Below are positions 1 through 64,000 of a stretch of DNA of 64,000 nt, piece after piece. Source of the stretch: a candidate division WOR-3 bacterium (GTDB taxonomy: Bacteria; Hydrothermota; Hydrothermia; Hydrothermales; JAJRUZ01). Within the stretch, counting starts at the first letter, position 1. Every line of letters begins with the position of its first letter. The stretch lies in assembly GCA_024277525.1 (NCBI GenBank), contig JAJRUZ010000021.1, positions 6,480 through 70,479 of the forward strand, given 5' to 3'. Both the position numbers and the translations under genes were made by a program. Below the pieces are notes generated by a model that was not told the origin of the DNA, searched no databases, and was given only the letters and a program-made list of their open reading frames with translations.

Positions 1-923
1 CAACAATAAACAGATTTTGTGCCTCAGGACTCGAAGCAGTTGCCTTAGGTGCCTTAAAAATTACAGCAGGTATTGCGGAATGTGTTATAGCAGGAGGAGT
101 TGAAAGTATGTCAAGAATTCCGATGGGTGGTTTTAAAATGTCTCCGAATCCTTATCTTATGGAAAAATATCCTGAAGTTTATTTAGGAATGGGACTTACA
201 GCAGAAAAAGTTGCAGAAAAATATAATATTACAAGAGAAGAACAAGACAGATTTGCTTATGAAAGTCATATGAAAGCATGGAAGGCAATACAGGAAGGAA
301 AATTCAAAAATGAAATAGTGCCTGTAAAAACGAAAGTGATAAGACATGAAAACGGGAAACAAAAAATAGAGGATATAACCCTTGAGATTGATGAAGGAGT
401 GAGACCGGATACATCAATAGAAAAACTTTCGGAATTAAAACCCGTTTTTAAGGAAAACGGGACGGTAACAGCAGGTAATTCGTCACAGATGACGGACGGT
501 GCAGCAGCGGTGATTTTGATGTCAGAAGAGAAGGCAAAAGCACTCGGGTTAGAGCCTCTTTTAATATTCAGAACATATAAAGTTACAGGAGTTCCGCCGG
601 AGATAATGGGAATAGGACCCGTCAAGGCAATACCCGAAGCATTTAAATCAATAGGGTTGAGAAAAGAGGATATAGGTCTTATTGAACTTAATGAAGCATT
701 TGCTGCTCAATCCCTTGCCGTTATAAAAGAACTTGAATTAGACCCTCAAATAATAAATGTAAACGGAGGGGCAATTGCATTAGGTCACCCCTTAGGGTGT
801 ACCGGGGCAAAATTAACGGTAACCCTTTTAAATGAAATGAGAAGAAGAAAAGTGCAGTTCGGTATGGTAACAATGTGCATAGGCGGGGGAATGGGAGCAG
901 CAGGAATATTTGAATTACCTTGA
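1..923 (+). CDS. Acetyl-CoA C-acetyltransferase / 3-ketoacyl-CoA thiolase, C-terminal part (5' end lies outside the window; reading frame begins at nt 3)
   Basis: Translation from nt 3 gives ...[15 protein letters not shown]...AGGVESMS..., followed by the thiolase C-terminal motifs [20 protein letters not shown] and [13 protein letters not shown]. Stop TGA at 921-923. Confidence 0.9.
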
Positions 924-2721
924 AAATGAAAGTATAATTAAACTTATGGAAGAAAAAATATATAAAAAGGGCGGTGGTTTTCTGATAGAAGATGCTCCAC
1001 CCGAGGATGTCTTTACTCCTGAGGATTTTACGGAAGAGCATAAAATGATTGCCAAGACAGCAGAGGATTTTGTAACAAAAGAAGTGCTCCCTAAGTCTGA
1101 TGAAATAGAAAAGCAAAATTTTGATATCCAAAGGGAACTTATGAAAAAAGCGGGGGAACTCGGTCTTCTCGGTGCGGATGTTCCTGAAAAATACGGAGGA
1201 ATGGGACTTGATAAAGTTTCTTCAATGTTAATATCGGAAAAGATGATTGCACAAGGCTCTTTCGGTGTTACATGGGGAACACACACAGGAATCGGAACAC
1301 TTCCGATTGTTTTTTTCGGTAATGAAGAACAGAAGAAAAAATATCTCCCGAAACTTGCTTCAGGAGAGTATATAGGCGCATACGCTTTAACAGAACCACA
1401 GGCAGGGTCTGATGCAATGAATATCCAGACAAAGGCGGTTCTTGAAGGAGAATACTTTATACTCAATGGTTCAAAACAATTTATCACAAATGCAGGCTTT
1501 GCGGACTTATTTACTGTTTTTGCAAAGGTCGACGGAGATAAATTTTCTGCATTTCTCGTTGAAAGAGGAACACAGGGACTTATCATAGGAAAAGAAGAAC
1601 ACAAACTGGGAATAAGGGGATCTTCCACATGTTCTTTAACTTTTGATAATATGAAAATTCCTAAGGAAAATCTGCTTTATGAAATAGGTAAAGGGCACAG
1701 GATTGCTTTTAACATCCTTAATATAGGTAGGTATAAACTTGGTGTAGGAACAATCGGGGCAGGAAAGGGAACTTTAAGGGATGCCGTAAGATATGCAAAA
1801 GAAAGAGTTCAGTTCGGAAGAAAAATCGCAGAATTCGGGCTCATAAAAGAAAAAATTGCAAAAATGGTATCAAAAATCTATATGGGAGAAAGTATGGCTT
1901 ACAGGTTGGCAGGACTTCTTGATGAAAATTTACTTGAACTTGACCCCGAATCTCAGGATTATCCTGCAAAGGTAATGGAAAGAATAGCAGAATATGCTGT
2001 TGAGTGTTCCATATTAAAAGTTTACGGCTCGGAGACACTCGATTTTATAGTTGATGAAACAGTGCAAGTTTACGGAGGATACGGATTTACCGAAGAATAC
2101 CCTGTAGAAAGATATTACAGGGATTCAAGAATCAATAGATTATTCGAGGGAACAAATGAGATAAACAGGCTCGTAATCACCGGAATGCTCATGAAAAGAG
2201 CAATTGAAGGTAAATTGCCCCTTTTGAAAGAAATAGATAAAGTATCAAAAGAATTTCTCACCTTCAGTCCTGTTTCACTTAAAGTGCCTAATGATCCTGT
2301 AGATGTTTCAAAACTACTCTTAAATATGGGTAAAAAAATATTACTTCTCACAGCAGGAATTTCTGCACAGACATATAAGGAATCATTAAGGGAAGAACAG
2401 GAGGTTCTGGCATCATTATCCGATATGATAACCGAAATATATGCATTTGAAAGCGGAATTTTAAGATATGAGAAGATGAGAAAGAAAGGAAAGGATTCCG
2501 AAATCATGCGTTTAATAATCCAATACTATGCTTATGATTTTCTGATGAAAATTGATTCACTTTCAAAAAAAATTATTACAAATACGAAAAAGGGAGACGA
2601 GCTTAAACTCTTACTGATGGGCTTGAGAAAATTTACAAAATGGTATATTCCACCTGATTTGATTTCAATCGGTAGAAAAATAGCAGATTATACCATAGAA
2701 AGAGAAGCATATCCGGTTTAA
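910..2721 (+). CDS. Acyl-CoA dehydrogenase (long form, FadE-like with C-terminal extension)
   Basis: 603-aa ORF. ACAD motifs: [60 protein letters not shown]. Overlaps the thiolase stop by 14 nt, consistent with a beta-oxidation operon. Confidence 0.85.
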
Positions 2722-2806
2722 ATAGAACAGAATTTATGAAATAAATCGGGACATTACGGTTCTTTTATTTGTATCTCTTTGAGTTGTAATAAGGGTTTAC
2801 TAAGTG

Positions 2807-3676
2807 CTAAAAAAAAACTTTTAATATATCTTCAGGAGCAATGGTTTCGGTGCACTTATATTTTTCTTTGTTAATGCATTTTGTTTTTAAAAATTTATAA
2901 CACGGAGCACAGGAAATAACGGGCTTAACAGGGATAAATTTTCCCAAAGGTTCATTTTTTTGAAAATCAGTCGATGTATAAATAATTATCCCTTTTAATC
3001 CCCTCCAACTTGCAAGGTGAGAAATACCGGAGTCATTCCCGATAAAAAATATGCTTTTGTCAATAATTGAAATAAGGTCTTTTAAATTTTTTGGAAAAAT
3101 AATTTTTAATTTTTTTTCTTCAAATAATGTCTTTAATTCCCTTTCTTCGGGTCCCAATATTACTCTTACTTCAAAATCCTTTTTTAAACATTCTCCTATT
3201 TCCGGAAAAAATTTCCATCTTTTAAAATACTTAAATTTTTTTGAACTTCCGGGAAATAAAAGCAAAGGTCCTTTTTTATTTTTTATTTCCTTCGGTTTCC
3301 ATAAAAAAGGATTCTTCAAAATCGGCTTCACAAGTTCCAAATTTCCTATTTTTTCTTTTTTTACAAAAGGAACTTTTATATTATAAATTTTTAGATAATC
3401 TTTCCCTTTCAATCCTATTCTTATTTTTGATTTCAAAAATAAATAAATAAAAGGGTGTTTTTTATAAGGAGCATAAAGATTATGAGTTGAAGCGAAGACT
3501 TTTTTATTTTTTAAACTTCTCATTAATTTGAAAAAATTTTCCTGAAATTCTGTTTCAATTTTAAGACCCGAAATTTTCAGAAACTCTTCCTGCAGTTTAT
3601 TTAATACAAATACTTTTAATTTAAATTCCTTTGAAAGATTGTAAAGTGCAGGATACGAAAGAATTGCATTCCCCAA
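2807..3676 (-). CDS. Glycosyltransferase family 9 (ADP-heptose:LPS heptosyltransferase-like)
   Basis: 289 aa. GT9 signature IGNDSGISHLASW and LLLFPGSSKKFKYFKRWKFFPE resemble WaaC/WaaF consensus. Stop TAG. Confidence 0.75.
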   Translation of the reverse strand: MGNAILSYPALYNLSKEFKLKVFVLNKLQEEFLKISGLKIETEFQENFFKLMRSLKNKKVFASTHNLYAPYKKHPFIYLFLKSKIRIGLKGKDYLKIYNIKVPFVKKEKIGNLELVKPILKNPFLWKPKEIKNKKGPLLLFPGSSKKFKYFKRWKFFPEIGECLKKDFEVRVILGPEERELKTLFEEKKLKIIFPKNLKDLISIIDKSIFFIGNDSGISHLASWRGLKGIIIYTSTDFQKNEPLGKFIPVKPVISCAPCYKFLKTKCINKEKYKCTETIAPEDILKVFF

Positions 3677-3701
3677 TCCTCCGTAAAGAAAATAATAAAC
3701 C

Positions 3702-5069
3702 TCAAAGGATCTTATATCTTGTCCCCTGTTTTGTATCCAGAAGCTCTATCCCGAAATTTTTTAATCTTTCCCTTATCTTATCTGATATATCATATCTTTT
3801 CTCCTCTCTTAATCTTTGTCTGACTTCTATTATGAGTTCAATCAAATTTCTTACAATTCCTTTATCAAATTTTTCTTCTTTAACTTCAAAGCCCAGAATT
3901 TTAAGTAAGAACAAAATTGCATTTTTTGTTTCATAAAATTTATCGTTTCCTTCTTCATAATACCTGTTTCCGATTCTTACGAGTTCATGAATTACCGAAA
4001 AAGCAAGGGGTGTGTTCAAATCTTCATCCATTGCATTTTCAAATTTTTTTATTAAACTTTTAATCTCATCGGAGAATCCTTCAATTTTCCTTTCTTCTCC
4101 TTTCTCAATAATATCTTTTATTCTTGCAAAGGTTCTTTTTGCTTCTTCAAGTGAGTTTTCATCATATTCAAGAGGGGACCTGTAATGGGCTTTTAATAAA
4201 AAATACCTTATCACATTCGGTGAATATCTTTGAAGGGCATCTTTTGCTTTAAAGACAATTCCTGTTGATTTACTCATCTTTTCCCCTTTCATTCTCATAA
4301 GACCTGCGTGGAACCAGTATTTTGCAAATTCTTTGCCGGTTGCTCCTTCACTCTGTGCAATTTCATTTTCATGGTGGGGGAAAATCAAATCCTGTCCTCC
4401 TCCGTGAATATCAATTGTCTCTCCCAGATGTTTCATGCTCATTGCAGAACATTCAATATGCCAACCCGGTCTTCCTTCACCGAAAGGTGAATAAAAAAAA
4501 GGTTATCCTTCTTTCCTTTTCTTCCATAAGGAAAAATCCATCGGGTCCTTCTTTGTGGGATCGGGTTCAATTCTTGCTCCTTCTTCCAGCTCTTCAAGGG
4601 ATTTTCCTGAAAGTTTTCCGTAATCTTCAAATTCCGAAACATCATACCATATATTTCCGCCTGATTCATAAGCAAGTCCTTTTTCAAGAAGTTTTTTTAT
4701 TATATCCGATATTTCCGAAATGTGCTGGGTTGCTCTCGGATATAAATCTGCTTTTCTTAAATTCATCCTTTCACAAACTTCAAAAAATTCCTTCTCATAC
4801 CTTTCCGATATTTCCCTGAAATCCTTATTTTCTTTATTAGCCTTCTGAATTATTTTGTCATCAATATCTGTAATATTTAAAATAAATTTAACTTTATATC
4901 CTTTATATTCAAGATATCTTACAAGAATATCTGCTGCCAGGAAAGCCCTCAAATGTCCGAGATGAGGAGAATCCTGGACCGTCATACCGCAAAAATATAT
5001 TCTTACTTTACCTTCCTCAATCGGTTTGAATTCTTCAATTTTTTTTGTTAATGTATTATAAATTTTCAT
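3702..5069 (-). pseudogene. cysS: Cysteine--tRNA ligase (CysRS) interrupted by a single in-frame TAA at 4503..4505. The two track ORFs 4503..5069 and 3702..4442 are in the same frame. Either a pseudogene or a base-call error.
   Basis: N-terminal part has the HIGH motif (CGMTVQDSPHLGHLRAF) and NITDIDDKII. Downstream part has [32 protein letters not shown] and KMSKS. Translation across the junction reads [29 protein letters not shown], and the stop sits where E. coli CysRS has Glu (KEGEPSW). A poly-A run (8 A) lies just downstream at 4492-4499. Confidence 0.85.
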
Positions 5070-5191
5070 CTTTAATATTTAAGGTAAATGAGAGTTTTAT
5101 TTCAAGAATCTTTAGTTTTTGATTTGTATTATTAATGATTTTGAATTATAATTTAATGAGGTTCAATTCCTTTTAAAAAAACAGGTGTGCC

Positions 5192-7408
5192 ATGGTTTTC
5201 TTATTATTAATAAGTTTAATTGATTTTAAACCTAAAATTTTATGGAAAGGTTATGAGAAAGTGAGATATAAAGGTGAAAAGGCATACAAAAATCCTCTTG
5301 CTTTTCGATATATTGGACCCTATGGAGGAATTATATTCAAACCCATATCTTCTGACCCGAAAAAAGTTGTCGCAGTATCATTGATTGAATATCATAAATG
5401 TGAAAATATATTTACCGATTCTTTTAAAATTGTGATTCCTTACGGATATTCTTTTTATAAAATTTCGAATGGAATAGGAGTCATGTCCGGAGACAGTCAA
5501 TTTGTACTTGCAAGGAATGATACCTCATATTATTTCACATCGGATAACTTTTTGACAATTGACACCGTTTATATGAATGCTGAAATAGATTTTATCACAG
5601 GAAAGGATGACACGGTGTATATGATAGTTGGAGATTCTCTTTTGAAGTCTGTTGACGGAGGGGCGACTTTTAATTTTGTTTATGATTTTGAGAATTTCTT
5701 GGGACCGGGAGACTATTCCTATGTTATGGATGTAAATCCAGGCAATGCAAATGATATTTTTCTTTATATTTCTGATGGTTATTATGCATATTCTTTTGAC
5801 GGAGGAAACACGATAACCTTCGGATTTATGGATACTGTAAACGTCTTTTCTTTGAGGATTTCACATTTTGATTCGAATAATATTTATATGACAACTGAAA
5901 GCGGTATAATAGTAACAAAAGACCGTGGAACTACCTGGGATACTCTTTGGCTAACTCCCTTTCCCGGTACTCCTGTATATCCCGGTTTTGCAATTGATGT
6001 TATTCCGTTATCAAGCGATACCTTTTTATTATCCTCTTTAATTCACAAGGGAATTTACAAAGCCTTTTACGATGCTTTTACCTCCATGTGGTTTTATTCA
6101 ATGGTGGATACAACATTTGTTCCTTTATTTTTTGAACCTGTTTATAAAAATGGTGTTCTCTCAGATACTTTCTATGTAGGTTCAAATGACGGAATTTATT
6201 ATACAACAAACAAAGGAAATACATGGAATCAGGTGAAAACAAAATTAAAAGCAGTGGTGATTCCGGGTCCCGGAGCAATATCTCTAAAGAAAGACACCGT
6301 GTTTTTAATCTCAGGGGGTGGAATTGTTTATAGAAGTTACGATTTACCCTCAGGTTTCACACAGCTGAATTTTAAAGGTAATTTAATCTTTTTTGGAAAT
6401 AATATGATTAAAAATGAAAGAACAAATCCCCTGAATTTGTATGTTGTGACACCTTATATGAGACTCCCGCTTACAGGGTTTGAATATAAAACCCTATGGT
6501 TTTCAAATGACGGAGGAAATACTTTTACATTAAAAGATACGAGCACAAACCTACTCACATTCTATGATATGTTTTACGGTTCAAACACCGATACCTTATT
6601 TTTGTGGAACTCGGACAGCATAGTAAGAACAGGGGATGGAGGATTAAGTTTTCAGATAATTTATAAAGATACTTCAAACATTGGTAAGGTTGAAGGAGAA
6701 GAAGACACAATTTTTATATTAAAAAATACCGGTGATACCCTTCTTATGAGTTATAACGGAGGAGATACATTTAATTTTGCGTCTGTTCTTTTGAATGGTC
6801 CGTATGATATTTACTGGGCTAAGGGAACACCTTATATATTTTATCCTGATACATTTTCTAATTTATGGTGTTATGACATAGTAAATAATATTTTCAGCAC
6901 TGTTTTTACTCCACCTACATCAAGTTCTGTTTTAATAAATGCTTATCCCTCGGAAGATGGTCTAATTTATGCCCTTTATCAGGATACTTTAACACAGGAG
7001 TATCTTATATATTATAAGCAAATACCTGCGGGGACACTTATGACTGCTTCTCTTCCGCCTGTGAATGAAATGTTTGTAGGACTCATACCTGCGAGAGGAG
7101 GGAAACTCCTTCTCTATTCCTTAGGACGCGGATTCTATTTTACCACGGTCACGGATATAAAAGAATCATATTCTTTAAGAAAAAATTCGGACATTTCCCT
7201 TGCCGGGTCTTTTGTAAAAGATAAAGTTGTTTTTCTTACGAACTTAAAAGCAAACAGGAAAGTCTCTATTTTCAATATTGCGGGAAGAAAAGTCTTAAGC
7301 AAATCACTTTTTATTAAAAACAAGGCACAAATTGATATAAGTTCCCTTTCAAAAGGCACATATTATATCAAAGTTGAAAATAGGTTCTTGAAATTTGTAA
7401 AATTTTAA
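5192..7408 (+). CDS. Secreted BNR/Asp-box repeat protein with T9SS (Por) C-terminal sorting domain
   Basis: 738 aa. At least 8 S-x-D-x-G-x-T-W/F type repeats (SVDGGATF, SFDGGNTITF, TKDRGTTWDT, TTNKGNTWNQ, SNDGGNTF, TGDGGLSF, SYNGGDTF). The C-terminal ~80 aa (VSIFNIAGRKV...KGTYYIKVENRFLKFVKF) matches the type IX secretion C-terminal-domain pattern. Hydrophobic N-terminus. Confidence 0.7.
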   Translation: MVFLLLISLIDFKPKILWKGYEKVRYKGEKAYKNPLAFRYIGPYGGIIFKPISSDPKKVVAVSLIEYHKCENIFTDSFKIVIPYGYSFYKISNGIGVMSGDSQFVLARNDTSYYFTSDNFLTIDTVYMNAEIDFITGKDDTVYMIVGDSLLKSVDGGATFNFVYDFENFLGPGDYSYVMDVNPGNANDIFLYISDGYYAYSFDGGNTITFGFMDTVNVFSLRISHFDSNNIYMTTESGIIVTKDRGTTWDTLWLTPFPGTPVYPGFAIDVIPLSSDTFLLSSLIHKGIYKAFYDAFTSMWFYSMVDTTFVPLFFEPVYKNGVLSDTFYVGSNDGIYYTTNKGNTWNQVKTKLKAVVIPGPGAISLKKDTVFLISGGGIVYRSYDLPSGFTQLNFKGNLIFFGNNMIKNERTNPLNLYVVTPYMRLPLTGFEYKTLWFSNDGGNTFTLKDTSTNLLTFYDMFYGSNTDTLFLWNSDSIVRTGDGGLSFQIIYKDTSNIGKVEGEEDTIFILKNTGDTLLMSYNGGDTFNFASVLLNGPYDIYWAKGTPYIFYPDTFSNLWCYDIVNNIFSTVFTPPTSSSVLINAYPSEDGLIYALYQDTLTQEYLIYYKQIPAGTLMTASLPPVNEMFVGLIPARGGKLLLYSLGRGFYFTTVTDIKESYSLRKNSDISLAGSFVKDKVVFLTNLKANRKVSIFNIAGRKVLSKSLFIKNKAQIDISSLSKGTYYIKVENRFLKFVKF

Positions 7409-7427
7409 GATAAAATTAAAAAATGAT

Positions 7428-7501
7428 GGCCCCGTAGCTCAGGTGGTTAGAGCGTACGCCTGATAAGCGTAAGGTCGGTGGTTCGAGTCCACCCGGGGCC
7501 A
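7428..7501 (+). tRNA. tRNA-Ile (anticodon GAU)
   Basis: Cloverleaf readable by eye: acceptor GGCCCCG/CGGGGCC plus discriminator A; D-arm GCTC-AGGTGGTTA-GAGC; anticodon stem TACGC/GCGTA with loop CTGATAA (anticodon GAT); T-arm GGTGG-TTCGAGT-CCACC. No encoded CCA. Confidence 0.85.
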
Positions 7502-7523
7502 TCTCAATTTTTTAGGAGGTAAT

Positions 7524-8663
7524 ATGAGAAAAATAATAGCAGTTCTGGTAGTAACAGGAGGAGTCTTATTTGCAACAGAAACAAGGGTAAGCACATTCGG
7601 AGGTGTGGCTGATTTTATGAAAGATGATGTTCTTGCACTTACTTATCCTGCTCAAATATTGAACTTCCCGAGTTTGTTAGTTCTTGAAGCAGGAGACGAA
7701 GCCACACTTATAAACGGTGACGCATATCTTAAAGGCTATTTCGGACTCGGTGAAAATCATTCTATGGGGGTATGGGGAACCTACCTTAATATTCCTGTTT
7801 ATACTTATCCTTACAGAACAATAAAAGGGCTTATGCTTTCTTATGCAAAATATTTCGGAGAAAGTTTCGGCTTTGGATTAAACATGGGATTCGGAATGTA
7901 CAACAGTACGGTCGAAGACACATCAGGCGGAGGATTTAAAAATAAAGAAAGTGCATCAAACTTTATGTTAAATCCGGGCTTGACTTTTTATCTCTCTGAA
8001 ACAGATTTTATAGACATCGGTTTCAAATTTAACATGCATACTTTTGATGTAAAAGCCGAATTCCCCCCTGATACAACAAAAGCAAAAGGAACAAGTGATA
8101 TTTCTTTTGATGCAAGATACTGGAAGGGTATTTCGGAATACACATCAATGGTTGTGGGGCTTCATTTTCTAACATCGGATAACTCATTTGAAAGTATCAT
8201 GGGCGGAGATAAAATTGAGACAATAGATAAACTATCAACTTTTTTATTAAATTTCGGTATAAACACCCAACCTATTGATATATTGAATTTGATACTCGGA
8301 CTTTCCTTGTCAAGCTATTCCCGGGATTACGGAGAGGAAGGAAAAGTGAGTAGTTTAAGCCTTGCAGGTGTTGTTGGAATTGAGGCGGAGATCGGAAGAT
8401 GGTTAATTTTGCGACTTGCAGCAAGAAAAGATATATGGGCAAGTTTCAGCGATAAATACTATTCAGACCCTTATCAGGAAGCCACGGAATCGTCACAAGA
8501 TCTACTCCCTCTTGTACTGGGCTTTGCATATAAAAGGGGCAACTTCAGAATTGACGGTGCTGCTTCACCAGATATTTTCTATAACGGTCCTTACTTTATC
8601 ACCGGACAACAAAGTACCCTATTTTATTCGTTAAGTTTAATTTATTCTTTCGCCAGTTTTTAA
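7524..8663 (+). CDS. Hypothetical outer-membrane protein (signal peptide, probable beta-barrel, C-terminal ...SFASF)
   Basis: 379 aa. N-terminal signal peptide MRKIIAVLVVTGGVLFA. Alternating amphipathic Gly/Tyr/Ser/Thr-rich strands. Terminal Phe typical of OMPs. No recognisable enzymatic motif. Confidence 0.45.
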   Translation: MRKIIAVLVVTGGVLFATETRVSTFGGVADFMKDDVLALTYPAQILNFPSLLVLEAGDEATLINGDAYLKGYFGLGENHSMGVWGTYLNIPVYTYPYRTIKGLMLSYAKYFGESFGFGLNMGFGMYNSTVEDTSGGGFKNKESASNFMLNPGLTFYLSETDFIDIGFKFNMHTFDVKAEFPPDTTKAKGTSDISFDARYWKGISEYTSMVVGLHFLTSDNSFESIMGGDKIETIDKLSTFLLNFGINTQPIDILNLILGLSLSSYSRDYGEEGKVSSLSLAGVVGIEAEIGRWLILRLAARKDIWASFSDKYYSDPYQEATESSQDLLPLVLGFAYKRGNFRIDGAASPDIFYNGPYFITGQQSTLFYSLSLIYSFASF

Positions 8664-8689
8664 AAAACAAGGAAGGACATAAAGATTAA

Positions 8690-8722
8690 TTTAGGGAGGG
8701 TAAAAAATCCCTCCCTTTTTAT
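8690..8722 (+). terminator. Rho-independent terminator after the OMP gene
   Basis: GGGAGGG-taaaaaat-CCCTCCC perfect 7-bp stem followed by TTTTTATTTT. Confidence 0.55.
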
Positions 8723-8737
8723 TTTCAAAAAGGAGGT

Positions 8738-9298
8738 TTGAAATTGGGAATTAAAAATGATAAATGGATTAGAGAGATGGCTTTAAAACACAGAATGATT
8801 GAACCTTTTTCCGAAAACTTAGTCACAAAAGGTGTGATTTCTTTCGGTGTTTCCTCTTATGGATATGATATCAGAATTGCAGATGAATTTAAAATTTTTA
8901 CGGATGTATATTCCACAATTGTGGACCCCAAAAACTTTGACCCCAAATCATTTGTAAATTTCAAAGGAAAAGAATGTGTTATCCCCCCTAATTCATTTGC
9001 CTTGGGAAGGAGTGTTGAATACTTCAGGATACCCAGAAATGTTCTCGGAATATGTATCGGTAAATCAACTTATGCACGATGTGGAATTGTAATAAATATA
9101 ACACCCCTTGAACCTGAATGGGAAGGGTATATAACGATTGAAATATCAAACACGACCCCACTTCCTGCAAAAATTTATTCAAACGAAGGAATAGCACAGG
9201 TAATATTTATTGAAGGAGACGAGATTTGTGAAATATCCTATAAAGACAGAAAAGGGAAATATCAGGCACAAAAAGGAATTATGTTACCGAAAATTTGA
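8738..9298 (+). CDS. dcd: dCTP deaminase (dCTP deaminase/dUTPase family)
   Basis: 186 aa, TTG start 1 nt after AGGAGG. Motifs [13 protein letters not shown] and C-terminal KGKYQAQKG typical of Dcd. Size matches. Confidence 0.8.
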
Positions 9299-10272
9299 AC
9301 TTCTTATATTTTTTAATTTTCTTTACAACTTTAAATAAAGAAAAAGAAATTATATTAAAAGAATTAAATTATTTGTGGAGAGAAGATTACAAAAATGCAA
9401 TACTTGTTGAAAGGGAAATTTTTAAAAGATTAAAAGACCATCCCCTTCCTTATGTATTACGGACCATAAGATATTTTGAAATAATGTGCGATTTTTCCGA
9501 ACCTGACTCCGAAAATAAATTTATGGAAAGCATAGAGAAAGGTATCAGATTATGCGATTATAAATTAAAAAAAAGATTGAATAAAGAAGAAAAAAATGAA
9601 ATTCTTTTTTTAAAAGGGACACTTATTGCATATTCCGCGATGTTTGAAGGTTTAAAAGAGAATTATTTAACCGCTCTTTCAAAGGGTTGGAAGGCATATA
9701 ACATGATTAAGAAATTTAAAAATTATCCCGACTCTTATCTTGCGCTCGGAATATACGATTACGGAGCAAGTGTTTTACAGAAATATATAGGAGAAATTTT
9801 TATAAGGGGAAACAGAAAAGAAAAAGGATTAAGGGAATTAAAATTTGCTGCTGAGAAAGGTATTTTTATGAAGCCTTTATCCATGGATGCTTTAATTGAG
9901 GTTCTTTTGAGGGAAAAGAAGCATGACGAAGCTATTGAATGGGCGGAGAAATTTTATGAAGAATACGGGGAATTGAGGAGAACACTTTTCACACTCGGTA
10001 GTGCTTACAGAAAATCAGGGTATTGGGAAAAAGCACTCAAAGTTTACAGGAGACTTTTAAGCAAAATTAATGACCAGGGTTCCAATTATAACAAGGGGAT
10101 TGTAAGGCTTTACATAGCAGAGGCACTTTATGTATTGAATCGGAACAAGAAAAGAGCAAAGAGATACCTTAGGGAAGCGGAAAGTCTTATAATCAAAAGC
10201 AGGTGGTATAGAAAAGATAGGGTTTTAAATTTTATAAAAATTTTGAAAAAGCAGGAGTTTTTTAAAGATTAA
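9295..10272 (+). CDS. Hypothetical protein, helical/TPR-like
   Basis: 325-aa ORF whose start overlaps the dcd stop (ATGA). Alpha-helical, Lys/Glu-rich, with TPR-like periodicity ([29 protein letters not shown]). No catalytic motif recognised. Confidence 0.45.
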
Positions 10273-11702
10273 GTTATTTTTATTATGAATTTTTGAAGTT
10301 TATGCTTTACATTTTCATCCTTAATTGTTCCGAGTATTTTATTCGATATTTCATATACTGCATTTGATGGGAGTACAAATGCTTCCTTTTCCATAGGAAA
10401 ATCACGTACTTTTACTTTAAATTCCGAAAAATTAATTTTTTTAATTTCTTTAAGTTTTGTATAATTTACGATTCTTTCGTGTGCGTACCTGCTTATAAGA
10501 ATATAATTCTCTCCGAAAAGATCTTTAAAAATCTCCAATTTTGTAATCTCTTCAAATCTTGCAACGCGGTTAGCAACCCTTCCGCATATAGAATAGTCAA
10601 CGAATTCTTCACCATCCAAATTTGCTACAAGTACTCTTCCATAGTCAACTGCTATTCCGAAAACCGGTCTGAAGTTCGGAAATTTTCCTTTTTTACTTTG
10701 AGCAATTAAAGATATTATACATGCTGTAAGAAGTCCGTAAATAGAAGCTTTACCCTGGGTGTATCTTTCTTCACAGAAGGCATAAATGCAGTCTCCTATT
10801 AATTTAAGTGTTGAAATGTCTTTTATAGCAGGAACCAATTCTTTATAAATATCCTTCAAAAAATGCATCACAAATTTCGGGTCTTCATGGGATTCAAGAA
10901 AAGAAGTAAACTTTCTTAAATCTGCTTGAACAACACAGACGAAACTTTCTTTCGGATCCAAGATGTGCTGTAATTCTTCTTTAGGATTTTTGCTTTCGAT
11001 AATTAACTTTGCAAGATGAGCAGGTAAAAAACGAAGAGCAGCTCTTAATCTTGCTCGGTTTGCTTCTTCAAGTGATTTATTTAATTTGAATTCTCTATAG
11101 CTTTGGAGGTCAAAAAAATAACAATAGATTACAACAAGTGTAAAACAAAGAGATATCACTACCAAGTAAAATATATAAGCAGTTGTAAGGTTAACTTTAC
11201 CTATCAAGATCCCCATTGATATTACCGTAAGATACCCGATAAAATGTAGGGAAGTTGCTTTAAAGAATGTAAGCGGAAGAATTGCAGCGACTCCGAGTGA
11301 AATGCAGACCGAACCGAGGGTATAAAGTGAAGCGGCTTGCGGAGTAGCCCAGGTAAGGAGACCTTGAAAAAAGAAAGCAGAAAGCCCGCCCAAAAATGCA
11401 ATCAGATCTGTATGCTTATTTGCTAATTTTGTATAGGAGAGAAAGGCAAATATAATCAGAACCATTGCTCCTGTAATTCTTACGAAGAAATACCACGGAT
11501 AAAAAGGAGAATTCATTATATAAAGATCAAGTAAGATACATGAGAGCCATATTGCTGCTCCTAAAAAAATTCCCACTTTCAGACGCCAGTGTAACATTTT
11601 TCTTCTGCTTTCTATAAACTCCTTGTCTTTATAATTTACGCCGATTATTTTTAACATTTTTTCATAATAAAATAAGGATTGAAATATTTTCAAATTTTGC
11701 AT
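10269..11702 (-). CDS. Membrane-anchored class III adenylate/guanylate cyclase (polytopic N-terminal domain + C-terminal cyclase domain)
   Basis: 477 aa. N-terminal ~200 aa has 6-7 hydrophobic helices. C-terminal cyclase motifs: KLIGDCIYAFCEE (metal-binding Asp), GIAVDYGRVLVANLDGEEFVDYSICGRVANRVARFEE (transition-state Asn/Arg). Confidence 0.7.
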   Translation of the reverse strand: MQNLKIFQSLFYYEKMLKIIGVNYKDKEFIESRRKMLHWRLKVGIFLGAAIWLSCILLDLYIMNSPFYPWYFFVRITGAMVLIIFAFLSYTKLANKHTDLIAFLGGLSAFFFQGLLTWATPQAASLYTLGSVCISLGVAAILPLTFFKATSLHFIGYLTVISMGILIGKVNLTTAYIFYLVVISLCFTLVVIYCYFFDLQSYREFKLNKSLEEANRARLRAALRFLPAHLAKLIIESKNPKEELQHILDPKESFVCVVQADLRKFTSFLESHEDPKFVMHFLKDIYKELVPAIKDISTLKLIGDCIYAFCEERYTQGKASIYGLLTACIISLIAQSKKGKFPNFRPVFGIAVDYGRVLVANLDGEEFVDYSICGRVANRVARFEEITKLEIFKDLFGENYILISRYAHERIVNYTKLKEIKKINFSEFKVKVRDFPMEKEAFVLPSNAVYEISNKILGTIKDENVKHKLQKFIIKIT

Positions 11703-11736
11703 TTAAGATATTTTTTATTTTATTATTTATAAATAA

Positions 11737-11936
11737 AAGGTCAGGTGCCGGGAAGTGGGTGAAAATCCCACACCGCCCCCGCGACCGTGATGGACCGGTA
11801 GGGAGGACCCTTCGGGGCAAAAGCCCGCCACTGGGAAAAAGGGTAATACTCCATCATAAGGAGTATTTGCTCTTTTCCTGGGAAGGTGGAAGGGTCCCTC
11901 CAAGAAGGTCCTGAGTCGGGAGACCGACCTGACCTT
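11737..11936 (+). ncRNA. Cobalamin (B12) riboswitch aptamer, 5' leader of the receptor/importer operon. The expression platform extends to ~12000.
   Basis: Sharply GC-rich island in an AT-rich genome. GGTGCCGGGAAGTGGGTGAAAATCCCACACCGCCCCCGC matches the conserved 5' core. A B12-box AGTCGGGAGACCGACC lies at ~11908-11924. The P1 helix is AAGGTCAGGT (11738-11747) paired with ACCTGACCTT (~11926-11935). The element sits directly upstream of the RBS and ATG at 12012. Confidence 0.85.
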
Positions 11937-12011
11937 TCAATGCCCCGGGGTGAAGGGCTATTAAACCGGGTTACACTCCCGACCCGGGTCCTTTAATTTA
12001 AGGAGGTTTAA

Positions 12012-13814
12012 ATGCTTAAACTCCTTATAATTCTCCAGGTGTACGGGGGAATTACACCTGGAGCAAAAGTCTATGAAATTCCCCCGATAGAAGTCTCTGC
12101 AAAATATCAAGAAAACATTCTATCCTCAAAAGGCACAACATATCTTGTTGATTCCACACTCCTAAACACCTTTCCTTATGACCCTTATTTCACAAATGTT
12201 TTCTATATTCCTTCGGTAACAGCCAATATCTATGGATTTCCCGGATATCTCCAAACCGTATCCTCAAGAGGTTTTTCCTCAACCAGAACCGGCATATATT
12301 TTGAAGGATTTAAACTCAATTCAAGAAGCTCCGGAAGTTTTAATCTTTCACTCCTTTCAGGACTTCCTCTCTCCGGAATCGAAATGCTTTCCTCCTCTGG
12401 ATCCTCTGTTTACGGTGAAAATACACCCGCGGGTGTCCTTAATCTTAAATTAAAAAGAAAACCCGGATTTAATCTTAAAGGAGGAGCAGGTAATTTAAGA
12501 ACAACCCTTTTTTCCGGAGAAATAGGTCTGCCTTTTACATATATTTATTATTCAAACTATACATCAATTCCCCTATCCCCAAATAAAGAAACACATCTAT
12601 CAAAATATACCTCCTTGATCGAAAATGAAAATTTTAAATCCATTCTTTTATATTCAAAAAATAATATAGGTAATCCTACCTCCTATGTAAAAAAAGAAAA
12701 GGATGAACTTCTGCTTTTCGGAAACAGATTTAATTATAAGTTTTTCAATATTGGTTATCAGTATAAAAAAGAATCGATCAAAATAGACACTTTAATATAT
12801 ACCAAAGATACGGCATACGGATTCTTAGAGAAAATAAATGTTTTACAAAAGGAGAGTTATAAAGCATGGAATGTATCCAATAGAATTTTCGGGGATTTTG
12901 TTTTACCTTTAAATGTATTAAAAATAAGATTGGGTTTTGAGTATGAAAAAGAGTATTTAAGAGGAACATTATTTGAAGAACAGGATACTTTAAATCCGGA
13001 GGACGAAAGACTATATCCCTATTTTTCCTTTGATTTACTCATACCCGGTTTCACTCCGTATTTTGAAGGAGGTAAGGAATTAAAAGGAATCTTTAAAACA
13101 GAGAGTCCTTTTATTTACAGAACGGGTTTTATTTTTTATTCAGAATATTTATCCCTGTTTTTCAATTATTCAAGAGGCTTTAAAGCACCAACCCTTTTTG
13201 ATCTTTACTGGCCTAACACAGGGTTATTTAAAGGAAATCCTGATTTAAAAAGTGAAGAATCAAAAGAAATGGAAGGAGGAATCAGGGTATTATCTGATGG
13301 TTTTTATATGAGTCTTTCTTATTTTAAAAGAAGACTTATTAACGGAATCGTTTGGGCACCGACCCAGAATTGGATGTGGACACCTCAAAATATTGCAGAA
13401 ATTAAAACACAAGGACTCGAAGGAATGATTAATGTAAAAAAAGAAGAATATCTCTTAAATATGAATTTCATTTTTTATAAAGACAGAAAGCAGATAGAAA
13501 ATAATATAGAAACTACACTCTTCTATGTTCCGACATATCAATTTACATTCCTCATAGGGGAAAATTTAAAAAATTTCTCTTTTTATTATAGAGCAAGATT
13601 TATAGGACCTCATCTTTCTTATGACCCTGAAACATTCCGGAATGTTGAAATAAAACATATTGTATTTAATGATTTATCTTTTAAGTTCAAGTTAAACCCT
13701 TACTTGCGGATTTTAATCCTGATAACCAATTTTGATAATAAACCTTATGAGTTTATAAAAGGTTATCCATTAGAAAGAAGAAGAATCTATGTATTTGCTG
13801 AGGCAAATATTTAA
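12012..13814 (+). CDS. Outer-membrane receptor/porin, probable TonB-dependent cobalamin receptor (BtuB-like, short form)
   Basis: 600 aa with a signal peptide and beta-strand-rich sequence. Sits immediately downstream of the B12 riboswitch and upstream of BtuF/BtuC homologues. No clear TonB box seen, so the functional call is by context. Confidence 0.55.
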   Translation: MLKLLIILQVYGGITPGAKVYEIPPIEVSAKYQENILSSKGTTYLVDSTLLNTFPYDPYFTNVFYIPSVTANIYGFPGYLQTVSSRGFSSTRTGIYFEGFKLNSRSSGSFNLSLLSGLPLSGIEMLSSSGSSVYGENTPAGVLNLKLKRKPGFNLKGGAGNLRTTLFSGEIGLPFTYIYYSNYTSIPLSPNKETHLSKYTSLIENENFKSILLYSKNNIGNPTSYVKKEKDELLLFGNRFNYKFFNIGYQYKKESIKIDTLIYTKDTAYGFLEKINVLQKESYKAWNVSNRIFGDFVLPLNVLKIRLGFEYEKEYLRGTLFEEQDTLNPEDERLYPYFSFDLLIPGFTPYFEGGKELKGIFKTESPFIYRTGFIFYSEYLSLFFNYSRGFKAPTLFDLYWPNTGLFKGNPDLKSEESKEMEGGIRVLSDGFYMSLSYFKRRLINGIVWAPTQNWMWTPQNIAEIKTQGLEGMINVKKEEYLLNMNFIFYKDRKQIENNIETTLFYVPTYQFTFLIGENLKNFSFYYRARFIGPHLSYDPETFRNVEIKHIVFNDLSFKFKLNPYLRILILITNFDNKPYEFIKGYPLERRRIYVFAEANI

Positions 13815-14571
13815 TTTATTTTTGTTTTACGGGGTCCTCTTTTGCGGAGGACCCCGAATTATTTCTCTTGCTCCAAGTATAACCGATTTTTTAATAAGAT
13901 TTAAACTTGAAAAATACATCGTCGGAAAAACTTACCTTGACCCTGATTATATAAATGCAGAAATTGTCTTAGGTTCTTCAATGAGGATTTCACACGAAAA
14001 AATAATAAATCTAAAACCCACTCATATAATAACAGCAGGGCTTGTTCCTGAGGAAGATTTTGAATTTATAAGAAATAAAAAAATAAAAATCATTTCCCTT
14101 AAATATGAAACACTGTTAGACATAGCAGAAACTTTTTTAATCTTAGGGAAAGAATTTAATTTGCAAGAGAAAAGTTTATTTTTATTAAAAAGTTTCCTTG
14201 ATTCACTTTATTTGTTTAAAAATAAAAAAAACGGCAAAAAAGTCCTTTATATTTTAGATATGACAGGCGGTATATGGACATGCGGTAAAAATACATTTAT
14301 TTCTGACCTTTTAAGATGGGTCGGATTCAAAAATATAGGAGATGTTTTTAAAGATTATAAAATTATTTCTCCGGAATTAATTCTGAAAGAAAAGCCTGAT
14401 ATTGTGATATTTGCATTTAAAAGCCCTGAAAATTATTTTAAAGGAACATTTCTTGAAAAACTTTCAGCCATTAAGAAAAATAAATTCTATTCTGTTCCGA
14501 ATTCCGATTATTTTTCAAGACCTTCTCCCAAGATTTTAAAAGCATTAAAATTTCTTTCCGAAATAAATTGA
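13789..14571 (+). CDS. ABC-type periplasmic binding protein, BtuF / iron-siderophore-binding family (cluster A-II)
   Basis: 260 aa. N-terminal PRIISLAPSITDFL matches the BtuF/FhuD consensus (RIVSLAPSLTE). Start overlaps the end of the receptor gene. Confidence 0.75.
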   Translation: MYLLRQIFNLFLFYGVLFCGGPRIISLAPSITDFLIRFKLEKYIVGKTYLDPDYINAEIVLGSSMRISHEKIINLKPTHIITAGLVPEEDFEFIRNKKIKIISLKYETLLDIAETFLILGKEFNLQEKSLFLLKSFLDSLYLFKNKKNGKKVLYILDMTGGIWTCGKNTFISDLLRWVGFKNIGDVFKDYKIISPELILKEKPDIVIFAFKSPENYFKGTFLEKLSAIKKNKFYSVPNSDYFSRPSPKILKALKFLSEIN

Positions 14572-15500
14572 ATAAAAAAAACGTAATTCTTTCTTTAATA
14601 TTTTTAATTCTCTTTGTGATTTCCATATTTATGGGACCTGTAATAGAAATTAACAAATTTATAATTTTAGAAATAAGGCTACCGAGAATAATTCTTGCCT
14701 CCCTTATAGGAGCCTTGCTTTCATTGGCGGGTCTACTGACCCAGACCCTTTTCAGGAATCCCATAGCAGAGCCTTATCTTCTGGGGATATCGGCGGGTGC
14801 TGCTCTGGGAGCTTTTATTTCAAAATATTTTTTAAATTTATTCCCTTATCAGGGGCAATTTTTCGCCTTTCTTTTCTCGCAACTTATTGTATTAATTGCA
14901 ATTTTTATATCAATGAGAGATGGATTTTTGCCACGCGAGACTCTTTTGCTTGCAGGAATAGCTCTTTCACTTCTTGCTTCAGGAATTTTATCCTTACTTA
15001 TCTTCCTTTCACCTTCGGAAAGAATAAAAATATTTTTCTGGCTCTTCGGAAGTTTCTCATATGCTCAATGGAAAGATGTTATTCCTGTTACGGTTATTTT
15101 CATGCTCTCTGTGTGGTATATTTTTTTTAATTCAAGAAAATATGACCTTATGCTTCTATCTGATGAGGAAGCAATCACACTTGGACTCAATATAAAGAAA
15201 GAAAGAATTTTCCTTGCGTTTTTCATTTCAATAATAACAGGGGTTTCGGTTTCAATAACCGGAATTATCGGATTCATAGGATTGATGGTGCCTCACATAT
15301 CACGGAGATTGACCAGTTCCGGTATTCATAAAAATATGATTATGCCTTGTATCTTAACGGGAGCAATCCTTTTGGTTTTATGCGATGATTTTTCAAGAAC
15401 CCTCTTTAACGGAGCAGAAATTCCGGTAGGTGTATTTACTTCATTAATAGGGGTTCCATTTTTCATATCCCTTTTATTTAAACCCGGATCCATAAGTTGA
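14568..15500 (+). CDS. FecCD-family ABC permease (BtuC-like)
   Basis: 310 aa, ~9 TM helices. ILASLIGALLSLAGLLTQTLFRNPIAEPYLLGISAGAALGA is the FecCD signature. Start ATGA overlaps the binding-protein stop. Confidence 0.85.
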   Translation: MNKKNVILSLIFLILFVISIFMGPVIEINKFIILEIRLPRIILASLIGALLSLAGLLTQTLFRNPIAEPYLLGISAGAALGAFISKYFLNLFPYQGQFFAFLFSQLIVLIAIFISMRDGFLPRETLLLAGIALSLLASGILSLLIFLSPSERIKIFFWLFGSFSYAQWKDVIPVTVIFMLSVWYIFFNSRKYDLMLLSDEEAITLGLNIKKERIFLAFFISIITGVSVSITGIIGFIGLMVPHISRRLTSSGIHKNMIMPCILTGAILLVLCDDFSRTLFNGAEIPVGVFTSLIGVPFFISLLFKPGSIS

Positions 15501-15599
15501 GCAAAGACCTTTTTAATGAATGAAGCAAAGGGTTTCCTTATTATGTTGCGTTATATTATTCATCATTCATAAAATTTGCATAAAGATGTGACTCTTATG

Positions 15600-16685
15600 C
15601 TAAAAAATTAATTTTCGGGTGTTACAATCAAAAAACCTTATTTTATCTTCACGAAATTTTATATAAACATAATTATCTATCCCTAAACCTATCTCTGCTT
15701 TTGAAAATGCTTTTATTGTAAAATCTTCAATTTTTAATGTTAAAAGCTGAGTGTAACCGAGTTCTTCTTTTAAAAGAATTTTTGAACAAAGTGAACCCCT
15801 ACACTTATTGGCATAAATTTCTATATTTTCCGCCCTGATACCTATAATAAATTCCTTTAATTTTTTTCTTTCAATTTCGTTTCTTATTTTATCACTTAAT
15901 TCGAATTTTTGATTTCCTATAAAGATTTCACCGTTTTCATATCTTGCTTTTAAAAAATTCATTGAAGGGATACCTATAAATTCTCCTACTTTTATTGTTG
16001 AAGGAAATTCATATATTTCCTTAGGATTCGAAATTTGAACTATTTCTCCATCAAACATAACTGCTATTCTATCCCCGAGTGAAAGGGCTTCTATCTGGTC
16101 ATGAGTTACATATACAGTTGTTGTCCCCAAATCCCTGTGTAATTTTTTTAACTCCGTTCTCATTTCTGCTCTTAATAAAGCATCAAGATTTGATAATGGC
16201 TCATCCATTAATAAAACATCCGGGTCAACCGCAAGCGCCCTGGCAACAGCAACCCTTTGTTTTTGTCCACCGGAAAGTTGAGAGGGAAATCTATCAAGTA
16301 AATTATCAATTTTCAATAGTTTTGAAACCTCCTTTATTTTTTTGTCTATCTCTTGTCTCGGAAATTTTCTCATTTTTAACCCGAAAGCAATGTTATTATA
16401 AACCTTCATATGAGGAAAAACAGCATAATTCTGGAAAACCATTGAAATGTTTCTTTTTGAAGGGGGTAACTCTGTAACGTCTCTATCACCTATAAAAATC
16501 TTTCCTTTATCAACTTTTTCAAGCCCTGCTATACACCTCAGGGTCGTTGTTTTACCGCATCCTGAAGGACCGAGAAGAACAAGAAACTCACCGCTTTTCA
16601 CTTCAAGGCTTAAATTCTTTAATACTTTGTTTCCGCCGAAACTTTTTTCTATATTCAAAAGCACCACCCCCTTTTTACTCATCAT
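15600..16685 (-). CDS. Sugar-type ABC transporter ATP-binding protein (MalK/UgpC-like, with C-terminal TOBE domain)
   Basis: 361 aa. Walker A GPSGCGKTT, signature LSGGQKQRVAVARAL, Walker B LLMDEPLSNLD, H-loop. Confidence 0.85.
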   Translation of the reverse strand: MMSKKGVVLLNIEKSFGGNKVLKNLSLEVKSGEFLVLLGPSGCGKTTTLRCIAGLEKVDKGKIFIGDRDVTELPPSKRNISMVFQNYAVFPHMKVYNNIAFGLKMRKFPRQEIDKKIKEVSKLLKIDNLLDRFPSQLSGGQKQRVAVARALAVDPDVLLMDEPLSNLDALLRAEMRTELKKLHRDLGTTTVYVTHDQIEALSLGDRIAVMFDGEIVQISNPKEIYEFPSTIKVGEFIGIPSMNFLKARYENGEIFIGNQKFELSDKIRNEIERKKLKEFIIGIRAENIEIYANKCRGSLCSKILLKEELGYTQLLTLKIEDFTIKAFSKAEIGLGIDNYVYIKFREDKIRFFDCNTRKLIF

Positions 16686-16686
16686 C

Positions 16687-17487
16687 TTAAAAACCGCCCC
16701 ACATTTTCATAAGATAATTCCTTATAAAAAATATAAAAATAATTGCAGGTACGGAAAGGAAAAATCCTCCTGCATATTTGAAATACAAAGGGGAAGCATC
16801 CAATAAATTCAAAATATGAGCAGATAAAGTTCTATTCTCCACAGTCAGGATACTTGCAGCAAATACCTCATTCCAGGAGGTTATAAAGGTAAAAATAAGC
16901 ATAGCAGCTATGCCGGGCAGGGATAAGGGTAAAAGAATTTTTAAAAATGCTTTTAATTTTGAAGCACCGAAGACAATTGCAGCTTCTTCATATTCCTTTG
17001 AAATTCTTATAAAAATGCCTGAAAGTATTATTATTGAAAAAGGTAAAGCCATTGCGGTATGAATGAGTGCAACTCCCAAAAGGTTGTCATAAAGGGAGAG
17101 CGTTATATAAAAACTTGTTAAAGGAACAGCAAGTAAAGGAATCGGTAACATTCTTGTCATTAAGATAAATATTTTCAAACTTTCCCTTCCTTTAAAATAA
17201 TATCTTGAAAAGGCATAGGCGGAAGGAATTGAAATAAAGAGAACAAGAATAAGTGTGATAAAGGCAACAATTAAACTGTTTTTAAAAGAGGATATTGTTC
17301 CGTAAGATGAAAAAAAGAATTTTATGCTTTCAAGGGAGAAGTCTTTCGGAAGCAAATTCTTCGGCCATTTATAAACCTCTTGTTTGGAAGAAAAAGTGCT
17401 CACGGTAATTAAAAATACAGGCAACAGTACCCATAAAGAAATTATTGTGAATGTTATAATCTGTGCAAATTTTTTAAATATTTTCAT
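16687..17487 (-). CDS. ABC transporter permease (MalG/UgpE-like)
   Basis: 266 aa, 6 TM helices. EAA-like loop ...YEEAAIVFGASKLKAFLKILLP. Confidence 0.8.
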   Translation of the reverse strand: MKIFKKFAQIITFTIISLWVLLPVFLITVSTFSSKQEVYKWPKNLLPKDFSLESIKFFFSSYGTISSFKNSLIVAFITLILVLFISIPSAYAFSRYYFKGRESLKIFILMTRMLPIPLLAVPLTSFYITLSLYDNLLGVALIHTAMALPFSIIILSGIFIRISKEYEEAAIVFGASKLKAFLKILLPLSLPGIAAMLIFTFITSWNEVFAASILTVENRTLSAHILNLLDASPLYFKYAGGFFLSVPAIIFIFFIRNYLMKMWGGF

Positions 17488-18334
17488 AAACCGGCTCCTT
17501 ATATGTTAAGAATTTTAAATAAATTGCAGTTAATAAAAGTGATAAGATTATTATAACAACCGCATAACAGGACGCAATGTGTGAATTTCTGTATATGTAA
17601 TACCAGAAATAGGTTTCACCCGAAAGAACAGGTATCATGTCTCCGGCAAGTGCTATCACAACTGCAAACATTTGAAATGCAAAAAGTGTTCTTATTATTA
17701 AAGCTGATTGAATGGATGGCTTTAATAGAGGAATGATTATATAAAATATTCTTTTAAAAAAATTTGCTCCGAAGACATTTGCAGCATCAATGTAATCTTT
17801 TTCTATCATTTGAAGCCCTGCTATTAATATAATAAGTACAATCGCGGTTGCCCTCCAGTGTTCGGCGATTAAGATTGATGTAAATAAAAGGGGTATGTTT
17901 TCATAGGAGAGAAAGTATACGGGCTTTTTTATTAAACCCAGAAAATAAAAAAAAGAATTTAAAAAACCGTGCTCAGTGAAAATTGAGAGGAAAATTAAAC
18001 CCGCAGCAAGATCGGATATTGCAAGGGGTATTGAACATATAAAAAGTAAGGTTTTTGAACCTTTAAAGTTTCTGTTTATAAAAAGAGCAATCAAAAATGC
18101 GGTAATCAATTGAAGCGGAACAATCGTAACTGCAAACATTAATGTGTATTTGATTGCTGAAAAAAATCTCGGATCCCTCAATAATTCTCTGAAATAAATG
18201 AGTGTAAATTTGTTATTTTCATCAAAAAAAGCAAGCTTTAAAGCATTAAAAAATGGATTGAAAAAGAAAAGAAGGATATAGAGTAAGAGGGGTAAAAGTA
18301 AAACATAGGGAAAATATTTCTCATTTAATTTCAT
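17474..18334 (-). CDS. ABC transporter permease (MalF/UgpA-like)
   Basis: 286 aa, 6 TM helices. EAA loop YIDAANVFGANFFKRIFYIIIP. Confidence 0.8.
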   Translation of the reverse strand: MKLNEKYFPYVLLLPLLLYILLFFFNPFFNALKLAFFDENNKFTLIYFRELLRDPRFFSAIKYTLMFAVTIVPLQLITAFLIALFINRNFKGSKTLLFICSIPLAISDLAAGLIFLSIFTEHGFLNSFFYFLGLIKKPVYFLSYENIPLLFTSILIAEHWRATAIVLIILIAGLQMIEKDYIDAANVFGANFFKRIFYIIIPLLKPSIQSALIIRTLFAFQMFAVVIALAGDMIPVLSGETYFWYYIYRNSHIASCYAVVIIILSLLLTAIYLKFLTYKEPVYENI

Positions 18335-19562
18335 TATCAGGAGGGGGAAGAGAAGCTCCTTTCTCTTTAAATAACTTTATTATTTTTTTCTTATAAAACG
18401 GAAGAATATCCATTGGATTTTTATTTTTTATTACTATCTCCTTGAAAACATCCCTGTATATTTTCGTGAATTCTCCCTGTTTATTCCCGAGTCCCCCGGG
18501 AATAAATGACACAATTAAGTTTTTTCCAGAATTTTGTTTTTTAACTCCTTCTGCGATTTTTTTGATTCCTTTTTCAAGACCCTCAAAACTTATATTTTCT
18601 ACAACAGGCAAAAATCCCGTGCCTTTCAATATTTCCCTTTGAATTTCCGGCTTAACAAGGAACTCTATAAGGGAAAAGGCGTAATCTTTTGAAGGAGCTG
18701 TCTCAGGAACCGCAAGACCCGAAAGAACCACTATAATACCTCTTCCCTTTTTTCCCATCGGTGAGGAAAAAATTACAAAATCATCCGGTCTTTCAATTAT
18801 TGCGCTCTTGATTCTGGAAATATGGTCCCATGCAATCCATACTTCTTCTGAAAGAAGGGGGGTATCCATTTTTTCCCATCTTGCCGAGCCGGGATTCGTG
18901 TATTTCCACAGATTTTTTACATAATTCCACATTTCTATTGCATCTTCACTGTCAAATTTTATAATCTGAGCTTCTGTAAATGAAGGATAAAGGTATCCGT
19001 GCAAGAATCTGTGAATCAAACCCCTGGGACCCGCTGGTAAGCCGAATTTTCTTTCTCCGGTTTTCTCCCAAATTCCTTTAACCCATAATAAGAGGTCATT
19101 ATAAGTTAAAGAATCAATATTTACACCAGGAGGTAAGTATTCAAGAGCCTTTTTATTTGCCACAAAAATATATGTTCCTTGGAGCCAGGGTATGTAAATT
19201 GTTTTACCTTTATATTTATTGTATTTTAAAGCAAAGGGTAAAAAATTTATTTTTTTCTTTTTAAGGTTTGATAAAAAATTTTTTAAATCAATAAAAGCCT
19301 CTCCTATGGACTCAAAATCACTTGAAAGTCCTCCTGCAAGGGATATCTTTCCCTTTTTTGCTTTGTATTCCGCATTTATCCTGTCCTGAAATTCTCCGTA
19401 ATTTGCACCTAAGAATATAACTTTTATTTTATTTCTTTTTTCAAATTCAGAAAGAACATTTTTTCTGAACCACTCGGCTTCTTCAATAGGCACAAGTTGA
19501 GTTGAAATAAAATATAATTTATTTAAGCCGAATAATAGAAAAAGAAACAAAAGATTGCCCAT
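18321..19562 (-). CDS. Extracellular solute-binding protein of the sugar ABC transporter
   Basis: 413 aa with an N-terminal signal/anchor. Family 1 solute-binding-protein-like, in operon with the two permeases and the ATPase. Confidence 0.65.
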   Translation of the reverse strand: MGNLLFLFLLFGLNKLYFISTQLVPIEEAEWFRKNVLSEFEKRNKIKVIFLGANYGEFQDRINAEYKAKKGKISLAGGLSSDFESIGEAFIDLKNFLSNLKKKKINFLPFALKYNKYKGKTIYIPWLQGTYIFVANKKALEYLPPGVNIDSLTYNDLLLWVKGIWEKTGERKFGLPAGPRGLIHRFLHGYLYPSFTEAQIIKFDSEDAIEMWNYVKNLWKYTNPGSARWEKMDTPLLSEEVWIAWDHISRIKSAIIERPDDFVIFSSPMGKKGRGIIVVLSGLAVPETAPSKDYAFSLIEFLVKPEIQREILKGTGFLPVVENISFEGLEKGIKKIAEGVKKQNSGKNLIVSFIPGGLGNKQGEFTKIYRDVFKEIVIKNKNPMDILPFYKKKIIKLFKEKGASLPPPDNEIK

Positions 19563-19564
19563 AT

Positions 19565-22135
19565 CTAAAATCTTATTTTTAGAGTCAGGATTTCAAAAGG
19601 TTTAACATTCAATTCAACTGTCTTACCTGATAATTTTACCTTCCTCCTGTCATTTATTTCTTCTTCCAGCAAATTACATAATTTAACTTTTTTCGGTTTT
19701 TTGAAAAATTTAATTTTTGTTGTGGTATTTCTACCTTCTGCTTCATAAAGCCTCAAAATAATATCCCTACCTTCTTCTGATTTTTTAAGTGCGCTTAATA
19801 TTACATTTAAAGGAGTTATTGTAATAAAAGAATTCTTTACCCTATATTTTTTGCTTCTCGGGAGTTGCAGAGAAATGAGTCTCTGATTAAATTCCCATCC
19901 TTGTAAATAACTTTTTGCCTTTTTCCAATTTCCTTCATGAGGATATACCGCATATTCAAATATATGTTTGCCTTTTTCCATTGCCTCCGGAACGGGAATA
20001 ACAGGACCTGCTCTTCCATCAGAGGACAAAGTATCAACGCCCCTTAAAAGTGTTAAATATATACAATTATCCCTTACCTCATTCTCGGGGTTGCCTTTGT
20101 TGATTACGGTTATCCCTTTGGCTCCATCATTTACATCAATCCACCTTAAAGAGGGGTATACACCGGAGGGTTTCTCCCTCCATTCCTCTGCCTTAAAATA
20201 ATATAAATCTTTTTTTCTCTTTACAGCACCGAATTGCGACTCACAGATGTAGTTTTTAATAACAAAGGCAGGTTTAAACCTGACTCTTAATCTGATTCTC
20301 GGGTGATCATTTTCAACCTCTGTTACAAAATCTATTCTCGGTAAATCCCTGTAAATTATAATTTTTTTCTTAATGGTTAAAAATTTATGCCTCCATATCC
20401 TGGGCTTTAACTTATGAACCAACCTGTAAGGCCATCTTAAAGAATAATATTCTGTCTCAACTTCAATAACCGCCCTTAAATGGTTCCTTTTTACATGAAT
20501 ATCTTTCAATTTAAATGAGCCGTATTTAATTCCCTCTCCGCTTTCTGTCTTTAAAGGTCCCTTGAAACTTTCTTTATGATGGTACAAATCCCCTATCTCT
20601 TCATCAATCACAATCTCATTGCCGGAAAAAATCTCCTTTCCGTCTTTTACCACTCTTATAAGACCGGTTTCAAGGGAGAAAATAACTTTGAAAAATTTGT
20701 TTTCAATAGTATTTCCCTTTAATCTCAGATAATTTCCGTTGTGTTTCTTTTCTTTTTTTCTTTTCTTTTCGAGGATTCTATAAACTCTATAACCGAGCGA
20801 AGGAACATTTGCAATAAATCCTATTTTTGCCTTTCTGATTGAATCATCTTCAAATCTTGAAACTTTAAAAACTTCAATTTCTATTTCTTCTCCATCTGAT
20901 TCAAGTGCCTCTATATCGTATATATCTCCGCGCATAAAGCTCATCTCAATCTCAATCCAGTTTTTAACAGGAAAAGAAAGGGGATTGAAAATTACAATAT
21001 CACCATTAAATTTTTCATCAGAATCCGTATAAACGATTGATTCAAAAATTCCGGGTTCAATCCTGTTTAAATGTGTTTCAAGAACCTTAATGTGGTCTTT
21101 TACTTCTTTATAACAATCGTCCATTCCTGTACCGGGTGTTACATCATGGAATGCAAGAAAAAGAACCTTTTTCCAGAGATTTTTCAATTCAATCGGGTAA
21201 TTTTTTGTAAATAAGTAATTGATGGTTGAGAACTTTTCAAAAGATAAAACCCTGTTTTCATATTTTCTCAAATTCTTTTTTATCCATATTCTTGTTGAAG
21301 CAACATCAGGAAAAATTTGTGAGTATTTTCCGGAATACATTTCTCCCTTTATAACAGGGAGTTTATCCTTAAATTCCTCGAGTTTTTCAAAAAACTCGGA
21401 CGGGGTTGAAATTTTTATTTCGGAATTTTTATGAACTTTATTCCATTTTTTAACTATTTCACATGTTTCATCCTGAGGTAATGTAACCCCGCTTCCGGAG
21501 GGCATTAAAATATAATTTGTGGCTGCAAGTTTTTTTAATTTTTTATAACTTTCGTGAATTTTGCTTAAATCAAGACCAGCCCTGTATCCGAGCGGCATGA
21601 AATGTGTCAAAATTCGTGAACCGTCTAAAGCTTCCCAAAGAAACTCCGAAGGTTTATTCTTAGGTGCGCCCCTTCGGAATGCCAGGTATTTATAGCCTGA
21701 TTTGACATAAATTTGCGGTAATTGGGCATTTAAACCGAAACTGTCCGCCTGCCACATTACTTTCACATTGACACCGAATTTATCTTTTATATATTTTTTA
21801 CCGACAAGAATTTCCCTGATAAGGGTTTCTCCTTGGGGAATCATTAAATCCGCCATAAGATATTCTCCATCCGCAATCTCAATTCTTCCTTCTTTAACAT
21901 ATTTTACCAATTTTTTAAATATTTCGGGGTATCTTCTTTCAACTTCTTCTAAGAGATATGTTTGTTCCAAGAGGAATTTGTAATCATCGGTTTTTTCAAT
22001 TAATTCAACAGCTTTTTTGAGAATCAATTCAATATTTATATAAAAATAATCCTCTTTTGTAAAAACCCACACAGCATCATAGTGGGTATGAGGACAAAGA
22101 AATATTACATCTTTTTTATTTTTCTTCATAGTCAA
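19565..22135 (-). CDS. Glycoside hydrolase family 38 alpha-mannosidase (candidate mannosylglycerate hydrolase)
   Basis: 856 aa. N-terminal GH38 metal-site motif FLCPHTHYDAVW (HxHxD..W). Catalytic-region motif WQADSFGLNAQLPQI (WxxDxFG). Size typical of bacterial GH38. Confidence 0.75.
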   Translation of the reverse strand: MTMKKNKKDVIFLCPHTHYDAVWVFTKEDYFYINIELILKKAVELIEKTDDYKFLLEQTYLLEEVERRYPEIFKKLVKYVKEGRIEIADGEYLMADLMIPQGETLIREILVGKKYIKDKFGVNVKVMWQADSFGLNAQLPQIYVKSGYKYLAFRRGAPKNKPSEFLWEALDGSRILTHFMPLGYRAGLDLSKIHESYKKLKKLAATNYILMPSGSGVTLPQDETCEIVKKWNKVHKNSEIKISTPSEFFEKLEEFKDKLPVIKGEMYSGKYSQIFPDVASTRIWIKKNLRKYENRVLSFEKFSTINYLFTKNYPIELKNLWKKVLFLAFHDVTPGTGMDDCYKEVKDHIKVLETHLNRIEPGIFESIVYTDSDEKFNGDIVIFNPLSFPVKNWIEIEMSFMRGDIYDIEALESDGEEIEIEVFKVSRFEDDSIRKAKIGFIANVPSLGYRVYRILEKKRKKEKKHNGNYLRLKGNTIENKFFKVIFSLETGLIRVVKDGKEIFSGNEIVIDEEIGDLYHHKESFKGPLKTESGEGIKYGSFKLKDIHVKRNHLRAVIEVETEYYSLRWPYRLVHKLKPRIWRHKFLTIKKKIIIYRDLPRIDFVTEVENDHPRIRLRVRFKPAFVIKNYICESQFGAVKRKKDLYYFKAEEWREKPSGVYPSLRWIDVNDGAKGITVINKGNPENEVRDNCIYLTLLRGVDTLSSDGRAGPVIPVPEAMEKGKHIFEYAVYPHEGNWKKAKSYLQGWEFNQRLISLQLPRSKKYRVKNSFITITPLNVILSALKKSEEGRDIILRLYEAEGRNTTTKIKFFKKPKKVKLCNLLEEEINDRRKVKLSGKTVELNVKPFEILTLKIRF

Positions 22136-22952
22136 AAATTATAAATTTTTTTATAACACAAATCCAACCCTCCGGCCCGATCCCGTCTGCCTTGAATAAG
22201 TCAGGGATTTTAATATCAGCCCATCCACCATCCGGATTTTTAACAAGTGCCTTTATTGAGCATGCCCTTAACATCGGCTCATCGGTGTAGTAATTCCCTA
22301 TCCCGATTGTAATGATATTTTTATTGAAATATTTTTTGTATAAATCTGCGAGGATTTTAACCGCTTTTCCCTTATCTGCATTTTTCCCGAATACATGAAT
22401 AAATCTCCCTCCTATTACAACATTATATTTATCTTTCAAAATTTCAATTGCTTCCTCATCTGCTTCTACCACGGTCTCCGAAAATTCCCTTTCTTTTGCC
22501 AATTTTGCGGAACTTAAATCAAGTCCGGTAATTTTTGCTACTTCTTCAATGCTTAAATCAGCATAACCTTTTATTTTATATCTTTTTTGAATTTTCTTTA
22601 TATCTTTAATTATGTTTTCATATTTATCACCCAATATAATCCTTTCATATCCCTTATAAATTTCTCCTGTTCTTTCAGGAAAATAACCCTTAGGAATGTA
22701 TATTGCTGAGCCATCTTCAACTATAAAAGGATGATTTATTTCAAATTTTTTTAAATAAACCTCCTGTTCTGCTCTTGTTTTCCCCGAACAAAATATTACA
22801 GGAATTTTATTTTTTATTTTGTTTAACAAATTCAATGCATTTCCGGGTGAGTAATTTTCATCGAGTAAAGTGCCGTCTAAATCCGTAAAAACTACGAAAT
22901 GTTTCCCAATATTACTAATGTTTCTGTTTCCTTTTTTAAGGTGTCTATCCAT
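22116..22952 (-). CDS. mpgP: Mannosyl-3-phosphoglycerate phosphatase (HAD-IIB family)
   Basis: 278 aa. HAD motif [11 protein letters not shown]. Cof/MPGP-like architecture. Immediately downstream of mpgS. The track start overlaps mpgS by 61 nt in another frame, so the true start may be internal. Confidence 0.65.
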
Positions 22953-24067
22953 TTTTTAATATCTATATCTTTAATAGGTGGTAAGACCTCTGGTTTCGGA
23001 ACTTCCTTTCCTACTTTTATATCGTTTATTTGAAGTTGTTTTAAAATTCTATCCCTTATGTTATCCGTGCATAATTTGCTGTTATAAATTGTTGATAATG
23101 ACATTAAAACCATGTTTTTAACATGCTCATCTCCTTTTTCTTCATGAATATGCGGATTTAAAGTTTCAATTTGATAGACTTCAATCTTTTCTCCGGGTAT
23201 CTGAGGTTTTCTTTCTTCAAGTATGTTTTCAAGCAAGAATACAATTTGATAAGGCTCTATTGAAAAACCTGTTGAAAATTCCATAATTTCTGCAAGCTTT
23301 ATGCTCATGGCATGTTCTCCTGCATTGCCTGTTACGATTATGTTGGTTTCAAAGCCTGTATGCTCTGCTATTAATAAATTTAAAAATCTATTCGTAATTT
23401 CACTCACTCTACCCCATTTGGAAAAATAGAGCCTTTTTTTCCTTACCTTAGGTTTGTGTCTCCAGGAAAGTCTCACCATTGTATACTCACTTTCACTCAT
23501 TAAAAAGCCTGCCGAAAAGTCTTTAACATATTCATTTACAGAACCCGGAATATAATTATCTGCATCAATGAAACCGACATATTTTTTACCGATATATTTT
23601 GCGAGTAACATCCCGACTATCATTGCTTCCCCTTTTCCGTCTTTCACAAATCCTTCCTTATCAAGGATATGTTTAAACCCTACTTTTTTAAATGCTTTAC
23701 CCAGCCCCGGATCCTTTTGATGAATTACAATTATTTTTGCATTTGTCAAAGAGTATAAATGTTTTGCAAGTTCAACTTCCATTTTGAAGTTATTGGGCGA
23801 TTCTTTCTTACTTCCCGAGACAATTATTATCGGACACTTATGAGGGATTGCTTTTAAAACACCGTCAAGCAGAAAAATTCTCTCATCTTTGGTAGGAACT
23901 ATTACAGCCAATTCTCCGAGAACTTTTGAAATTTTCTCTCTCGGAATATTACTTATTAAAGAACTTTCAACAAACTCTGTTTCACTATCAAGTTTTATAA
24001 CTTTTTGAACTTCATGAAATACCACATTACCGAATATTTCCTTATAAACTGTTGTTTCAAGTATCAT
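22892..24067 (-). CDS. mpgS: Mannosyl-3-phosphoglycerate synthase (GT55 / Osmo_MPGsynth family)
   Basis: 391 aa. Near-collinear similarity, from memory, to Pyrococcus/Thermus MpgS ([27 protein letters not shown]...[96 protein letters not shown]). Size matches Thermus MpgS. Confidence 0.75.
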
Positions 24068-24108
24068 GTTTTTAAATTTTAAAGTAAAACTATTTCAAAA
24101 ATCAATTG

Positions 24109-27100
24109 TCATCTTTTTAAGAATTTTTTCTGAACAATGAGATACATTGCGGGAATGAATATTAAACTTATTAAAAGTGAAAAGAAGAGTCCTCCTATAA
24201 CTGCGGTTGCAAGCGGTCTCCATGTCTCAGAACCTTCTCCCTTGAATATTGCAAGGGGCATAAGACCCATAATGGTTGTAAAACTTGTGATTAAAATCGG
24301 TCTGAACCTTCTTAAAGCCCCTTCTTTAACAGCCTCTAATACATTCTTTCCTCCTATTCTTTTCTTTTCAACATAATCAAGCATAACAATCGCATTGTTT
24401 ACAACAATTCCAATCATCATTATCAGTCCCACAAAAGAAGGTATTGAAAAAGGCAAATTCCTTAAATAATGGATAATTGCAACCCCTGTTATTCCTGAGG
24501 GTACAGTGAACATTATTATAAAAGGCAAAAGAAAAGATTCAAATTGTGCAGCCATTACAAGGTAAACAAGTAGAATCCCTATTAAAAAGGCAAAAAATAA
24601 TGTTTTAAACGATTTTACCTGTTCTTCCGTTAAACCACCGAATTCAACCCTGAATTCTCCGTGATTCCCGAGAACAGACTTTAACTTTTTCAAAAGTTCC
24701 TTTTTTATCTCACCCAAAGGTCTTCCGGAAGATTCAGCCTGAACCTTGATCACCCTTTCTTTGTTTTCTCTTTCAATAGAAAGAGGAGCATAACTTTTTT
24801 TAATTTTAAATAAATTTTTCATATATATTTTTCTATCACCCAGAGGAAAGGAAATAAAAGGTAAAAATTCTTTTCTTTTTCTGTATTTATCTTCCATGAC
24901 TATTTTGATGTCAAGCTCCTTTTTACCTATTCTGAATGTCCCTACCTTATCACCGAAATTCAGGGTTCTTAAATATAGTCCCAGAATTGAGGAATAAAGC
25001 CCGATTTGAGCGATTCTTTCCCTGTAGGGAATCAAAGAAATTTCGGGTAATCCCTTTTCCCTTGTTAATCTTATACTCCTGACTCCTTCGGTTTTCTCTA
25101 AAATTTCTTTAATATAATCCGCAATTGAATCCGTTATCCTGAAGTTTTCTCCGTAAACTTTTATTTCAATAGGAGCACCGAACCCCTGAATTAAATGTTG
25201 AATAGCACCTGTTGTAAGAATTGAATAAGATTTTATTCCGGGTATTTTTTTAATTTTATTTTCAATCTCATCCACAATTTGGAAGATACTTCTTTCTCTT
25301 TCTCCTGGTCTTCCTGCAAATGAATAGAAAAAACCGGTGTTTTCTCCCTCAACAAATCCCATTATTCCCGTGAAACCGGACTCGCTTCTCCCGGTTCTGA
25401 CCGTATAAGTTTTTATCTCCGGAATTTCCTTAAATATGTTTTCTATTTTTCTTGATACAGAATCCGTGACAGAAAGTTTTGTACCGGGTGGCAAGGTGAA
25501 ATTACCCCTTATTTCACCAGAATCTGATTCAGGAAAGAACTCCGTTTTTACAAACCCTCCAAAGAACAAAAAAAGACCGAAAAAGAAAAAGAGAATTCCG
25601 AAAATAAGGGTTAAATATGCATGCCTCAATGAAACTGAAAGAATTTTTTCATAAAGATTTTTAATATATTCAAATCCTTTATATAACAATCCTTTTTTAG
25701 GGGGTACTTTTCTTATTAATATTCTGGAAAGGGTCGGGGTAAGTGTAATACTTACAATTAAAGAGGTTAAAAGCACCACCGTAACCGTCATTGCAAGTTG
25801 TCTGAACATAACCCCTACAAAACCTGTTCCTATCACAAGCGGACCGAATATCGCAATTGTGGTAAGTGTGGAAGCAAGAATCGGGGCAAAAACTTGGCCG
25901 GCTCCTTTAAAGGCTGCATTCAATTTGTCCTCTCCTTCCTCTCTTCTGAAAAATATATTTTCAAGAACAACAACCGCGTTATCAACTACCATTCCTGCTG
26001 CAAGTGCAAGTGATGACAAAGAAACGATGTTTATTGAACCGCCTGTCAATTTGAGTAAAATGAAACCTGCAAACAGGGAAAAGGGAATTGTAAGGGCTAT
26101 TACAAAGCTGGATGAAAAGTTTCTTAAAAATAGGAGTGTCACAAGGAATATAAATAAAATTGCCCAATAAATGGTTCCTGTTAAATTTTGAATTGAGGCT
26201 TTTATAAACCGCGAAAAATCATTCACTATCTTTACCTTTATCCCCGGGTAATTCTTGATTATTTTTTTAATTTCTTTTTTGACCCTTTCCGCAACTTCCA
26301 CAGTATTTGCTCCTGATTGCTTCATTATTCCGAATATAAGAGAAGGAGTGCCCTCTGTTCTCACATAATTTATGGGATCATTATAAGAAATTTTCACATC
26401 CGCAATATCTCCGATTTTGTACACTCCTTTTCCCTTTATAAAAATATGTACATTTTTTATATCTTCTATTGATTTAAATTTTGAATTCACTTTAACAGCA
26501 ATTGATGAAAACTTATCCTGAACGTTCCCGATGGGTATATTAAGATTCTCACGCATAAGTGCTTCTTTTATCATGAAAGGTGTAATGCCCAATTCTTCTA
26601 TATATCTTTTTTTCAGTTCTATTTTTACTATTTCTTTTTTCCCGCCTCCCCAAAATTGAACATCTCCGACTCCCGGAATCCTCTTTAATCTTTCAGCCAC
26701 TTCTTTTTCAAAAAATGTTCTTAAATCAAACGAGGTATCCTTAAGTGTAAAAGCTCCTATCATTATAGGAATCTGTGATAAAGCAAATTTAAGGACTTTT
26801 GGTGTTTCTGCGTCTTCGGGTAAATAATATTTTGCTATCTCCAGGGTGGTTCTTATATCATCCACGGCTTTATCAATATTTGTTCCCCAATCAAAATTTA
26901 CGGTTACAACAGAAACATCCTGCATTGATAAGGATCTTATTTTTGTAACATTGGGTACGGTTGAAACAGCGTCTTCTATAGGTTTTGTGACCTCTTCTTC
27001 AATCTCTTCCGGGGATGCACCCGGTCTCAATGTAATTATACTCGCCATGGGTATGCTTATATCAGGGAACATATCCAACGGTAGCACCCTTATTGAAAAT

Positions 27101-27171
27101 GTTCCTATAAGAAAAAGAGCTGAGTATAGAGAAAAGGTTAAGATCGGTCTTTTTACAAAAAACTTTATCAT
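24109..27171 (-). CDS. RND efflux transporter (HAE1/AcrB family)
   Basis: 1020 aa, 12 TM helices with two large periplasmic loops. N-terminus MIKFFVKRPILTFSLYSALFLIG...LPLDMFPDI is typical of AcrB-family pumps. Confidence 0.9.
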   Translation of the reverse strand: MIKFFVKRPILTFSLYSALFLIGTFSIRVLPLDMFPDISIPMASIITLRPGASPEEIEEEVTKPIEDAVSTVPNVTKIRSLSMQDVSVVTVNFDWGTNIDKAVDDIRTTLEIAKYYLPEDAETPKVLKFALSQIPIMIGAFTLKDTSFDLRTFFEKEVAERLKRIPGVGDVQFWGGGKKEIVKIELKKRYIEELGITPFMIKEALMRENLNIPIGNVQDKFSSIAVKVNSKFKSIEDIKNVHIFIKGKGVYKIGDIADVKISYNDPINYVRTEGTPSLIFGIMKQSGANTVEVAERVKKEIKKIIKNYPGIKVKIVNDFSRFIKASIQNLTGTIYWAILFIFLVTLLFLRNFSSSFVIALTIPFSLFAGFILLKLTGGSINIVSLSSLALAAGMVVDNAVVVLENIFFRREEGEDKLNAAFKGAGQVFAPILASTLTTIAIFGPLVIGTGFVGVMFRQLAMTVTVVLLTSLIVSITLTPTLSRILIRKVPPKKGLLYKGFEYIKNLYEKILSVSLRHAYLTLIFGILFFFFGLFLFFGGFVKTEFFPESDSGEIRGNFTLPPGTKLSVTDSVSRKIENIFKEIPEIKTYTVRTGRSESGFTGIMGFVEGENTGFFYSFAGRPGERERSIFQIVDEIENKIKKIPGIKSYSILTTGAIQHLIQGFGAPIEIKVYGENFRITDSIADYIKEILEKTEGVRSIRLTREKGLPEISLIPYRERIAQIGLYSSILGLYLRTLNFGDKVGTFRIGKKELDIKIVMEDKYRKRKEFLPFISFPLGDRKIYMKNLFKIKKSYAPLSIERENKERVIKVQAESSGRPLGEIKKELLKKLKSVLGNHGEFRVEFGGLTEEQVKSFKTLFFAFLIGILLVYLVMAAQFESFLLPFIIMFTVPSGITGVAIIHYLRNLPFSIPSFVGLIMMIGIVVNNAIVMLDYVEKKRIGGKNVLEAVKEGALRRFRPILITSFTTIMGLMPLAIFKGEGSETWRPLATAVIGGLFFSLLISLIFIPAMYLIVQKKFLKR

Positions 27172-27172
27172 T

Positions 27173-28027
27173 TTATCCCCCCTTTATAATTTCAACCTTA
27201 TCTCCCTCTTTTAAAACTTCTGTACCTTTAAAAACAACTGTATCATTTTCATTCAAACCTTTTATTATTTCTATATATCCGTCTGACTCTATACCTGTAA
27301 TAACGGGTACTCTTCTTGCAACTCCATTTTTTACAACAAACACAAATCTTTTTGCGGTTCCGAGAACACATCTTGCGGGTAATTTTAAAATGTTTTTCTT
27401 TCTTAAAACAGATAACCTGACCTCACAGGGTGTGCCGGGTAGAATTTTTGTCGATGGTTTAAATATAACCTCAAAATTGAAATTACCGGTAAAGGGATCA
27501 GAAGCATAACTCACATCATTTATGACCCCTTTGTAAATAAGGGAATCTATGATTACTTTTACAACTTTCCCCTTTTTTATATGTTTTGCATAATCGGAAG
27601 GGAGTGAAAGTTTGATTTTATACTTCTTATCTCCGAATATTCGGGCAAGGGGTTTATTGGGCGGGATAAACTCACCGATGTCATATTTAAAATAAGATAT
27701 TCTACCCGAAACAGGAGCTTCTATCTTAACCGGCTCGAACTTTAATCCGAATTCCCTTCTTTCGAGAAGTAAAATAACTTCTCCCTTTTTAACGAATTCT
27801 CCCTCTTTTTTTAATTTCTTATAATAGTATCCCGGAACACGTGTGTATACCAATACATCCGGAATACCTTCAACCTTTCCGGATAGTGTAATTTTTAAAT
27901 CCATATCACCCCTTACGGGATTTATAACGGTAACAGGGATTTTTGCTTCTTCTTTATTTTTTATTTCTTTTACTTTTTTACAGGAAATATTTAATAAAAA
28001 AAGAAGTAAAACCGTATATTTTTTCAT
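27173..28027 (-). CDS. RND efflux membrane fusion (periplasmic adaptor) protein
   Basis: 284 aa, signal/lipoprotein-like N-terminus. Barrel-sandwich/lipoyl and beta-barrel segments (…VEGIPDVLVYTRVPGYY…, …VPVITGIESDGYIEI…). Operon position between the OMF and RND genes. Confidence 0.8.
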   Translation of the reverse strand: MKKYTVLLLFLLNISCKKVKEIKNKEEAKIPVTVINPVRGDMDLKITLSGKVEGIPDVLVYTRVPGYYYKKLKKEGEFVKKGEVILLLERREFGLKFEPVKIEAPVSGRISYFKYDIGEFIPPNKPLARIFGDKKYKIKLSLPSDYAKHIKKGKVVKVIIDSLIYKGVINDVSYASDPFTGNFNFEVIFKPSTKILPGTPCEVRLSVLRKKNILKLPARCVLGTAKRFVFVVKNGVARRVPVITGIESDGYIEIIKGLNENDTVVFKGTEVLKEGDKVEIIKGG

Positions 28028-28038
28028 ATATCACCTCC

Positions 28039-29325
28039 TTAAAGGTTCAAATTAGCACCATAAAGGGTTGATTCATACCTTATTTTGGCTTCTTTGAGTT
28101 TTGAAAGAGATTTTAAATACAATATTTCTGCTTCAAGGTTTCTTCTGACAGCATCAAGAAAATCCGTATTTGAAATGAATCCTTTTTCATATTGAGATTT
28201 GGATATTTCAAGGGATTTACGGGCTAGTTCAAGCATCTTTTTTGCTGCCTTAAAGCCCTTTAAAGCGGATTCAAATTCTTCTTTTGCAGAAATTATCTCC
28301 TCTTCTGCATTCTTTTTTAAAAATTCGAGGGTGTACAATAATGCTTTTCTATCCGCTTCTTTCTTTCTTATTTCATTCCATCTTTTTCCGAAGTCAAAAA
28401 TATCCAGGGAAATACCGATGAAATATTTATAATAACCTCCCCATTCATCCTTGAAAAACCCGTAAGGTCTTCCGTATATATAATTTATAGAACCGTATAT
28501 TTTCGGGAGAAAGGAAGAATATTCTGTTTTTTTATTGTATTCCAGCATTTTTAAATTATCTTTCAATATTTCAATGTCAATTCTTTTTTCTTTTTTTTCT
28601 TGAAAAACAGTATCGGGTTGTAGACTGTCAGACAGTATTATTTCTTCATCTGCCGGAATATTACAGAGGGCTTTTAAGGAGGAGAGCACCTTTACATAAC
28701 ACTTTTCAAATTCAGCAAGTTGGGATTCCACTCTTTTTTTCTCGGCTTCACTTCTCAAGATGTCAAGTTCAAGTGCAAAACCTGCTTTATATCTCTTTTT
28801 TGCAACCTCTGTGTGTTCGTCGATTATTTCAATTATTTCTCTATATTTTTTTATTGCGTATTTTAGAAACAAGCCCTGAGTGTAAAGCATTCTTACACTC
28901 AATTCCATTTCTTTTTGCTTTAATTCTTTTTCTTTTAATTTAGAATTTTTGAGGGCATTCAGCATTTTTAAAAGGTATACTCTCTGTAAGCCCGAAAATA
29001 AAAGCCACTCAAGGGAGGCATTAAAAGTTTTTCTTTCGGGTTTACCGAATTCAAATTCAACAACCTTAAAGATGGGTTCAAATGTAACAGGATCAATACC
29101 TACAACTACCTTCTGGGTCATTTTATCAACAAAAGTTGAATATGAATAGGAGAAAGATGATTTTAATTGAGGAAAGAAAGAGGAAAGAATTTCTTTTTTT
29201 TGATAGTTTACGGATTTTGTTTCTTCAATTTTTGCTTTTATAAGGGGGTTTTGGAATACTCTCTTTACCGCTTCTTCTTCTGATAGACTTATTTGGGACA
29301 GGATTATTAAGAAAAGACCCAACAT
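28039..29325 (-). CDS. Outer membrane efflux protein (TolC-like OMF)
   Basis: 428 aa with a signal peptide and two repeated coiled-coil/beta segments characteristic of the OEP family. First structural gene of the tetR-OMF-MFP-RND operon. Confidence 0.8.
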   Translation of the reverse strand: MLGLFLIILSQISLSEEEAVKRVFQNPLIKAKIEETKSVNYQKKEILSSFFPQLKSSFSYSYSTFVDKMTQKVVVGIDPVTFEPIFKVVEFEFGKPERKTFNASLEWLLFSGLQRVYLLKMLNALKNSKLKEKELKQKEMELSVRMLYTQGLFLKYAIKKYREIIEIIDEHTEVAKKRYKAGFALELDILRSEAEKKRVESQLAEFEKCYVKVLSSLKALCNIPADEEIILSDSLQPDTVFQEKKEKRIDIEILKDNLKMLEYNKKTEYSSFLPKIYGSINYIYGRPYGFFKDEWGGYYKYFIGISLDIFDFGKRWNEIRKKEADRKALLYTLEFLKKNAEEEIISAKEEFESALKGFKAAKKMLELARKSLEISKSQYEKGFISNTDFLDAVRRNLEAEILYLKSLSKLKEAKIRYESTLYGANLNL

Positions 29326-29326
29326 T

Positions 29327-29896
29327 TTAGACCTCCTTTATTTTCAACAAATTCTCAATATAAATCCATGTTTTTTCAAAAGGAACTTCTTTACCGAAGA
29401 ATATGTCAGCCATTGCTGAGGCTCTTATCATTCCCATAATTATGACCGCATCGGAGTAAGGGGATTGCAGGTTTTTGAAAATTCCTTTTTTCTTTCCTTC
29501 TTTTAAGATACTTTCAATTTCCGTTAAAATTTTTCTGATGCGGGGCAGAATGAGTTTTATAATTTCCTCTCCTATTTCCCCCGGCCATAATCTTATTGCA
29601 CTTTCAAAGTATTTTCTTTTTTTCTTCAGATTTTCATAAAAAAGATAAAGTATTTTTTTTAATTTTTTTTCCGGTTCTTTTTCTTTTTTAAGTATTTTTT
29701 TCATTTTTGAATAGAATTTTTCAAATTCATTTATTATAGAAGAGAAGAAGAGTTCTTTTTTGTTTTTGAAGTACAGGTATACTGTGCCTTTTGCGATTCC
29801 TGCTTTTTTTGCAATATCTTCTATTCGGGCTTTATAAAAGCCCTTTTCAATGAATACATTTAAGGCGGATTCGAGTATTTTGTTTTTTACATTCAT
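29327..29896 (-). CDS. TetR/AcrR family transcriptional regulator
   Basis: 189 aa. N-terminal HTH ARIEDIAKKAGIAKGTVYLYFKNKKELF. Directly upstream of the efflux operon, cotranscribed. Confidence 0.85.
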   Translation of the reverse strand: MNVKNKILESALNVFIEKGFYKARIEDIAKKAGIAKGTVYLYFKNKKELFFSSIINEFEKFYSKMKKILKKEKEPEKKLKKILYLFYENLKKKRKYFESAIRLWPGEIGEEIIKLILPRIRKILTEIESILKEGKKKGIFKNLQSPYSDAVIIMGMIRASAMADIFFGKEVPFEKTWIYIENLLKIKEV

Positions 29897-29897
29897 T

Positions 29898-29915
29898 TGA
29901 CTGACCGTTCAGTCA
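29898..29915. promoter_or_regulatory. Palindromic operator candidate (TGACTGA-ccgt-TCAGTCA) abutting the tetR start codon
   Basis: 7-bp perfect inverted repeat with a 4-nt spacer, located 2 nt upstream of the tetR ATG (complement of 29894-29896). Position is typical for TetR autoregulatory operators. Confidence 0.4.
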
Positions 29916-29982
29916 TTATTATACCATGAAATTTTTGAAAATGCAAATTGAAAAATTTCTTGTTTTTCTTTAAAATTTTTTA

Positions 29983-30465
29983 ATGAGATACTTAGTGTTT
30001 TTATGTATAATTGTATTCAATAGTTGCTCTAAAAGTTCCAAAAACTCATCTCAAGGAAACGGCTCAGATATTTTTAATTATAGGGGACAATTTCAAGGCT
30101 ATATAAAATTGAATGACAGTACCGATATTAATGACGGATTTATTTACGGCTCAATTTCCGAATTCTATGTTGATGTTAATAAAATCTCACTGGAAGGTAG
30201 AATTTTAATGATTTATAATCAAAATAAGGATACATTGATAAATGATGATATTTTACAAGGATATATAATAAATGACAGTATATTTATGAAAATTGTAAAA
30301 ACAAGTGATACCCTTGAGTTAAAAGGCAGGATGACTTATGAAAATCACTATGAAGGAGAGTGGTTTTTATTCAGTAAAGTAATAAAAGGTCAGGGAAATT
30401 TCTGGCTTGAAAAACCCGAACCCATTGATACCTTTTTCTTTATTTTTGCTCCTTTGTCCTATTGA
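29983..30465 (+). CDS. Hypothetical lipoprotein
   Basis: 160 aa. Signal peptide with lipobox-like VFNSC, then a Ser/Asn/Gly-rich linker. No known domain recognised. Confidence 0.45.
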   Translation: MRYLVFLCIIVFNSCSKSSKNSSQGNGSDIFNYRGQFQGYIKLNDSTDINDGFIYGSISEFYVDVNKISLEGRILMIYNQNKDTLINDDILQGYIINDSIFMKIVKTSDTLELKGRMTYENHYEGEWFLFSKVIKGQGNFWLEKPEPIDTFFFIFAPLSY

Positions 30466-30507
30466 GGTTATAGTTTCGCGATTAGGAAATCGCTCTCACA
30501 ATTACAC

Positions 30508-31179
30508 TCATCTGTTAAAAGGAAAAAGGGGGTAGGATGACTTTTTGACCCCTACCTTAGGACAAAGTTTTTTCACAGGACATTTGCAACATAAGGGTTT
30601 CAAAGGTTTACATATTCCCTGTCCGAAAGCAACAAGGACTTTGTTTATTCTTCTCCAATATTTTTTCGGAAAAATTCTTCTCAATTCTTTTTCTGTCTCT
30701 TCAGGGGTTTTTGTTCTTACCCATCCTAAACGATTCGAAATCCTGTGAACATGTGTGTCAACACAAATTGTATCTTTTTGAAAAATTTCCGCTAAAATTA
30801 AATTAGCAACCTTTCTGCCTATTCCCGGAAGCTTAATCAGTTCATCAAATTCCTGCGGAATTTTCCCCTGATAACGATCCAAAATTATCTCACCAAGTCT
30901 TTTTAAATTCCTTGCTTTATTTTTGTAAAAACCCACAGGATAAATAAGTTTTTCCAATCTCTTTAAAGGAATATTCTTTAAATCTTCAAAATCTTTTACT
31001 TCTTTTAAAAATTTCTTCATAACCTCACCCGTTATCTCATCCTTTGTTCTTGAAGACAAAATTGCGGAGATAAGAGTTGAAAACGAACTTTTTCTTTTAG
31101 TCTTTATATAAAAAACAACAGGTACATCTAAACTTCTGGATAATTTTTCTATTTCCAAAAATGTCTTTACATGTTTCAT
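30508..31179 (-). CDS. nth: Endonuclease III (DNA glycosylase/AP lyase, HhH-GPD with [4Fe-4S])
   Basis: 223 aa. HhH motif LPGIGRKVANLIL, catalytic Lys/Asp region, C-terminal cluster CKPLKPLCCKCPVKKLC (Cx6Cx2Cx5C). Confidence 0.85.
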   Translation of the reverse strand: MKHVKTFLEIEKLSRSLDVPVVFYIKTKRKSSFSTLISAILSSRTKDEITGEVMKKFLKEVKDFEDLKNIPLKRLEKLIYPVGFYKNKARNLKRLGEIILDRYQGKIPQEFDELIKLPGIGRKVANLILAEIFQKDTICVDTHVHRISNRLGWVRTKTPEETEKELRRIFPKKYWRRINKVLVAFGQGICKPLKPLCCKCPVKKLCPKVGVKKSSYPLFPFNR

Positions 31180-31186
31180 TAAACCT

Positions 31187-31843
31187 TTAGATCTCCTCCT
31201 TATGATGTTTTATTATTTTTCCTTTTACTATGAAAATTACATCTTCGCATATATTTGTAGCAAGGTCTGCGATCCTTTCAAGATTTTGTGCAATTTTTAT
31301 GAGATGAAGTGCCCTTTCAATTGTGGAAGGGTCTGAAATCATATAAGTAATTAGCTCTCTTACAATCTGGTCCCTTAAACTATCCACAATATCATCCCTT
31401 TCGCATACACTTTTTGCAAGTTCAGGATTTTCATCTATAAAAGAATCAATACTATCCTTAAGCATTTTCACGGTTTCTTCAGCCATTCTCGGCAAATCAA
31501 TATAGGGTTTAACCTGGGGTCTCTCTATTAAAAACAAAGCACTTTCAGCAATATTAACAGCATGGTCTGCCATTCTCTCAAGGTCATTATTTATTTTCAA
31601 TATCATAAGAACTGACCTTAAATTCTTTGCCTTTGGTTCATATTTTGCTATTGCCGATATACCCATTTCATCAATCTTTATTTCCGTTTCATTAGCAAAA
31701 TTCTCATCTTTTTCAATAACTTCTTTAAGAAAACTATCTTTTTTCTCAAGAAGACCTTTCAGACTTTTCTCTATCATTTTCTCCACATGCAATGCATAAT
31801 TTATTATCTCTTTTTTTAAATTTATGAGTTCTTTTTCAAACAT
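31187..31843 (-). CDS. phoU: Phosphate signalling complex protein PhoU
   Basis: 218 aa with two PhoU repeats (ERMADHAVNIAE.., ERIADLATNICEDVIF). Downstream of pstB. Confidence 0.85.
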   Translation of the reverse strand: MFEKELINLKKEIINYALHVEKMIEKSLKGLLEKKDSFLKEVIEKDENFANETEIKIDEMGISAIAKYEPKAKNLRSVLMILKINNDLERMADHAVNIAESALFLIERPQVKPYIDLPRMAEETVKMLKDSIDSFIDENPELAKSVCERDDIVDSLRDQIVRELITYMISDPSTIERALHLIKIAQNLERIADLATNICEDVIFIVKGKIIKHHKEEI

Positions 31844-31955
31844 TTTATCCTCCTTTTTGTATACTTTAATGTCGCATAAATGCGACCGCTACAAAAATTA
31901 TAAACTCAATAAATACAATTAACCCAATTAACACAACAAACGCAATAAACGCGAT

Positions 31956-32714
31956 TCATCCGAATTTACCGCTCAAATATTCCTGAGTTTTAGGGTGTTC
32001 GGGAACCGTAAAGATTTTTTCTGTTTCCCCGTATTCAAGCAATTCACCCATATATAAAAATGCAGTATAATCCGATATTCTTCCTGCCTGTGATTGATTG
32101 TGGGTCACAAGAATTATCGTAACATCTTTTTTTAACTCAACCAGGAGTTCCTCTATCATCCTTGTCGCCTTGGGGTCAAGTGCTGATGTGGGTTCATCAA
32201 GTAAAATAACCTCGGGTTTCATTGCAAGTGCCCTTGCAATGCATAATCTCTGTTGTTGTCCTCCTGAGAGAAATGTCCCTTTTCTGTGCAATACATCCTT
32301 TACCTCATCCCATAAAAACGCCTTTTTTAAAGATTCCTCAACTATCCTGTCCTTTTCTTCCTTTTTTAATTTTACTCCTGTCAGAATATAACCTGCTATC
32401 ACATTGTTGTAAATACTCATTGTTGGAAAAGGATTGGGTCTCTGAAAAACCATTCCTATCTTCCTTCTCACGATTATGGGATGCATTTCAAATATGTTTT
32501 TATCCTGCAGGTATATCTCTCCTTTAACTTTTGCTCCGGGTATAACCTCATGCATTCTGTTTATGCATCTCAAAAGTGTGGATTTTCCGCATCCGGAAGG
32601 TCCCATTATGGCTGTGATTTTATTTTTAAATATCTCAAAATTTATGTTCTTCAGAATCCAGTTTTCATCGGTATAACTTGCATAGAGATTTTTAATTCTC
32701 AGGATTTTTTCCAT
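31956..32714 (-). CDS. pstB: Phosphate ABC transporter ATP-binding protein PstB
   Basis: 252 aa. Walker [38 protein letters not shown]. PstB-specific N-terminal ...IKNLYASY. Confidence 0.9.
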
Positions 32715-33535
32715 TTCTCAATTATAATGTTTGTGAAGATATTAAGGAATAGAACCATGAGTATTAAAATAAGAGAGGCTCCCCATGCAATTCTCTGCCA
32801 GTTTTCATAAGGACTCATCGCATATTTGAATATTAAAAGGGGAAGAGATTCAACCGGTTTCAATGGATTCATATTAATAAAAGGATTACCAAAAGCAGTA
32901 AATAAAAGGGGTGCTGTTTCACCTGCTATTCTGGATACTCCTATGAGAATTCCGGACATAATACCGCCTATGGATGCAGGTAAAATCACCCTGAATATTG
33001 TGCTTACATAGTTTGCTCCCAGTGCATATGATGCCTCTTTAAGTGAAAAGGGAACCATTTTTATTGTTTCCTCTGTGCTTTTTATAACAAGTGGTAACAT
33101 CATCAATGAAAGGGCAACTCCTCCTGATAAGGCAGAAAAATGTCCCATTGGTTTTACAACCCATAAATAGGCAAGAATTCCCATTACAATTGATGGTAAT
33201 CCCTGAAGAACATTTACAAAATCCCTTAAAAAATCTGTAAATTTATTTCTTGTTTCAGCAATAAAGATTCCTGTGATTATTCCCAGAGGAACCGAAAATA
33301 TAAGGGCAATAATTAAAAGTAAAATTGTTCCGAGCAGTGCATTTAAAATTCCACCCGCCTCTTCTCCGGGAGGTTTTGGTAGTGAGACAAAAAATTCAAA
33401 GTTTATCGCCTTTATTCCGTTTTTGAATATCTGAAAAAGAATTATAAAAAGGGGTATAACAGAAATAAGGGATAAGGATACAATGAGAACTTTAAAAATT
33501 TTATCCTTTAAAATTTTAACCTGTAATTCTTTCAT
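32699..33535 (-). CDS. pstA: Phosphate ABC transporter permease PstA
   Basis: 278 aa, 6 TM helices. EAA region [23 protein letters not shown]. Overlaps pstB and pstC. Confidence 0.85.
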
Positions 33536-34397
33536 TTACTTTAAACTTTTTTATAACAATATTACCCACAAAATTTATTAAAAAGGTGATTATAAATAAC
33601 CATAACCCTATATGAATAAGGGAACTCAGGTGGATATCCTTTACAGCTTCTGTGAATTCATTTGCAATAACAGAAGCCATTGTGTTTGCAGGACTGAATA
33701 TACTTTTGGGTAAAAAATTGAAGTTTCCTATAACCATTGTGACAGCCATTATTTCACCGAATGCTCTTCCGAAGGAAAGAAGTAAACCCGCAAATATTCC
33801 TGATGCAGAATAGGGAATTACAATTTTTTTTACAACTTCATATCTTGTTGCACCCAGGGAATAACCTGCTTCAATTAAATCTCCCGGCACAAGTTTTATT
33901 ATTTCCCTTGCAATTGATGAGGCATAGGGTATTATCATCACAGCAAGAACAAGGGAAGCGGTGAGTATTCCGACACCATAGGGAGTGACATGAAGTTTTA
34001 TTTCCAGCTTTCTTATTAACGGAACAAGTAAATAAAGTCCCCAGAAACCGTAGATAACAGAGGGAATTCCTGCAAGAAGGTCTGTTGTATATGATAAAAA
34101 TTTGCTGATAAATCCTGTTTTAAAATATTCACCCAGAAAAAGGGCGATTGAAAGAGAAAAGGGTAAAGATATCAAAAGTGCAATTATTGATGTAATAAGG
34201 GTTCCTGCAAGAAAGGGAAGCATTCCGAATTTTTCTGTAACAGGATTCCATTCTTTTGAGAAAAGGAAACCAAGACCAAAGGATTTAATTGATAAAAAAC
34301 TGCCTTTGAAAAGGGAAATAAATATTAAGAGGAAAATAAAAAACAGAAAAAGACCCGAAATCCAGAGAATCCCTTTAAAAATTTTATCGGTTTTCAT
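33516..34397 (-). CDS. pstC: Phosphate ABC transporter permease PstC
   Basis: 293 aa, 6 TM helices. EAGYSLGATRYEVVKKIVIP EAA loop. Confidence 0.85.
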   Translation of the reverse strand: MKTDKIFKGILWISGLFLFFIFLLIFISLFKGSFLSIKSFGLGFLFSKEWNPVTEKFGMLPFLAGTLITSIIALLISLPFSLSIALFLGEYFKTGFISKFLSYTTDLLAGIPSVIYGFWGLYLLVPLIRKLEIKLHVTPYGVGILTASLVLAVMIIPYASSIAREIIKLVPGDLIEAGYSLGATRYEVVKKIVIPYSASGIFAGLLLSFGRAFGEIMAVTMVIGNFNFLPKSIFSPANTMASVIANEFTEAVKDIHLSSLIHIGLWLFIITFLINFVGNIVIKKFKVNERITG

Positions 34398-35428
34398 TCA
34401 AGAAGTTTCTTCCCATTATAAACAATTGATTTTATTATCTTTTCTGTTTTTTCAAGAGCTTTTTTTGAAAGAGGGGCATAATGAAGGGGTTTGCAGTATT
34501 TCTGACCTTCATGTGTCATCCACCAGAGGAGTTTAACAAGTTCTTTTGCCTTTTCATAAGAAATTCCTGCTTTTGAGAGGTCTTTATAAACTATTATCCA
34601 GGTGAATCCTGAAATAGGGTATCCGTATTTTGCACCGGTATTTGTAAGTGAAACTCTCATATCGTCCGGTAAATCAATGTCAGCAGCTAAGCTCACTGAT
34701 TCAGGAGATGGTTTTATAAAGTTTCCTGATTTGTTTTTAACAAGCGCATAGGGCATTTTATTCTGAATCGCATATGCAAGTTCCACATACCCTATTGCTC
34801 CTGGAATCTGTTTAACAAGTGCAGAAACTCCTTCATTTCCCTTTCCACCGAGACCTGTAGGCCAGTTAATTGATTTTCCTTTTCCGACCTTTTGTTTCCA
34901 TTCTTTACTTACTTTGCTCAGATAATCAGTAAAAATAAATGTTGTTCCGCTTCCATCCGACCTGTGGACAACAACAATGTCAAGGTCAGGCAGGTTTATC
35001 TCAGGATTAATTTTTTTTATTCTTTCATCATTCCATTTTTTGATTTTTCCGAGAAATATGTCAGCAATAATTTCAGGAGTGAGTTTCAATTCAGGATTTC
35101 CGGGTATGTTATAGGTTATAACAACAGCACCTGCTGTTATCGGAATATGAACGAGAGGAGCGGGGAATTTTTTCATTTCTTCATCACTTAAAAAAGCATC
35201 AGAAGCACCGAAATCAACCGTTCTTTCACGAATCTGCCTTATTCCTCCTCCTGAACCTATGGACTGATAATTAACCTTTACACCGTATGCTTTGTGATAC
35301 ACATCAAACATTTTTGAATAAAGGGGATAAGGAAATGTTGCACCTGCACCAAGAAGCTCCACCCTTGCAAAAAGGGCAGAACCTGATATGAGGGAGATTA
35401 AAAAACCCATAACAAAAATTTTTTTCAT
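34394..35428 (-). CDS. pstS: Phosphate-binding protein PstS
   Basis: 344 aa with a signal peptide. PstS motifs LLGAGATFPYPLYSKMF.., SIGSGGGIRQ, VVHRSDGSGTTFIFTDYLSKVS. Confidence 0.85.
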   Translation of the reverse strand: MKKIFVMGFLISLISGSALFARVELLGAGATFPYPLYSKMFDVYHKAYGVKVNYQSIGSGGGIRQIRERTVDFGASDAFLSDEEMKKFPAPLVHIPITAGAVVITYNIPGNPELKLTPEIIADIFLGKIKKWNDERIKKINPEINLPDLDIVVVHRSDGSGTTFIFTDYLSKVSKEWKQKVGKGKSINWPTGLGGKGNEGVSALVKQIPGAIGYVELAYAIQNKMPYALVKNKSGNFIKPSPESVSLAADIDLPDDMRVSLTNTGAKYGYPISGFTWIIVYKDLSKAGISYEKAKELVKLLWWMTHEGQKYCKPLHYAPLSKKALEKTEKIIKSIVYNGKKLLE

Positions 35429-35447
35429 TTTAACCTCCTGTTTGTTT

Positions 35448-36506
35448 TCATTTAAATTTATAAAAAAATGTAAATCTTAAATAAATATCCGAATTCGGTC
35501 TGTATCCGCTTTCTTCATCATAAAAAACATATTCAACATTCGGAATTAAACTCACATATTCATGAAGTTTAAAATCAATACCCGCAATTATAAGGTTTGA
35601 AGGTGCGGATTCACTCATGGGAATATAGGAGATTTTTTCTCCTTCTGGATTCGGGTCAAAGGTTTTGTCGTATCTAAAAATAAAGGAAAGTTTTTTGTTT
35701 AAATTAATAACAAAAAATAAAGAAGCAATCTCATAACTCAGCACAGTATCAGGTTCCCTTTGTCTTTTTTGAATGGTATATTGAAGTCCTGTCCTGAACT
35801 TTTCATTTCTGAAAGACACAAAACCCTGAAAAGTATAAATGTCCGTGTAGCCCTTTCCTTCCTTCCAGTCAGTATAAAATTCAATATAAAAAGGTTTCAG
35901 GTCAAAACCCAGAGAACCCATTATTTTCTTCTGTTTATTATTCTCGGATTTATTTCCCTCTCCGTTTGCAAACATTATGTGATAATTCAGCCTCCCCTCG
36001 TTACCAGAATAACCCTTAAAGGCAATTCCGAAATCCCTTGAAGAACCGAATTTTTGAAGGTCAAGAGGAGTTTTTTCAATAGCTCTGTATCCCCAGATTT
36101 TCTCAATCTTTTCCCATGTGGGAGTGGGTGAAATTCCTATAATCAGACCGTGTTCTTTTATTTTCCATTTCAGATAGGCATCTTTTACAAAGGGAAAAAG
36201 TCTGGAGGAAGTTTTTGTAAAATCATTGCCTGCATATTCCATTCTTAATCTTGTGGAGAAATTCTCTGAAATTTCATGGTCATAGGTAAAATATATTCTT
36301 CTGAGCCAGAAACCATTCTGTCCTCTGTATTCGAGCGAATCCGGATGATGTGTCTGAATCACATAATAGTAATCTCCGAACATATATCCTGATATTCTGC
36401 CCCGGGCAATCAGACTGCCCCATATCATTATTATGATTATGAATGCTTTTTTTGATGTTTTACTCATATTTTGTCTTTGTTTTTCTGGATTGGAACCTTT
36501 ATACAT
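35448..36506 (-). CDS. Putative outer-membrane beta-barrel / phosphate-selective porin-like protein (first gene of the pst operon)
   Basis: ~340-352 aa. Probable true start at MSKTSKKAF, with signal peptide. Tyr/Gly/Phe-rich amphipathic strands and an aromatic C-terminus. Function inferred from its position upstream of pstS. Confidence 0.4.
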   Translation of the reverse strand: MYKGSNPEKQRQNMSKTSKKAFIIIIMIWGSLIARGRISGYMFGDYYYVIQTHHPDSLEYRGQNGFWLRRIYFTYDHEISENFSTRLRMEYAGNDFTKTSSRLFPFVKDAYLKWKIKEHGLIIGISPTPTWEKIEKIWGYRAIEKTPLDLQKFGSSRDFGIAFKGYSGNEGRLNYHIMFANGEGNKSENNKQKKIMGSLGFDLKPFYIEFYTDWKEGKGYTDIYTFQGFVSFRNEKFRTGLQYTIQKRQREPDTVLSYEIASLFFVINLNKKLSFIFRYDKTFDPNPEGEKISYIPMSESAPSNLIIAGIDFKLHEYVSLIPNVEYVFYDEESGYRPNSDIYLRFTFFYKFK

Positions 36507-36525
36507 TTAAAGGTATAAAAGAATT

Positions 36526-36567
36526 TTGTTAAATTATCATCAAAAAATTGTTAAATTTGTGTTAAAT
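36526..36567. promoter_or_regulatory. Three direct repeats of TTGTTAAAT/TGTTAAAT spaced 22 and 11 bp. Pho-box-like response-regulator binding array in the porin-pst promoter region.
   Basis: Repeats at 36526-36534, 36548-36556 and 36560-36567. Helical-turn phasing is typical of OmpR/PhoB-family sites. They lie 20-60 nt upstream of the porin/pst operon start and ~50-85 nt upstream of the divergently placed R-M gene. Confidence 0.35.
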
Positions 36568-36610
36568 CTGATAAATTTGAATATTAGCTCTACTTTACAA
36601 TAAACTTTAA

Positions 36611-37495
36611 ATGATGGGATATAATTCATTTATTAAAAATATGAAGAAAAAAATACATATATTTGAAAAAAATTTGAACAAATCTCAGGTGCATGGGAGA
36701 AATATATTAGCAAAATTGAAAAGATTTGAAAGTTTAAACGATAAGCAAAAGGAAAAAATTATAAACATAGTTTTGCCTGCCTATGAAAAATGGAAGAGAA
36801 TCAATGAGACTTTAAAAGGTTACACGGAAGAAATAGTAAAGAAACGGGTACAATCTTTAAATGAGTATAAAAATAAAATAGAACTTGTGGAATTTTCTGC
36901 CCAAACAAAGTTTCATTCATCTGTAATTGAGGAATTTTTATATTATCTGTTTAAGGATTTAATAAATGGATTGAATAACTTATCTCAGGAAAAACAAAAG
37001 ATTGCTTTGGGGGGAATAAGAGCTTATACCAATCTATATTTCGCTCCCGAGAACCTTAAATCTTTTATAAAAAAGCCCTATATGAGGATTAATGTAAAGG
37101 ATCAAGACTTTGCAATTTATAAGAAAATAAAAATAACAGCAGACGGAGAAAGTAAAGAAGTAAATGTACCCGTGGTTTCAATAGAATGTAAAACATATAT
37201 AGATAAAACAATGCTTGAAGGTTCAATTGCTACTGCTGAAAAAATAAGAAACGGTAATCCCTATTGTTTATTTCTTGTCGTGTCCGAGTGGTATGATGTA
37301 AGCTACGAAGTTGACCCTGCTTATTCGAGAATAGACCAAATTTATATACTGCGAAAGGAGAAGAGAAAAACTAAAGAAAGTAATCCGATTGATTTTGATG
37401 TAGTGAATGACCTCTTCAATTTTGTGAAAAATCATTTAGAAAGGGACTGGTCCAAAATAGAAGAAAAGTTGTTAAAGGAAGGTAAAATATTATGA
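36611..37495 (+). CDS. Putative type II restriction endonuclease (PD-(D/E)xK-like), partner of the adjacent methyltransferase
   Basis: 294 aa with no recognisable family match. Candidate PD...(D/E)xK elements: QDFAIY ... VVSIECKTYID. Stop overlaps the MTase start (ATGA at 37492), and local AT content is higher than the neighbours. Assignment is by context. Confidence 0.4.
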   Translation: MMGYNSFIKNMKKKIHIFEKNLNKSQVHGRNILAKLKRFESLNDKQKEKIINIVLPAYEKWKRINETLKGYTEEIVKKRVQSLNEYKNKIELVEFSAQTKFHSSVIEEFLYYLFKDLINGLNNLSQEKQKIALGGIRAYTNLYFAPENLKSFIKKPYMRINVKDQDFAIYKKIKITADGESKEVNVPVVSIECKTYIDKTMLEGSIATAEKIRNGNPYCLFLVVSEWYDVSYEVDPAYSRIDQIYILRKEKRKTKESNPIDFDVVNDLFNFVKNHLERDWSKIEEKLLKEGKIL

Positions 37496-38439
37496 AAAAA
37501 GAGAAAATAAAGAATAAATTTATGAAAGAAAAGGTAAGAAAAGGAACAAAAAATGCTAAACATTCTATTATAGTTAAAGAACCCTCTTCTATAAAGCCAT
37601 TTATAAATAAAATCGTAGTAGGTGATGCAGAAGAAGTACTAAAACTTATTCCCGATAATTCTGTTGATATTATAATAACTTCTCCTCCTTATAACTTCGG
37701 GCAGCACTATGCTAACGATCCCACCCAGGATACAAAAGAATGGAATGCTTATTTTAAAAAGCTCTCTTTAATTTGGACAGAATGTTATCGGATATTAAAA
37801 CCGGGCGGTAGAATAGCCGTTAACATTCAGCCTTTATTTTCTGATTACATGCCAACTCACCATATTATTTCTTACCAACTATTAAATATTGGTTTCTTAT
37901 GGAAGGCAGAAATATTGTGGGAAAAAAGTAATTACAACGCAAAATATACAGCCTGGGGAAGTTGGAAATCTCCGTCAATGCCTTATTTAAAATATACATG
38001 GGAATTTATTGAAGTATTTGACAAAGAAACTCATAAAAAAACAGGAAAAAAAGAAAATATAGACATTACTGAAGAAGAGTTCAAAAAATGGGTATATGCA
38101 AAATGGGAAATAACTCCAGAAATAAAAATGAAAGAATATGGACATCCCGCTATGTTCCCAGAGGAATTACCTTATAGACTCATAAAGTTATTCTCTTACA
38201 AAGGAGATATAGTTTTAGACCCATTTAATGGAGCAGGTACTACAACTTTAGTAGCTTGGAAGCTTAAAAGAAGATTTATAGGTATTGATATTTCTTTAAA
38301 ATACTGTAAAACTGCTATTCAGCGTATTAAAAAAGAATCAACCCAACATAAACTTTTTGATTTTGACAATAATTTAAAATTTGACTTTCCTTTTCCCGAA
38401 CTTGTTACATTGGAAGAATTAAGAGGAAAAATCTTGTAA
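37492..38439 (+). CDS. DNA methyltransferase, beta-class amino-MTase (N4-cytosine or N6-adenine)
   Basis: 315 aa. Motif IV IIITSPPYNFG (S/DPPY) precedes motif I LDPFNGAGTTTLVA (FxGxG), i.e. beta-class permutation. The ParB-like/N6_N4_Mtase fold is typical of type II R-M methylases. Confidence 0.8.
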   Translation: MKKEKIKNKFMKEKVRKGTKNAKHSIIVKEPSSIKPFINKIVVGDAEEVLKLIPDNSVDIIITSPPYNFGQHYANDPTQDTKEWNAYFKKLSLIWTECYRILKPGGRIAVNIQPLFSDYMPTHHIISYQLLNIGFLWKAEILWEKSNYNAKYTAWGSWKSPSMPYLKYTWEFIEVFDKETHKKTGKKENIDITEEEFKKWVYAKWEITPEIKMKEYGHPAMFPEELPYRLIKLFSYKGDIVLDPFNGAGTTTLVAWKLKRRFIGIDISLKYCKTAIQRIKKESTQHKLFDFDNNLKFDFPFPELVTLEELRGKIL

Positions 38440-38444
38440 TTCTG

Positions 38445-40163
38445 TTAAACTGGAAAGGTTATCACAAACCTTGTCCCCTTTCCCTTTTCACTCTCAACAT
38501 CTATTTTTCCGTTATGTAAAAGAATTATATGTTTGACAATTGAAAGTCCGAGACCCGCTCCACCCTTTTTTCTATCCCTTGCCTTATTGACCACATAAAA
38601 TCTTTCAAATATTCTTAATAGATGCTCCTCAGGAATTCCTTCCCCTGTATCCTGAATTTCTATTTTTATATTATTATTCTCCCTTTCCGCAGAAATCCTT
38701 ATTTCTCCTTTCTCCGTATATTTTACCGCATTATCAATTAAATTAATAAAAACCTGCTCAATTTTAAATCTGTCAGCTCTAAATTCCAGAAGATTATCCC
38801 CTATTTCAATTTTCAAATTGATTTTCTTTTCCTTTAACCTTTTTTCAAAAATCGGAATTATATCAGAAATAAGCTCCTTTAAATTTATATTTTCCAGTTC
38901 AAGAGGAATTTCTCCTGTCTCAAGTTCAGACAGAAAAAGCGTTTTCTGAATTATATCCATTAACCTTTCTATATGATTTTTTATTATTTCAATGTATCTT
39001 CTATTTTTTATATCCTCTTCCTCTTCAAGAGTTTCAACAAATCCTTTGATTGCTGTAAGAGGAGTTTTTAGTTCATGGGAAATATTAATTATTAGCTCTC
39101 TTTTTATCTCATCCAGTTTTTTAAGCTCTGTTATATCATGAAAAACCGCAAGAATTTCATCTGTTTCAGGAATTCTTTTTAAATTACAGAATAAAATTTT
39201 CCCGTGAATTTCTATTTCTCCCCGGGCTCCCTTTTTCTGCTCTATCTCTTCAACCATTCTTCCGAACTCAGGAACCTTTATAACCTGAAAATAAAATTTA
39301 CCTTTTTCTATTTCCTCCTTTAAAATTTCTTTCATTTTCTCATTATAGAAAATAACCTCTCCCCTTTTGTTTATGAGTAAAATTCCATCAGGGATTGATG
39401 AAATAAGTGCAAATAATTTCCCTCTTTCCCCTTTTATCTCTTCAAAAAGCTTTTCCATCCTTGAAACCATGTCATTAAAACCTTCTGTCAGTTCCCCTAT
39501 CTCATCTTTTCTTTTTGTAAGAATCTTAACATTGAATTCTCCCTGTGAAAGTTTTTTAAAACTTTTGAGGAGCTCTTTTAAAGGTGAAGAAAAATTTTCT
39601 GAAATCAACAGGGAGATAATCCAGGAAAGAATTAAAATTATTGAAATTATAAGTAAAATCCTTTTTCTCAAATCAGAAAGTAATTTATTTATATCTTTCA
39701 TAAAAATGCTGGTTCTTAAAACCCCTATGATTCTTTCATTTTTAAAAATAGGAAGGGCAAGATAAAGCATTTCTTCCTTAACCGTTTCACTGTATCTTAT
39801 TGAAGTTCCTGTTTCCCCTTTAAAAGCAACAGAAATTTCGGGTCTCCCTCTGTGATTTTCCATAAGTGATGGGTCTTCTTTTGAATCAGCAAGCACATTT
39901 CCTGAGGTATCAATAACGGTGATTCTTATATCAATTTTTTCACCCTTTTGTTTGACAAATTCATCAAGTGCCTTATAATCTTTTCTCTCAATAAATTCTG
40001 AAACATAGGGCATAAGGGAGAAATTAACATCCTTTAAATGCTTTTTTAATTCTTTTATATAGGTTCTTTTAATCAATCCATAAGAAAATATGAAAATAAA
40101 AAAGGATAAAAAAAGTGTTATAAAAAAGAAACTCAAAAAAAGCTTATGAGATAATTTTCTCAT
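38445..40163 (-). CDS. Sensor histidine kinase (PhoR-like: TM-periplasmic domain-TM-HAMP-PAS-HisKA-HATPase)
   Basis: 572 aa. H-box SHELKTPLTAIKGF. N box NLIDNAVKYT. G boxes DTGEGIPEEHL, GGAGLGLSIVKHI. Confidence 0.85.
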   Translation of the reverse strand: MRKLSHKLFLSFFFITLFLSFFIFIFSYGLIKRTYIKELKKHLKDVNFSLMPYVSEFIERKDYKALDEFVKQKGEKIDIRITVIDTSGNVLADSKEDPSLMENHRGRPEISVAFKGETGTSIRYSETVKEEMLYLALPIFKNERIIGVLRTSIFMKDINKLLSDLRKRILLIISIILILSWIISLLISENFSSPLKELLKSFKKLSQGEFNVKILTKRKDEIGELTEGFNDMVSRMEKLFEEIKGERGKLFALISSIPDGILLINKRGEVIFYNEKMKEILKEEIEKGKFYFQVIKVPEFGRMVEEIEQKKGARGEIEIHGKILFCNLKRIPETDEILAVFHDITELKKLDEIKRELIINISHELKTPLTAIKGFVETLEEEEDIKNRRYIEIIKNHIERLMDIIQKTLFLSELETGEIPLELENINLKELISDIIPIFEKRLKEKKINLKIEIGDNLLEFRADRFKIEQVFINLIDNAVKYTEKGEIRISAERENNNIKIEIQDTGEGIPEEHLLRIFERFYVVNKARDRKKGGAGLGLSIVKHIILLHNGKIDVESEKGKGTRFVITFPV

Positions 40164-40831
40164 TCCTCAAATTTATAACCTATTCCCCTTATATTTTTAA
40201 TAAATTTACCTGCCTCTCCCAGTTTATCCCTTAAATTCTTTATATGAACATCAACGGTTCTTTCGTAAACAAGTTTTTCTCCTGATATATGTTCAAGAAT
40301 CTGTCTCCTTGAAAAAACCCATCCCTTTCTCTGAACAAGAAGTTTCAGAATTTTGAATTCTGCCGGTCTTAAGTCAATTTTTTTATCTTTTACAAAAACT
40401 TCAAATTTTTTTAAATCAACCTTTAAAATTCCGCCTGCGGTAATTACATCCTTATTTTCCCTGAATCTTCTTAAAATAGCATTAACCCTTGCAACAAGTT
40501 CCTTAGGAGAAAAGGGTTTTGTGATATAATCATCAGCCCCTATTTCAAGACCGAGAACCTTTTCCTCAACCTTTGACCTTGCTGTGAGCATAACAATTGG
40601 AACATCATTGAATTTATCATTCTTTCTCAGTTCTTTACATAATTCAAATCCATCAAAATCAGGTAACATAAGGTCAAGAATAATAAGGTCAGGCTTTTCT
40701 TTGTTTAAATAACTCATAAACTCCTCTGCATTATAAAATTCCTTTACTTTATATCCTGCTTTTTTCAAATGATGGGAAACAAGATGAGCAATATCAGGTT
40801 CATCATCAACAACTGCTATTGTTCCCTTCAT
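40160..40831 (-). CDS. OmpR/PhoB-family response regulator
   Basis: 223 aa. Receiver domain (VVDDEPDI..D..LMLPDFDGF..K), winged-helix C-terminus (...RTVDVHIKNLRDKL). Overlaps the kinase gene. Confidence 0.9.
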   Translation of the reverse strand: MKGTIAVVDDEPDIAHLVSHHLKKAGYKVKEFYNAEEFMSYLNKEKPDLIILDLMLPDFDGFELCKELRKNDKFNDVPIVMLTARSKVEEKVLGLEIGADDYITKPFSPKELVARVNAILRRFRENKDVITAGGILKVDLKKFEVFVKDKKIDLRPAEFKILKLLVQRKGWVFSRRQILEHISGEKLVYERTVDVHIKNLRDKLGEAGKFIKNIRGIGYKFEE

Positions 40832-40927
40832 AGAAAAATTATATTATAAATTAATGAAAAAACTCTTGGTATTCTTATATTTTTTAATCCTTACTCTTTT
40901 TTAGATACAATCTCCGGCAAACTTGGG

Positions 40928-42448
40928 TTAAATTAAGCATAAAAACACTTCGCCCAGTATTGACATAAGGGAAAGTATTATTAAATACTTTCTTAAAGAT
41001 AAAGGAGTAATTTTTTTGAAATCTTCTATAAATTCAATATTATCATAAATTTTTTTCTTGAAATTATAAATGTCAGGCATTATCTGAGGATTAACTTCAA
41101 CCACAATATTTTCGGAATTCCTTAAAAAATATATACCCGAAGTGAGCGGACTTAAAATTATACTTCCCTGATTTTTATAATCAAATATTTTCTCTCCATC
41201 GTAAGTGAAAAGCGAAAAATTCTTGTTCTCTATCTCAGTTTCATAAATTGAATCCTCAACAATAACTAATTTTTTTGATAATAATTTTTTTATTGATTTT
41301 TTTAATAGGATTACAAAATCTGGATAATACATGAAATTGGTCAGTTTCTCCGAAGGATAGAAAGATGCTACAATAAGATTTTTACTCTTTACAAAAAGAG
41401 CATAATCAAAATTGTCAGTTTTTAATTCTTCTTTTGATTCAAATAAATAAAATTTTTTAAAGAAAATTTCACCATCATCTGAGTATAAATTATTTAATTT
41501 ACCTTTAAAATTTATATTCTTTGACCTTAAAAATATTTCAATTTCGTCATCAATCGAATCCGGAAAAAAAATGACCTTTTTTCCTTTATGTAAGAGTTTT
41601 GAAATAATGCTTAAATCCTGACTTCCCGATATAAAGTAAATCTTTTCTTTTCCTTTTTTAATTGTTTTTAAAAAAGCATCTATAAATTTATTCTCTTTTC
41701 CTATAACTTCAACAGATACATCGGGAATTTTTTCAATGTAATAATATCTCTTATTGTCATCAGGATAAATATCTTTATAATCAATTTTCAAAAAAAGATT
41801 TCGCCATTCAAAATCAATCGGAAAAGTTTCCAAATTTTCTCCCTTTTTAATATCTATCTCCTTTCTCAATAAAAGGTTTTTACCCACATATACCTCAAAA
41901 GGAATATTTTTTACCCCAAAGTTTGATTTTATATACACATATAAATTCTTTCCGTCATTTTCAACTTTTTCTATTTTTAAATTTTTGTATTCCTTTTTAC
42001 CTATTATATAAATTTTTTTATTCTTTGTTTCCATTATTTTGTCAACATAAGATAAAGGTACCGGGGCAAGAATATAAATTGATTTTACCTTTCTTTCATT
42101 TAAAAGTGAATCCAATTTTTCCATATTTAAATATTTAATTTTTAAATTCTTTATCTTCTTCCTCCAAAAAGGATGATTGTAAATTAAGATATTCTCAGGA
42201 ACCCCGTATTTTGATTTAATGTAAGGATTTGAAAAAGCAGTTATAACGAAAAAAATAGCAAGAATCCTCATTATCAGGATTAAAATATCTTTTATTTTTC
42301 TCCTTTTTTTTATTTCTTTCTCTTTTTTAAAAATTTCTATCCATGGAAAAAGAATTTTTTTTCTTTTTAATGGTAAAAGTAAATGTATTATTAAAGGTAA
42401 AAGGGATAAAGGCAAAAAAAATAACAAAAAAGGTTTTAAAAAAATCAT
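40928..42448 (-). CDS. Hypothetical membrane protein with BatA-type N-terminal double-transmembrane domain
   Basis: 506 aa. N-terminus MIFLKPFLLFFLPLSLLPLIIHLL...KRKKILFPWIEIF matches the aerotolerance-operon N-terminal double-TM motif. Remainder is Lys/Ile/Asn-rich with no clear vWA motif. Confidence 0.45.
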   Translation of the reverse strand: MIFLKPFLLFFLPLSLLPLIIHLLLPLKRKKILFPWIEIFKKEKEIKKRRKIKDILILIMRILAIFFVITAFSNPYIKSKYGVPENILIYNHPFWRKKIKNLKIKYLNMEKLDSLLNERKVKSIYILAPVPLSYVDKIMETKNKKIYIIGKKEYKNLKIEKVENDGKNLYVYIKSNFGVKNIPFEVYVGKNLLLRKEIDIKKGENLETFPIDFEWRNLFLKIDYKDIYPDDNKRYYYIEKIPDVSVEVIGKENKFIDAFLKTIKKGKEKIYFISGSQDLSIISKLLHKGKKVIFFPDSIDDEIEIFLRSKNINFKGKLNNLYSDDGEIFFKKFYLFESKEELKTDNFDYALFVKSKNLIVASFYPSEKLTNFMYYPDFVILLKKSIKKLLSKKLVIVEDSIYETEIENKNFSLFTYDGEKIFDYKNQGSIILSPLTSGIYFLRNSENIVVEVNPQIMPDIYNFKKKIYDNIEFIEDFKKITPLSLRKYLIILSLMSILGEVFLCLI

Positions 42449-43308
42449 AGGGAAGATTTAATTATCTTCAAAAGGTTATTTTCGTAAGGCTCATCTATAT
42501 AGATATCAAAATTTTTTATACCAGAAGACAGAAGTTCCTCATTTATTTTTTTATTAAACTCTGTCAGTTTTCTTCTCAAATCGTTCCATAGTTTTTTATC
42601 ATCAATTACATACTCATCCTCTGTTTCCAAGTCTTTCAAAATAAAAGGGGCTTTCTTTTCTTCATTTATTTCCTTTTTTGAGAGCATGTGTACAGAAATA
42701 ACTTCATTTTTTCTGGATTTTAGATATTTTAATCCTTTTATAAAACCGTCGGGTTTATGATAAAAATCGGTAAAAAGAATGATTATGCTTCTTTTCTTAA
42801 TAATTTCGGATAGATAAAGAAAAAAATTGAAAGGGTCTGTTTTACCCGCAGGTTTTAAATCCTCAAGTACTTTAATAATTTTTTCAAGATTAACCCTTGT
42901 GGTTGAAGGAGGAACGAATATTCTTTCTCTATCCGAAAAAACATAAAGGGAAGGAGCATCTCTCTGAGAATGAAAGAGCATTGCAAGTGATAAAAGCAAT
43001 ACCTTTGAATATTCAAATTTTGAAGGATTACCGAAGTCCATTGATTTTGAAGAATCAAGTAAAAAATAAACCTTTGTATTTGTTTCTTCGGAAAATTTTT
43101 TTGTAAAAATCCTATCCTTTCGTGCAAAAACTTTCCAGTCAATATATCTTAAATCATCTCCGGGTGAGTACTCCCTGTGTTCCCTGAATTCCGATGAATA
43201 TCCATGCATAGGGCTCGGATGCATACCCAAGAGTGTGCCTTCAAGAACAGCTTTAGCCTTTAATCTTAATTTTTTTAATCTTTCTATTTTATAAATTTCT
43301 TTAATCAT
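42445..43308 (-). CDS. DUF58-family protein (MoxR-associated, vWA-like)
   Basis: 287 aa. EHREYSPGDDLRYIDWKVFARKDRIFTKKFSEETNTKVYFLLDSSKSM is the DUF58 core. Confidence 0.7.
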   Translation of the reverse strand: MIKEIYKIERLKKLRLKAKAVLEGTLLGMHPSPMHGYSSEFREHREYSPGDDLRYIDWKVFARKDRIFTKKFSEETNTKVYFLLDSSKSMDFGNPSKFEYSKVLLLSLAMLFHSQRDAPSLYVFSDRERIFVPPSTTRVNLEKIIKVLEDLKPAGKTDPFNFFLYLSEIIKKRSIIILFTDFYHKPDGFIKGLKYLKSRKNEVISVHMLSKKEINEEKKAPFILKDLETEDEYVIDDKKLWNDLRRKLTEFNKKINEELLSSGIKNFDIYIDEPYENNLLKIIKSSL

Positions 43309-44327
43309 GCAAGTTCAATTATTTTTTCAACTATACGATTAGGGGGTAATACAAAGTCGGCAATATCTTTAACTGCTTTCGGCATTCCGTATATAACAGA
43401 GGATTTTTCATCCTGTGCTATTAAAATTCCCTTTTTTTCTTTTATCTTCTTAGCTCCTTCGCTTCCGTCCTTTCCCATTCCCGTTAAAATCACTGCAAGT
43501 GATTTGTCCTTATAAATATCCGCCATTGCATTAAGCAAGTAATCCCCGCTCGGTTTTACTCCCCATTTCGGTTCTTCATCTATTAGATAAATGTAAATTT
43601 TTTCCTTAATTTTTTTCAATGACATATGAATTCCACCGGGTGCAATATAAACTATCCCTTCTTTTACCTGTTCTCTGTCCCGTGCCTCTTTTACCTTCTT
43701 TTTTGTTAATTTATTTAATCTTTCTGCAAATATAAAGGTGAAACTTCTCGGCATGTGCTGCACAATGAAAATAGGGATATTTATTTTGGGCATATATTTT
43801 AAAATATATTCAACAATAGGAGGACCGCCTGTTGAAGAAACTATTCCTATTGCTGAAATTTTCTTTGCTCCTTTCAATTTTTTATGAGGTTCTTTTTCTT
43901 TTAGTTTTAATTTCTCGGGTGAAATTTTCTTTGCCATTTTTATTTTTTTGTAAAGTTCGACTCTTACCTTCTCTATATCCATCGAAAGGGAACCAGAAGG
44001 TTTTGTAATAAAATCAAAAGCTCCTTTACTTAAAGCATTTAAAGTTATCTCTGCTCCTTCTTTTGTATATGCAGATAACATTATACACGGAGTCGGATTT
44101 TTTTTCATTATCTCTTCAAGTGCTTTTATTCCGTCCATAACAGGCATCTCATAATCAAGGGTCACAACATCCGGTTTTAATTTTGAAACAAGCTCGACCG
44201 CCTCTTTTCCGTTTCTTGCGGTTCCCACAATTTCAATATCTTCAAAAGAAGAAAGCAAATCACATATCAAAAGACGCATTAAATATGAGTCATCTACAAC
44301 TAAGACCTTTATTTTATGAGAAGACAA
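43305..44327 (-). CDS. cheB: Chemotaxis response regulator protein-glutamate methylesterase CheB
   Basis: 340 aa. N-terminal receiver domain (KVLVVDDSYLMR...DYEMPVMDG), C-terminal CheB methylesterase (GGPPIVEY..., ILTGMGKDGSEG, catalytic Ser/His/Asp). Confidence 0.85.
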   Translation of the reverse strand: MSSHKIKVLVVDDSYLMRLLICDLLSSFEDIEIVGTARNGKEAVELVSKLKPDVVTLDYEMPVMDGIKALEEIMKKNPTPCIMLSAYTKEGAEITLNALSKGAFDFITKPSGSLSMDIEKVRVELYKKIKMAKKISPEKLKLKEKEPHKKLKGAKKISAIGIVSSTGGPPIVEYILKYMPKINIPIFIVQHMPRSFTFIFAERLNKLTKKKVKEARDREQVKEGIVYIAPGGIHMSLKKIKEKIYIYLIDEEPKWGVKPSGDYLLNAMADIYKDKSLAVILTGMGKDGSEGAKKIKEKKGILIAQDEKSSVIYGMPKAVKDIADFVLPPNRIVEKIIELA

Positions 44328-44799
44328 TTTCCTTATCCCTCTTTTTTACTCTGATCTCCGGTTTACCTACATCAAAGATAACGGTTCTTCCCTCATTTCC
44401 TCCCACTTCTTCCTTAATTACAGGGATTCCGAGTCTCGATAATATACCCCTTGCTTCAAGTATGTTCCTTGTACCTATCGACCAGGGTGACATTGAGACA
44501 GGAGATTCGAAAATTGTTGCCCCTCCTATAATATAAGCGCTTATTTTCTGCCTGATTGAACCCAGGGACTCCATTTCTTTTAAAAGTCTGGGAATAGCAG
44601 TACTTACATATCTGAAAGGAGGAGAACTCTCCGCCGGATTCTTGGGAGCAGGAAGCATGGAATGGGAAAGCCCGCCTATTTTATTTTCCTTGTCAAGGAG
44701 AATAACAACTACACAAGACCCTACCCCCACTACCTTCAAAATACCTTCATCTTTTATTACTTTCCCTTCTCCTATTCCTATAAAATACTCCGGAACCAT
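44314..44799 (-). CDS. cheD: Chemoreceptor glutamine deamidase CheD
   Basis: 161 aa. CheD core VVGVGSCVVVILLD...GGLSHSMLP with the catalytic Cys. Overlaps cheB. Confidence 0.8.
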   Translation of the reverse strand: MVPEYFIGIGEGKVIKDEGILKVVGVGSCVVVILLDKENKIGGLSHSMLPAPKNPAESSPPFRYVSTAIPRLLKEMESLGSIRQKISAYIIGGATIFESPVSMSPWSIGTRNILEARGILSRLGIPVIKEEVGGNEGRTVIFDVGKPEIRVKKRDKEIVFS

Positions 44800-44800
44800 T

Positions 44801-46459
44801 CTACTCCTCTAAGGGTGCAAAATACTTTCTTATTGCCTCTTTTGCAGGCTCAAAATAAGGATTTATTTTCAAAATTTCATCAAAAATCTTTCTTGCCTTT
44901 TCCGTTTCTCCGCTCTTTACAAGAATTAGACCGTAAAGATATAAAATATCCTCCGAATCAGGTGCCTTCTCTCTTGCTTTTTCAAGAAGTTCTATCGCTC
45001 TTTCCTTTTCTCCTTTTTCGTAAAGAATATGCGCAAGCCCGGAAAGAGCTTCTGGAACCTCGGGATGTTTCTGAAGATATCTTTCCAGATAAACCTGAGC
45101 TTCACTGAATCTCTTATCACCCAATAAAGAAAGCCCTAAAAGCAATAATGCCCTGTCCTCTTCTCTTTCTTTCAAAATATCTCTCAAAATTTTCTCCGAT
45201 TCCTTATATTCTCCCCTTAAATAAAAAATTCTCGCCTCTTCAAATTTTCTCTTTATTCTTTCTTCTTTTAAAACCTTATTCATACTCTCGGAAAATCTTC
45301 TTAAATTCTCAAAAAGACCGCTTAAAATACTCCTTTCTTGCTCGAAACTTTTAAGAAATCTTTCCCTATCTGTTTTAAATTTTTCAAAGACATCATAAAA
45401 TCTTTTTTCAATTTCCTGAAACAGGGACCCAAATGAACCTTTTAAGGAATTCAATTCTTCTTTACTCTGTTCTATCAATTTTTTTGCCATTTTTTCTGCT
45501 AAATTCCCGAATTTCTGCATCTCATCCCTGTTTTGTGCGGAAATTTCACGAAGGGAATTCTGAAATGAGATAATAAAGTTTTCCCTTGCTTCTTTTTCTT
45601 TTTCAAAAATTCTTAAAAGTTCATCCCTATCTGCTTTAAATCTCTCAAAAATATCGGAGAATCTCTTCTCGGTTTCCTGGAAAATGGACTCAAATGAACC
45701 TCTTAAGGAATTCAATTCTTCTCTGCTCTGTTCCATCAATTTTCTTGCCATTTCTTCTGTCAAGTCTTTAATTCTCTGTATCTCATCCCTGTTTTGTGCA
45801 GAAATTTCACGAAGGGAATTTTCAAATGAAACGATAAAACTCTCCCTTGCTTCTTTTTCCTTTTCAAAACTTTTCAAGAGTTCCTCCCTGTCTGCTTTGA
45901 ATTTTTCAAAAATATCGGAAAATTCTCTCTCAATTTCTTTGAATAAATTTTCAAATGCTGTTTTTATTGAGTTTAATTCTTCTTTACTCTGTTCTGTTAA
46001 TCTTCCTGCTGTTTCCCCCATCAAACTTCTGAATTTTTCCATCTCTTCTTTTTCCCTCTCAACAATCTGATTTAAAGAATTCTCAAATGAACTTAACAAT
46101 CTTTCATTGTTTTGTTTTACATCTTCAAGAAATCTGTTGAATGTTTCCTTTGATAAATTTATAAGGTCATCCAGTTTTGTCTCTATAAGCTTTGCATATT
46201 TTTCATTTTCCGCAATTATCTTCTGTGTCTCCTCTTTTAAAAGTTCATAAATTGCCTTTATGTTTTCATTAAAACTCATATTCATCTCTGAAATAGAATT
46301 TTTTATTTCTGAATAATCAGGAGAGTACAAGAGACCGCATCTTCCGTTTTTATACATAAAGCATTTATCCCTTTGACAGGGAGCCTCTTTTATTTCCAAA
46401 ATTTCTTCATTTTCCTTTTTGGTCCATAAAGGGCGTGATAAAAAAGGGCACATCTCCAT
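44801..46459 (-). CDS. Hypothetical protein: N-terminal Cys-rich segment, three tandem ~87-aa coiled-coil repeats, C-terminal TPR repeats
   Basis: 552 aa. N-terminus CPFLSRP...CQRDKCFMYKNGRCGL. Repeat unit SFENSL.EISAQNRDE.....EQS.EELNSL.GSFE..FQE.EKRFSDIFE.FKADR.ELL..FEKEKEARE.FI occurs 3 times. TPR-like C-terminus (ALLLLGLSLLGDKRFSEAQVYLERYLQ..., ILYLYGLILVKSGETEKARKIF). Confidence 0.5.
   Translation of the reverse strand: MEMCPFLSRPLWTKKENEEILEIKEAPCQRDKCFMYKNGRCGLLYSPDYSEIKNSISEMNMSFNENIKAIYELLKEETQKIIAENEKYAKLIETKLDDLINLSKETFNRFLEDVKQNNERLLSSFENSLNQIVEREKEEMEKFRSLMGETAGRLTEQSKEELNSIKTAFENLFKEIEREFSDIFEKFKADREELLKSFEKEKEARESFIVSFENSLREISAQNRDEIQRIKDLTEEMARKLMEQSREELNSLRGSFESIFQETEKRFSDIFERFKADRDELLRIFEKEKEARENFIISFQNSLREISAQNRDEMQKFGNLAEKMAKKLIEQSKEELNSLKGSFGSLFQEIEKRFYDVFEKFKTDRERFLKSFEQERSILSGLFENLRRFSESMNKVLKEERIKRKFEEARIFYLRGEYKESEKILRDILKEREEDRALLLLGLSLLGDKRFSEAQVYLERYLQKHPEVPEALSGLAHILYEKGEKERAIELLEKAREKAPDSEDILYLYGLILVKSGETEKARKIFDEILKINPYFEPAKEAIRKYFAPLEE
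45300..46100. repeat. Intragenic tandem DNA repeat, ~261-bp unit x3, encoding the coiled-coil repeats (approximate bounds)
   Basis: Copies beginning near 45366, 45627 and 45888 (ctatctg(t/c)tttaaat...tcaaa...atc...). About 80-85% nucleotide identity between units. Confidence 0.6.
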
Positions 46460-46489
46460 AAAATTCCTCCTTCATTTTAAGTTTTTATT

Positions 46490-49400
46490 TTAAGGTTCTT
46501 TAAGTGGTAATGGAAAATTCCTTTTACCTTTTAAAAATTTACCCAATTTTAAAGGGTCTAAAACAAAAAAAGTTCCCAAATAATCACCTCTATAAATATC
46601 TGTCTTTCTTTCAAAACTGAAATTTTCCTGCCATAATTTTTGAACTTCATCAAACCTACCCATCATTATACCCATTTTAACAAACTCTTCCCAATAAACA
46701 TTAACTTCATCCCTTCTGAAAAGTACAATTTTCTCTATCAGTTTCTTAAAGTATTCAAATTTTCTTTCCCTCTTTGCAAGTTCTTTTAAAATATGAATTT
46801 CCGTATCAGTGTCCCTTACATCATAGGCACATTTTCTTAAAATGTTATAAAGTTCTTCATCGTATCCGAAAACCTTCAATCCCTCTCTTATTGTTGCATA
46901 AAATGTTCCCAAAAGACCGTGTTTTATGATTTTCTTAACCCTTTCTTTAAATTTTTCAAGGTCTTTCAATTTCATTGAAACATTTAATCCGAGTCCTAAG
47001 CCCTCTGGAATGAACTTTTCCCATTTATTTTTTCTTTTTTCAATCTCTTCCGGATACTTATCAAGAGCCTCTTGATAAATATAAATACATGTCTTATCGT
47101 TGTCTTTTGAAAGTTCATCCGCATAAGTGAAAACAAAATCTTTATCCCTTATCCCCTTTAAAAACAAGACCCTGAATGTGTCAAAAATTTCTTTTCTGTT
47201 CTTTTTAAGGAAACTTTTCTCAATTAAAAGATTAAAAAATCTTTTCCATTCACGGCTTTCGTTTCTGAGAATAAAAAGAAGTAAATCAATTCCGTCTTCT
47301 CCATTTTTAATTCTTTCATATGCAAAATTTCTTATTTTATTCAAAAGTTCATATAGTCTCTCTTTATTTGCAAGTTCATACGATTTTTTGATTTCTTCTT
47401 TAAAATCTCTACCTGTTTCATAATTTAATTTTGATAAAAGGAAAAGGAGATGAGGATTTTGCCTTGTAAGGGGTAAAAGATTTAAAAATTCTGCAAATTC
47501 ATCCTTTATATCAGGATTCTCTTCATATAAAGTAATAACTTCGTTGAGATCGGCTTTACCCTCTATTATCTCAAGACCCTTTTTATAAACTTCTATTTCC
47601 GGAAAATAGGGAAATCTTGACTCAATTGTAATGAAAATATCCTTTATTTTTGGAATCAATTTTTTTGCTTTCAGAGAAAGTATAAAATAGTACCTTGCTG
47701 CTTCTTTCGGTTTTGAGAGTAAAAGAGCAATTGAACCGAGGGTTTGATAAATAAAAGGAGATTTATCATTTTTTTCCTCTTCTTTCAAAAACTCATATAA
47801 AAAAGAAGGGTCAAACCTGTTCTTTTCCCTCAGCAAATTTTTTATTATTTCTTTTGCTTTTTCTTTATCACCTTTTTTCCACAAAATAGCAGACTCCATT
47901 GCAGAAATATCCGCAAGCATCTTCTCACTTTCTCCTTCTTTTAAATTATTTAAAAATCTTAATGCTTCATCATATTTTCCTCCTAATAGAAGGGCTTCTA
48001 CAAACAAAAAAAGAATCTCTTTACTTTTTTTTCTTTTCAATTTCTCTGAGAGAACTTTCAAAAGCTCCCTCAAGAGTCTTTTGTCTTTTAACCCTTTTCT
48101 CAAAAATTCTTTTGCATCTTTAAAATTTTCTGATTCAAGTTCTAACAAACCCTTAAGAAAATGAACCTCAGGCACATCATAATTCATAATATTCTCTGTG
48201 AGTTTTTTTACAAAATTTATTTTTTTCTTATACCCTTCATAGAGGCAGAGTGTTCCTTCTTTGAATTCTCCCTTTCTTATATATGCCAAACCGAGTGCAA
48301 GCAAATATTTTTCCGTAAATTTATTCTTATTCTTTTGAATAAAATCGATTATCTTATCATTCCATTCATTGTTTTTAATTCCTGCTTCATCAAGAAGAAG
48401 AAGTGCGTACTCGTTATAGGATGGGAATTTATCAATAAATTCGGACATTTTTTCAAAAAATTTTTCGTCTTTTTTATTTAAAAGAATCTCAAGTTCAAGC
48501 ATGAAACCTTCGGGTATTTTAACCAGGTCTTCCCTTTTTCGTGAAATCTCTTTTTCAATCAGGTCAATATTAAAATTTAATTTTAAAAGATACCTGAAAA
48601 TTAAAATTCCGTTTTTAAATTCTCCGTTTCTGATGGAGGAAGAAGCAAGGGAAAAAAGGAAGAAAGGAGATTTGAATTTTCTCTCTTCTGCAATATCTTT
48701 AAGGATATCCAGCACATCCCTATCATTTAAATAGTCAGGATTTCCTGAATACATGTATTCAAGGTCTTCATCAAGGGATTCTTCTTCCATTTCAAGAAAA
48801 ATTCTAAAGGCTCTGGGGGAGAATGATTTTAAAAGGGATTCCCTTAACGATTTAACACTTACCTCATCCCTCATCCTTTCTTTCAAAATTTCGGCTGCTT
48901 CCTCTGTTTTACCCAGTTGAGTGAATATTTCTGCTAATTCCCTTATTTCATTTTCGGATAAGTTCTCTGATTTCAAACTCTTTGCTATCTCATAAGCATA
49001 ATTTAAATCAATTCCTTCCTTATCACTTATTGCTTCTTTAAGAAGTTCTAATCCCCTTTTTTTGTCTCCCTGAATTATAATCAAATGGGAATAAAGGAGT
49101 TTAAAATAAGGGAGCTCGGGTTTTCTTTTTTCAAATTGCTCAATTATATAAAGATAAAAACTTTCGTCATCTATAATATCTTCAACATAAAGGGTTGCTT
49201 CTTCCTCTTTTCCTTCATAATAATTTGAAATAAAATTAAAAAATCCAGCATATTTTCTTATAAATCCCATGTTTTGAATCCTTGCAATTTCCTTTTTAAT
49301 TATTTCTCTTTTATCTCTGAATTTTTTCCATAATTCATAAAGTTTTAAAACTGCTTCCATGTATTTTCTTGAATAAAAATAAATGGAATAAACAAGCATT

Positions 49401-49825
49401 CCTGAAACAAAATCATCTTTTTCACCGTGTTTTTTTACAAAATGTTCCTTTTCTTTTTCAGGAATCAGATTATAAATTGATTCAATTCTTTCAATATCTC
49501 CTTCGGAAACAAGTTCAATAAGGACATGCTCTCTTAGCAGAATTTTATCCTCTTCTTCTCCACCGAAATGTTCAATTAAATTATCTATTAACTTTTTCTT
49601 TCTATCCGGATAATTTCTTAAAAGTGCAAAGTGTCCGATTGCTTCCCTGTACTTTTTCAAAAGAAGTGCAAGTTCACAGGCAATTTCAAGTAAATCGGGA
49701 TCCTTTGGAGAAGTTTTTAATGCTTTTTTGCATAAAGAATAGCCTTTTTCCCATTTACCCTCATCCCTTAACTTTCTTGCTTCCCTTGCTGTTTTTTTGG
49801 GATCTAATGCAAAAAAAGGAAGCAT
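46490..49825 (-). CDS. Large TPR/helical-repeat protein, hypothetical
   Basis: 1111 aa, entirely alpha-helical, Lys/Glu/Leu-rich with many TPR-like 34-residue modules. No enzymatic motif recognised. Confidence 0.5.
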   Translation of the reverse strand: MLPFFALDPKKTAREARKLRDEGKWEKGYSLCKKALKTSPKDPDLLEIACELALLLKKYREAIGHFALLRNYPDRKKKLIDNLIEHFGGEEEDKILLREHVLIELVSEGDIERIESIYNLIPEKEKEHFVKKHGEKDDFVSGMLVYSIYFYSRKYMEAVLKLYELWKKFRDKREIIKKEIARIQNMGFIRKYAGFFNFISNYYEGKEEEATLYVEDIIDDESFYLYIIEQFEKRKPELPYFKLLYSHLIIIQGDKKRGLELLKEAISDKEGIDLNYAYEIAKSLKSENLSENEIRELAEIFTQLGKTEEAAEILKERMRDEVSVKSLRESLLKSFSPRAFRIFLEMEEESLDEDLEYMYSGNPDYLNDRDVLDILKDIAEERKFKSPFFLFSLASSSIRNGEFKNGILIFRYLLKLNFNIDLIEKEISRKREDLVKIPEGFMLELEILLNKKDEKFFEKMSEFIDKFPSYNEYALLLLDEAGIKNNEWNDKIIDFIQKNKNKFTEKYLLALGLAYIRKGEFKEGTLCLYEGYKKKINFVKKLTENIMNYDVPEVHFLKGLLELESENFKDAKEFLRKGLKDKRLLRELLKVLSEKLKRKKSKEILFLFVEALLLGGKYDEALRFLNNLKEGESEKMLADISAMESAILWKKGDKEKAKEIIKNLLREKNRFDPSFLYEFLKEEEKNDKSPFIYQTLGSIALLLSKPKEAARYYFILSLKAKKLIPKIKDIFITIESRFPYFPEIEVYKKGLEIIEGKADLNEVITLYEENPDIKDEFAEFLNLLPLTRQNPHLLFLLSKLNYETGRDFKEEIKKSYELANKERLYELLNKIRNFAYERIKNGEDGIDLLLFILRNESREWKRFFNLLIEKSFLKKNRKEIFDTFRVLFLKGIRDKDFVFTYADELSKDNDKTCIYIYQEALDKYPEEIEKRKNKWEKFIPEGLGLGLNVSMKLKDLEKFKERVKKIIKHGLLGTFYATIREGLKVFGYDEELYNILRKCAYDVRDTDTEIHILKELAKRERKFEYFKKLIEKIVLFRRDEVNVYWEEFVKMGIMMGRFDEVQKLWQENFSFERKTDIYRGDYLGTFFVLDPLKLGKFLKGKRNFPLPLKEP

Positions 49826-49827
49826 GG

Positions 49828-50706
49828 TTATCTTCTTATTTTCTTTTTCTTTCTTTCTTCATATTCTGCAACGAGTGCTGCTACAATAAAAATTGAGGAG
49901 TATGTTCCCACAATGACTCCTATGGTTAATGCAAGTGCAAAATCAAAAAGCAAAGGTCCACCCATTACAAGAAGAACTATCAATACGAGTAAGGTAGTTC
50001 CTGAAGTGATAATTGTCCTTGAAAGAGTTTCATTTATGCTCCTGTTTGCAATATCAATGAATTTTCCCGTCCTTCTTTTCAAATTTTCTCTGATTCTATC
50101 GGATACAACTATTGAGTCATTTATAGAATATCCTACAATTGTCAGAAAGGCAGCAATTATGGGAATTGTAATATCTCTGGAAAGTAGTATGAATATTCCG
50201 AGTGTAATTATCACATCATGGAATATGGCAAGTATTGCAGATATTCCGAAAGGCAAATTAAACCTTATTGCGATGTATATAAGCATAAAGAGCATACCTA
50301 TCAAGACTGCATAAATTGCTCTTAATCTCAATTCATGTCCTATTCTCGGACCGACTTTTTCTGTTCTTTCTATCTCAATTTTTGTATTCAAATTCTTTGA
50401 TAAAAATTTAACAATTGAGTCCGGATCCATGTTTTGTGAATATTTTATAATGTGTTCTTTTAGGCTTACATCCTGAATTTCAGCTTTTGCAAGTCCTTTT
50501 TTTGAAAGAGCGGACCTCAATGCAGAGGGGGATATATCTTTTTCGGTATGAATATGGAGAAGTGTTCCGCCTGTGAAATCTATTCCGTATTTCGGTCCCT
50601 TTGTGAAGAGAAGGATAAGTGAGATTAAAACAAGTGTTCCTGATATTGTAAAGAAAATTCTTCTTTTTGATAAGAAGTCAATATTTGGTGTTTTAAAAAA
50701 TTCCAT
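49828..50706 (-). CDS. secF: Protein translocase subunit SecF
   Basis: 292 aa. MEFFKTPNIDFLSKRRIFFTISGTLVLISL... ; 6 TM helices; conserved GIDFTGG. Confidence 0.85.
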   Translation of the reverse strand: MEFFKTPNIDFLSKRRIFFTISGTLVLISLILLFTKGPKYGIDFTGGTLLHIHTEKDISPSALRSALSKKGLAKAEIQDVSLKEHIIKYSQNMDPDSIVKFLSKNLNTKIEIERTEKVGPRIGHELRLRAIYAVLIGMLFMLIYIAIRFNLPFGISAILAIFHDVIITLGIFILLSRDITIPIIAAFLTIVGYSINDSIVVSDRIRENLKRRTGKFIDIANRSINETLSRTIITSGTTLLVLIVLLVMGGPLLFDFALALTIGVIVGTYSSIFIVAALVAEYEERKKKKIRR

Positions 50707-50718
50707 TTTGATTCTCCT

Positions 50719-52257
50719 TTATATCGGTAATTTTTTCAATTTTTTTACTACTACAAAATAATCAAAAATTGTTCTTGACACAAAGACAGCAGTGAAAAAT
50801 GAACTTGCAATACCGAGAGCAAGAACGAGTCCGAAACCTTTTATCGGACCTGTTCCGAACCATATCAACACAAGGGCAGCAATTATGGTTGTAACATTTG
50901 CATCAAAGATAGTGACAATTGCTCTTGAGAAACCTGCGTCAACTGCTGCCCTTAAAGATTTGCCTGCTCTCAATTCTTCCCTTATCCTCTCAAATATCAA
51001 AACATTTGCATCAACTGACATACCGATTGTAAGCACAAGTCCTGCTATTCCCGGAAGTGTTAATGTTCCGTGAAATGCGGAAAGAAGTGCAAGAACTATG
51101 ATAAGATTTAGTACCAAGGCAAGGTCTGCTATTGCTCCTGCAAACATGTAATAAATTGCCATAAATATCATAACCGCCATACCTCCGAGAAGTGCACTTT
51201 GAATTCCCCTTCTTATAGAATCCTTTCCCAGAAGCGGTCCGATTGACCTTTCTTCTTCAATCTCAACAGGAGCCGGTAGCGCACCTGCTCTCAGAATCAC
51301 AGCAAGATCCCTTGCTTCATCCATTGATTCAATGCCTGTAATTTGAGCATTGCCTCCGGGGATTTTTTGAATAATTTTCGGAGCAGATTGGACTAAGGAG
51401 TCAAGTACAATAGCGAGTCTTTTTCCTACATTTTCTCCGGTTACCCTTGCAAAAGTGATTGTCCCTCTTCTGTCAAATGAAAGGTTTACAACAGGAGTAT
51501 TTTGAAGGGAAGGGTCTGTTCCCTGATAAATTGAATGCCTCGCATCTTTTATATGCTCACCCTTTACATCAGGTTTTTTATTAACAAGAAACAGACTTCT
51601 TAATTTTTTACCGTTTGCTTCAAAAGATTTGCCCAAGAGGAACATTTTATCTTTTGGTATAAACTTTTTTATTTCTTCCTTTTTTAACATCTTTTTTACA
51701 GAATCGGTGTAAATTTCTTCAAATACTATGTCTCCTTTATATAAATATAAAAGAGGTTTTAATGGAGACTTTGTAGTATCTTTCGAAAGTTTTCTTAATG
51801 TTTCATCAATCTTATCAAGTATTTTTTTGGTTTGATCAATATCCTCTACCAGATGAAAGGTTAAAACAGCGGTTTTTCCTATCAATTCCCTTGCCCTTTC
51901 TCTGTCCATAACCCCGGGTAATTGAACAATAATTCTGTCCTCTCCTGCGGGTTGAATTACGGGTTCAAACACCCCCCACTGGTCTATTCTGTTTCTTATA
52001 ATTTCTAAAACTCTGTCCCTTGCTTCTTTGACTTTTTCTTTTTCAACCGGTTTTACTTTTAAAACAAGGTACATACCGCCTTTTAAGTCAAGTCCCAGGG
52101 ATAGTGTTCTCTTGAGCATTTTTCTTATTTCTTCTTTCGGTTTTTTTGCAATTTCTTCTGATGAAAGGGAGTAATACTGATAAGTCGGAATTAAAGCAAC
52201 AACCGCAAATATAATAACACCGAGTATAATTAATATTCTCCAGCGTAAAGTTTTCAC
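50719..52257 (-). CDS. secD: Protein translocase subunit SecD
   Basis: 512 aa. LGLDLKGGMYLVL, large periplasmic domain, C-terminal 6-TM SecD/SecF module. Immediately upstream of secF. Confidence 0.85.
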   Translation of the reverse strand: MKTLRWRILIILGVIIFAVVALIPTYQYYSLSSEEIAKKPKEEIRKMLKRTLSLGLDLKGGMYLVLKVKPVEKEKVKEARDRVLEIIRNRIDQWGVFEPVIQPAGEDRIIVQLPGVMDRERARELIGKTAVLTFHLVEDIDQTKKILDKIDETLRKLSKDTTKSPLKPLLYLYKGDIVFEEIYTDSVKKMLKKEEIKKFIPKDKMFLLGKSFEANGKKLRSLFLVNKKPDVKGEHIKDARHSIYQGTDPSLQNTPVVNLSFDRRGTITFARVTGENVGKRLAIVLDSLVQSAPKIIQKIPGGNAQITGIESMDEARDLAVILRAGALPAPVEIEEERSIGPLLGKDSIRRGIQSALLGGMAVMIFMAIYYMFAGAIADLALVLNLIIVLALLSAFHGTLTLPGIAGLVLTIGMSVDANVLIFERIREELRAGKSLRAAVDAGFSRAIVTIFDANVTTIIAALVLIWFGTGPIKGFGLVLALGIASSFFTAVFVSRTIFDYFVVVKKLKKLPI

Positions 52258-52409
52258 CTTATTAAATTAAAAAAATTTAATTAAGGATTTGAACCTTTAA
52301 TTTGAAATATCGTAAGTTTTTATTATATATTATTTTAATTGAAAAAAAGCAAATTTTATGTTAAAATTAAAATGGAGGGTCCGAATCCCTTAAAAAACAG
52401 GAGGACGGA

Positions 52410-52901
52410 ATGAAAAAAATAATTGCCATATTAACAATAATCGGAGTGATGTCCTTATACGCACAGGAAGAGAAAAAATTTGAATACATAGCGAATAAAA
52501 AATGTAAAATGTGTCATAAGGCTCAATGGAAAATATGGGAAGGTACAAAACATGCAAAAGCTTTTGAGACACTCAAATCCGAGGAATCTGCTAAAATTGC
52601 AAAAGAAATGAAAATAGAGGATGCCACTACTTCTGAAAAATGTATAACCTGCCACAAGGGATGGGATGGAGAAGAAGGAGTCGGTTGTCAGGACTGTCAC
52701 GGACCCGGTTCTGCTTATTATAAAATGTCTGTAATGAAAGACATTACTGCTGGAAAAGTAAAAGGAGAAGAAGTGGGATTGGTTAAACCGGATGAAGAAT
52801 TATGTAAAAAATGTCATAACAAAGAAAGCCCGACTTACAAAGAGTTTAAAGCAGAAGAATTCTTTAAAGAAATCGCACATCCGACACCTGAGAAAAAGTA
52901 A
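52410..52901 (+). CDS. Periplasmic tetraheme c-type cytochrome (small, 163 aa)
   Basis: Signal peptide MKKIIAILTIIGVMSLYA. Four CxxCH motifs: CKMCH, CITCH, CQDCH, CKKCH. RBS AGGAGG upstream. Confidence 0.8.
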   Translation: MKKIIAILTIIGVMSLYAQEEKKFEYIANKKCKMCHKAQWKIWEGTKHAKAFETLKSEESAKIAKEMKIEDATTSEKCITCHKGWDGEEGVGCQDCHGPGSAYYKMSVMKDITAGKVKGEEVGLVKPDEELCKKCHNKESPTYKEFKAEEFFKEIAHPTPEKK

Positions 52902-52915
52902 TTTTAAATTAAATT

Positions 52916-52945
52916 AGAGGGTTCAATCCCCTCTCAACCTTTTTA
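52916..52945 (+). terminator. Candidate terminator hairpin after the tetraheme cytochrome gene
   Basis: AGAGGG-ttcaat-CCCCTCT stem-loop followed, after 5 nt, by TTTTTACCTTTT. Confidence 0.35.
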
Positions 52946-52954
52946 CCTTTTAAA

Positions 52955-53629
52955 GTGTTTAAAAAATCTTGTATTATTTTTTTTATTATATATATTTTCT
53001 TCTTTTGTACAAAAGAAGAAAAGGGTGCTCTTCTGGATACCGGTATATTCTCTGAAAAAGAAAACATCTCTTACATAGTGCAGACGATAAAGGGAGATTC
53101 TGTCGGAGTAATTAATTTTTCTATAAACAAAGAGGGCAACTTTCTGAATTTTGTTCAAGACTTTCCTTATTCCGAGGTTAAGATGGATCTGAAGACATTA
53201 AAGCCTGTTTCTTCTTTATTCAGGATAGTTTTACCCGGAAGAGGACCCGTTGAGATAAGAACGGAATTCAAGGGGAATCAAATTAAAATGAAAGCAATTA
53301 CACCCGCAGGAGAAAGGGATACAACAATTTCGGTAAAGGACAATTTTTATCACAGTGATTTTATTTTTATGCTCCCCCGTGCTTTACCTTTTGTTGACGG
53401 AAAGACTTATGAGATAAAAAGTTTTGTCCCTATGAGAGCCCAAATATTCACCGTTAAGATAAACTTCATTGGAAAAGGGGAATTTGAGGTTAAAGGCAAA
53501 AAGATCAAGGGATATCATGTGACTTTTGACTATGATACAGAAAAACATGATGCTTATTATGAAGAGAATGCTCCCCACAGATTATTATTCTATTCAAACG
53601 GTAAATATAATCTTATAGCAAAACTATAG
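52955..53629 (+). CDS. Hypothetical lipoprotein
   Basis: 224 aa. Signal peptide with lipobox-like FFFC. Beta-rich, no recognised catalytic motif. Confidence 0.45.
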   Translation: MFKKSCIIFFIIYIFFFCTKEEKGALLDTGIFSEKENISYIVQTIKGDSVGVINFSINKEGNFLNFVQDFPYSEVKMDLKTLKPVSSLFRIVLPGRGPVEIRTEFKGNQIKMKAITPAGERDTTISVKDNFYHSDFIFMLPRALPFVDGKTYEIKSFVPMRAQIFTVKINFIGKGEFEVKGKKIKGYHVTFDYDTEKHDAYYEENAPHRLLFYSNGKYNLIAKL

Positions 53630-53740
53630 GGAAAAGAATAAATTAAAAATTTGAAGTAAAGCCTCCTTTTTGATTATAATGAATTTTTAATTTTAAATTT
53701 AGCATTATTTTAAATTTAAACAAAAAGGAGGTAATAAAAA

Positions 53741-54868
53741 ATGAAAAAACTATTAAGCCTTTTTATTATTCTCCTGGTCGGTTGTAAGGCAAAGAGTGTG
53801 AAGATAGGTGTAATTTTGCCTTTAACCGGCTCTACTGCTTCCTATGGTAAAGAGGTATTAAAGGGGATTTAACTTGCGGTATCGAATTACAATAAAACAG
53901 GTCGGAAGACCAGAGTAGAACTTTTTATATATGACAATCAAGGTTTTTCAAAAAATACTGTTGAGGGCATTAGAAAATTCGTAAAGGATGAAAATTGTAT
54001 CGCAATCATAGGTCCTGTTATTTCCAAATTGGCAATCAAAGCATCGAATGAGGCAGAGAAAGGTAAGATTCCGCTTATTACTCCTACCGCCACCCATCCT
54101 TATGTAACCCGGGACAAAAATTATACTTTCAGAGTATGTTATACGGATCCTGTTCAGGGAGAGACAATGGCAAAATTTACAATTGAAGAACTTAAAATGA
54201 AAAAAGCAGGAGTTCTTTATGAAGCAAACAATCCTTATTCCGAAGGACTTTTCAGAAAATTTTCACTACTTTTTGAAAAACTCGGAGGAAAGGTCGTGGT
54301 GAACGATTTTTATGTACAGGGAGATACCGCATTTACTGATAAGTTAGAAAAAATAAAGAAAAAAAATCCTGATGTAGTTTTCATACCAGGTTATGTTGAG
54401 GATGTGATTCATATTTTGAAAGAGGCAAAGAAAATCGGATTTACCGAACCGGTATTTTTGGGAGGAGACGGATGGCATTCTCCGCTTTTGATAGAAAAAG
54501 CAGGTTCTTTATTTGAAAAAGATATCACCGCCTATTTTACTTCTCCTTTTTTTCCAGAACTTGAAGAGAATAAAGTTAAAGATTTTATAAAAAAATATAA
54601 AGATGAATATAATGAGGAACCACAGGCATTTGCTGCACTTGCATATGATGCGGTCTCTATTGTTCTTGATGGGATAAAGAAAATTGAACATCCCACACGT
54701 GAGAAGATATTTAAATACATCAATGAACTTGAAGCATATCAAGGAGTGACAGGGAGGATAAGTTTCAAGGGCAAAAAAGACCCCTTGAGGGATGTTTACA
54801 TTTTAAGACCTACCACTTCGGGTTTTGAGCTTTATAAAAAGATTTCATCCGGTAATATAGGAGAGTAA
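53741..54868 (+). pseudogene. LivK/periplasmic-binding-protein type 1 (branched-chain amino acid ABC binding protein family), interrupted by an in-frame TAA at 53870..53872
   Basis: ATG at 53741 with RBS AAAGGAGG. Reads MKKLLSLFIILLVGCKAKSVKIGVILPLTGSTASYGKEVLKGI*LAVSNYNKTGRK...IGPVISKLAIKASNEAEKGKIPLITP..., same frame throughout, so the track ORF 54029..54868 is only the downstream part. The stop sits where family members usually have Glu (..G(I/A)ELAxxEIN..). Confidence 0.7.
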
Positions 54869-54870
54869 AA

Positions 54871-55614
54871 ATGCCGCAGCAGGTAAAACGTTTAATTGTT
54901 GTTTTTGTTGCCTTAATTCTTGTTTTCTTTGTCATAAGGAGTTTTCTCGTTCCTCCCACTTTCGGAGAATACGGACATTACAGAGCGTCTTCTGTAAAGG
55001 AAATTTTATCTCAAAATATAAAATATGCGGGTGAAGTTGTATGTGAGGAGTGTCATGATGATATTGTTGAGATAAAGTCCGGATCTTATCATAAAAGGCT
55101 TTCATGTGAAACATGTCACGGTCCTGCTTATGAACATTCTCAGGCTCCTGATGAATATACTCCTTACATTCCTTCAAAAAGGGATTATTGTTCCCTGTGT
55201 CACGGTTATAATCCTTCACGTCCTACTGGTTTTCCTCAGATAGACCCTGTAAAGCATAATCCTTTGAGACCCTGTATAAAATGCCATAATCCGCATGATC
55301 CGACACCGCCCGAGGTTCCGAAAGAATGCAAAGGATGTCATGAAGAAATTTACAGAACCAAGATTTTATCTCCTCATGCCTTACTCAATTGTACGGAATG
55401 TCACAAAGCCCCTGAGGAACACAAGATAAATCCGCGTGCCTTCAGACCCACAAAACCGAGTTCGAGAAAGTTCTGCGGTAAATGTCACAGTAAAGAAGCA
55501 AAAGTTTCAGAAGAAATTCCGAGAGTTGACATTATTTATCACGGATACGGAAACCTTTGTTGGGAATGCCATTACCCTCATTTTCCGGAAGCTCATACAA
55601 CAAAGAAGGAGTGA
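54871..55614 (+). CDS. Membrane-anchored octaheme c-type cytochrome
   Basis: 247 aa. N-terminal TM helix LIVVFVALILVFFVI. Eight CxxCH: CEECH, CETCH, CSLCH, CIKCH, CKGCH, CTECH, CGKCH, CWECH. Confidence 0.8.
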   Translation: MPQQVKRLIVVFVALILVFFVIRSFLVPPTFGEYGHYRASSVKEILSQNIKYAGEVVCEECHDDIVEIKSGSYHKRLSCETCHGPAYEHSQAPDEYTPYIPSKRDYCSLCHGYNPSRPTGFPQIDPVKHNPLRPCIKCHNPHDPTPPEVPKECKGCHEEIYRTKILSPHALLNCTECHKAPEEHKINPRAFRPTKPSSRKFCGKCHSKEAKVSEEIPRVDIIYHGYGNLCWECHYPHFPEAHTTKKE

Positions 55615-55619
55615 AATAA

Positions 55620-56390
55620 ATGGAGAGAAGGGAATTTTTGAAAAAAATTTTAAAATGGATATTTATATTGATAGGAGGAGGATTGGTCCTCAGGCTGCTT
55701 TCTGTAATAAGAAGAAAACCGGCTCCGATCGGCTCAATCTATGAAAATTACGACCCGACAGAGCATTATTATGCTATGGGAATTGATATTGAAAAATGTA
55801 TAGGATGTGGCAGATGTGCTGCTGCCTGTAAAATAGAAAATAATGTCCCTAAGGAACCTTACTTTTTCAGAACATGGGTGGAGCGATATATAATTACCGT
55901 TGATGGGGAGACATTTGTGGATAGTCCTAACGGTGGAATAGACGGTTTTCCACCCTTGGGTAGTGAAAAAGAAATATTAAGGAGTTTTTTTGTTCCCAAA
56001 CTGTGTAATCATTGTGATAATCCTCCGTGTGTTCAGGTATGTCCTGTAGGAGCAACCTATAAGACCATAGACGGAGTCATCCTGGTTGACAGTAAGTATT
56101 GTATAGGTTGCAGATACTGTATTCAAGCATGTCCTTACGGAGCCAGGTTCTTGCATCCCAAAACGAGAACGGCAGAAAAATGCACTTTTTGCTATCACAG
56201 AATCACAAAAGGACTCAAACCTGCATGTGTTGAAGTTTGTCCGACTCAGGCAAGGATATTCGGTGAAGTAAAACCGAGAAATAATCCGCTTGCAAGATTT
56301 GTTCGTATGCATAAAATAAGAGTTTTAAAGCCCTCCCTTAACACAGAACCAAAAGTTTATTATGCAAACTTAGACAAGGAGGTAACTTAA
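55620..56390 (+). CDS. Tat-exported 4x[4Fe-4S] ferredoxin-type subunit (NrfC/PsrB/HybA family)
   Basis: 256 aa. Twin-arginine motif MERREFLKK. Four Cys clusters: CIGCGRCAAAC; CNHCDNPPCVQVCP; CIGCRYCIQACP; CTFC...CVEVCP. Confidence 0.85.
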   Translation: MERREFLKKILKWIFILIGGGLVLRLLSVIRRKPAPIGSIYENYDPTEHYYAMGIDIEKCIGCGRCAAACKIENNVPKEPYFFRTWVERYIITVDGETFVDSPNGGIDGFPPLGSEKEILRSFFVPKLCNHCDNPPCVQVCPVGATYKTIDGVILVDSKYCIGCRYCIQACPYGARFLHPKTRTAEKCTFCYHRITKGLKPACVEVCPTQARIFGEVKPRNNPLARFVRMHKIRVLKPSLNTEPKVYYANLDKEVT

Positions 56391-56391
56391 G

Positions 56392-57612
56392 GTGGAAAAG
56401 TTATTGGAACAATTAGCCCTTGCCCTTAAGGAGGTAACCGGTTATATATATCCCAATGAAATAGAGTTACACTGGGGTCTCCTTATTGTGATTTATCCTT
56501 ATATTACCGGGCTTGTTGCAGGTGCCTTTATTCTTGCTTCCCTTGTGAAAGTTTTTAATGTAAAAGAGGTTGCTCCCACATACAGGCTTTCCCTTCTTAC
56601 AGCACTTGCCTTTTTATTATGTGCTCCTTTACCCTTGCTTGCACACTTGGGGCATCCGGAGCGTTCTTTTGAGATTTTCCTTACCCCTCATTTCAGCTCC
56701 GCAATGGCTATGTTCGGATTCGTATATGCCTGGTATCTGCTCGTGGTTTTGTTACTCGAAATATGGTTTGAGTACAGAAAGAGTTTTGTAATATGGAGCA
56801 GAACAGAAAAGGGTCTAAAAAAAATCCTTTATTATATTTTCACTCTCGGTTCGATGGATATTTCTGATGAGGCTGTTGAGTTTGATCATAAAGCAGCCAA
56901 ATTTATAACCGTTATAGGGATACCATCTGCTTTTCTCTTGCATGGATATGTGGGTTTTATTTTCGGATCTGTAAAGGCAAATCCATGGTGGAGCAGTGTA
57001 TTAATGCCGATAGTATTCCTGTTTTCTGCAATGGTTTCCGGAATAGCCCTTGTTTTATTTCTTTATTACATCATCACCCTCATAAGGGGAGAAAAAATTG
57101 ATATGAAATGTATGGATAAACTTGCGAGTTATCTCCTATATGCAATGATTCTTGATTTCTCACTTGAAGCCCTTGATTTCATACATCGCGTATATGAATC
57201 CGAGGAATCCATAAAAATTCTTTCAAAGTTGCTCTTCAGTAAACTTTTTGTAAGTTTGCTCATTATTCAGGTCTTACTGGGTACACTTATTCCCATGGGT
57301 CTTATAGCCTGGACGAAAATTATAAAATTACCTTCAGAACTCAGAAGGGTTATCTATTTTATTTCCGCCTTTCTGGTTCAAGTCGGTATTTTCACGACAA
57401 GATGGAATGTAGTTATCGGAGGACAGTTATTTTCAAAAAGTTTAAAAGGGCTCATGACCTATAAAGTGGAACTGATGGGAACAGAGGGGTTACTTGTCGG
57501 GATTTTCCTGCTTTTACTGCCTTTCATAATTCTTTATATATTGCTTAAACTGCTTCCGCCTTGGAAAGAGGAAGCAGAACCGGTAAAAGAATCAAAGGAA
57601 GCACATGTTTAA
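56392..57612 (+). CDS. NrfD/PsrC-family polytopic membrane protein (quinone-interacting subunit)
   Basis: 406 aa, GTG start 8 nt after AAGGAGG, ~10 TM helices. N-terminal region ...YPNEIELHWGLLIVIYPYITGLVAGAFILASL is typical of NrfD-like proteins. Directly follows the FeS subunit. Confidence 0.7.
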   Translation: MEKLLEQLALALKEVTGYIYPNEIELHWGLLIVIYPYITGLVAGAFILASLVKVFNVKEVAPTYRLSLLTALAFLLCAPLPLLAHLGHPERSFEIFLTPHFSSAMAMFGFVYAWYLLVVLLLEIWFEYRKSFVIWSRTEKGLKKILYYIFTLGSMDISDEAVEFDHKAAKFITVIGIPSAFLLHGYVGFIFGSVKANPWWSSVLMPIVFLFSAMVSGIALVLFLYYIITLIRGEKIDMKCMDKLASYLLYAMILDFSLEALDFIHRVYESEESIKILSKLLFSKLFVSLLIIQVLLGTLIPMGLIAWTKIIKLPSELRRVIYFISAFLVQVGIFTTRWNVVIGGQLFSKSLKGLMTYKVELMGTEGLLVGIFLLLLPFIILYILLKLLPPWKEEAEPVKESKEAHV

Positions 57613-58015
57613 TTTAAGAAGTATATTTAAAAAATTGTTTTTTTTCTTTATGTTCATGTGGATTCTGTTTGCAATGATTTTTTCGGTAATTTATATTAAT
57701 ATTTACGGCGGGGAAAGGGTAAGGGGTGTAAAAACCTTTAATGTTAAAGAATTCAAACCTTTTGATGTTAAGTTCTTTGCATATAAAGAGCCGATATTCA
57801 TTATTCATAAAAAGGGAGAATATCTTGTGCTTTCCGCACTCTGCACATTCAGGAGAGGGATTTTGAATTACAATGCAGAAGATAAAGTATTTGAATGTCC
57901 TGTACACGGTGAGAAATATGATTTAAACGGTAATCCATTAAATAAAAAATTACCGCCTCTTAAAAAATTTTCCTTTACCATTAAAGGAGGGGACCTCTAT
58001 GTCATTATGGAATAA
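57605..58015 (+). CDS. Degenerate Rieske-fold protein (paralog of the downstream Rieske protein, lacking 2 of 4 cluster ligands)
   Basis: 136 aa with an N-terminal TM helix. Aligns with the canonical Rieske at 61932: LSALCTFRRGIL vs FSAVCTHLGCIV; VFECPVHGEKYDLNGNPL vs EFLCPCHAGRFDANGAVI. Box I His and Cys and box II Cys are replaced. Confidence 0.55.
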   Translation: MFNLRSIFKKLFFFFMFMWILFAMIFSVIYINIYGGERVRGVKTFNVKEFKPFDVKFFAYKEPIFIIHKKGEYLVLSALCTFRRGILNYNAEDKVFECPVHGEKYDLNGNPLNKKLPPLKKFSFTIKGGDLYVIME

Positions 58016-59087
58016 AATAATAGATTGGTTGGAAAGAAGAATATCCCTCAATGAATTTATTTCCTTTATTACTTCTTTCGGTATTTTTTATACTCACATT
58101 CCTCCTGACAAGCCTGTCAAGGAAGCCATAAAGGATGCAATGGAGACAATTTCTCCCTCTTATGCAAGATGGCCTTATATGCTCGGTATTATCACTTTCC
58201 TTTTATTTTTGATTCAGGTGGTAACCGGTGTTTTGCTTTTGTTTTTTTATGTACCATCCATAGACAAAGCCTATGAAAGCACTGTTACCATAATAAGAGA
58301 TAGACCTTTCGGATTTTTTATATTTAATATTCATCACTGGACAGCAATTTTGCTTATTTGTGTTGTTCTATTCAGATTGGGAAGATTCATTTATGATAAA
58401 GTATTTTCACCTCCCAGGGAGATTTTCTGGATTCTCGGATTTTTAATTTTTATATTTGTAATACTTGAATACATTACAGGAATCCCCTTGCCTATGGATG
58501 CACAAGCAGGTTGGCTCTCCTACAGAATATTTGAAATTTTTAATCCTGCTCCATTTCTTGGGGTACTTAATCGTGTGCTTTTCGGTGCCATTAAATTCGG
58601 AGATGTTTTCATTTTAAGAAATTATATCTTGCATGTCTTTGTTTTCCCCCTTGTTGTATTTTTCCTGTTTTATATCCATTTTCTTTCTGTAAGAAAAGTC
58701 GGATTGAGTTACGGTAAAATGTCTTTAAAGTCTCCCTTTCCCGGTTATTTCTTTGAAATTCTGATTACAATATTTATAACCTTCGGAGTAGTTTTTACCC
58801 TTGCAACTCTGTTTCCCAGAGCAATATTTCAAGAATTTGTACCTTACAAAAATTACACCCAATTTAAAGTTCCTTTCTTTTTGCTTTTCTTTGATTTCTT
58901 AAGAGATAAATTACCCCTTACCCTTTATTCTATCATTTTTACACTTTTTATAATTCTTCCTTTCTTTTTACCTTGGATTGATCGTTCTGCTCCTGTTCCC
59001 CTCATAAAAAAACCCGTTGCTTTTATTTTGTATTTCGGAGGTCTACTTATTATAATAGTAATTTCGGTAATGGGATTAAGGGTATGA
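57999..59087 (+). CDS. Cytochrome b (bc1/b6-type), divergent copy
   Basis: 362 aa. Conserved PREIFWILGF, helix-D His pair (ILHVF...YIHFLSVRK). In helix B only the first His (NIHHW) is kept. The position of the second ligand is Arg/Leu (VVLFRLGRF) rather than His. Confidence 0.75.
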   Translation: MSLWNKIIDWLERRISLNEFISFITSFGIFYTHIPPDKPVKEAIKDAMETISPSYARWPYMLGIITFLLFLIQVVTGVLLLFFYVPSIDKAYESTVTIIRDRPFGFFIFNIHHWTAILLICVVLFRLGRFIYDKVFSPPREIFWILGFLIFIFVILEYITGIPLPMDAQAGWLSYRIFEIFNPAPFLGVLNRVLFGAIKFGDVFILRNYILHVFVFPLVVFFLFYIHFLSVRKVGLSYGKMSLKSPFPGYFFEILITIFITFGVVFTLATLFPRAIFQEFVPYKNYTQFKVPFFLLFFDFLRDKLPLTLYSIIFTLFIILPFFLPWIDRSAPVPLIKKPVAFILYFGGLLIIIVISVMGLRV

Positions 59088-60226
59088 TGGATTTATTTTT
59101 TACTATTTTTTTGATAACTGTCTCTCCTGATTCTACGAAATGTTTTTTATGTCACAGTGAAATAAGGGCTCAATATAAGAACAGTGTTCATTATAGTGAA
59201 GAGATAATTTGTAGTGATTGTCACGGAGGAAATTCTTTTACCACTGATATGAAAAAGGCTCACGGAGGAAACTTCATAGGGATCCCCGGAAAAAGAAAAA
59301 TACTTAAAGTGTGTTCAAATTGTCACTCATCAGCAGATAAAATGGCTCCTTATGGAGTCCCTTTTAATCAGGAAGCACTTTATTTGATGTCTGCTCACGG
59401 TAAGTTGCTCTTAAAAGGTAAGAATATTCAAAATATTCCTGTATGTTCGGATTGTCATGATTATCATGATGTGAGAAAGGTCAGTGATAAATATTCACCT
59501 GCAAATAAAATGAATATTCATAAAACCTGCGGAGTCTGTCATGAGAGTGAGGAAAAAAAGTATAAAAACAGTATTCATTACTACTATTTGATCCAAAAAG
59601 GAGATTTAAGTTCTCCTACCTGTATTGATTGTCACGGAAGTCACGGTGCATATCCTCCGGGTTATAAAGATATTGATAAAATATGCGGAAAATGTCATCA
59701 GCTTGTGAGAAAGTATTTTATAAGCGGTATTCATTACAAACCTTTTATAGAGACCGGTCTGAAAGAATGTGAAGCATGTCACGGTAATCACGAAGTTAAA
59801 GAAAAGTCGTTGGAGCTTTGGGATAGAACATGCACGGGTTGTCATTCCGAAAAAGAAGAGGCAATAAGGGTTTCTCAGGAGATTAAAATTTTTCTTAAAG
59901 AAACATATGAAAGTTATGAAGAGGCAAATGAATGGGTAAAAAAAATAGAGAAAATACCGCTTGAAGTTGTTGATTTAAAAAACAGGTTGGAAGATGCAAG
60001 AATAGATATGGAAGCGAATCTCGGAATTACCCATCTTTTCTCCGTAGAGGAGGTTAAAAAAGAAATAGAAAAATATAAGGGAGTATTTGACGATGTGAAA
60101 CATGAAGCAGTTTACAAATTCAAGTTGTTTCAGACGAGGTATCTTCTTATCCCGATTTTATGGTTTATGATTTTTGTAACAATATTCTTAATAATAGAGG
60201 TCAGAAGAGGCGTGAAGAAAGAATGA
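59084..60226 (+). CDS. Nonaheme c-type cytochrome with C-terminal TM anchor
   Basis: 380 aa. Nine CxxCH: CFLCH, CSDCH, CSNCH, CSDCH, CGVCH, CIDCH, CGKCH, CEACH, CTGCH. C-terminal helix LLIPILWFMIFVTIFLIIEV. Start ATGA overlaps the cytochrome b stop. Confidence 0.8.
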   Translation: MMDLFFTIFLITVSPDSTKCFLCHSEIRAQYKNSVHYSEEIICSDCHGGNSFTTDMKKAHGGNFIGIPGKRKILKVCSNCHSSADKMAPYGVPFNQEALYLMSAHGKLLLKGKNIQNIPVCSDCHDYHDVRKVSDKYSPANKMNIHKTCGVCHESEEKKYKNSIHYYYLIQKGDLSSPTCIDCHGSHGAYPPGYKDIDKICGKCHQLVRKYFISGIHYKPFIETGLKECEACHGNHEVKEKSLELWDRTCTGCHSEKEEAIRVSQEIKIFLKETYESYEEANEWVKKIEKIPLEVVDLKNRLEDARIDMEANLGITHLFSVEEVKKEIEKYKGVFDDVKHEAVYKFKLFQTRYLLIPILWFMIFVTIFLIIEVRRGVKKE

Positions 60227-61916
60227 GAATTATTTCTATCAGGAAATTTTCTCCTTATTTGCTTACTTTCTTTGTTTTAATAGCGACACTTTTTGTTGTT
60301 GTTATTTTTATGTTTCAAGTTACTTCTCAGCCTGCTTTTTGCGGTTCCTGTCATGTTATGAGACCTTATTATGAATCATGGAAAACTTCGACTCATAACG
60401 GTATACCATGTGTGGAGTGTCATATCCCGCCCGGAATTACATCCGAATTCAGGAAAAATATGAAGCCCTTGCAATGGTGGCAAGGTACTTCACCGGGACT
60501 TACGGAACAAACCCTTGGACAGAGGTTGAGGATGCAGCTTGTTTGAGATGTCATGAAAAAAGGCTACTTTCCGGAAAGGTCATTTTTAAAAATGTTTTAT
60601 TTGACCATTCTCCGCATTTAACACAGTTAAGAAGGGGGAAGAAGCTGAGATGTACTTCCTGTCATTCACAAATTGTTCAGGGAGCTCATATTAAGGTAAC
60701 AGAGGGTACATGTTTTTTATGTCATTTTAAAGAAGCGGAACTCGGAAAAGGAACCGCAAGATGTACAATCTGTCATGAAACCCCGAAAAAAGAAATAAAA
60801 ATAGGAACCTTTTCTTTTAATCATTCGGATGTGGTGAAGTATGATATGGATTGTTTGATGTGCCATGCACATTCGGTGGAAGGGGAAGGGAATGTACCGA
60901 AAGAGAGGTGCTTTACATGTCACAATGAACCGGAAAGAGTAGCCGAATATGGAAAAATAACCGAATTACATCAAATTCATGTTACAGAACATAAAGTGGA
61001 GTGTTTAAACTGTCATCAGGAGATTTATCACGGTCCGCCCAAAGAAATAGAGGAGGTTGTGAAAACTCCTTGCAGTTCATGCCATTTGAGGGGACATTCT
61101 CCTCAAAAAGACCTTTACATGGGAATAGGAGGGAAAGGTGTAACTCCTTTGCCTTCTGTTATGTTTCTTTCGGGTGTGAGATGTGAAGGATGTCATATTC
61201 TTGAAGCAGATAAAACCGGAATTAAAAAATCAGGACCCTTTTCATGTATGAACTGTCACGGAGCTTCTTATTATAAGATATATTTAGAATGGAAAAAGGC
61301 GATTGAAGAAAGAGTTAAAAAGACAGAAGAAATTTTAAAAAAGGCGAAGAAAATTATAGGAACTTCAAAATTATTGAATGATGCCTATTACAATCTTAAC
61401 CTTGTTAAAAAAGGACACGGAATTCATAATGTTTTATACTCAGAAATGTTGCTCTCAAAATCAATTGAGTTTGTGAATGAGGAATTAAAGAAAAAGGGTA
61501 AAAAACCCTTTGAAAAACCTTTTAGAACACTTTCTCCTTCTTATAAGGTATGCATAAGGTGTCATTACGGTATTGAAGAAAAAATCAAGGACTTTTTCGG
61601 GATAAAATTTAAACATTATGTTCATGTTTCGGGCAAAAAATTTGATTGTTTGGTTTGTCATAATGAAAATCCTGAAGGAAAACCCCATATGATGACCAAA
61701 TTTAAAACAAAAAAAGATTGCTTTAAATGTCATCATAGGAAAAAGATAAAGAGAAAATGCATAAGCTGTCATACCGACATTTTAAAAAGGGCTTTAGCTT
61801 TTAAAGATAAAAAATTTTCCCACAGTTTACATTATAAAGAGATGGATATCTCATGCAATGATTGTCATTCGGAATCCGGAGCATTAAAGAAGAATTTCTG
61901 CACAGAATGTCATTAA
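60223..61916 (+). pseudogene. NapC/NirT(NrfH)-type membrane-anchored multiheme cytochrome c with ~18 CxxCH, split by a frameshift between ~60408 and 60546 (authentic or sequencing error)
   Basis: N-terminal part (ATG 60223, ATGA overlap with the upstream stop) encodes TM helix + FCGSCHVMRPYYESWKTSTHNGIPCVECH, typical of the NapC/NirT N-terminus, then ends at 60546. The remaining 16 CxxCH motifs continue from 60408 in a different frame. Both frames are open across the junction, which contains homopolymers (aaaaa, ccc). Confidence 0.7.
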
Positions 61917-61931
61917 AAAGGAGGAATAAAA

Positions 61932-62372
61932 ATGGATAAAAAAATGACACGAAGAAAATTTCTTGGAAAATTAGTAGCAGGAATCTTGGGTGGAACAATT
62001 GCTTTATTTACCGCACCGATAGCATTTTATCTTTTACCCAAAAAGGAGAAGAAAAAACTTAACATTTTTGTTGATCCCAAGGGCAATCCTATACCGGAGA
62101 GTTCGATAAAGGAAGGAGATTATGAGCTCGGACTTTCTGATGAAGGTCCTGTTATAATAGTGAGAAGGGAGGGTGTATTATATGCTTTTTCTGCCGTATG
62201 TACACACTTAGGATGTATAGTAAAGTGGATTCCATCCAGGAATGAATTTTTATGTCCCTGTCATGCAGGAAGATTTGATGCGAACGGTGCGGTAATTTCC
62301 GGTCCTCCTCCGGCTCCCCTTAAAAGGTACAAAATTGAAATCACATCCGAGGGTTTTATAATACTTTCTTAA
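61932..62372 (+). CDS. Rieske [2Fe-2S] iron-sulfur protein (Tat signal)
   Basis: 146 aa. MDKKMTRRKFLGKL twin-arginine motif. Box I CTHLGC, box II CPCHAG. Confidence 0.85.
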   Translation: MDKKMTRRKFLGKLVAGILGGTIALFTAPIAFYLLPKKEKKKLNIFVDPKGNPIPESSIKEGDYELGLSDEGPVIIVRREGVLYAFSAVCTHLGCIVKWIPSRNEFLCPCHAGRFDANGAVISGPPPAPLKRYKIEITSEGFIILS

Positions 62373-62392
62373 ATTTCATCCGGAGGAATAAA

Positions 62393-63445
62393 ATGAACAA
62401 AATATTAAAAGCAATAGATGAGAGGTTGAAATTGTCAGAACTTTATGAAAAATACCTTTCGGGATATATGGTTCCCGGAAATCTCAATTTTTGGTATTGT
62501 TTAGGCTCTGTGCTTATTGTGATATTCTCAATTCAGATTATAACGGGTATTTTGCTTTTGATGTATTACATTCCTTCTGTTGATAAGGCATTTGAAAGCG
62601 TCATGTATATTACGAACAAGGTACCTTTCGGATGGCTTATAAGAAGGGTTCATGCCGTGGGTGCGAATCTCTTTGTTCTCGTTCTTTTCTTTCACATGTT
62701 TTCGGTATTGATAATGGGTTCTTATAAAAAACCGCGGGAAATTCACTGGATAACGGGTTGTCTTCTTTTTGCACTTGTTCTCGTAGAGTGTTTATCCGGT
62801 TATCTCTTACCTTGGAGTCAATTGTCCTATTGGGCAACAACCGTAGCAACGAACTTTCCGGGTGCATTCCCTTTCATAGGTGATTTTCTTGTTTATGTAA
62901 TAAGGGGAGGGGAGAAGGTTACCCAGCTTACACTCGGAAGGTTCTTTTCAATTCATGTATCTTTGATTCCGTTTACAATTTTTATTTTGATAGCAATTCA
63001 TATATTTGTGATAAGAAGGACAGGTATTTCCTTTCCTCCGGGGACGGACGAGACCAAGGTTAAAAAAATTCCGTTTTTCCCGCATTTTGTGCTCGAAGAT
63101 TTAAAGGTAATCTATATATTTCTTGCGATTATGTTTTTGATTGTTTTCTTTTATCCGCAATTTGTTTTGCCGAGAGATGCTTTGATACCCGCTGATCCCC
63201 TCTCAACTCCGGAACATATAAAACCCGAATGGTATTTTCTTGCAAATTATCAATTTTTAAAATTGATTCCGAATGAATTTCTCGGTATCTTTCTTCAACT
63301 TATAATTGCTGTTATCATTTTTTTACTCCCTTTTATTGACAGAACACCCGAAAGGAGAATATGGAAAAGACCGGTATTTTTCGGAATCGTAATATTTGGT
63401 ATAATTTTTTATGTCCTGCTAACAATATGGGGGTATATATCATGA
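62393..63445 (+). CDS. Cytochrome b (bc1/b6-type), canonical copy
   Basis: 350 aa. Both His pairs present (RRVHAVGA...FFHMF; FSIHVSLIP...AIHIFVIRR). PREIHWITG, LPWSQLSYWATTVATN, PEWYFL. Confidence 0.9.
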   Translation: MNKILKAIDERLKLSELYEKYLSGYMVPGNLNFWYCLGSVLIVIFSIQIITGILLLMYYIPSVDKAFESVMYITNKVPFGWLIRRVHAVGANLFVLVLFFHMFSVLIMGSYKKPREIHWITGCLLFALVLVECLSGYLLPWSQLSYWATTVATNFPGAFPFIGDFLVYVIRGGEKVTQLTLGRFFSIHVSLIPFTIFILIAIHIFVIRRTGISFPPGTDETKVKKIPFFPHFVLEDLKVIYIFLAIMFLIVFFYPQFVLPRDALIPADPLSTPEHIKPEWYFLANYQFLKLIPNEFLGIFLQLIIAVIIFLLPFIDRTPERRIWKRPVFFGIVIFGIIFYVLLTIWGYIS

Positions 63446-64000
63446 AAAAAGTAAAATTTTTAATTATTTTATTTTTCATTTTCGGATTTTATGATATCTT
63501 AAATGCAAAAAAGGAGAATGTTTGTATAGAGTGTCATCTTGAAACCGGAGAAGAGAGTTTAATGAAACCTGTGGAAGAATGGAGAAAAAGTGTGCATTCG
63601 GAAAATGGGATTTCATGTCATCATTGCCACGGAGGGGATCCGAATGACGAAGATATAGCAATGGCTCCTGAGGCAGGATTTATTGGTGTTCCCGAATATG
63701 AGGAAATTCCAGAATTTTGCGGGAAATGTCATATAGGAGTTAAGGAGAATTACTTAAAAAGTGCACATGGCAAAACACTTCCGGATGGTCCTAACTGTGT
63801 AACCTGTCATACCGCACATAATCAAAAAAAAGCCGGTGTTTATCTTATCAATAAAGAGTTATGTTCTCAATGTCATTCCTATGAAAGAGCGGAGAAAATA
63901 AAATTTGCCCTTTTGAGCACCGAAAAGACGATATCCTCTCTTTCAAAAAGAATTGATAATTTATGGACAAACGGATTTGATGCTGAGCAGATGAGAAAAA
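63442..64000 (+). CDS. Multiheme c-type cytochrome (at least 5 CxxCH in the visible part), 3' end outside the window
   Basis: ATG at 63442 overlapping the cytochrome b stop (ATGA). Signal peptide MKKVKFLIILFFIFGFYDILNA, then CIECH, CHHCH, CGKCH, CVTCH, CSQCH. Not in the ORF track because it is not closed. Confidence 0.75.
   Translation, partial: MKKVKFLIILFFIFGFYDILNAKKENVCIECHLETGEESLMKPVEEWRKSVHSENGISCHHCHGGDPNDEDIAMAPEAGFIGVPEYEEIPEFCGKCHIGVKENYLKSAHGKTLPDGPNCVTCHTAHNQKKAGVYLINKELCSQCHSYERAEKIKFALLSTEKTISSLSKRIDNLWTNGFDAEQMRK

What the first reader, a model, noticed from the sequence alone, without database searches (positions are those of the whole stretch)
52410..64000. Dense electron-transport supercluster: at least 44 heme-c motifs, an NrfC/NrfD-type module and two Rieske/cytochrome b modules in ~11.5 kb
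Eleven co-oriented, mostly overlapping or translationally coupled genes encode the following: (1) a tetraheme cytochrome; (2) an octaheme TM-anchored cytochrome; (3) a Tat-exported 4x[4Fe-4S] NrfC-like subunit; (4) an NrfD-like quinone-site membrane subunit; (5) a degenerate Rieske-like protein; (6) a cytochrome b; (7) a nonaheme cytochrome; (8) an ~18-heme NapC/NirT-type cytochrome; (9) a Rieske protein; (10) a cytochrome b; (11) a further multiheme cytochrome continuing beyond the window. Combining NrfCD/ActBC-type and bc-type quinol oxidoreductase modules with high-heme-count cytochromes in one locus resembles the machinery for extracellular or periplasmic electron transfer (Geobacter Cbc-type, anammox-type bc complexes), but this arrangement does not match any named complex. 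No terminal reductase or oxidase catalytic subunit is visible, so the physiological acceptor is open.
Basis: partly seen in the sequence, partly recalled or inferred. Interest (0 to 1): 0.8.

Follow-up and report, generated by a model that had tools for sequence, protein, structure and literature searches.

The report
Modular quinol-to-multiheme cytochrome respiratory island
An uncultured hot-spring bacterium (candidate division WOR-3) carries one 11.6-kb operon-like block of three membrane modules that probably move electrons from the quinone pool into a 44-heme cytochrome network; the parts are known kinds, but one module is an unusual stripped-down relative of the cytochrome bc complex.

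Summary
Window 52410-64000 (+) carries exactly 44 CxxCH motifs (4+8+9+18+5), against two in the rest of the window. It also has an NrfC/NrfD pair and two Rieske/cytochrome b pairs. Corrections: two non-redox genes are interleaved. These are a DUF3108-like lipoprotein and a periplasmic binding protein with an in-frame TAA. The 18-heme gene is broken by a 1-nt deletion specific to this window.

The block is three separable modules:
- A: octaheme + 4x[4Fe-4S] + ActC-like 10-helix NrfD subunit, the same subunit composition as Geobacter Cbc4.
- B: Rieske-like + cytochrome b + 9-heme + NrfH-headed 18-heme protein.
- C: canonical b6-type Rieske/cytochrome b + pentaheme.

WOR-3 relatives keep these modules together but in different orders. 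Module A and the module B four-gene set both recur across many phyla.

In this lineage module B is degenerate. The Rieske lacks a cluster ligand, the disulfide cysteines and the Tat motif. Cytochrome b has Arg in place of a heme bH histidine. Both genes are under purifying selection.

Most likely function: menaquinol:multiheme-cytochrome oxidoreductases feeding periplasmic or extracellular acceptors. The acceptor and the direction of flow are not established.

Verdict: a new variant of a known kind; interest moderate.

The parts
52410..52901 (+). g1: secreted tetraheme cytochrome c (163 aa), probable soluble periplasmic carrier
   Evidence: It has 4 CxxCH and hits Pfam Cytochrome_C554 at 1.7e-12. 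The N-terminus MKKIIAILTIIGVMSLYAQ is signal-like. Homologs lie in the same island in WOR-3 relatives.
52916..52934 (+). Terminator-like hairpin after g1
   Evidence: A 6-bp stem with 4 GC pairs, followed by a T-rich tail. It is the only convincing + strand site in the block.
   Evidence: Pfam DUF3108 at 2.5e-4, below the family cut-off. Homologs follow g1 in L060, L125 and L128.
53741..54868 (+). Orphan periplasmic binding protein (Peripla_BP_6) with an in-frame TAA at 53870-53872
   Evidence: Pfam Peripla_BP_6 at 1.1e-36 on the 54029-54868 part. The upstream part is in the same frame and reads ...KGI*LAV.... Intact copies are translationally coupled inside the island in relatives.
54871..55614 (+). 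g2, module A: octaheme cytochrome c with an N-terminal membrane anchor
   Evidence: It has 8 CxxCH and a TM segment at residues 9-27. The 8-heme family is conserved in Acidobacteriota, Planctomycetota, Aminicenantes and Zixibacteria. The 4-heme form in some WOR-3 genomes corresponds to its N-terminal half.
55620..56390 (+). g3, module A: Tat-exported 4x[4Fe-4S] NrfC/PsrB-type subunit
   Evidence: Pfam Fer4_11 at 9.5e-29. The best solved relative is Thermus PsrB, 2vpw_B, at 1.3e-50. No NCBIfam equivalog cut-off is reached: TtrB 221 against 416, DsrO 180 against 200.
56392..57612 (+). g4, module A: NrfD-family membrane subunit of the 10-helix ActC type
   Evidence: Pfam NrfD at 1e-39. The AF2 model (pTM 0.76) matches ActC of alternative complex III best: 8k9e_C with TM-score 0.72 over 392 columns, against 0.34 for the shorter (250-residue) PsrC.
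57605..58015 (+). g5, module B: Rieske-fold membrane protein that has lost cluster ligands and the Tat motif
   Evidence: Pfam Rieske at 33.7 bits. Box I is CTFRRG instead of CTHxGC, box II is CPVH instead of CPCH, and there is no twin-arginine. The same changes occur in L060, L001, L062, L125 and L128. dN/dS is 0.15-0.19 for the two pairs whose dS is below 1, and up to 0.35 for more saturated pairs.
57999..59087 (+). g6, module B: fused b6/subunit-IV-type cytochrome b with the helix-B heme bH histidine replaced by Arg, and PEWY replaced by VPFF
   Evidence: Pfam Cytochrome_B at 9.8e-27. It matches solved cytochrome b6 at 1.9e-28. His to Arg is found in 16 of 16 nearest homologs. L064 and L002 have lost both bH histidines. 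dN/dS is 0.06-0.17.
59084..60226 (+). g7, module B: nonaheme cytochrome c with a helical stalk and C-terminal membrane anchor, in the gene position of cytochrome c1
   Evidence: It has 9 CxxCH and a TM segment at residues 353-371. It lies next to the cytochrome b gene in the many loci where the four-gene set is intact.
60223..61916 (+). g8, module B: 18-heme cytochrome with an N-terminal NrfH/NapC-type quinol-dehydrogenase head. It is frameshifted here at the A5 run 60454-60458.
   Evidence: Adding one A gives a 564-aa protein with 18 CxxCH. Homologs read ...SEFRKKYEALA... across the site, and all 10 relatives have A6 or A7 there. Residues 23-95 match NrfH 2j7a_C, residues 212-435 match OcwA 6i5b, and the fold search hits NrfH. 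The CxxCHxM first-heme motif is kept in 115 of 120 homologs, and 114 of 120 have 18 hemes.
61932..62372 (+). g9, module C: canonical Rieske protein
   Evidence: It has CTHLGC and CPCHAG and an MTRRKF twin-arginine. Pfam Rieske at 4.4e-13. The b6f PetC NCBIfam model scores 91 bits, below its cut-off.
62393..63445 (+). g10, module C: b6-type cytochrome b fused to subunit IV
   Evidence: All four heme histidines, PEWY and the Cys of the b6f/Firmicute heme ci site (WYCLG) are present. Pfam Cytochrome_B at 2.6e-59 and Cytochrom_B_C at 4.2e-20. ExtP scores 205 bits against a cut-off of 290.
63442..64000 (+). g11, module C: multiheme cytochrome c, with 5 CxxCH before the window ends
   Evidence: Frame translation and Pfam cytochrome c3/c7. 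The 73%-identical homolog in L058 is 265 aa with 5 hemes, a helical stalk and a C-terminal TM helix, and it is followed by unrelated genes.

Best explanation
The block is a respiratory island of three inner-membrane modules plus a soluble tetraheme carrier.

**Module A (g2-g4).**
- The ActC-like NrfD subunit binds menaquinol.
- Electrons pass through the periplasmic 4x[4Fe-4S] subunit to a membrane-anchored octaheme cytochrome.
- Its subunit composition is that of Geobacter Cbc4 (CbcSTU).

**Module B (g5-g8).**
- It derives from a Rieske/cytochrome b complex whose c1-position subunit is a C-terminally anchored nonaheme cytochrome.
- It also carries an 18-heme cytochrome anchored by an NrfH/NapC-type quinol-dehydrogenase head.
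- In this WOR-3 sublineage the Rieske has lost its [2Fe-2S] site and cytochrome b has lost a heme bH ligand.
- Bifurcating Q-cycle chemistry is therefore unlikely. I infer that quinol enters mainly through the NrfH-like head, and perhaps a remnant Qo/bL site, and that the bc remnant serves as a membrane scaffold.

**Module C (g9-g11).** It is a complete b6-type Rieske/cytochrome b complex with a pentaheme in the c1 position, able to run a Q cycle.

Together the modules connect the quinone pool to about 44 periplasm-facing hemes. Those hemes hand electrons to periplasmic carriers such as g1, and onward to an acceptor that the window does not encode.

**Shown:** gene content, cofactor motifs, topology signals, module conservation and module shuffling.

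**Inferred:** direction of flow (quinol oxidation), which subunits assemble together, and the acceptor.
For: - Domain and motif assignments.
- The g4 model matches ActC best, and g3 is closest to PsrB.
- g8 has an NrfH-like head with a CxxCHxM first heme, conserved in 115 of 120 homologs.
- g9/g10 have the full set of bc/b6 cofactor ligands, whereas g5/g6 lack them in at least 6 genomes while evolving under purifying selection.
- The set Rieske, cytochrome b, 9-heme, 17/18-heme recurs in WOR-3, Acidobacteriota, Fraserbacteria, Bipolaricaulota, Binatia, Margulisiibacteriota, Zixibacteria, Ignavibacteria, Gemmatimonadota and Planctomycetota. At least 32 of 71 loci with enough upstream sequence have it in full.
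- Module A is a stand-alone three-gene unit in Acidobacteriota. It sits beside module-B genes in Planctomycetota and Aminicenantes.
- In the Aminicenantes locus both modules lie next to ResB/CcsA and an outer-membrane beta-barrel flanked by multiheme cytochromes.
- WOR-3 relatives keep A, B, C and g1 together in four different orders.
- Published descriptions of the analogous Geobacter and Melioribacter modules call them quinol:cytochrome c oxidoreductases.
- The host is diderm: TonB-dependent receptor, TolC-like OEP and heptosyltransferase.
Against: - No biochemical or genetic data exist for any of these proteins.
- No NCBIfam equivalog cut-off is reached.
- No outer-membrane conduit, terminal reductase or cytochrome-maturation gene is in the window.
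- In the closest relative the island ends after g11 with unrelated genes.
- g8 is frameshifted and the binding-protein gene has a stop codon in this sequence, so module B may be inactive in this organism if those lesions are real.
- Physical association of subunits within and between modules is inferred from gene order only.
- The multiheme AF2 model was of limited quality (pLDDT 70), and only its NrfH head gave a fold match.
Confidence: 0.6

Rival explanations
1. The same hardware runs in the opposite direction. Electrons taken up from an external or periplasmic donor, such as Fe(II), reduced sulfur, a partner cell or a mineral, enter the multiheme network. The modules then deliver them to the quinone pool, with module C or A using the membrane potential for the uphill steps.
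For: - A PetAB/multiheme/Mtr-like cluster in Zixibacteria RBG-1 was interpreted in the literature as more likely Fe(II)-oxidising.
- bc-type complexes and NrfD-type complexes are reversible in principle (established knowledge).
- No terminal reductase is encoded nearby.
Against: - No oxidase, Cyc2-type protein or other donor-side enzyme is seen in the window or in the relatives' loci.
- The NrfH/NapC head of g8 and Cbc4-type modules are described as quinol dehydrogenases in known systems.
Confidence: 0.17
2. The multiheme proteins themselves are terminal reductases for a soluble or periplasmic substrate, for example nitrite or hydroxylamine, sulfur oxyanions, or selenite/tellurite. On this reading the island is a self-contained respiration pathway rather than a gateway to extracellular acceptors.
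For: - Residues 212-435 of g8 align with OcwA, a member of the NrfA/octaheme reductase lineage.
- g10 and g6 score against the ExtP model of the Geobacter selenite/tellurite operon.
- Relatives carry ExtKL-like and ExtS-like genes next to module C.
- Closest relatives have a VIT1 iron-exporter gene in the island.
Against: - There is no CxxCK or other recognised catalytic heme motif.
- g8 has 19 non-motif histidines for 18 hemes, consistent with mostly bis-His electron-transfer hemes.
- All Ext-family scores are far below cut-off.
- The molybdopterin protein in the closest relative is QrcB-like, not a recognisable reductase.
Confidence: 0.13
3. In this particular organism the island, or at least module B, is decaying and non-functional: a frameshift in g8, a stop in the binding protein, and a degenerate Rieske and cytochrome b.
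For: - A window-specific 1-nt deletion in g8.
- An in-frame TAA in the binding-protein gene.
- Compared with its closest relative (L060/L058), the window lacks the 9-heme/CYTB561 module and the Qrc-like module that lie between B and C there; other WOR-3 relatives also carry the 9-heme/CYTB561 module.
Against: - An identical kind of lesion (TAA where GAA is expected) interrupts the essential cysteinyl-tRNA synthetase gene elsewhere in the window. That points to sequence errors rather than gene decay.
- The Rieske and cytochrome b changes are shared by at least 6 genomes and are under purifying selection.
- All other genes are intact.
Confidence: 0.1

Closest known systems
Geobacter sulfurreducens Cbc4 (CbcSTU; GSU0068-0070)
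   Same: It has three subunits: a membrane-anchored multiheme cytochrome c, a periplasmic protein with four [4Fe-4S] clusters, and an integral membrane subunit. It is proposed to be a menaquinol:cytochrome c oxidoreductase. Module A has the same composition and gene order. WOR-3 relatives even have a tetraheme version of g2.
   Different: The window's cytochrome has 8 hemes, not 4. Orthology with CbcS/T/U was not tested because no Geobacter sequences were available. The role of Cbc4 itself is unknown. Module A belongs to a very conserved family spread over many phyla.
Geobacter Cbc6 / ExtMNOPQS cluster (GSU2930-2935)
   Same: It combines a Rieske protein and a b6-type cytochrome b with several high-heme-count cytochromes c (12-, 10- and 4- or 2-heme, depending on the source) instead of a monoheme c1. 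It was proposed as a quinol oxidation site. g10 and g6 give their second-best and best NCBIfam hits respectively to the ExtP model.
   Different: The scores are below the ExtP cut-off: 205 and 132 against 290. Gene order and heme counts differ (9+18, and 5). g7 and g8 gave no NCBIfam hit to any Ext model; whether ExtM/ExtN models exist in that library is not known. The ExtKL-like gene seen in relatives is absent here. Module B has degenerate Rieske and cytochrome b subunits.
Alternative complex III (ActABCDEF)
   Same: The g4 model superposes best on ActC, the 10-helix quinol-binding subunit. ACIII also has a periplasmic FeS subunit and a membrane-anchored multiheme cytochrome.
   Different: There is no molybdopterin-like ActB1 domain, no second NrfD-like subunit (ActF), and no ActD or ActE. 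g3 is closer to PsrB than to ActB: 1.3e-50 against 2.9e-20.
NrfH/NapC/CymA-type tetraheme quinol dehydrogenases, including ImcH-type fusions
   Same: The g8 N-terminus has one TM helix followed by CxxCHxM and matches NrfH in both sequence and fold.
   Different: It is fused to 14 further hemes, including an OcwA/NrfA-like block and c3/c7-like blocks. It is usually encoded with a Rieske/cytochrome b pair and a nonaheme cytochrome.
Cytochrome b6f / Firmicute-type b6c complexes
   Same: g9/g10 have the canonical Rieske motifs, four heme histidines, PEWY, b6-type His spacing and the Cys of the heme ci site.
   Different: Cytochrome b6 and subunit IV are fused. The c subunit is a C-terminally anchored pentaheme rather than cytochrome f or a diheme c.
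Melioribacter/MBNT15-type FeS + NrfD + multiheme complexes and Desulfovibrio Ohc/Nhc complexes
   Same: These are described as CISM-derived modules in which a multiheme cytochrome replaces the molybdopterin subunit and acts as a quinol:acceptor reductase. The Ohc/Nhc composition (octa- or nonaheme + FeS + NrfD-like) is recalled from my own knowledge and was not checked here.
   Different: No sequence comparison with those proteins was possible. g7 shows no significant similarity to any solved multiheme cytochrome beyond weak c3 hits.

Membership tests
Alternative complex III | 10-helix ActC-type NrfD-family quinol subunit | tested here: met
   The g4 AF2 model matches ActC 8k9e_C with TM-score 0.72 at E 6e-8. 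ActF and PsrC match less well.
Alternative complex III | ActB with a molybdopterin-like domain, plus ActF, ActD and ActE | tested here: not met
   g3 is a 256-aa FeS-only protein. No second NrfD gene, monoheme gene or molybdopterin-domain gene is in 52-64 kb.
Qrc (QrcABCD) | QrcB molybdopterin-like subunit with QrcA, QrcC and QrcD | tested here: not met
   It is absent from the window. g3 scores QrcC 106 against a cut-off of 400. A Qrc-like set (below cut-offs) does exist in the closest relative, L058.
Nrf nitrite reductase (NrfABCD / NrfHA) | NrfA with a CxxCK catalytic heme | tested here: not met
   There is no CxxCK in any ORF. The NrfC and NrfD models score far below cut-off.
NapC/NirT/NrfH quinol dehydrogenases | N-terminal TM helix plus a tetraheme head whose first heme is CxxCHxM | tested here: met
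   Pfam Cytochrom_NNT at 2.1e-11, NrfH 2j7a_C at 2.9e-7, Foldseek probability 1.00, and the CGSCHVM motif. The whole protein is a much larger fusion, so it is a member at domain level only.
Geobacter Cbc4 (CbcSTU) | Anchored multiheme c + 4x[4Fe-4S] protein + integral membrane subunit in one operon | tested here: met
   The composition and order of g2-g3-g4 match the published description. Orthology was not tested.
Geobacter Cbc6/Ext | ExtP-type cytochrome b (NCBIfam NF040969) | tested here: not met
   g10 scores 205 bits and g6 132 bits against a cut-off of 290.
Rieske/cytochrome b complexes (bc1/b6f), module C | Rieske CxHxGC and CxCH boxes with a Tat signal, four heme b histidines, and a PEWY-type Qo motif | tested here: met
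   g9 has CTHLGC, CPCHAG and an RR motif. g10 has H87, H101, H188, H203, PEWY, and Cys36 for heme ci.
Rieske/cytochrome b complexes (bc1/b6f), module B | The same features as for module C | tested here: not met
   g5 has CTFRRG and CPVH and no RR motif. g6 has Arg at the helix-B bH position and VPFF instead of PEWY. The folds are retained.
Anammox-type bc complexes | Rieske/cytochrome b with an HAO-like octaheme and/or NAD(P) oxidoreductase subunits | tested here: not met
   No such Pfam or NCBIfam hits were found for any gene of the block.
Complex iron-sulfur molybdoenzymes (Psr/Ttr/Arr) | Molybdopterin catalytic subunit next to the FeS and NrfD subunits | tested here: not met
   There is no molybdopterin-domain ORF in 52-64 kb. 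The g2 cytochrome gene lies immediately upstream of the FeS gene, where a catalytic subunit would be encoded in a Psr-type operon.
Porin-cytochrome extracellular conduits (Mtr/Pcc) | Outer-membrane beta-barrel with a partner multiheme cytochrome | tested here: not met
   None is present in the block; only 10 of the upstream genes were run against Pfam. One is present beside modules A and B in the Aminicenantes locus L132. The rest of this genome could not be examined.

The most novel reading that the evidence does not exclude
Module B of this WOR-3 sublineage may be a previously unrecognised class of respiratory complex. On this reading it is a bc-derived membrane core that has given up the Rieske cluster, heme bH and the Q cycle. 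The core is kept under selection as a scaffold that docks a NrfH-type quinol dehydrogenase and 27 c-type hemes, possibly together with the translationally coupled ActC-type module A. The result would be one long, non-bifurcating, periplasm-spanning electron wire.
Probability: 0.2. Interest if true: 0.75.

Novelty: new variant of a known kind. Interest (0 to 1): 0.5.

Why it matters
- Quinol:multiheme-cytochrome modules are the least understood step of extracellular and periplasmic electron transfer. Even in Geobacter, the roles of Cbc3, Cbc4 and Cbc6 are unknown.
- Two of the modules here belong to large families that are conserved across many uncultured phyla. The g8 family had 2456 proteins at E<=1e-5 among 7329 word-prefiltered candidates. 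They carry only generic annotations.
- The recurring four-gene set (Rieske, cytochrome b, 9-heme, 18-heme) is a defined target for structural and biochemical work.
- The WOR-3 lineage offers a natural experiment in which the Rieske cluster and a heme bH ligand have been lost while the proteins are retained. That bears on how bc complexes evolve into, or from, non-bifurcating electron-transfer scaffolds.
- It also suggests that thermophilic WOR-3 bacteria, usually described as fermenters, have an extensive cytochrome-based respiratory capacity.

Tried and rejected
1. **Reading beyond nt 64000.** Exact-protein look-ups of g10 and of the window's own g8 fragment found no retrievable contig, although the collection records a 74,133-bp NCBI contig. 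I used the closest relative instead.
2. **Look-up of a relative's gene.** The metagenome scan solved this (L060).
3. **Recent horizontal transfer of NrfCD.** I suspected it because the aa identity to L060 is 99%/92%, against 50-70% for neighbouring genes. I rejected it because nucleotide identity is only 82%, so this is strong purifying selection and not recent transfer.
4. **Shared frameshift in g8.** I suspected that L125 and L126 share the g8 frameshift, which could have meant programmed slippage or phase variation. I rejected it: their reading frames are continuous and only the called start differs.
5. **PDB sequence searches.** g4 gave nothing, either as a single sequence or as a profile. 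g7 gave only marginal c3 hits.
6. **AF2 model of the 18-heme protein.** It was mediocre, and only its NrfH head was informative.
7. **Promoter and terminator scan.** Counts were near those of shuffled sequence for promoters, and about twice the shuffle mean (roughly 2 sd) for terminator-like sites, most of them weak or on the minus strand. Only the hairpin after g1 is usable.
8. **Literature searches.** I searched for a named description of the Rieske, cytochrome b, 9-heme, 18-heme set, and for WOR-3 multiheme clusters. Nothing specific turned up.

Full report
**1. What is in the sequence**

The + strand of window 52410-64000 carries 13 co-oriented genes.

Counting CxxCH per ORF gives:
- 4 in 52410-52901
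- 8 in 54871-55614
- 9 in 59084-60226
- 2+16 in 60160-60546 and 60408-61916
- 5 in the open frame that starts at 63442 and runs off the window

A six-frame scan of all 64 kb finds 45 such motifs on the + strand of 52-64 kb and two anywhere else, so the density is not chance.

Pfam assigns every heme-rich ORF to cytochrome c554/c7/c3-type families. It assigns the other ORFs as follows:

| Coordinates | Assignment |
|---|---|
| 55620-56390 | four-cluster ferredoxins (Fer4_11) |
| 56392-57612 | NrfD (137 bits) |
| 57605-58015 and 61932-62372 | Rieske |
| 57999-59087 and 62393-63445 | cytochrome b |
| 60160-60546 | NapC/NirT N-terminal region |

No NCBIfam equivalog cut-off is reached by any protein.

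All cytochromes have a signal peptide or a single membrane anchor. The FeS protein and the second Rieske protein have twin-arginine motifs.

**2. Corrections to the observation**

- Two genes were overlooked: a DUF3108-like lipoprotein (52955-53629) and a Peripla_BP_6 binding protein (53741-54868).
- The binding-protein gene has an in-frame TAA at 53870-53872, reading KGI*LAV.
- The 18-heme protein is encoded in two frames.
  - Inserting one A into the A5 run at 60454-60458 restores a 564-aa protein with 18 hemes.
  - Its 120 best homologs read ...CHIPPGITSEFRKKYEALA... across the junction.
  - All ten relatives inspected have A6 or A7 at that site.
- A second TAA standing where GAA is expected interrupts the cysteinyl-tRNA synthetase gene at about 4.5 kb. 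Because an essential gene is hit in the same way, I regard all three lesions as probable sequence or assembly errors. Only the reads can settle this.

From the binding-protein gene to the last gene, neighbours overlap or are at most 21 nt apart. Gene 1 is followed by the hairpin at 52916-52934.

**3. Source organism**

- The window's own proteins are recorded on a 74,133-bp NCBI contig. That contig could not be fetched.
- The nearest relatives are MAGs labelled candidate division WOR-3; their isolate codes resemble hot-spring site names, which is my reading and was not checked.
- The window also encodes a TonB-dependent receptor, a TolC-like OEP, a heptosyltransferase, a protein with a T9SS sorting domain, and mannosyl-3-phosphoglycerate synthase.
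- This fits a diderm bacterium; the MPG synthase suggests thermophily, which is my inference. GC content is about 33%.

**4. The block is three modules**

I compared the window's proteins with ORFs in 120+ related loci. Three recurring units emerge.

*Module A: octaheme (g2), FeS protein (g3), NrfD-like subunit (g4).*
- It is a stand-alone three-gene unit in an Acidobacteriota contig.
- It lies beside module-B genes in Planctomycetota and Aminicenantes.
- The octaheme is conserved with 8 hemes across these phyla. Some WOR-3 genomes keep only its N-terminal 4-heme half.
The 120 listed are about 70-76% identical to g4 across phyla.
- The g4 AF2 model (pTM 0.76) superposes best on ActC of alternative complex III, with TM-score 0.72. 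The shorter (250-residue) PsrC gives 0.34.
- g3 is closest to Thermus PsrB.

*Module B: Rieske (g5), cytochrome b (g6), 9-heme (g7), 17/18-heme NapC-headed protein (g8).*
- It recurs in WOR-3, Acidobacteriota, Fraserbacteria, Bipolaricaulota, Binatia, Margulisiibacteriota, Zixibacteria, Ignavibacteria, Gemmatimonadota and Planctomycetota.
- At least 32 of 71 loci with enough upstream sequence have the complete set by a crude gene caller.
- g8 has 2456 homologs at E<=1e-5 among the 7329 word-prefiltered candidates that were scored. Of the best 120, 114 have exactly 18 hemes and 115 keep a CxxCHxM first heme.
- Residues 23-95 of g8 match NrfH in sequence and fold. Residues 212-435 match OcwA, the Thermincola surface nonaheme reductase. 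The C-terminus is c3-like.

*Module C: Rieske (g9), cytochrome b (g10), multiheme (g11).*
- In the closest relative the g11 homolog is 265 aa with five hemes, a helical stalk and a C-terminal anchor.
- There the island ends, and an aminotransferase and an aldo-keto reductase follow.

**5. Module shuffling**

The same modules stay together in WOR-3 genomes but in different orders:

| Locus | Order |
|---|---|
| Window | g1, gA, PBP, A, B, C |
| L060+L058, one 403-kb JGI contig (closest relative: g8 70%, g10 88% aa identity) | A, g1, gA, VIT1, B, D, Qrc-like set, chaperone, cytochrome c, PBP, ExtKL-like, C |
| L126/L127 | PBP, ExtKL-like, C, A, g1, PBP, PBP, B, D |
| L125/L128 | g1, gA, VIT1, B, D |
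| L002, L005, L063-65 | g1, PBP, PBP, A (4-heme form), B, D |

Module D is 9-heme, CYTB561, 9-heme, CYTB561, 18-heme (NapC-type), then a 16-heme protein fused to CYTB561. The window lacks it. Relatives therefore reach about 87 hemes in one locus.

Persistent co-location despite rearrangement argues for functional linkage. It also argues against a single fixed "supercomplex operon".

The very high aa identity of NrfC/NrfD to L060 (99% and 92%) reflects purifying selection, not recent transfer. Nucleotide identity there is 82%, against 69-75% for the other segments.

**6. The degenerate bc core**

*Canonical pair, g9/g10.*
- The Rieske protein has CTHLGC, CPCHAG and an RR signal.
- Cytochrome b has all four heme histidines, PEWY, b6-type His spacing and the Cys of the heme ci site.

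*Degenerate pair, g5/g6.*
- g5 has CTFRRG and CPVH. One His ligand and both disulfide cysteines are lost, and there is no twin-arginine.
- Loss of the Tat motif argues that no cofactor is inserted before export.
- The same state is found in L060, L001, L062, L125 and L128/129.
- More distant WOR-3 genomes (L063-65, L002, L005, L126) keep a canonical Rieske.
- In g6 the second helix-B histidine is Arg, and this holds in all 16 nearest homologs. By homology to bc1 this residue is a heme bH ligand.
- L064 and L002 have lost both bH histidines.
- PEWY has become VPFF.

*Selection and rarity.*
- Both genes are under purifying selection. For g5, dN/dS is 0.15-0.19 for the two pairs whose dS is below 1, and up to 0.35 for more saturated pairs. 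For g6 it is 0.06-0.17.
- Among the 150 nearest Rieske-fold cluster representatives in 1.84 billion proteins, 131 have both canonical boxes. Of the other 19, seven, counting g5 itself, lack the first box-I histidine.

**7. How it most likely works**

*Shown:* the composition, cofactor motifs, topology and conservation described above.

*Inferred:*
- Module A takes electrons from menaquinol at the ActC-like subunit. It passes them through four [4Fe-4S] clusters to the anchored octaheme. This is the scheme proposed for Geobacter Cbc4 (CbcSTU) and for FeS/NrfD/multiheme complexes of Melioribacter and MBNT15.
- Module C is a complete b6-type complex that can run a Q cycle and reduce its pentaheme.
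- Module B in other phyla is a canonical Rieske/cytochrome b core whose c1-position subunit is the C-terminally anchored nonaheme protein. The NrfH-headed 18-heme protein is an additional anchored wire and possibly a second quinol entry.
- In this WOR-3 sublineage, quinol most probably enters through the NrfH-like head, because the Rieske cluster and a bH ligand are missing. The bc remnant then serves as a scaffold.
- The tetraheme g1 is a likely soluble carrier.

*Acceptor.*
- The acceptor is not encoded here.
- The only contextual hint comes from the Aminicenantes locus L132. There, modules A and B lie next to ResB/CcsA and a 704-aa outer-membrane beta-barrel flanked by MtrA-like and other multiheme cytochromes.
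- A VIT1 iron-exporter gene also sits in the island of the closest relatives.

I put 0.6 on the quinol-to-periplasmic/extracellular gateway reading. The lower-weighted alternatives are the reverse direction, a self-contained soluble-substrate respiration, and decay of the island in this organism.

**8. Comparison with known systems**

- The closest named systems are Geobacter Cbc4 for module A and Cbc6/ExtMNOPQS for the Rieske/cytochrome b plus multiheme modules.
- Membership at equivalog level fails for ExtP: 205 and 132 bits against a cut-off of 290.
- ACIII, Qrc, Nrf, CISM reductases and anammox-type bc complexes each fail at least one defining feature. See the membership table.
- A PetAB plus multiheme cluster had been noted in Zixibacteria RBG-1.
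- I found no paper that names or characterises the four-gene set, or that describes multiheme islands in WOR-3.

**9. Verdict**

It is not a categorically new system.

It is an island of three known kinds of quinone-to-cytochrome modules, in a lineage where they had not been described. Two features are worth follow-up:
- a widely distributed but uncharacterised four-gene bc/27-heme module;
- a selected, cluster-less Rieske together with a bH-ligand-less cytochrome b variant of that module.

Interest is moderate (0.5). Novelty: new variant of a known kind.

Noticed in passing
window 4442-4503 (minus strand), 53870-53872, 60454-60458: There are three gene-disrupting lesions in 64 kb. An in-frame TAA stands where Glu/GAA is expected in cysteinyl-tRNA synthetase (KEG*PFF) and in the binding protein (KGI*LAV). 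A 1-nt deletion sits in an A-run of the 18-heme gene. Two identical G-to-T-type changes, one in an essential gene, suggest sequence or assembly errors.
   Followed up: partly
window 53741-54868; L002 2993-5139; L063 605-2802; L126 7398-9598; L058 7236-8354: Orphan Peripla_BP_6 (LivK-like) binding proteins are conserved inside the multiheme islands of WOR-3 relatives. They are often present as two translationally coupled copies, and no ABC permease or ATPase was seen among the adjacent genes. Their role in an electron-transfer locus is unexplained.
   Followed up: partly
L060 2990-3868; L125 8675-9553; L128 6462-7340: A VIT1-family (iron exporter-like) membrane protein gene sits between the DUF3108-like gene and the Rieske-like gene in the closest relatives. 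The window has the binding protein and module A at that position instead.
   Followed up: partly
L060 8195-15688; L001 4179-11697; L064 11490-19087; L125-L128: WOR-3 relatives carry a further conserved module that the window lacks: 9-heme, CYTB561 (FdnI/HydC-type b), 9-heme, CYTB561, 18-heme NapC-type, then a 16-heme protein fused to CYTB561. The fusions are reminiscent of Geobacter CbcL and CbcBA.
   Followed up: partly
L058 812-6086: The closest relative has a Qrc-like set between modules B and C: a QrcA-like pentaheme, a QrcB-like molybdopterin protein, a QrcC-like FeS protein and an NrfD-like subunit, all below the NCBIfam cut-offs, plus a NarJ-type chaperone. It is absent from the window.
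   Followed up: partly
L132 8318-15181 (Aminicenantes GCA_012974965.1): ResB/CcsA cytochrome maturation genes lie next to modules A and B. So does a 704-aa outer-membrane beta-barrel flanked by a Paired_CXXCH (MtrA-like) cytochrome and a Multi-haem_cyto cytochrome. This may be a porin-cytochrome conduit.
   Followed up: partly
window 22892-24067 and 5192-7408: A mannosyl-3-phosphoglycerate synthase (Pfam 2e-152) is present; this enzyme makes a compatible solute I associate with thermophiles. A BNR/sortilin-like protein with a T9SS C-terminal sorting domain is also present. I read both as fitting a thermophilic relative of the FCB group.
   Followed up: no
P0137-P0145 (homologs of window 57999-59087): The His-to-Arg replacement at the helix-B heme bH position extends to a wider clade of cytochromes b (34-38% identity, PPWY/PPWF Qo motifs). 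At least one of them shares its longest-contig length (11,734 bp) and sources with a g8 homolog, P0067, so it may lie on the same contig. The conserved Arg hints at a modified n-side heme site rather than simple loss.
   Followed up: partly

What the first reader, a model, noticed from the sequence alone, without database searches (positions are those of the whole stretch)
57605..63445. Tandem Rieske/cytochrome b paralog pairs; the upstream pair has lost Rieske ligands and one heme-b histidine
Two Rieske+cytochrome b modules lie 4 kb apart: 57605-59087 and 61932-63445. The downstream pair is canonical (CTHLGC/CPCHAG; both His pairs in cytochrome b). The upstream Rieske homologue reads CTFRRG/CPVHGE and keeps only 1 Cys and 1 His. 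Its cytochrome b partner has Arg/Leu where the second helix-B His (the bH ligand) should be. This looks like a duplicated bc module in which one copy was repurposed as a structural or pseudo-subunit, or uses non-canonical cofactor ligation, within a multiheme-cytochrome complex.
Basis: seen in the sequence. Interest (0 to 1): 0.6.

Follow-up and report, generated by a model that had tools for sequence, protein, structure and literature searches.

The report
Half-stripped cytochrome bc module, conserved
Next to an ordinary Rieske/cytochrome b respiratory pair, this bacterium keeps a second, ancient pair that has lost one haem site and its iron-sulfur cluster but is still under selection and tied to two giant multihaem cytochromes, so it probably cannot run the textbook Q cycle.

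Summary
57605-59087 and 61932-63445 each encode a Rieske-fold protein plus a full-length cytochrome b. The downstream pair has every canonical ligand. The upstream cytochrome b has Arg126 where the second helix-B His (haem bH ligand) belongs. It also has VPFF instead of PEWY.

The upstream Rieske reads CTFRRG/CPVHGE. One ligand His, both disulfide Cys, the Pro loop and the Tat motif are gone.

This is not local decay.
- The His-to-Arg change is fixed in a distinct cytochrome b clade: 37 sequences from WOR-3, Acidobacteriota, Eisenbacteria and other MAGs.
- Wherever flanking sequence was available, that clade sits in the order Rieske, cytochrome b, 9-haem c, 18-haem NapC/NrfH-type c.
- A canonical pair is often beside it.
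- Rieske cluster loss is confined to a WOR-3 subclade of seven orthologues. They share the motif C[TP]FRR.../CPxHGEK and show dN/dS of 0.11-0.19.

Most likely the module works only on the periplasmic side, using haem bL alone, as anchor and relay for a 27-haem wire. The mechanism is inferred.

I found no published description. Verdict: new variant of a known kind, interest about 0.62.

The parts
57605..58015 (+). Cluster-less Rieske-fold subunit (136 aa). It has an N-terminal TM helix and no Tat motif. It reads CTFRRG (57842-57859) and CPVHGE (57896-57913).
   Evidence: Pfam Rieske 33.7 bits. The AF2 model has pLDDT 90.9, and Foldseek top hits are Rieske proteins 8hn2_A and 9rk4_A (rmsd 1.9 A). 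Seven orthologues share the motif. dN/dS is 0.11-0.19.
57999..59087 (+). Arg-type cytochrome b (362 aa, unsplit). His112 and His212 are the bL ligands. Arg126 (58374-58376) replaces a bH ligand. His227 is kept. VPFF (58869-58880) replaces PEWY. It has no haem-ci Cys (PYMLG).
   Evidence: The AF2 model matches cytochrome b of Aquifex bc1, 6kls_B, with TM 0.76.
59084..60226 (+). 9-haem cytochrome c with a C-terminal TM anchor. Its gene position and anchor match those of cytochrome c1/f.
   Evidence: 9 CxxCH and a TM segment at 349-377. An orthologue follows the Arg-type cytochrome b in every locus where downstream sequence was held.
60223..61916 (+). 18-haem NapC/NirT/NrfH-type cytochrome c with an N-terminal TM anchor. 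It is split here by a -1 frameshift in an A-run at 60454-60458.
   Evidence: Pfam Cytochrom_NNT 44 bits. NCBIfam NrfH 67 bits over aa 15-151. Repairing the frameshift gives 564 aa (565 codons with the stop) and 18 CxxCH. Orthologues are intact.
61932..62372 (+). Canonical Rieske protein (146 aa) with Tat motif, CTHLGC and CPCHAG.
62393..63445 (+). Canonical cytochrome b (350 aa, unsplit) with all four His, PEWY, and Cys36 at the b6 Cys35 position.
63442..64000 (+). Multihaem cytochrome c. Its start overlaps the cytochrome b stop (ATGA). It runs off the window end.
   Evidence: 5 CxxCH in the part seen.
54871..55614 (+). 8-haem cytochrome c with an N-terminal TM anchor. First gene of an 8-haem / FeS / NrfD trio.
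   Evidence: It is conserved beside Arg-type modules in L001, L018 and L027.
55620..56390 (+). Tat-exported 4x[4Fe-4S]-type ferredoxin subunit (NrfC/DsrO/TtrB-like).
   Evidence: Pfam Fer4_11 100 bits. NCBIfam hits are all below their cut-offs.
56392..57612 (+). NrfD/PsrC-type quinone-interacting membrane subunit. Its stop overlaps the start of the Rieske-like gene.
   Evidence: Pfam NrfD 137.5 bits. Orthologues score 568-638 bits in L001, L018 and L027.

Best explanation
The upstream pair belongs to an old, distinct branch of Rieske/cytochrome b modules. I call it Arg-type.

In this branch the cytoplasmic-side half of the Q-cycle machinery has been given up. The helix-B ligand of haem bH is always Arg, there is no haem-ci Cys, and the Glu of PEWY is Pro. 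The periplasmic-side haem bL (His112/His212) is retained.

The module is always encoded with a C-terminally anchored 9-haem cytochrome c, in the cytochrome c1/f position. It is also always encoded with an N-terminally anchored 18-haem NapC/NrfH-type cytochrome c, a family of quinol dehydrogenases.

I infer that it works only on the periplasmic side. It would link the menaquinone pool to a 27-haem periplasmic wire, with no transmembrane electron transfer and so no Q cycle of its own.

In the WOR-3 subclade that includes this window, the Rieske subunit has also lost its [2Fe-2S] cluster and its Tat export signal, and the Qo pocket has been remodelled (VPFF, LPM). Here the Rieske-like protein and cytochrome b most likely serve as a bL-only membrane scaffold and relay for the two multihaem cytochromes. 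Quinol turnover would then fall to the NrfH-type subunit, or to the neighbouring NrfCD-type and canonical Rieske/cytochrome b modules.

Shown: ligand losses, clade-wide conservation, synteny, purifying selection, retained folds.
Inferred: absence of haem bH and of the cluster, the subunit contacts, the direction of electron flow, and the physiological partner.
For: - Arg126 faces the bH His in three alignments.
- In a profile search of 1.84 billion representatives, the 11 best-scoring proteins (540-361 bits) all carry Arg at this position. The remaining Arg-type hits are mostly fragments and interleave with His-bearing proteins from 314 bits down.
- In an NJ tree, the 37 Arg-type sequences plus one His-bearing relative (P0097) form a clade in 93 of 100 bootstraps.
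- The partner His227 is replaced by T, N, S or Q in several sublineages, as expected if the bH site is vacant.
- The gene order Rieske, cytochrome b, 9-haem, 18-haem holds in every locus with enough flank, across WOR-3, Acidobacteriota, Eisenbacteria and other MAGs.
- The degenerate Rieske motif is shared by seven orthologues, all without RR.
- dN/dS is 0.11-0.19 for the Rieske-like gene.
- The Rieske fold is predicted with pLDDT 90.9, and the cytochrome b fold with TM 0.76 to bc1 cytochrome b.
- The subclades nest with 100/100 bootstrap support, giving the order of events: Arg, then xPFF, then cluster loss.
- Precedent: Pyrobaculum cytochrome b lacks a bH ligand and was read as loss of that haem (PMC4122944).
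Against: - No cofactor was observed. Everything rests on sequence.
- His227, helix-A Gly63 and Arg129 remain conserved in this subclade, so a five-coordinate haem at the old bH site is not excluded.
- The Rieske-like protein keeps Cys80, Cys98 and His101 and gains invariant Arg83, Arg84 and Glu103. These could form another site.
- In this window the 18-haem gene is frameshifted and the nearby binding-protein gene has an in-frame TAA. This copy of the cluster may be damaged or mis-assembled.
- No terminal reductase or outer-membrane conduit was identified nearby.
Confidence: 0.55

Rival explanations
1. Heterodimer. The Arg-type cytochrome b pairs with the canonical cytochrome b encoded beside it. 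An electron reaching haem bL of the stripped protomer crosses to bL of the complete protomer and on to its bH/Qi site. One Q-cycle core would then serve two different periplasmic cytochrome sets.
For: A canonical Rieske/cytochrome b set lies directly after, or close to, the Arg-type module in the window and in L001, L004, L012-L015, L021 and L027, which span three phyla. Electron transfer between the two bL haems of a dimer is established for bc1 (PMC4330944, listed).
Against: L005, L022 and L026 have no canonical pair within 10 kb on either side. L007, with about 9 kb upstream and 7 kb downstream, has none either. The canonical partners fall in three different cytochrome b clades, so they are not one co-evolving lineage. 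No interface analysis was possible.
Confidence: 0.15
2. Non-canonical ligation. The old bH site still holds a haem, five-coordinate on His227 with Arg126 as a distal residue. The Rieske-like protein binds a different metal centre through Cys80, Cys98, His101 and perhaps Glu103. The module would then keep redox or catalytic chemistry at both sites.
For: His227, Gly63 and Arg129 are conserved in the WOR-3, Blastocatellia and other subgroups. Cys80, Cys98, His101, Arg83, Arg84 and Glu103 are invariant in the six aligned degenerate orthologues and also present in a seventh.
Against: His227 is T, N, S or Q in at least six sublineages of the same clade. Arg is not a known haem axial ligand (general knowledge). 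All seven degenerate Rieske orthologues have lost the Tat motif, which suggests that no cofactor is inserted in the cytoplasm. The Pro loop is also lost.
Confidence: 0.15
3. Decaying duplicate. The upstream pair is made of pseudogenes or non-functional remnants of a tandem duplication.
For: Ligands are missing. Two neighbouring genes in this window are disrupted: a frameshift at 60454-60458 and an in-frame TAA at 53870-53872.
Against: The reading frames are intact, at 135-139 aa and 362 aa, in seven or more independent assemblies. dN/dS is 0.08-0.19. The replacement residues themselves are conserved. The paralogues share only 29-31% identity and sit in different clades.
Confidence: 0.03
4. Alignment artefact. 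A shifted register supplies the missing His and Cys.
For: His113 lies next to His112 in this sequence.
Against: His113 is Tyr, Arg, Trp, Phe or Ala in relatives. The only invariant His residues in the family are 112 and 212. BLASTP, phmmer against PDB b6 and MAFFT all agree on the register. The Rieske-like protein has only two Cys, and its other His (His67) is not conserved.
Confidence: 0.02

Closest known systems
Canonical Rieske/cytochrome b complexes (bc1, b6f, menaquinol:cytochrome c reductases)
   Same: The cytochrome b and Rieske folds are homologous. The gene order is Rieske, cytochrome b, c-type cytochrome. Haem bL ligands are kept, and the cytochrome c has a C-terminal anchor. The downstream pair in the window is an ordinary member.
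   Different: The upstream module lacks a bH ligand, the PEWY Glu and the haem-ci Cys. In this lineage it also lacks the [2Fe-2S] ligand set, the disulfide, the Pro loop and the Tat signal. As encoded, it cannot carry out a Q cycle.
Geobacter ExtO/ExtP (Cbc6, GSU2930-2937) and Kuenenia Rieske/cytochrome b complexes with multihaem cytochromes
   Same: A Rieske/cytochrome b core is encoded with several multihaem cytochromes c in place of a monohaem c1 (PMC2825233, PMC5877670, PMC12954380). ExtP is the best NCBIfam match of the upstream cytochrome b.
   Different: The ExtP score is 132 bits against a cut-off of 290. In Kuenenia the Rieske proteins keep the canonical two-His/two-Cys ligand set. 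ExtO is described as a Rieske iron-sulfur protein. The papers read do not state the b-haem ligands or report any loss. The 9-haem plus 18-haem NrfH-type pairing is different.
Pyrobaculum cytochrome b lacking a haem bH ligand (Kao and Hunte 2014, PMC4122944)
   Same: A natural cytochrome b lineage that consistently lacks one bH histidine. The authors read this as loss of that haem.
   Different: In Pyrobaculum the missing ligand is the helix-D His, within a single archaeal genus. Here it is the helix-B His, replaced by an invariant Arg across several bacterial phyla, with fixed multihaem partners.
Cluster-less Rieske-fold proteins such as NirD (Pfam Rieske_2)
   Same: They have a Rieske fold without a [2Fe-2S] cluster. 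The NirD-like structure 3c0d appears among the fold matches.
   Different: Pfam Rieske_2 scores only 17 bits against a cut-off of 27. The protein here is membrane-anchored, encoded with a cytochrome b, and derives from a bc-type Rieske subunit.

Membership tests
Rieske/cytochrome b complex (upstream pair 57605-59087) | Cytochrome b homology and fold | tested here: met
   Pfam Cytochrome_B 94 bits. PDB b6 match E 2e-28. Foldseek TM 0.76 to 6kls_B.
Rieske/cytochrome b complex (upstream pair 57605-59087) | Four His ligands for haems bL and bH | tested here: not met
   The four positions read His112, Arg126, His212, His227. Arg is fixed in all 37 clade members.
Rieske/cytochrome b complex (upstream pair 57605-59087) | Rieske CxH...CxxH ligands with the disulfide pair | tested here: not met
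   The motifs are CTFRRG and CPVHGE. The box-I His and both disulfide Cys are absent.
Rieske/cytochrome b complex (upstream pair 57605-59087) | Qo motif of the PEWY type (P-x-W-Y/F) | tested here: not met
   The window has VPFF. The rest of the Arg-type clade has PPWY or PPWF.
Rieske/cytochrome b complex (upstream pair 57605-59087) | Twin-arginine export signal on the Rieske subunit | tested here: not met
   The N-terminus is MFNLRSIFKK. All seven degenerate orthologues lack RR, whereas intact partners have it (114 of 119 sequences checked).
Rieske/cytochrome b complex (upstream pair 57605-59087) | Actual haem and Fe-S content, and quinol:cytochrome c activity | not testable with these tools
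   This needs purified protein.
Rieske/cytochrome b complex (downstream pair 61932-63445) | All of the above sequence features | tested here: met
   CTHLGC and CPCHAG, TRRKF, four His, PEWY. The best PDB match is Aquifex bc1 cytochrome b at E 3e-80.
Geobacter ExtP-type cytochrome b (NCBIfam NF040969) | Score at or above the curated cut-off of 290 bits | tested here: not met
   132 bits for the upstream and 205 bits for the downstream cytochrome b.
NapC/NirT/NrfH quinol dehydrogenase family (18-haem gene 60223-61916) | N-terminal TM helix plus the NNT tetrahaem domain | tested here: met
   Pfam Cytochrom_NNT 44.3 bits against a cut-off of 24.1. TM segment at 8-41. It is not an NrfH equivalog (67 bits against 134).
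NrfCD/PsrBC-type quinone module (55620-57612) | NrfD membrane subunit with a Tat-exported 4Fe-4S subunit | tested here: met
   Pfam NrfD 137.5 bits and Fer4_11 100 bits. The FeS protein starts MERREFLKK. No NCBIfam equivalog reaches its cut-off.
NirD-like cluster-less Rieske (Pfam Rieske_2) | Score at or above the gathering cut-off of 27 bits | tested here: not met
   17.1 bits.

The most novel reading that the evidence does not exclude
The Arg-type Rieske / cytochrome b / 9-haem / 18-haem module is an undescribed class of bc-derived enzyme with no cytoplasmic-side half. Where the Rieske cluster is intact (Acidobacteriota, Eisenbacteria), quinol oxidation at Qo would send one electron through Rieske to the 9-haem chain. 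The other would go through haem bL to the NrfH-type 18-haem chain. That would be bifurcation, or in reverse confurcation, carried out entirely on the periplasmic side. In WOR-3 the Rieske subunit has been converted into a cluster-less protein, or one with a different metal, that selection still retains.
Probability: 0.25. Interest if true: 0.85.

Novelty: new variant of a known kind. Interest (0 to 1): 0.62.

Why it matters
Rieske/cytochrome b complexes are treated as obligate Q-cycle machines. [quoted passage not shown]

A clade spread over several phyla fixed Arg at a bH ligand yet kept the Rieske protein, a Qo-like pocket and haem bL. This shows that the Qo half can be used without the Qi half. 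It provides a natural system for asking where the second, low-potential electron goes.

The WOR-3 branch adds a cluster-less Rieske subunit that is still under selection. This is an example of a redox subunit becoming a structural one.

These modules sit in large multihaem gene islands of uncultured soil, sediment and hot-spring lineages. They may therefore matter for extracellular or mineral electron transfer in those organisms.

Tried and rejected
- The word-indexed homologue search with the degenerate Rieske found only itself. Orthologues came instead from the neighbours of cytochrome b homologues and from a pattern scan.
- Exact look-ups of two window proteins were not on record, so the source record and the sequence beyond the window end were not recovered.
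- Cluster look-up gave no names.
- The first bootstrap script timed out. I rewrote it.
- Seven literature searches found no description of an Arg-for-His cytochrome b clade or of a cluster-less bc-type Rieske subunit. The library is incomplete, so this is absence of evidence only.
- I considered and rejected the pseudogene reading, a shifted alignment register, and a recent tandem duplication (see rivals).
- PDB sequence search with the 9-haem protein gave only marginal cytochrome c3 hits.
- The wider window (AcrB, TonB receptor, T9SS-tail protein, glycosidase, histidine kinase) gave no clue to the electron donor or acceptor.

Full report
**What is in the window.** The + strand from about 52.4 kb to the window end is one dense respiratory gene island. 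Its genes, in order:
- a 4-haem cytochrome c (52410-52901);
- a DUF3108-like protein;
- a periplasmic binding protein;
- an 8-haem membrane-anchored cytochrome c (54871-55614);
- a Tat-exported 4Fe-4S protein (55620-56390);
- an NrfD-type membrane protein (56392-57612);
- a Rieske-like protein (57605-58015);
- a cytochrome b (57999-59087);
- a 9-haem cytochrome c with a C-terminal anchor (59084-60226);
- an 18-haem NapC/NrfH-type cytochrome c (60223-61916);
- a canonical Rieske protein (61932-62372);
- a canonical cytochrome b (62393-63445);
- another multihaem cytochrome c that runs off the end (63442 onward).

These assignments rest. Most genes overlap or abut, which suggests co-transcription (inference).

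**Checking the observation.** Both pairs are real homologues of Rieske and cytochrome b by Pfam and by direct comparison: 31% identity at E 2e-10, and 29% at E 8e-35.

The downstream pair has every canonical feature: CTHLGC and CPCHAG, a twin-arginine signal, His87/101/188/203, and PEWY. Its best solved relative is the Aquifex bc1 cytochrome b, at E 3e-80.

The upstream cytochrome b aligns to cytochrome b6 of PDB 1vf5 without gaps through helix B. His112 falls on b6 His86 and Arg126 on b6 His100, the ligand of the cytoplasmic-side haem. The paralogue alignment and the family alignment give the same register. Both helix-D histidines are present (His212, His227). The b6 Cys35 position is Met, and PEWY is VPFF.

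The upstream Rieske reads CTFRRG and CPVHGE, as reported. Both ligand cysteines and the box-II histidine survive. What is missing is the box-I histidine, both disulfide cysteines, the GPPP loop and the Tat motif.

**A clade, not a local accident.** A homologue search found 15 relatives at 30-66% identity, and all have Arg at position 126.

A profile search of 1.84 billion cluster representatives returned about 17 representatives with Arg at that position. The 11 best-scoring proteins (540-361 bits) all have it. The others are mostly fragments and interleave with His-bearing proteins from 314 bits downward.

In an NJ tree of 88 sequences, the 37 Arg-type proteins plus one His-bearing relative (P0097) form a clade in 93 of 100 bootstraps.

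Named genomes that carry the clade include candidate division WOR-3, Blastocatellia, Terriglobales, other Acidobacteriota and Candidatus Eisenbacteria.

Only His112 and His212 are invariant histidines. The fourth ligand position is His in many members but Thr, Asn, Ser or Gln in others. That is the pattern expected if the bH site no longer binds a bis-His haem.

Other clade-specific changes:
- Pro for the Glu of PEWY.
- An invariant Arg176 in the cd helix, where canonical proteins have Val or Ile.
- Loss of the canonical Arg at the b6 Arg83 position.

**Conserved partners.** Every locus with enough flanking sequence has the same order: Rieske, Arg-type cytochrome b (the genes usually overlap), a 9-haem cytochrome c, then an 18-haem NapC/NrfH-type cytochrome c.

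A canonical Rieske / cytochrome b / multihaem c set follows directly in L012-L015, as it does in the window. It lies nearby in L001, L004, L021 and L027. None was seen within the sequence held for L005, L007, L022 or L026.

The 8-haem / FeS / NrfD trio just upstream in the window recurs with very high scores (NrfD 568-638 bits) beside Arg-type modules in L001 and in two Eisenbacteria loci.

**Rieske loss is lineage-specific.** Among the best 120 Rieske partners of this family, 118 have the full CxHxxC/CxCH pattern and most have an RR motif. The window protein is one of two exceptions.

The degenerate form occurs in seven distinct orthologues: the window, L005, L006, L007, L009, L011 and L033. 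All come from the subclade whose cytochrome b has xPFF. They share C[TP]FRR[GAS]IL and CP[VAS]HGEK[FY]D, and all lack RR.

The nested clades have 100/100 bootstrap support. L001, which has an intact Rieske with IPFF, is sister to the degenerate group. The order of events was therefore Arg first, then Qo remodelling, then cluster loss.

For pairs with unsaturated dS, dN/dS is 0.11-0.19 for the Rieske-like gene and 0.08-0.13 for cytochrome b. AlphaFold2 predicts a confident Rieske fold with an N-terminal helix (pLDDT 90.9). The nearest structures are the Chlorobaculum and Kuenenia Rieske domains. The cytochrome b model matches full-length bc1 cytochromes b. These genes are maintained, not decaying.

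**How it probably works.** Shown: the sequence lacks the residues needed for bis-His haem bH, haem ci and a Rieske cluster, and it keeps those for haem bL. The rest is inferred.

Without a cytoplasmic-side redox centre, the module cannot pass electrons across the membrane. It would act on the periplasmic side only, coupling the menaquinone pool to the 9-haem and 18-haem cytochromes.

In lineages with an intact Rieske and PPWY, the two electrons of quinol may leave by two periplasmic routes: Rieske to the 9-haem chain, and bL to the NrfH-type chain.

In the window's lineage the Rieske route is gone. The pair most likely serves as a scaffold and bL relay. Quinol chemistry would be left to the NrfH-type subunit or to the adjacent NrfCD-type and canonical modules.

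Rivals that remain open:
- A heterodimer with the canonical cytochrome b. Frequent synteny supports it. Loci without a canonical neighbour, and canonical partners from three different clades, weaken it.
- Non-canonical ligation. His227, Gly63, Arg129 and the Cys/Cys/His/Glu set of the Rieske-like protein are conserved in this subclade.

**Comparison with known systems.** The closest named systems are the Geobacter ExtO/ExtP (Cbc6) cluster and the anammox Rieske/cytochrome b complexes. Both join a bc core to multihaem cytochromes (PMC2825233, PMC5877670, PMC12954380). ExtP is the best NCBIfam hit but falls well below its cut-off.

Loss of a bH ligand has one published precedent, in Pyrobaculum. 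It involves a different histidine (PMC4122944). The same paper removed sequences lacking any of the four histidines from its survey, which may explain why this clade has gone unnoticed.

I found no paper describing it. The library does not cover most subscription journals.

**Caveats.** In this window the 18-haem gene has a one-base deletion in an A-run (60454-60458), and the binding-protein gene has an in-frame TAA (53870-53872). Orthologues of both are intact, including the 18-haem gene in L033. These may be assembly errors or real damage to this copy of the island. The tree is NJ only. No cofactor content has been measured anywhere in this family.

**Verdict.** The finding is a new variant of a known kind, and the interesting unit is larger than the one flagged: a multi-phylum, bH-less Rieske/cytochrome b module with fixed 9- and 18-haem partners, of which the window shows the most reduced form.

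Noticed in passing
window 60454-60458 (gene 60223-61916): The 18-haem NapC/NrfH-type gene is split by a -1 frameshift in an A5 run. Orthologues read ...SEFRKKYEAL..., which needs A6. Adding one A restores a 564-aa protein with 18 CxxCH. Orthologues in L006, L007, L009 and L033 are intact.
   Followed up: yes
window 53741-54868, stop at 53870-53872: The Peripla_BP_6 binding-protein gene has an in-frame TAA where the L001 orthologue has Ser. This is the second disrupted gene within 7 kb. It could be an assembly error or real decay.
   Followed up: partly
window 54871-57612; L001 4070-6802; L018 6357-9373; L027 14474-17192: An 8-haem c / Tat 4Fe-4S / NrfD trio is very strongly conserved (NrfD 568-638 bits) next to Arg-type modules in WOR-3-like and Eisenbacteria genomes. 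This suggests a larger functional unit.
   Followed up: partly
window 62492-62506 (canonical cytochrome b, Cys36): The canonical cytochrome b is unsplit (350 aa, about 7 TM helices) yet carries the Cys at the b6 Cys35 position, the putative haem ci ligand. Baymann et al. 2012 reported that this Cys always accompanies a split cytochrome b.
   Followed up: no
P0128, P0222, P0229, P0084, P0214: Other cytochrome b representatives outside the Arg clade also lack bH ligands: Phe, Gln or Tyr at the helix-B position and Leu or Arg at the helix-D position. Some branch near the Arg clade. Loss of the bH site seems to have happened several times.
   Followed up: no
L005 13844-21089; L006 4179-11406; L007 12960-17398; L001 13774-21089: Downstream of the module in WOR-3-type loci lies a repeated series: 9-haem c plus Ni_hydr_CYTB-type cytochrome b pairs, another 18-haem c, and a 16-haem c fused to a CYTB domain (CbcL-like). 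Together they form a very large multihaem island.
   Followed up: no
window 53741-54868; L001 1-546 and 7398-9598; L003 327-1463: Peripla_BP_6-type solute-binding proteins recur inside these cytochrome clusters in WOR-3-like and Acidobacteriota loci. Their role there is unexplained.
   Followed up: no
window cytochrome b residues 109 and 176 (58323-58325, 58524-58526): The Arg clade has an invariant Arg176 in the cd helix, where canonical proteins have Val or Ile. It has replaced the canonical Arg at the b6 Arg83 position with His or Phe. This looks like a rearranged charge near haem bL and the Qo pocket.
   Followed up: no
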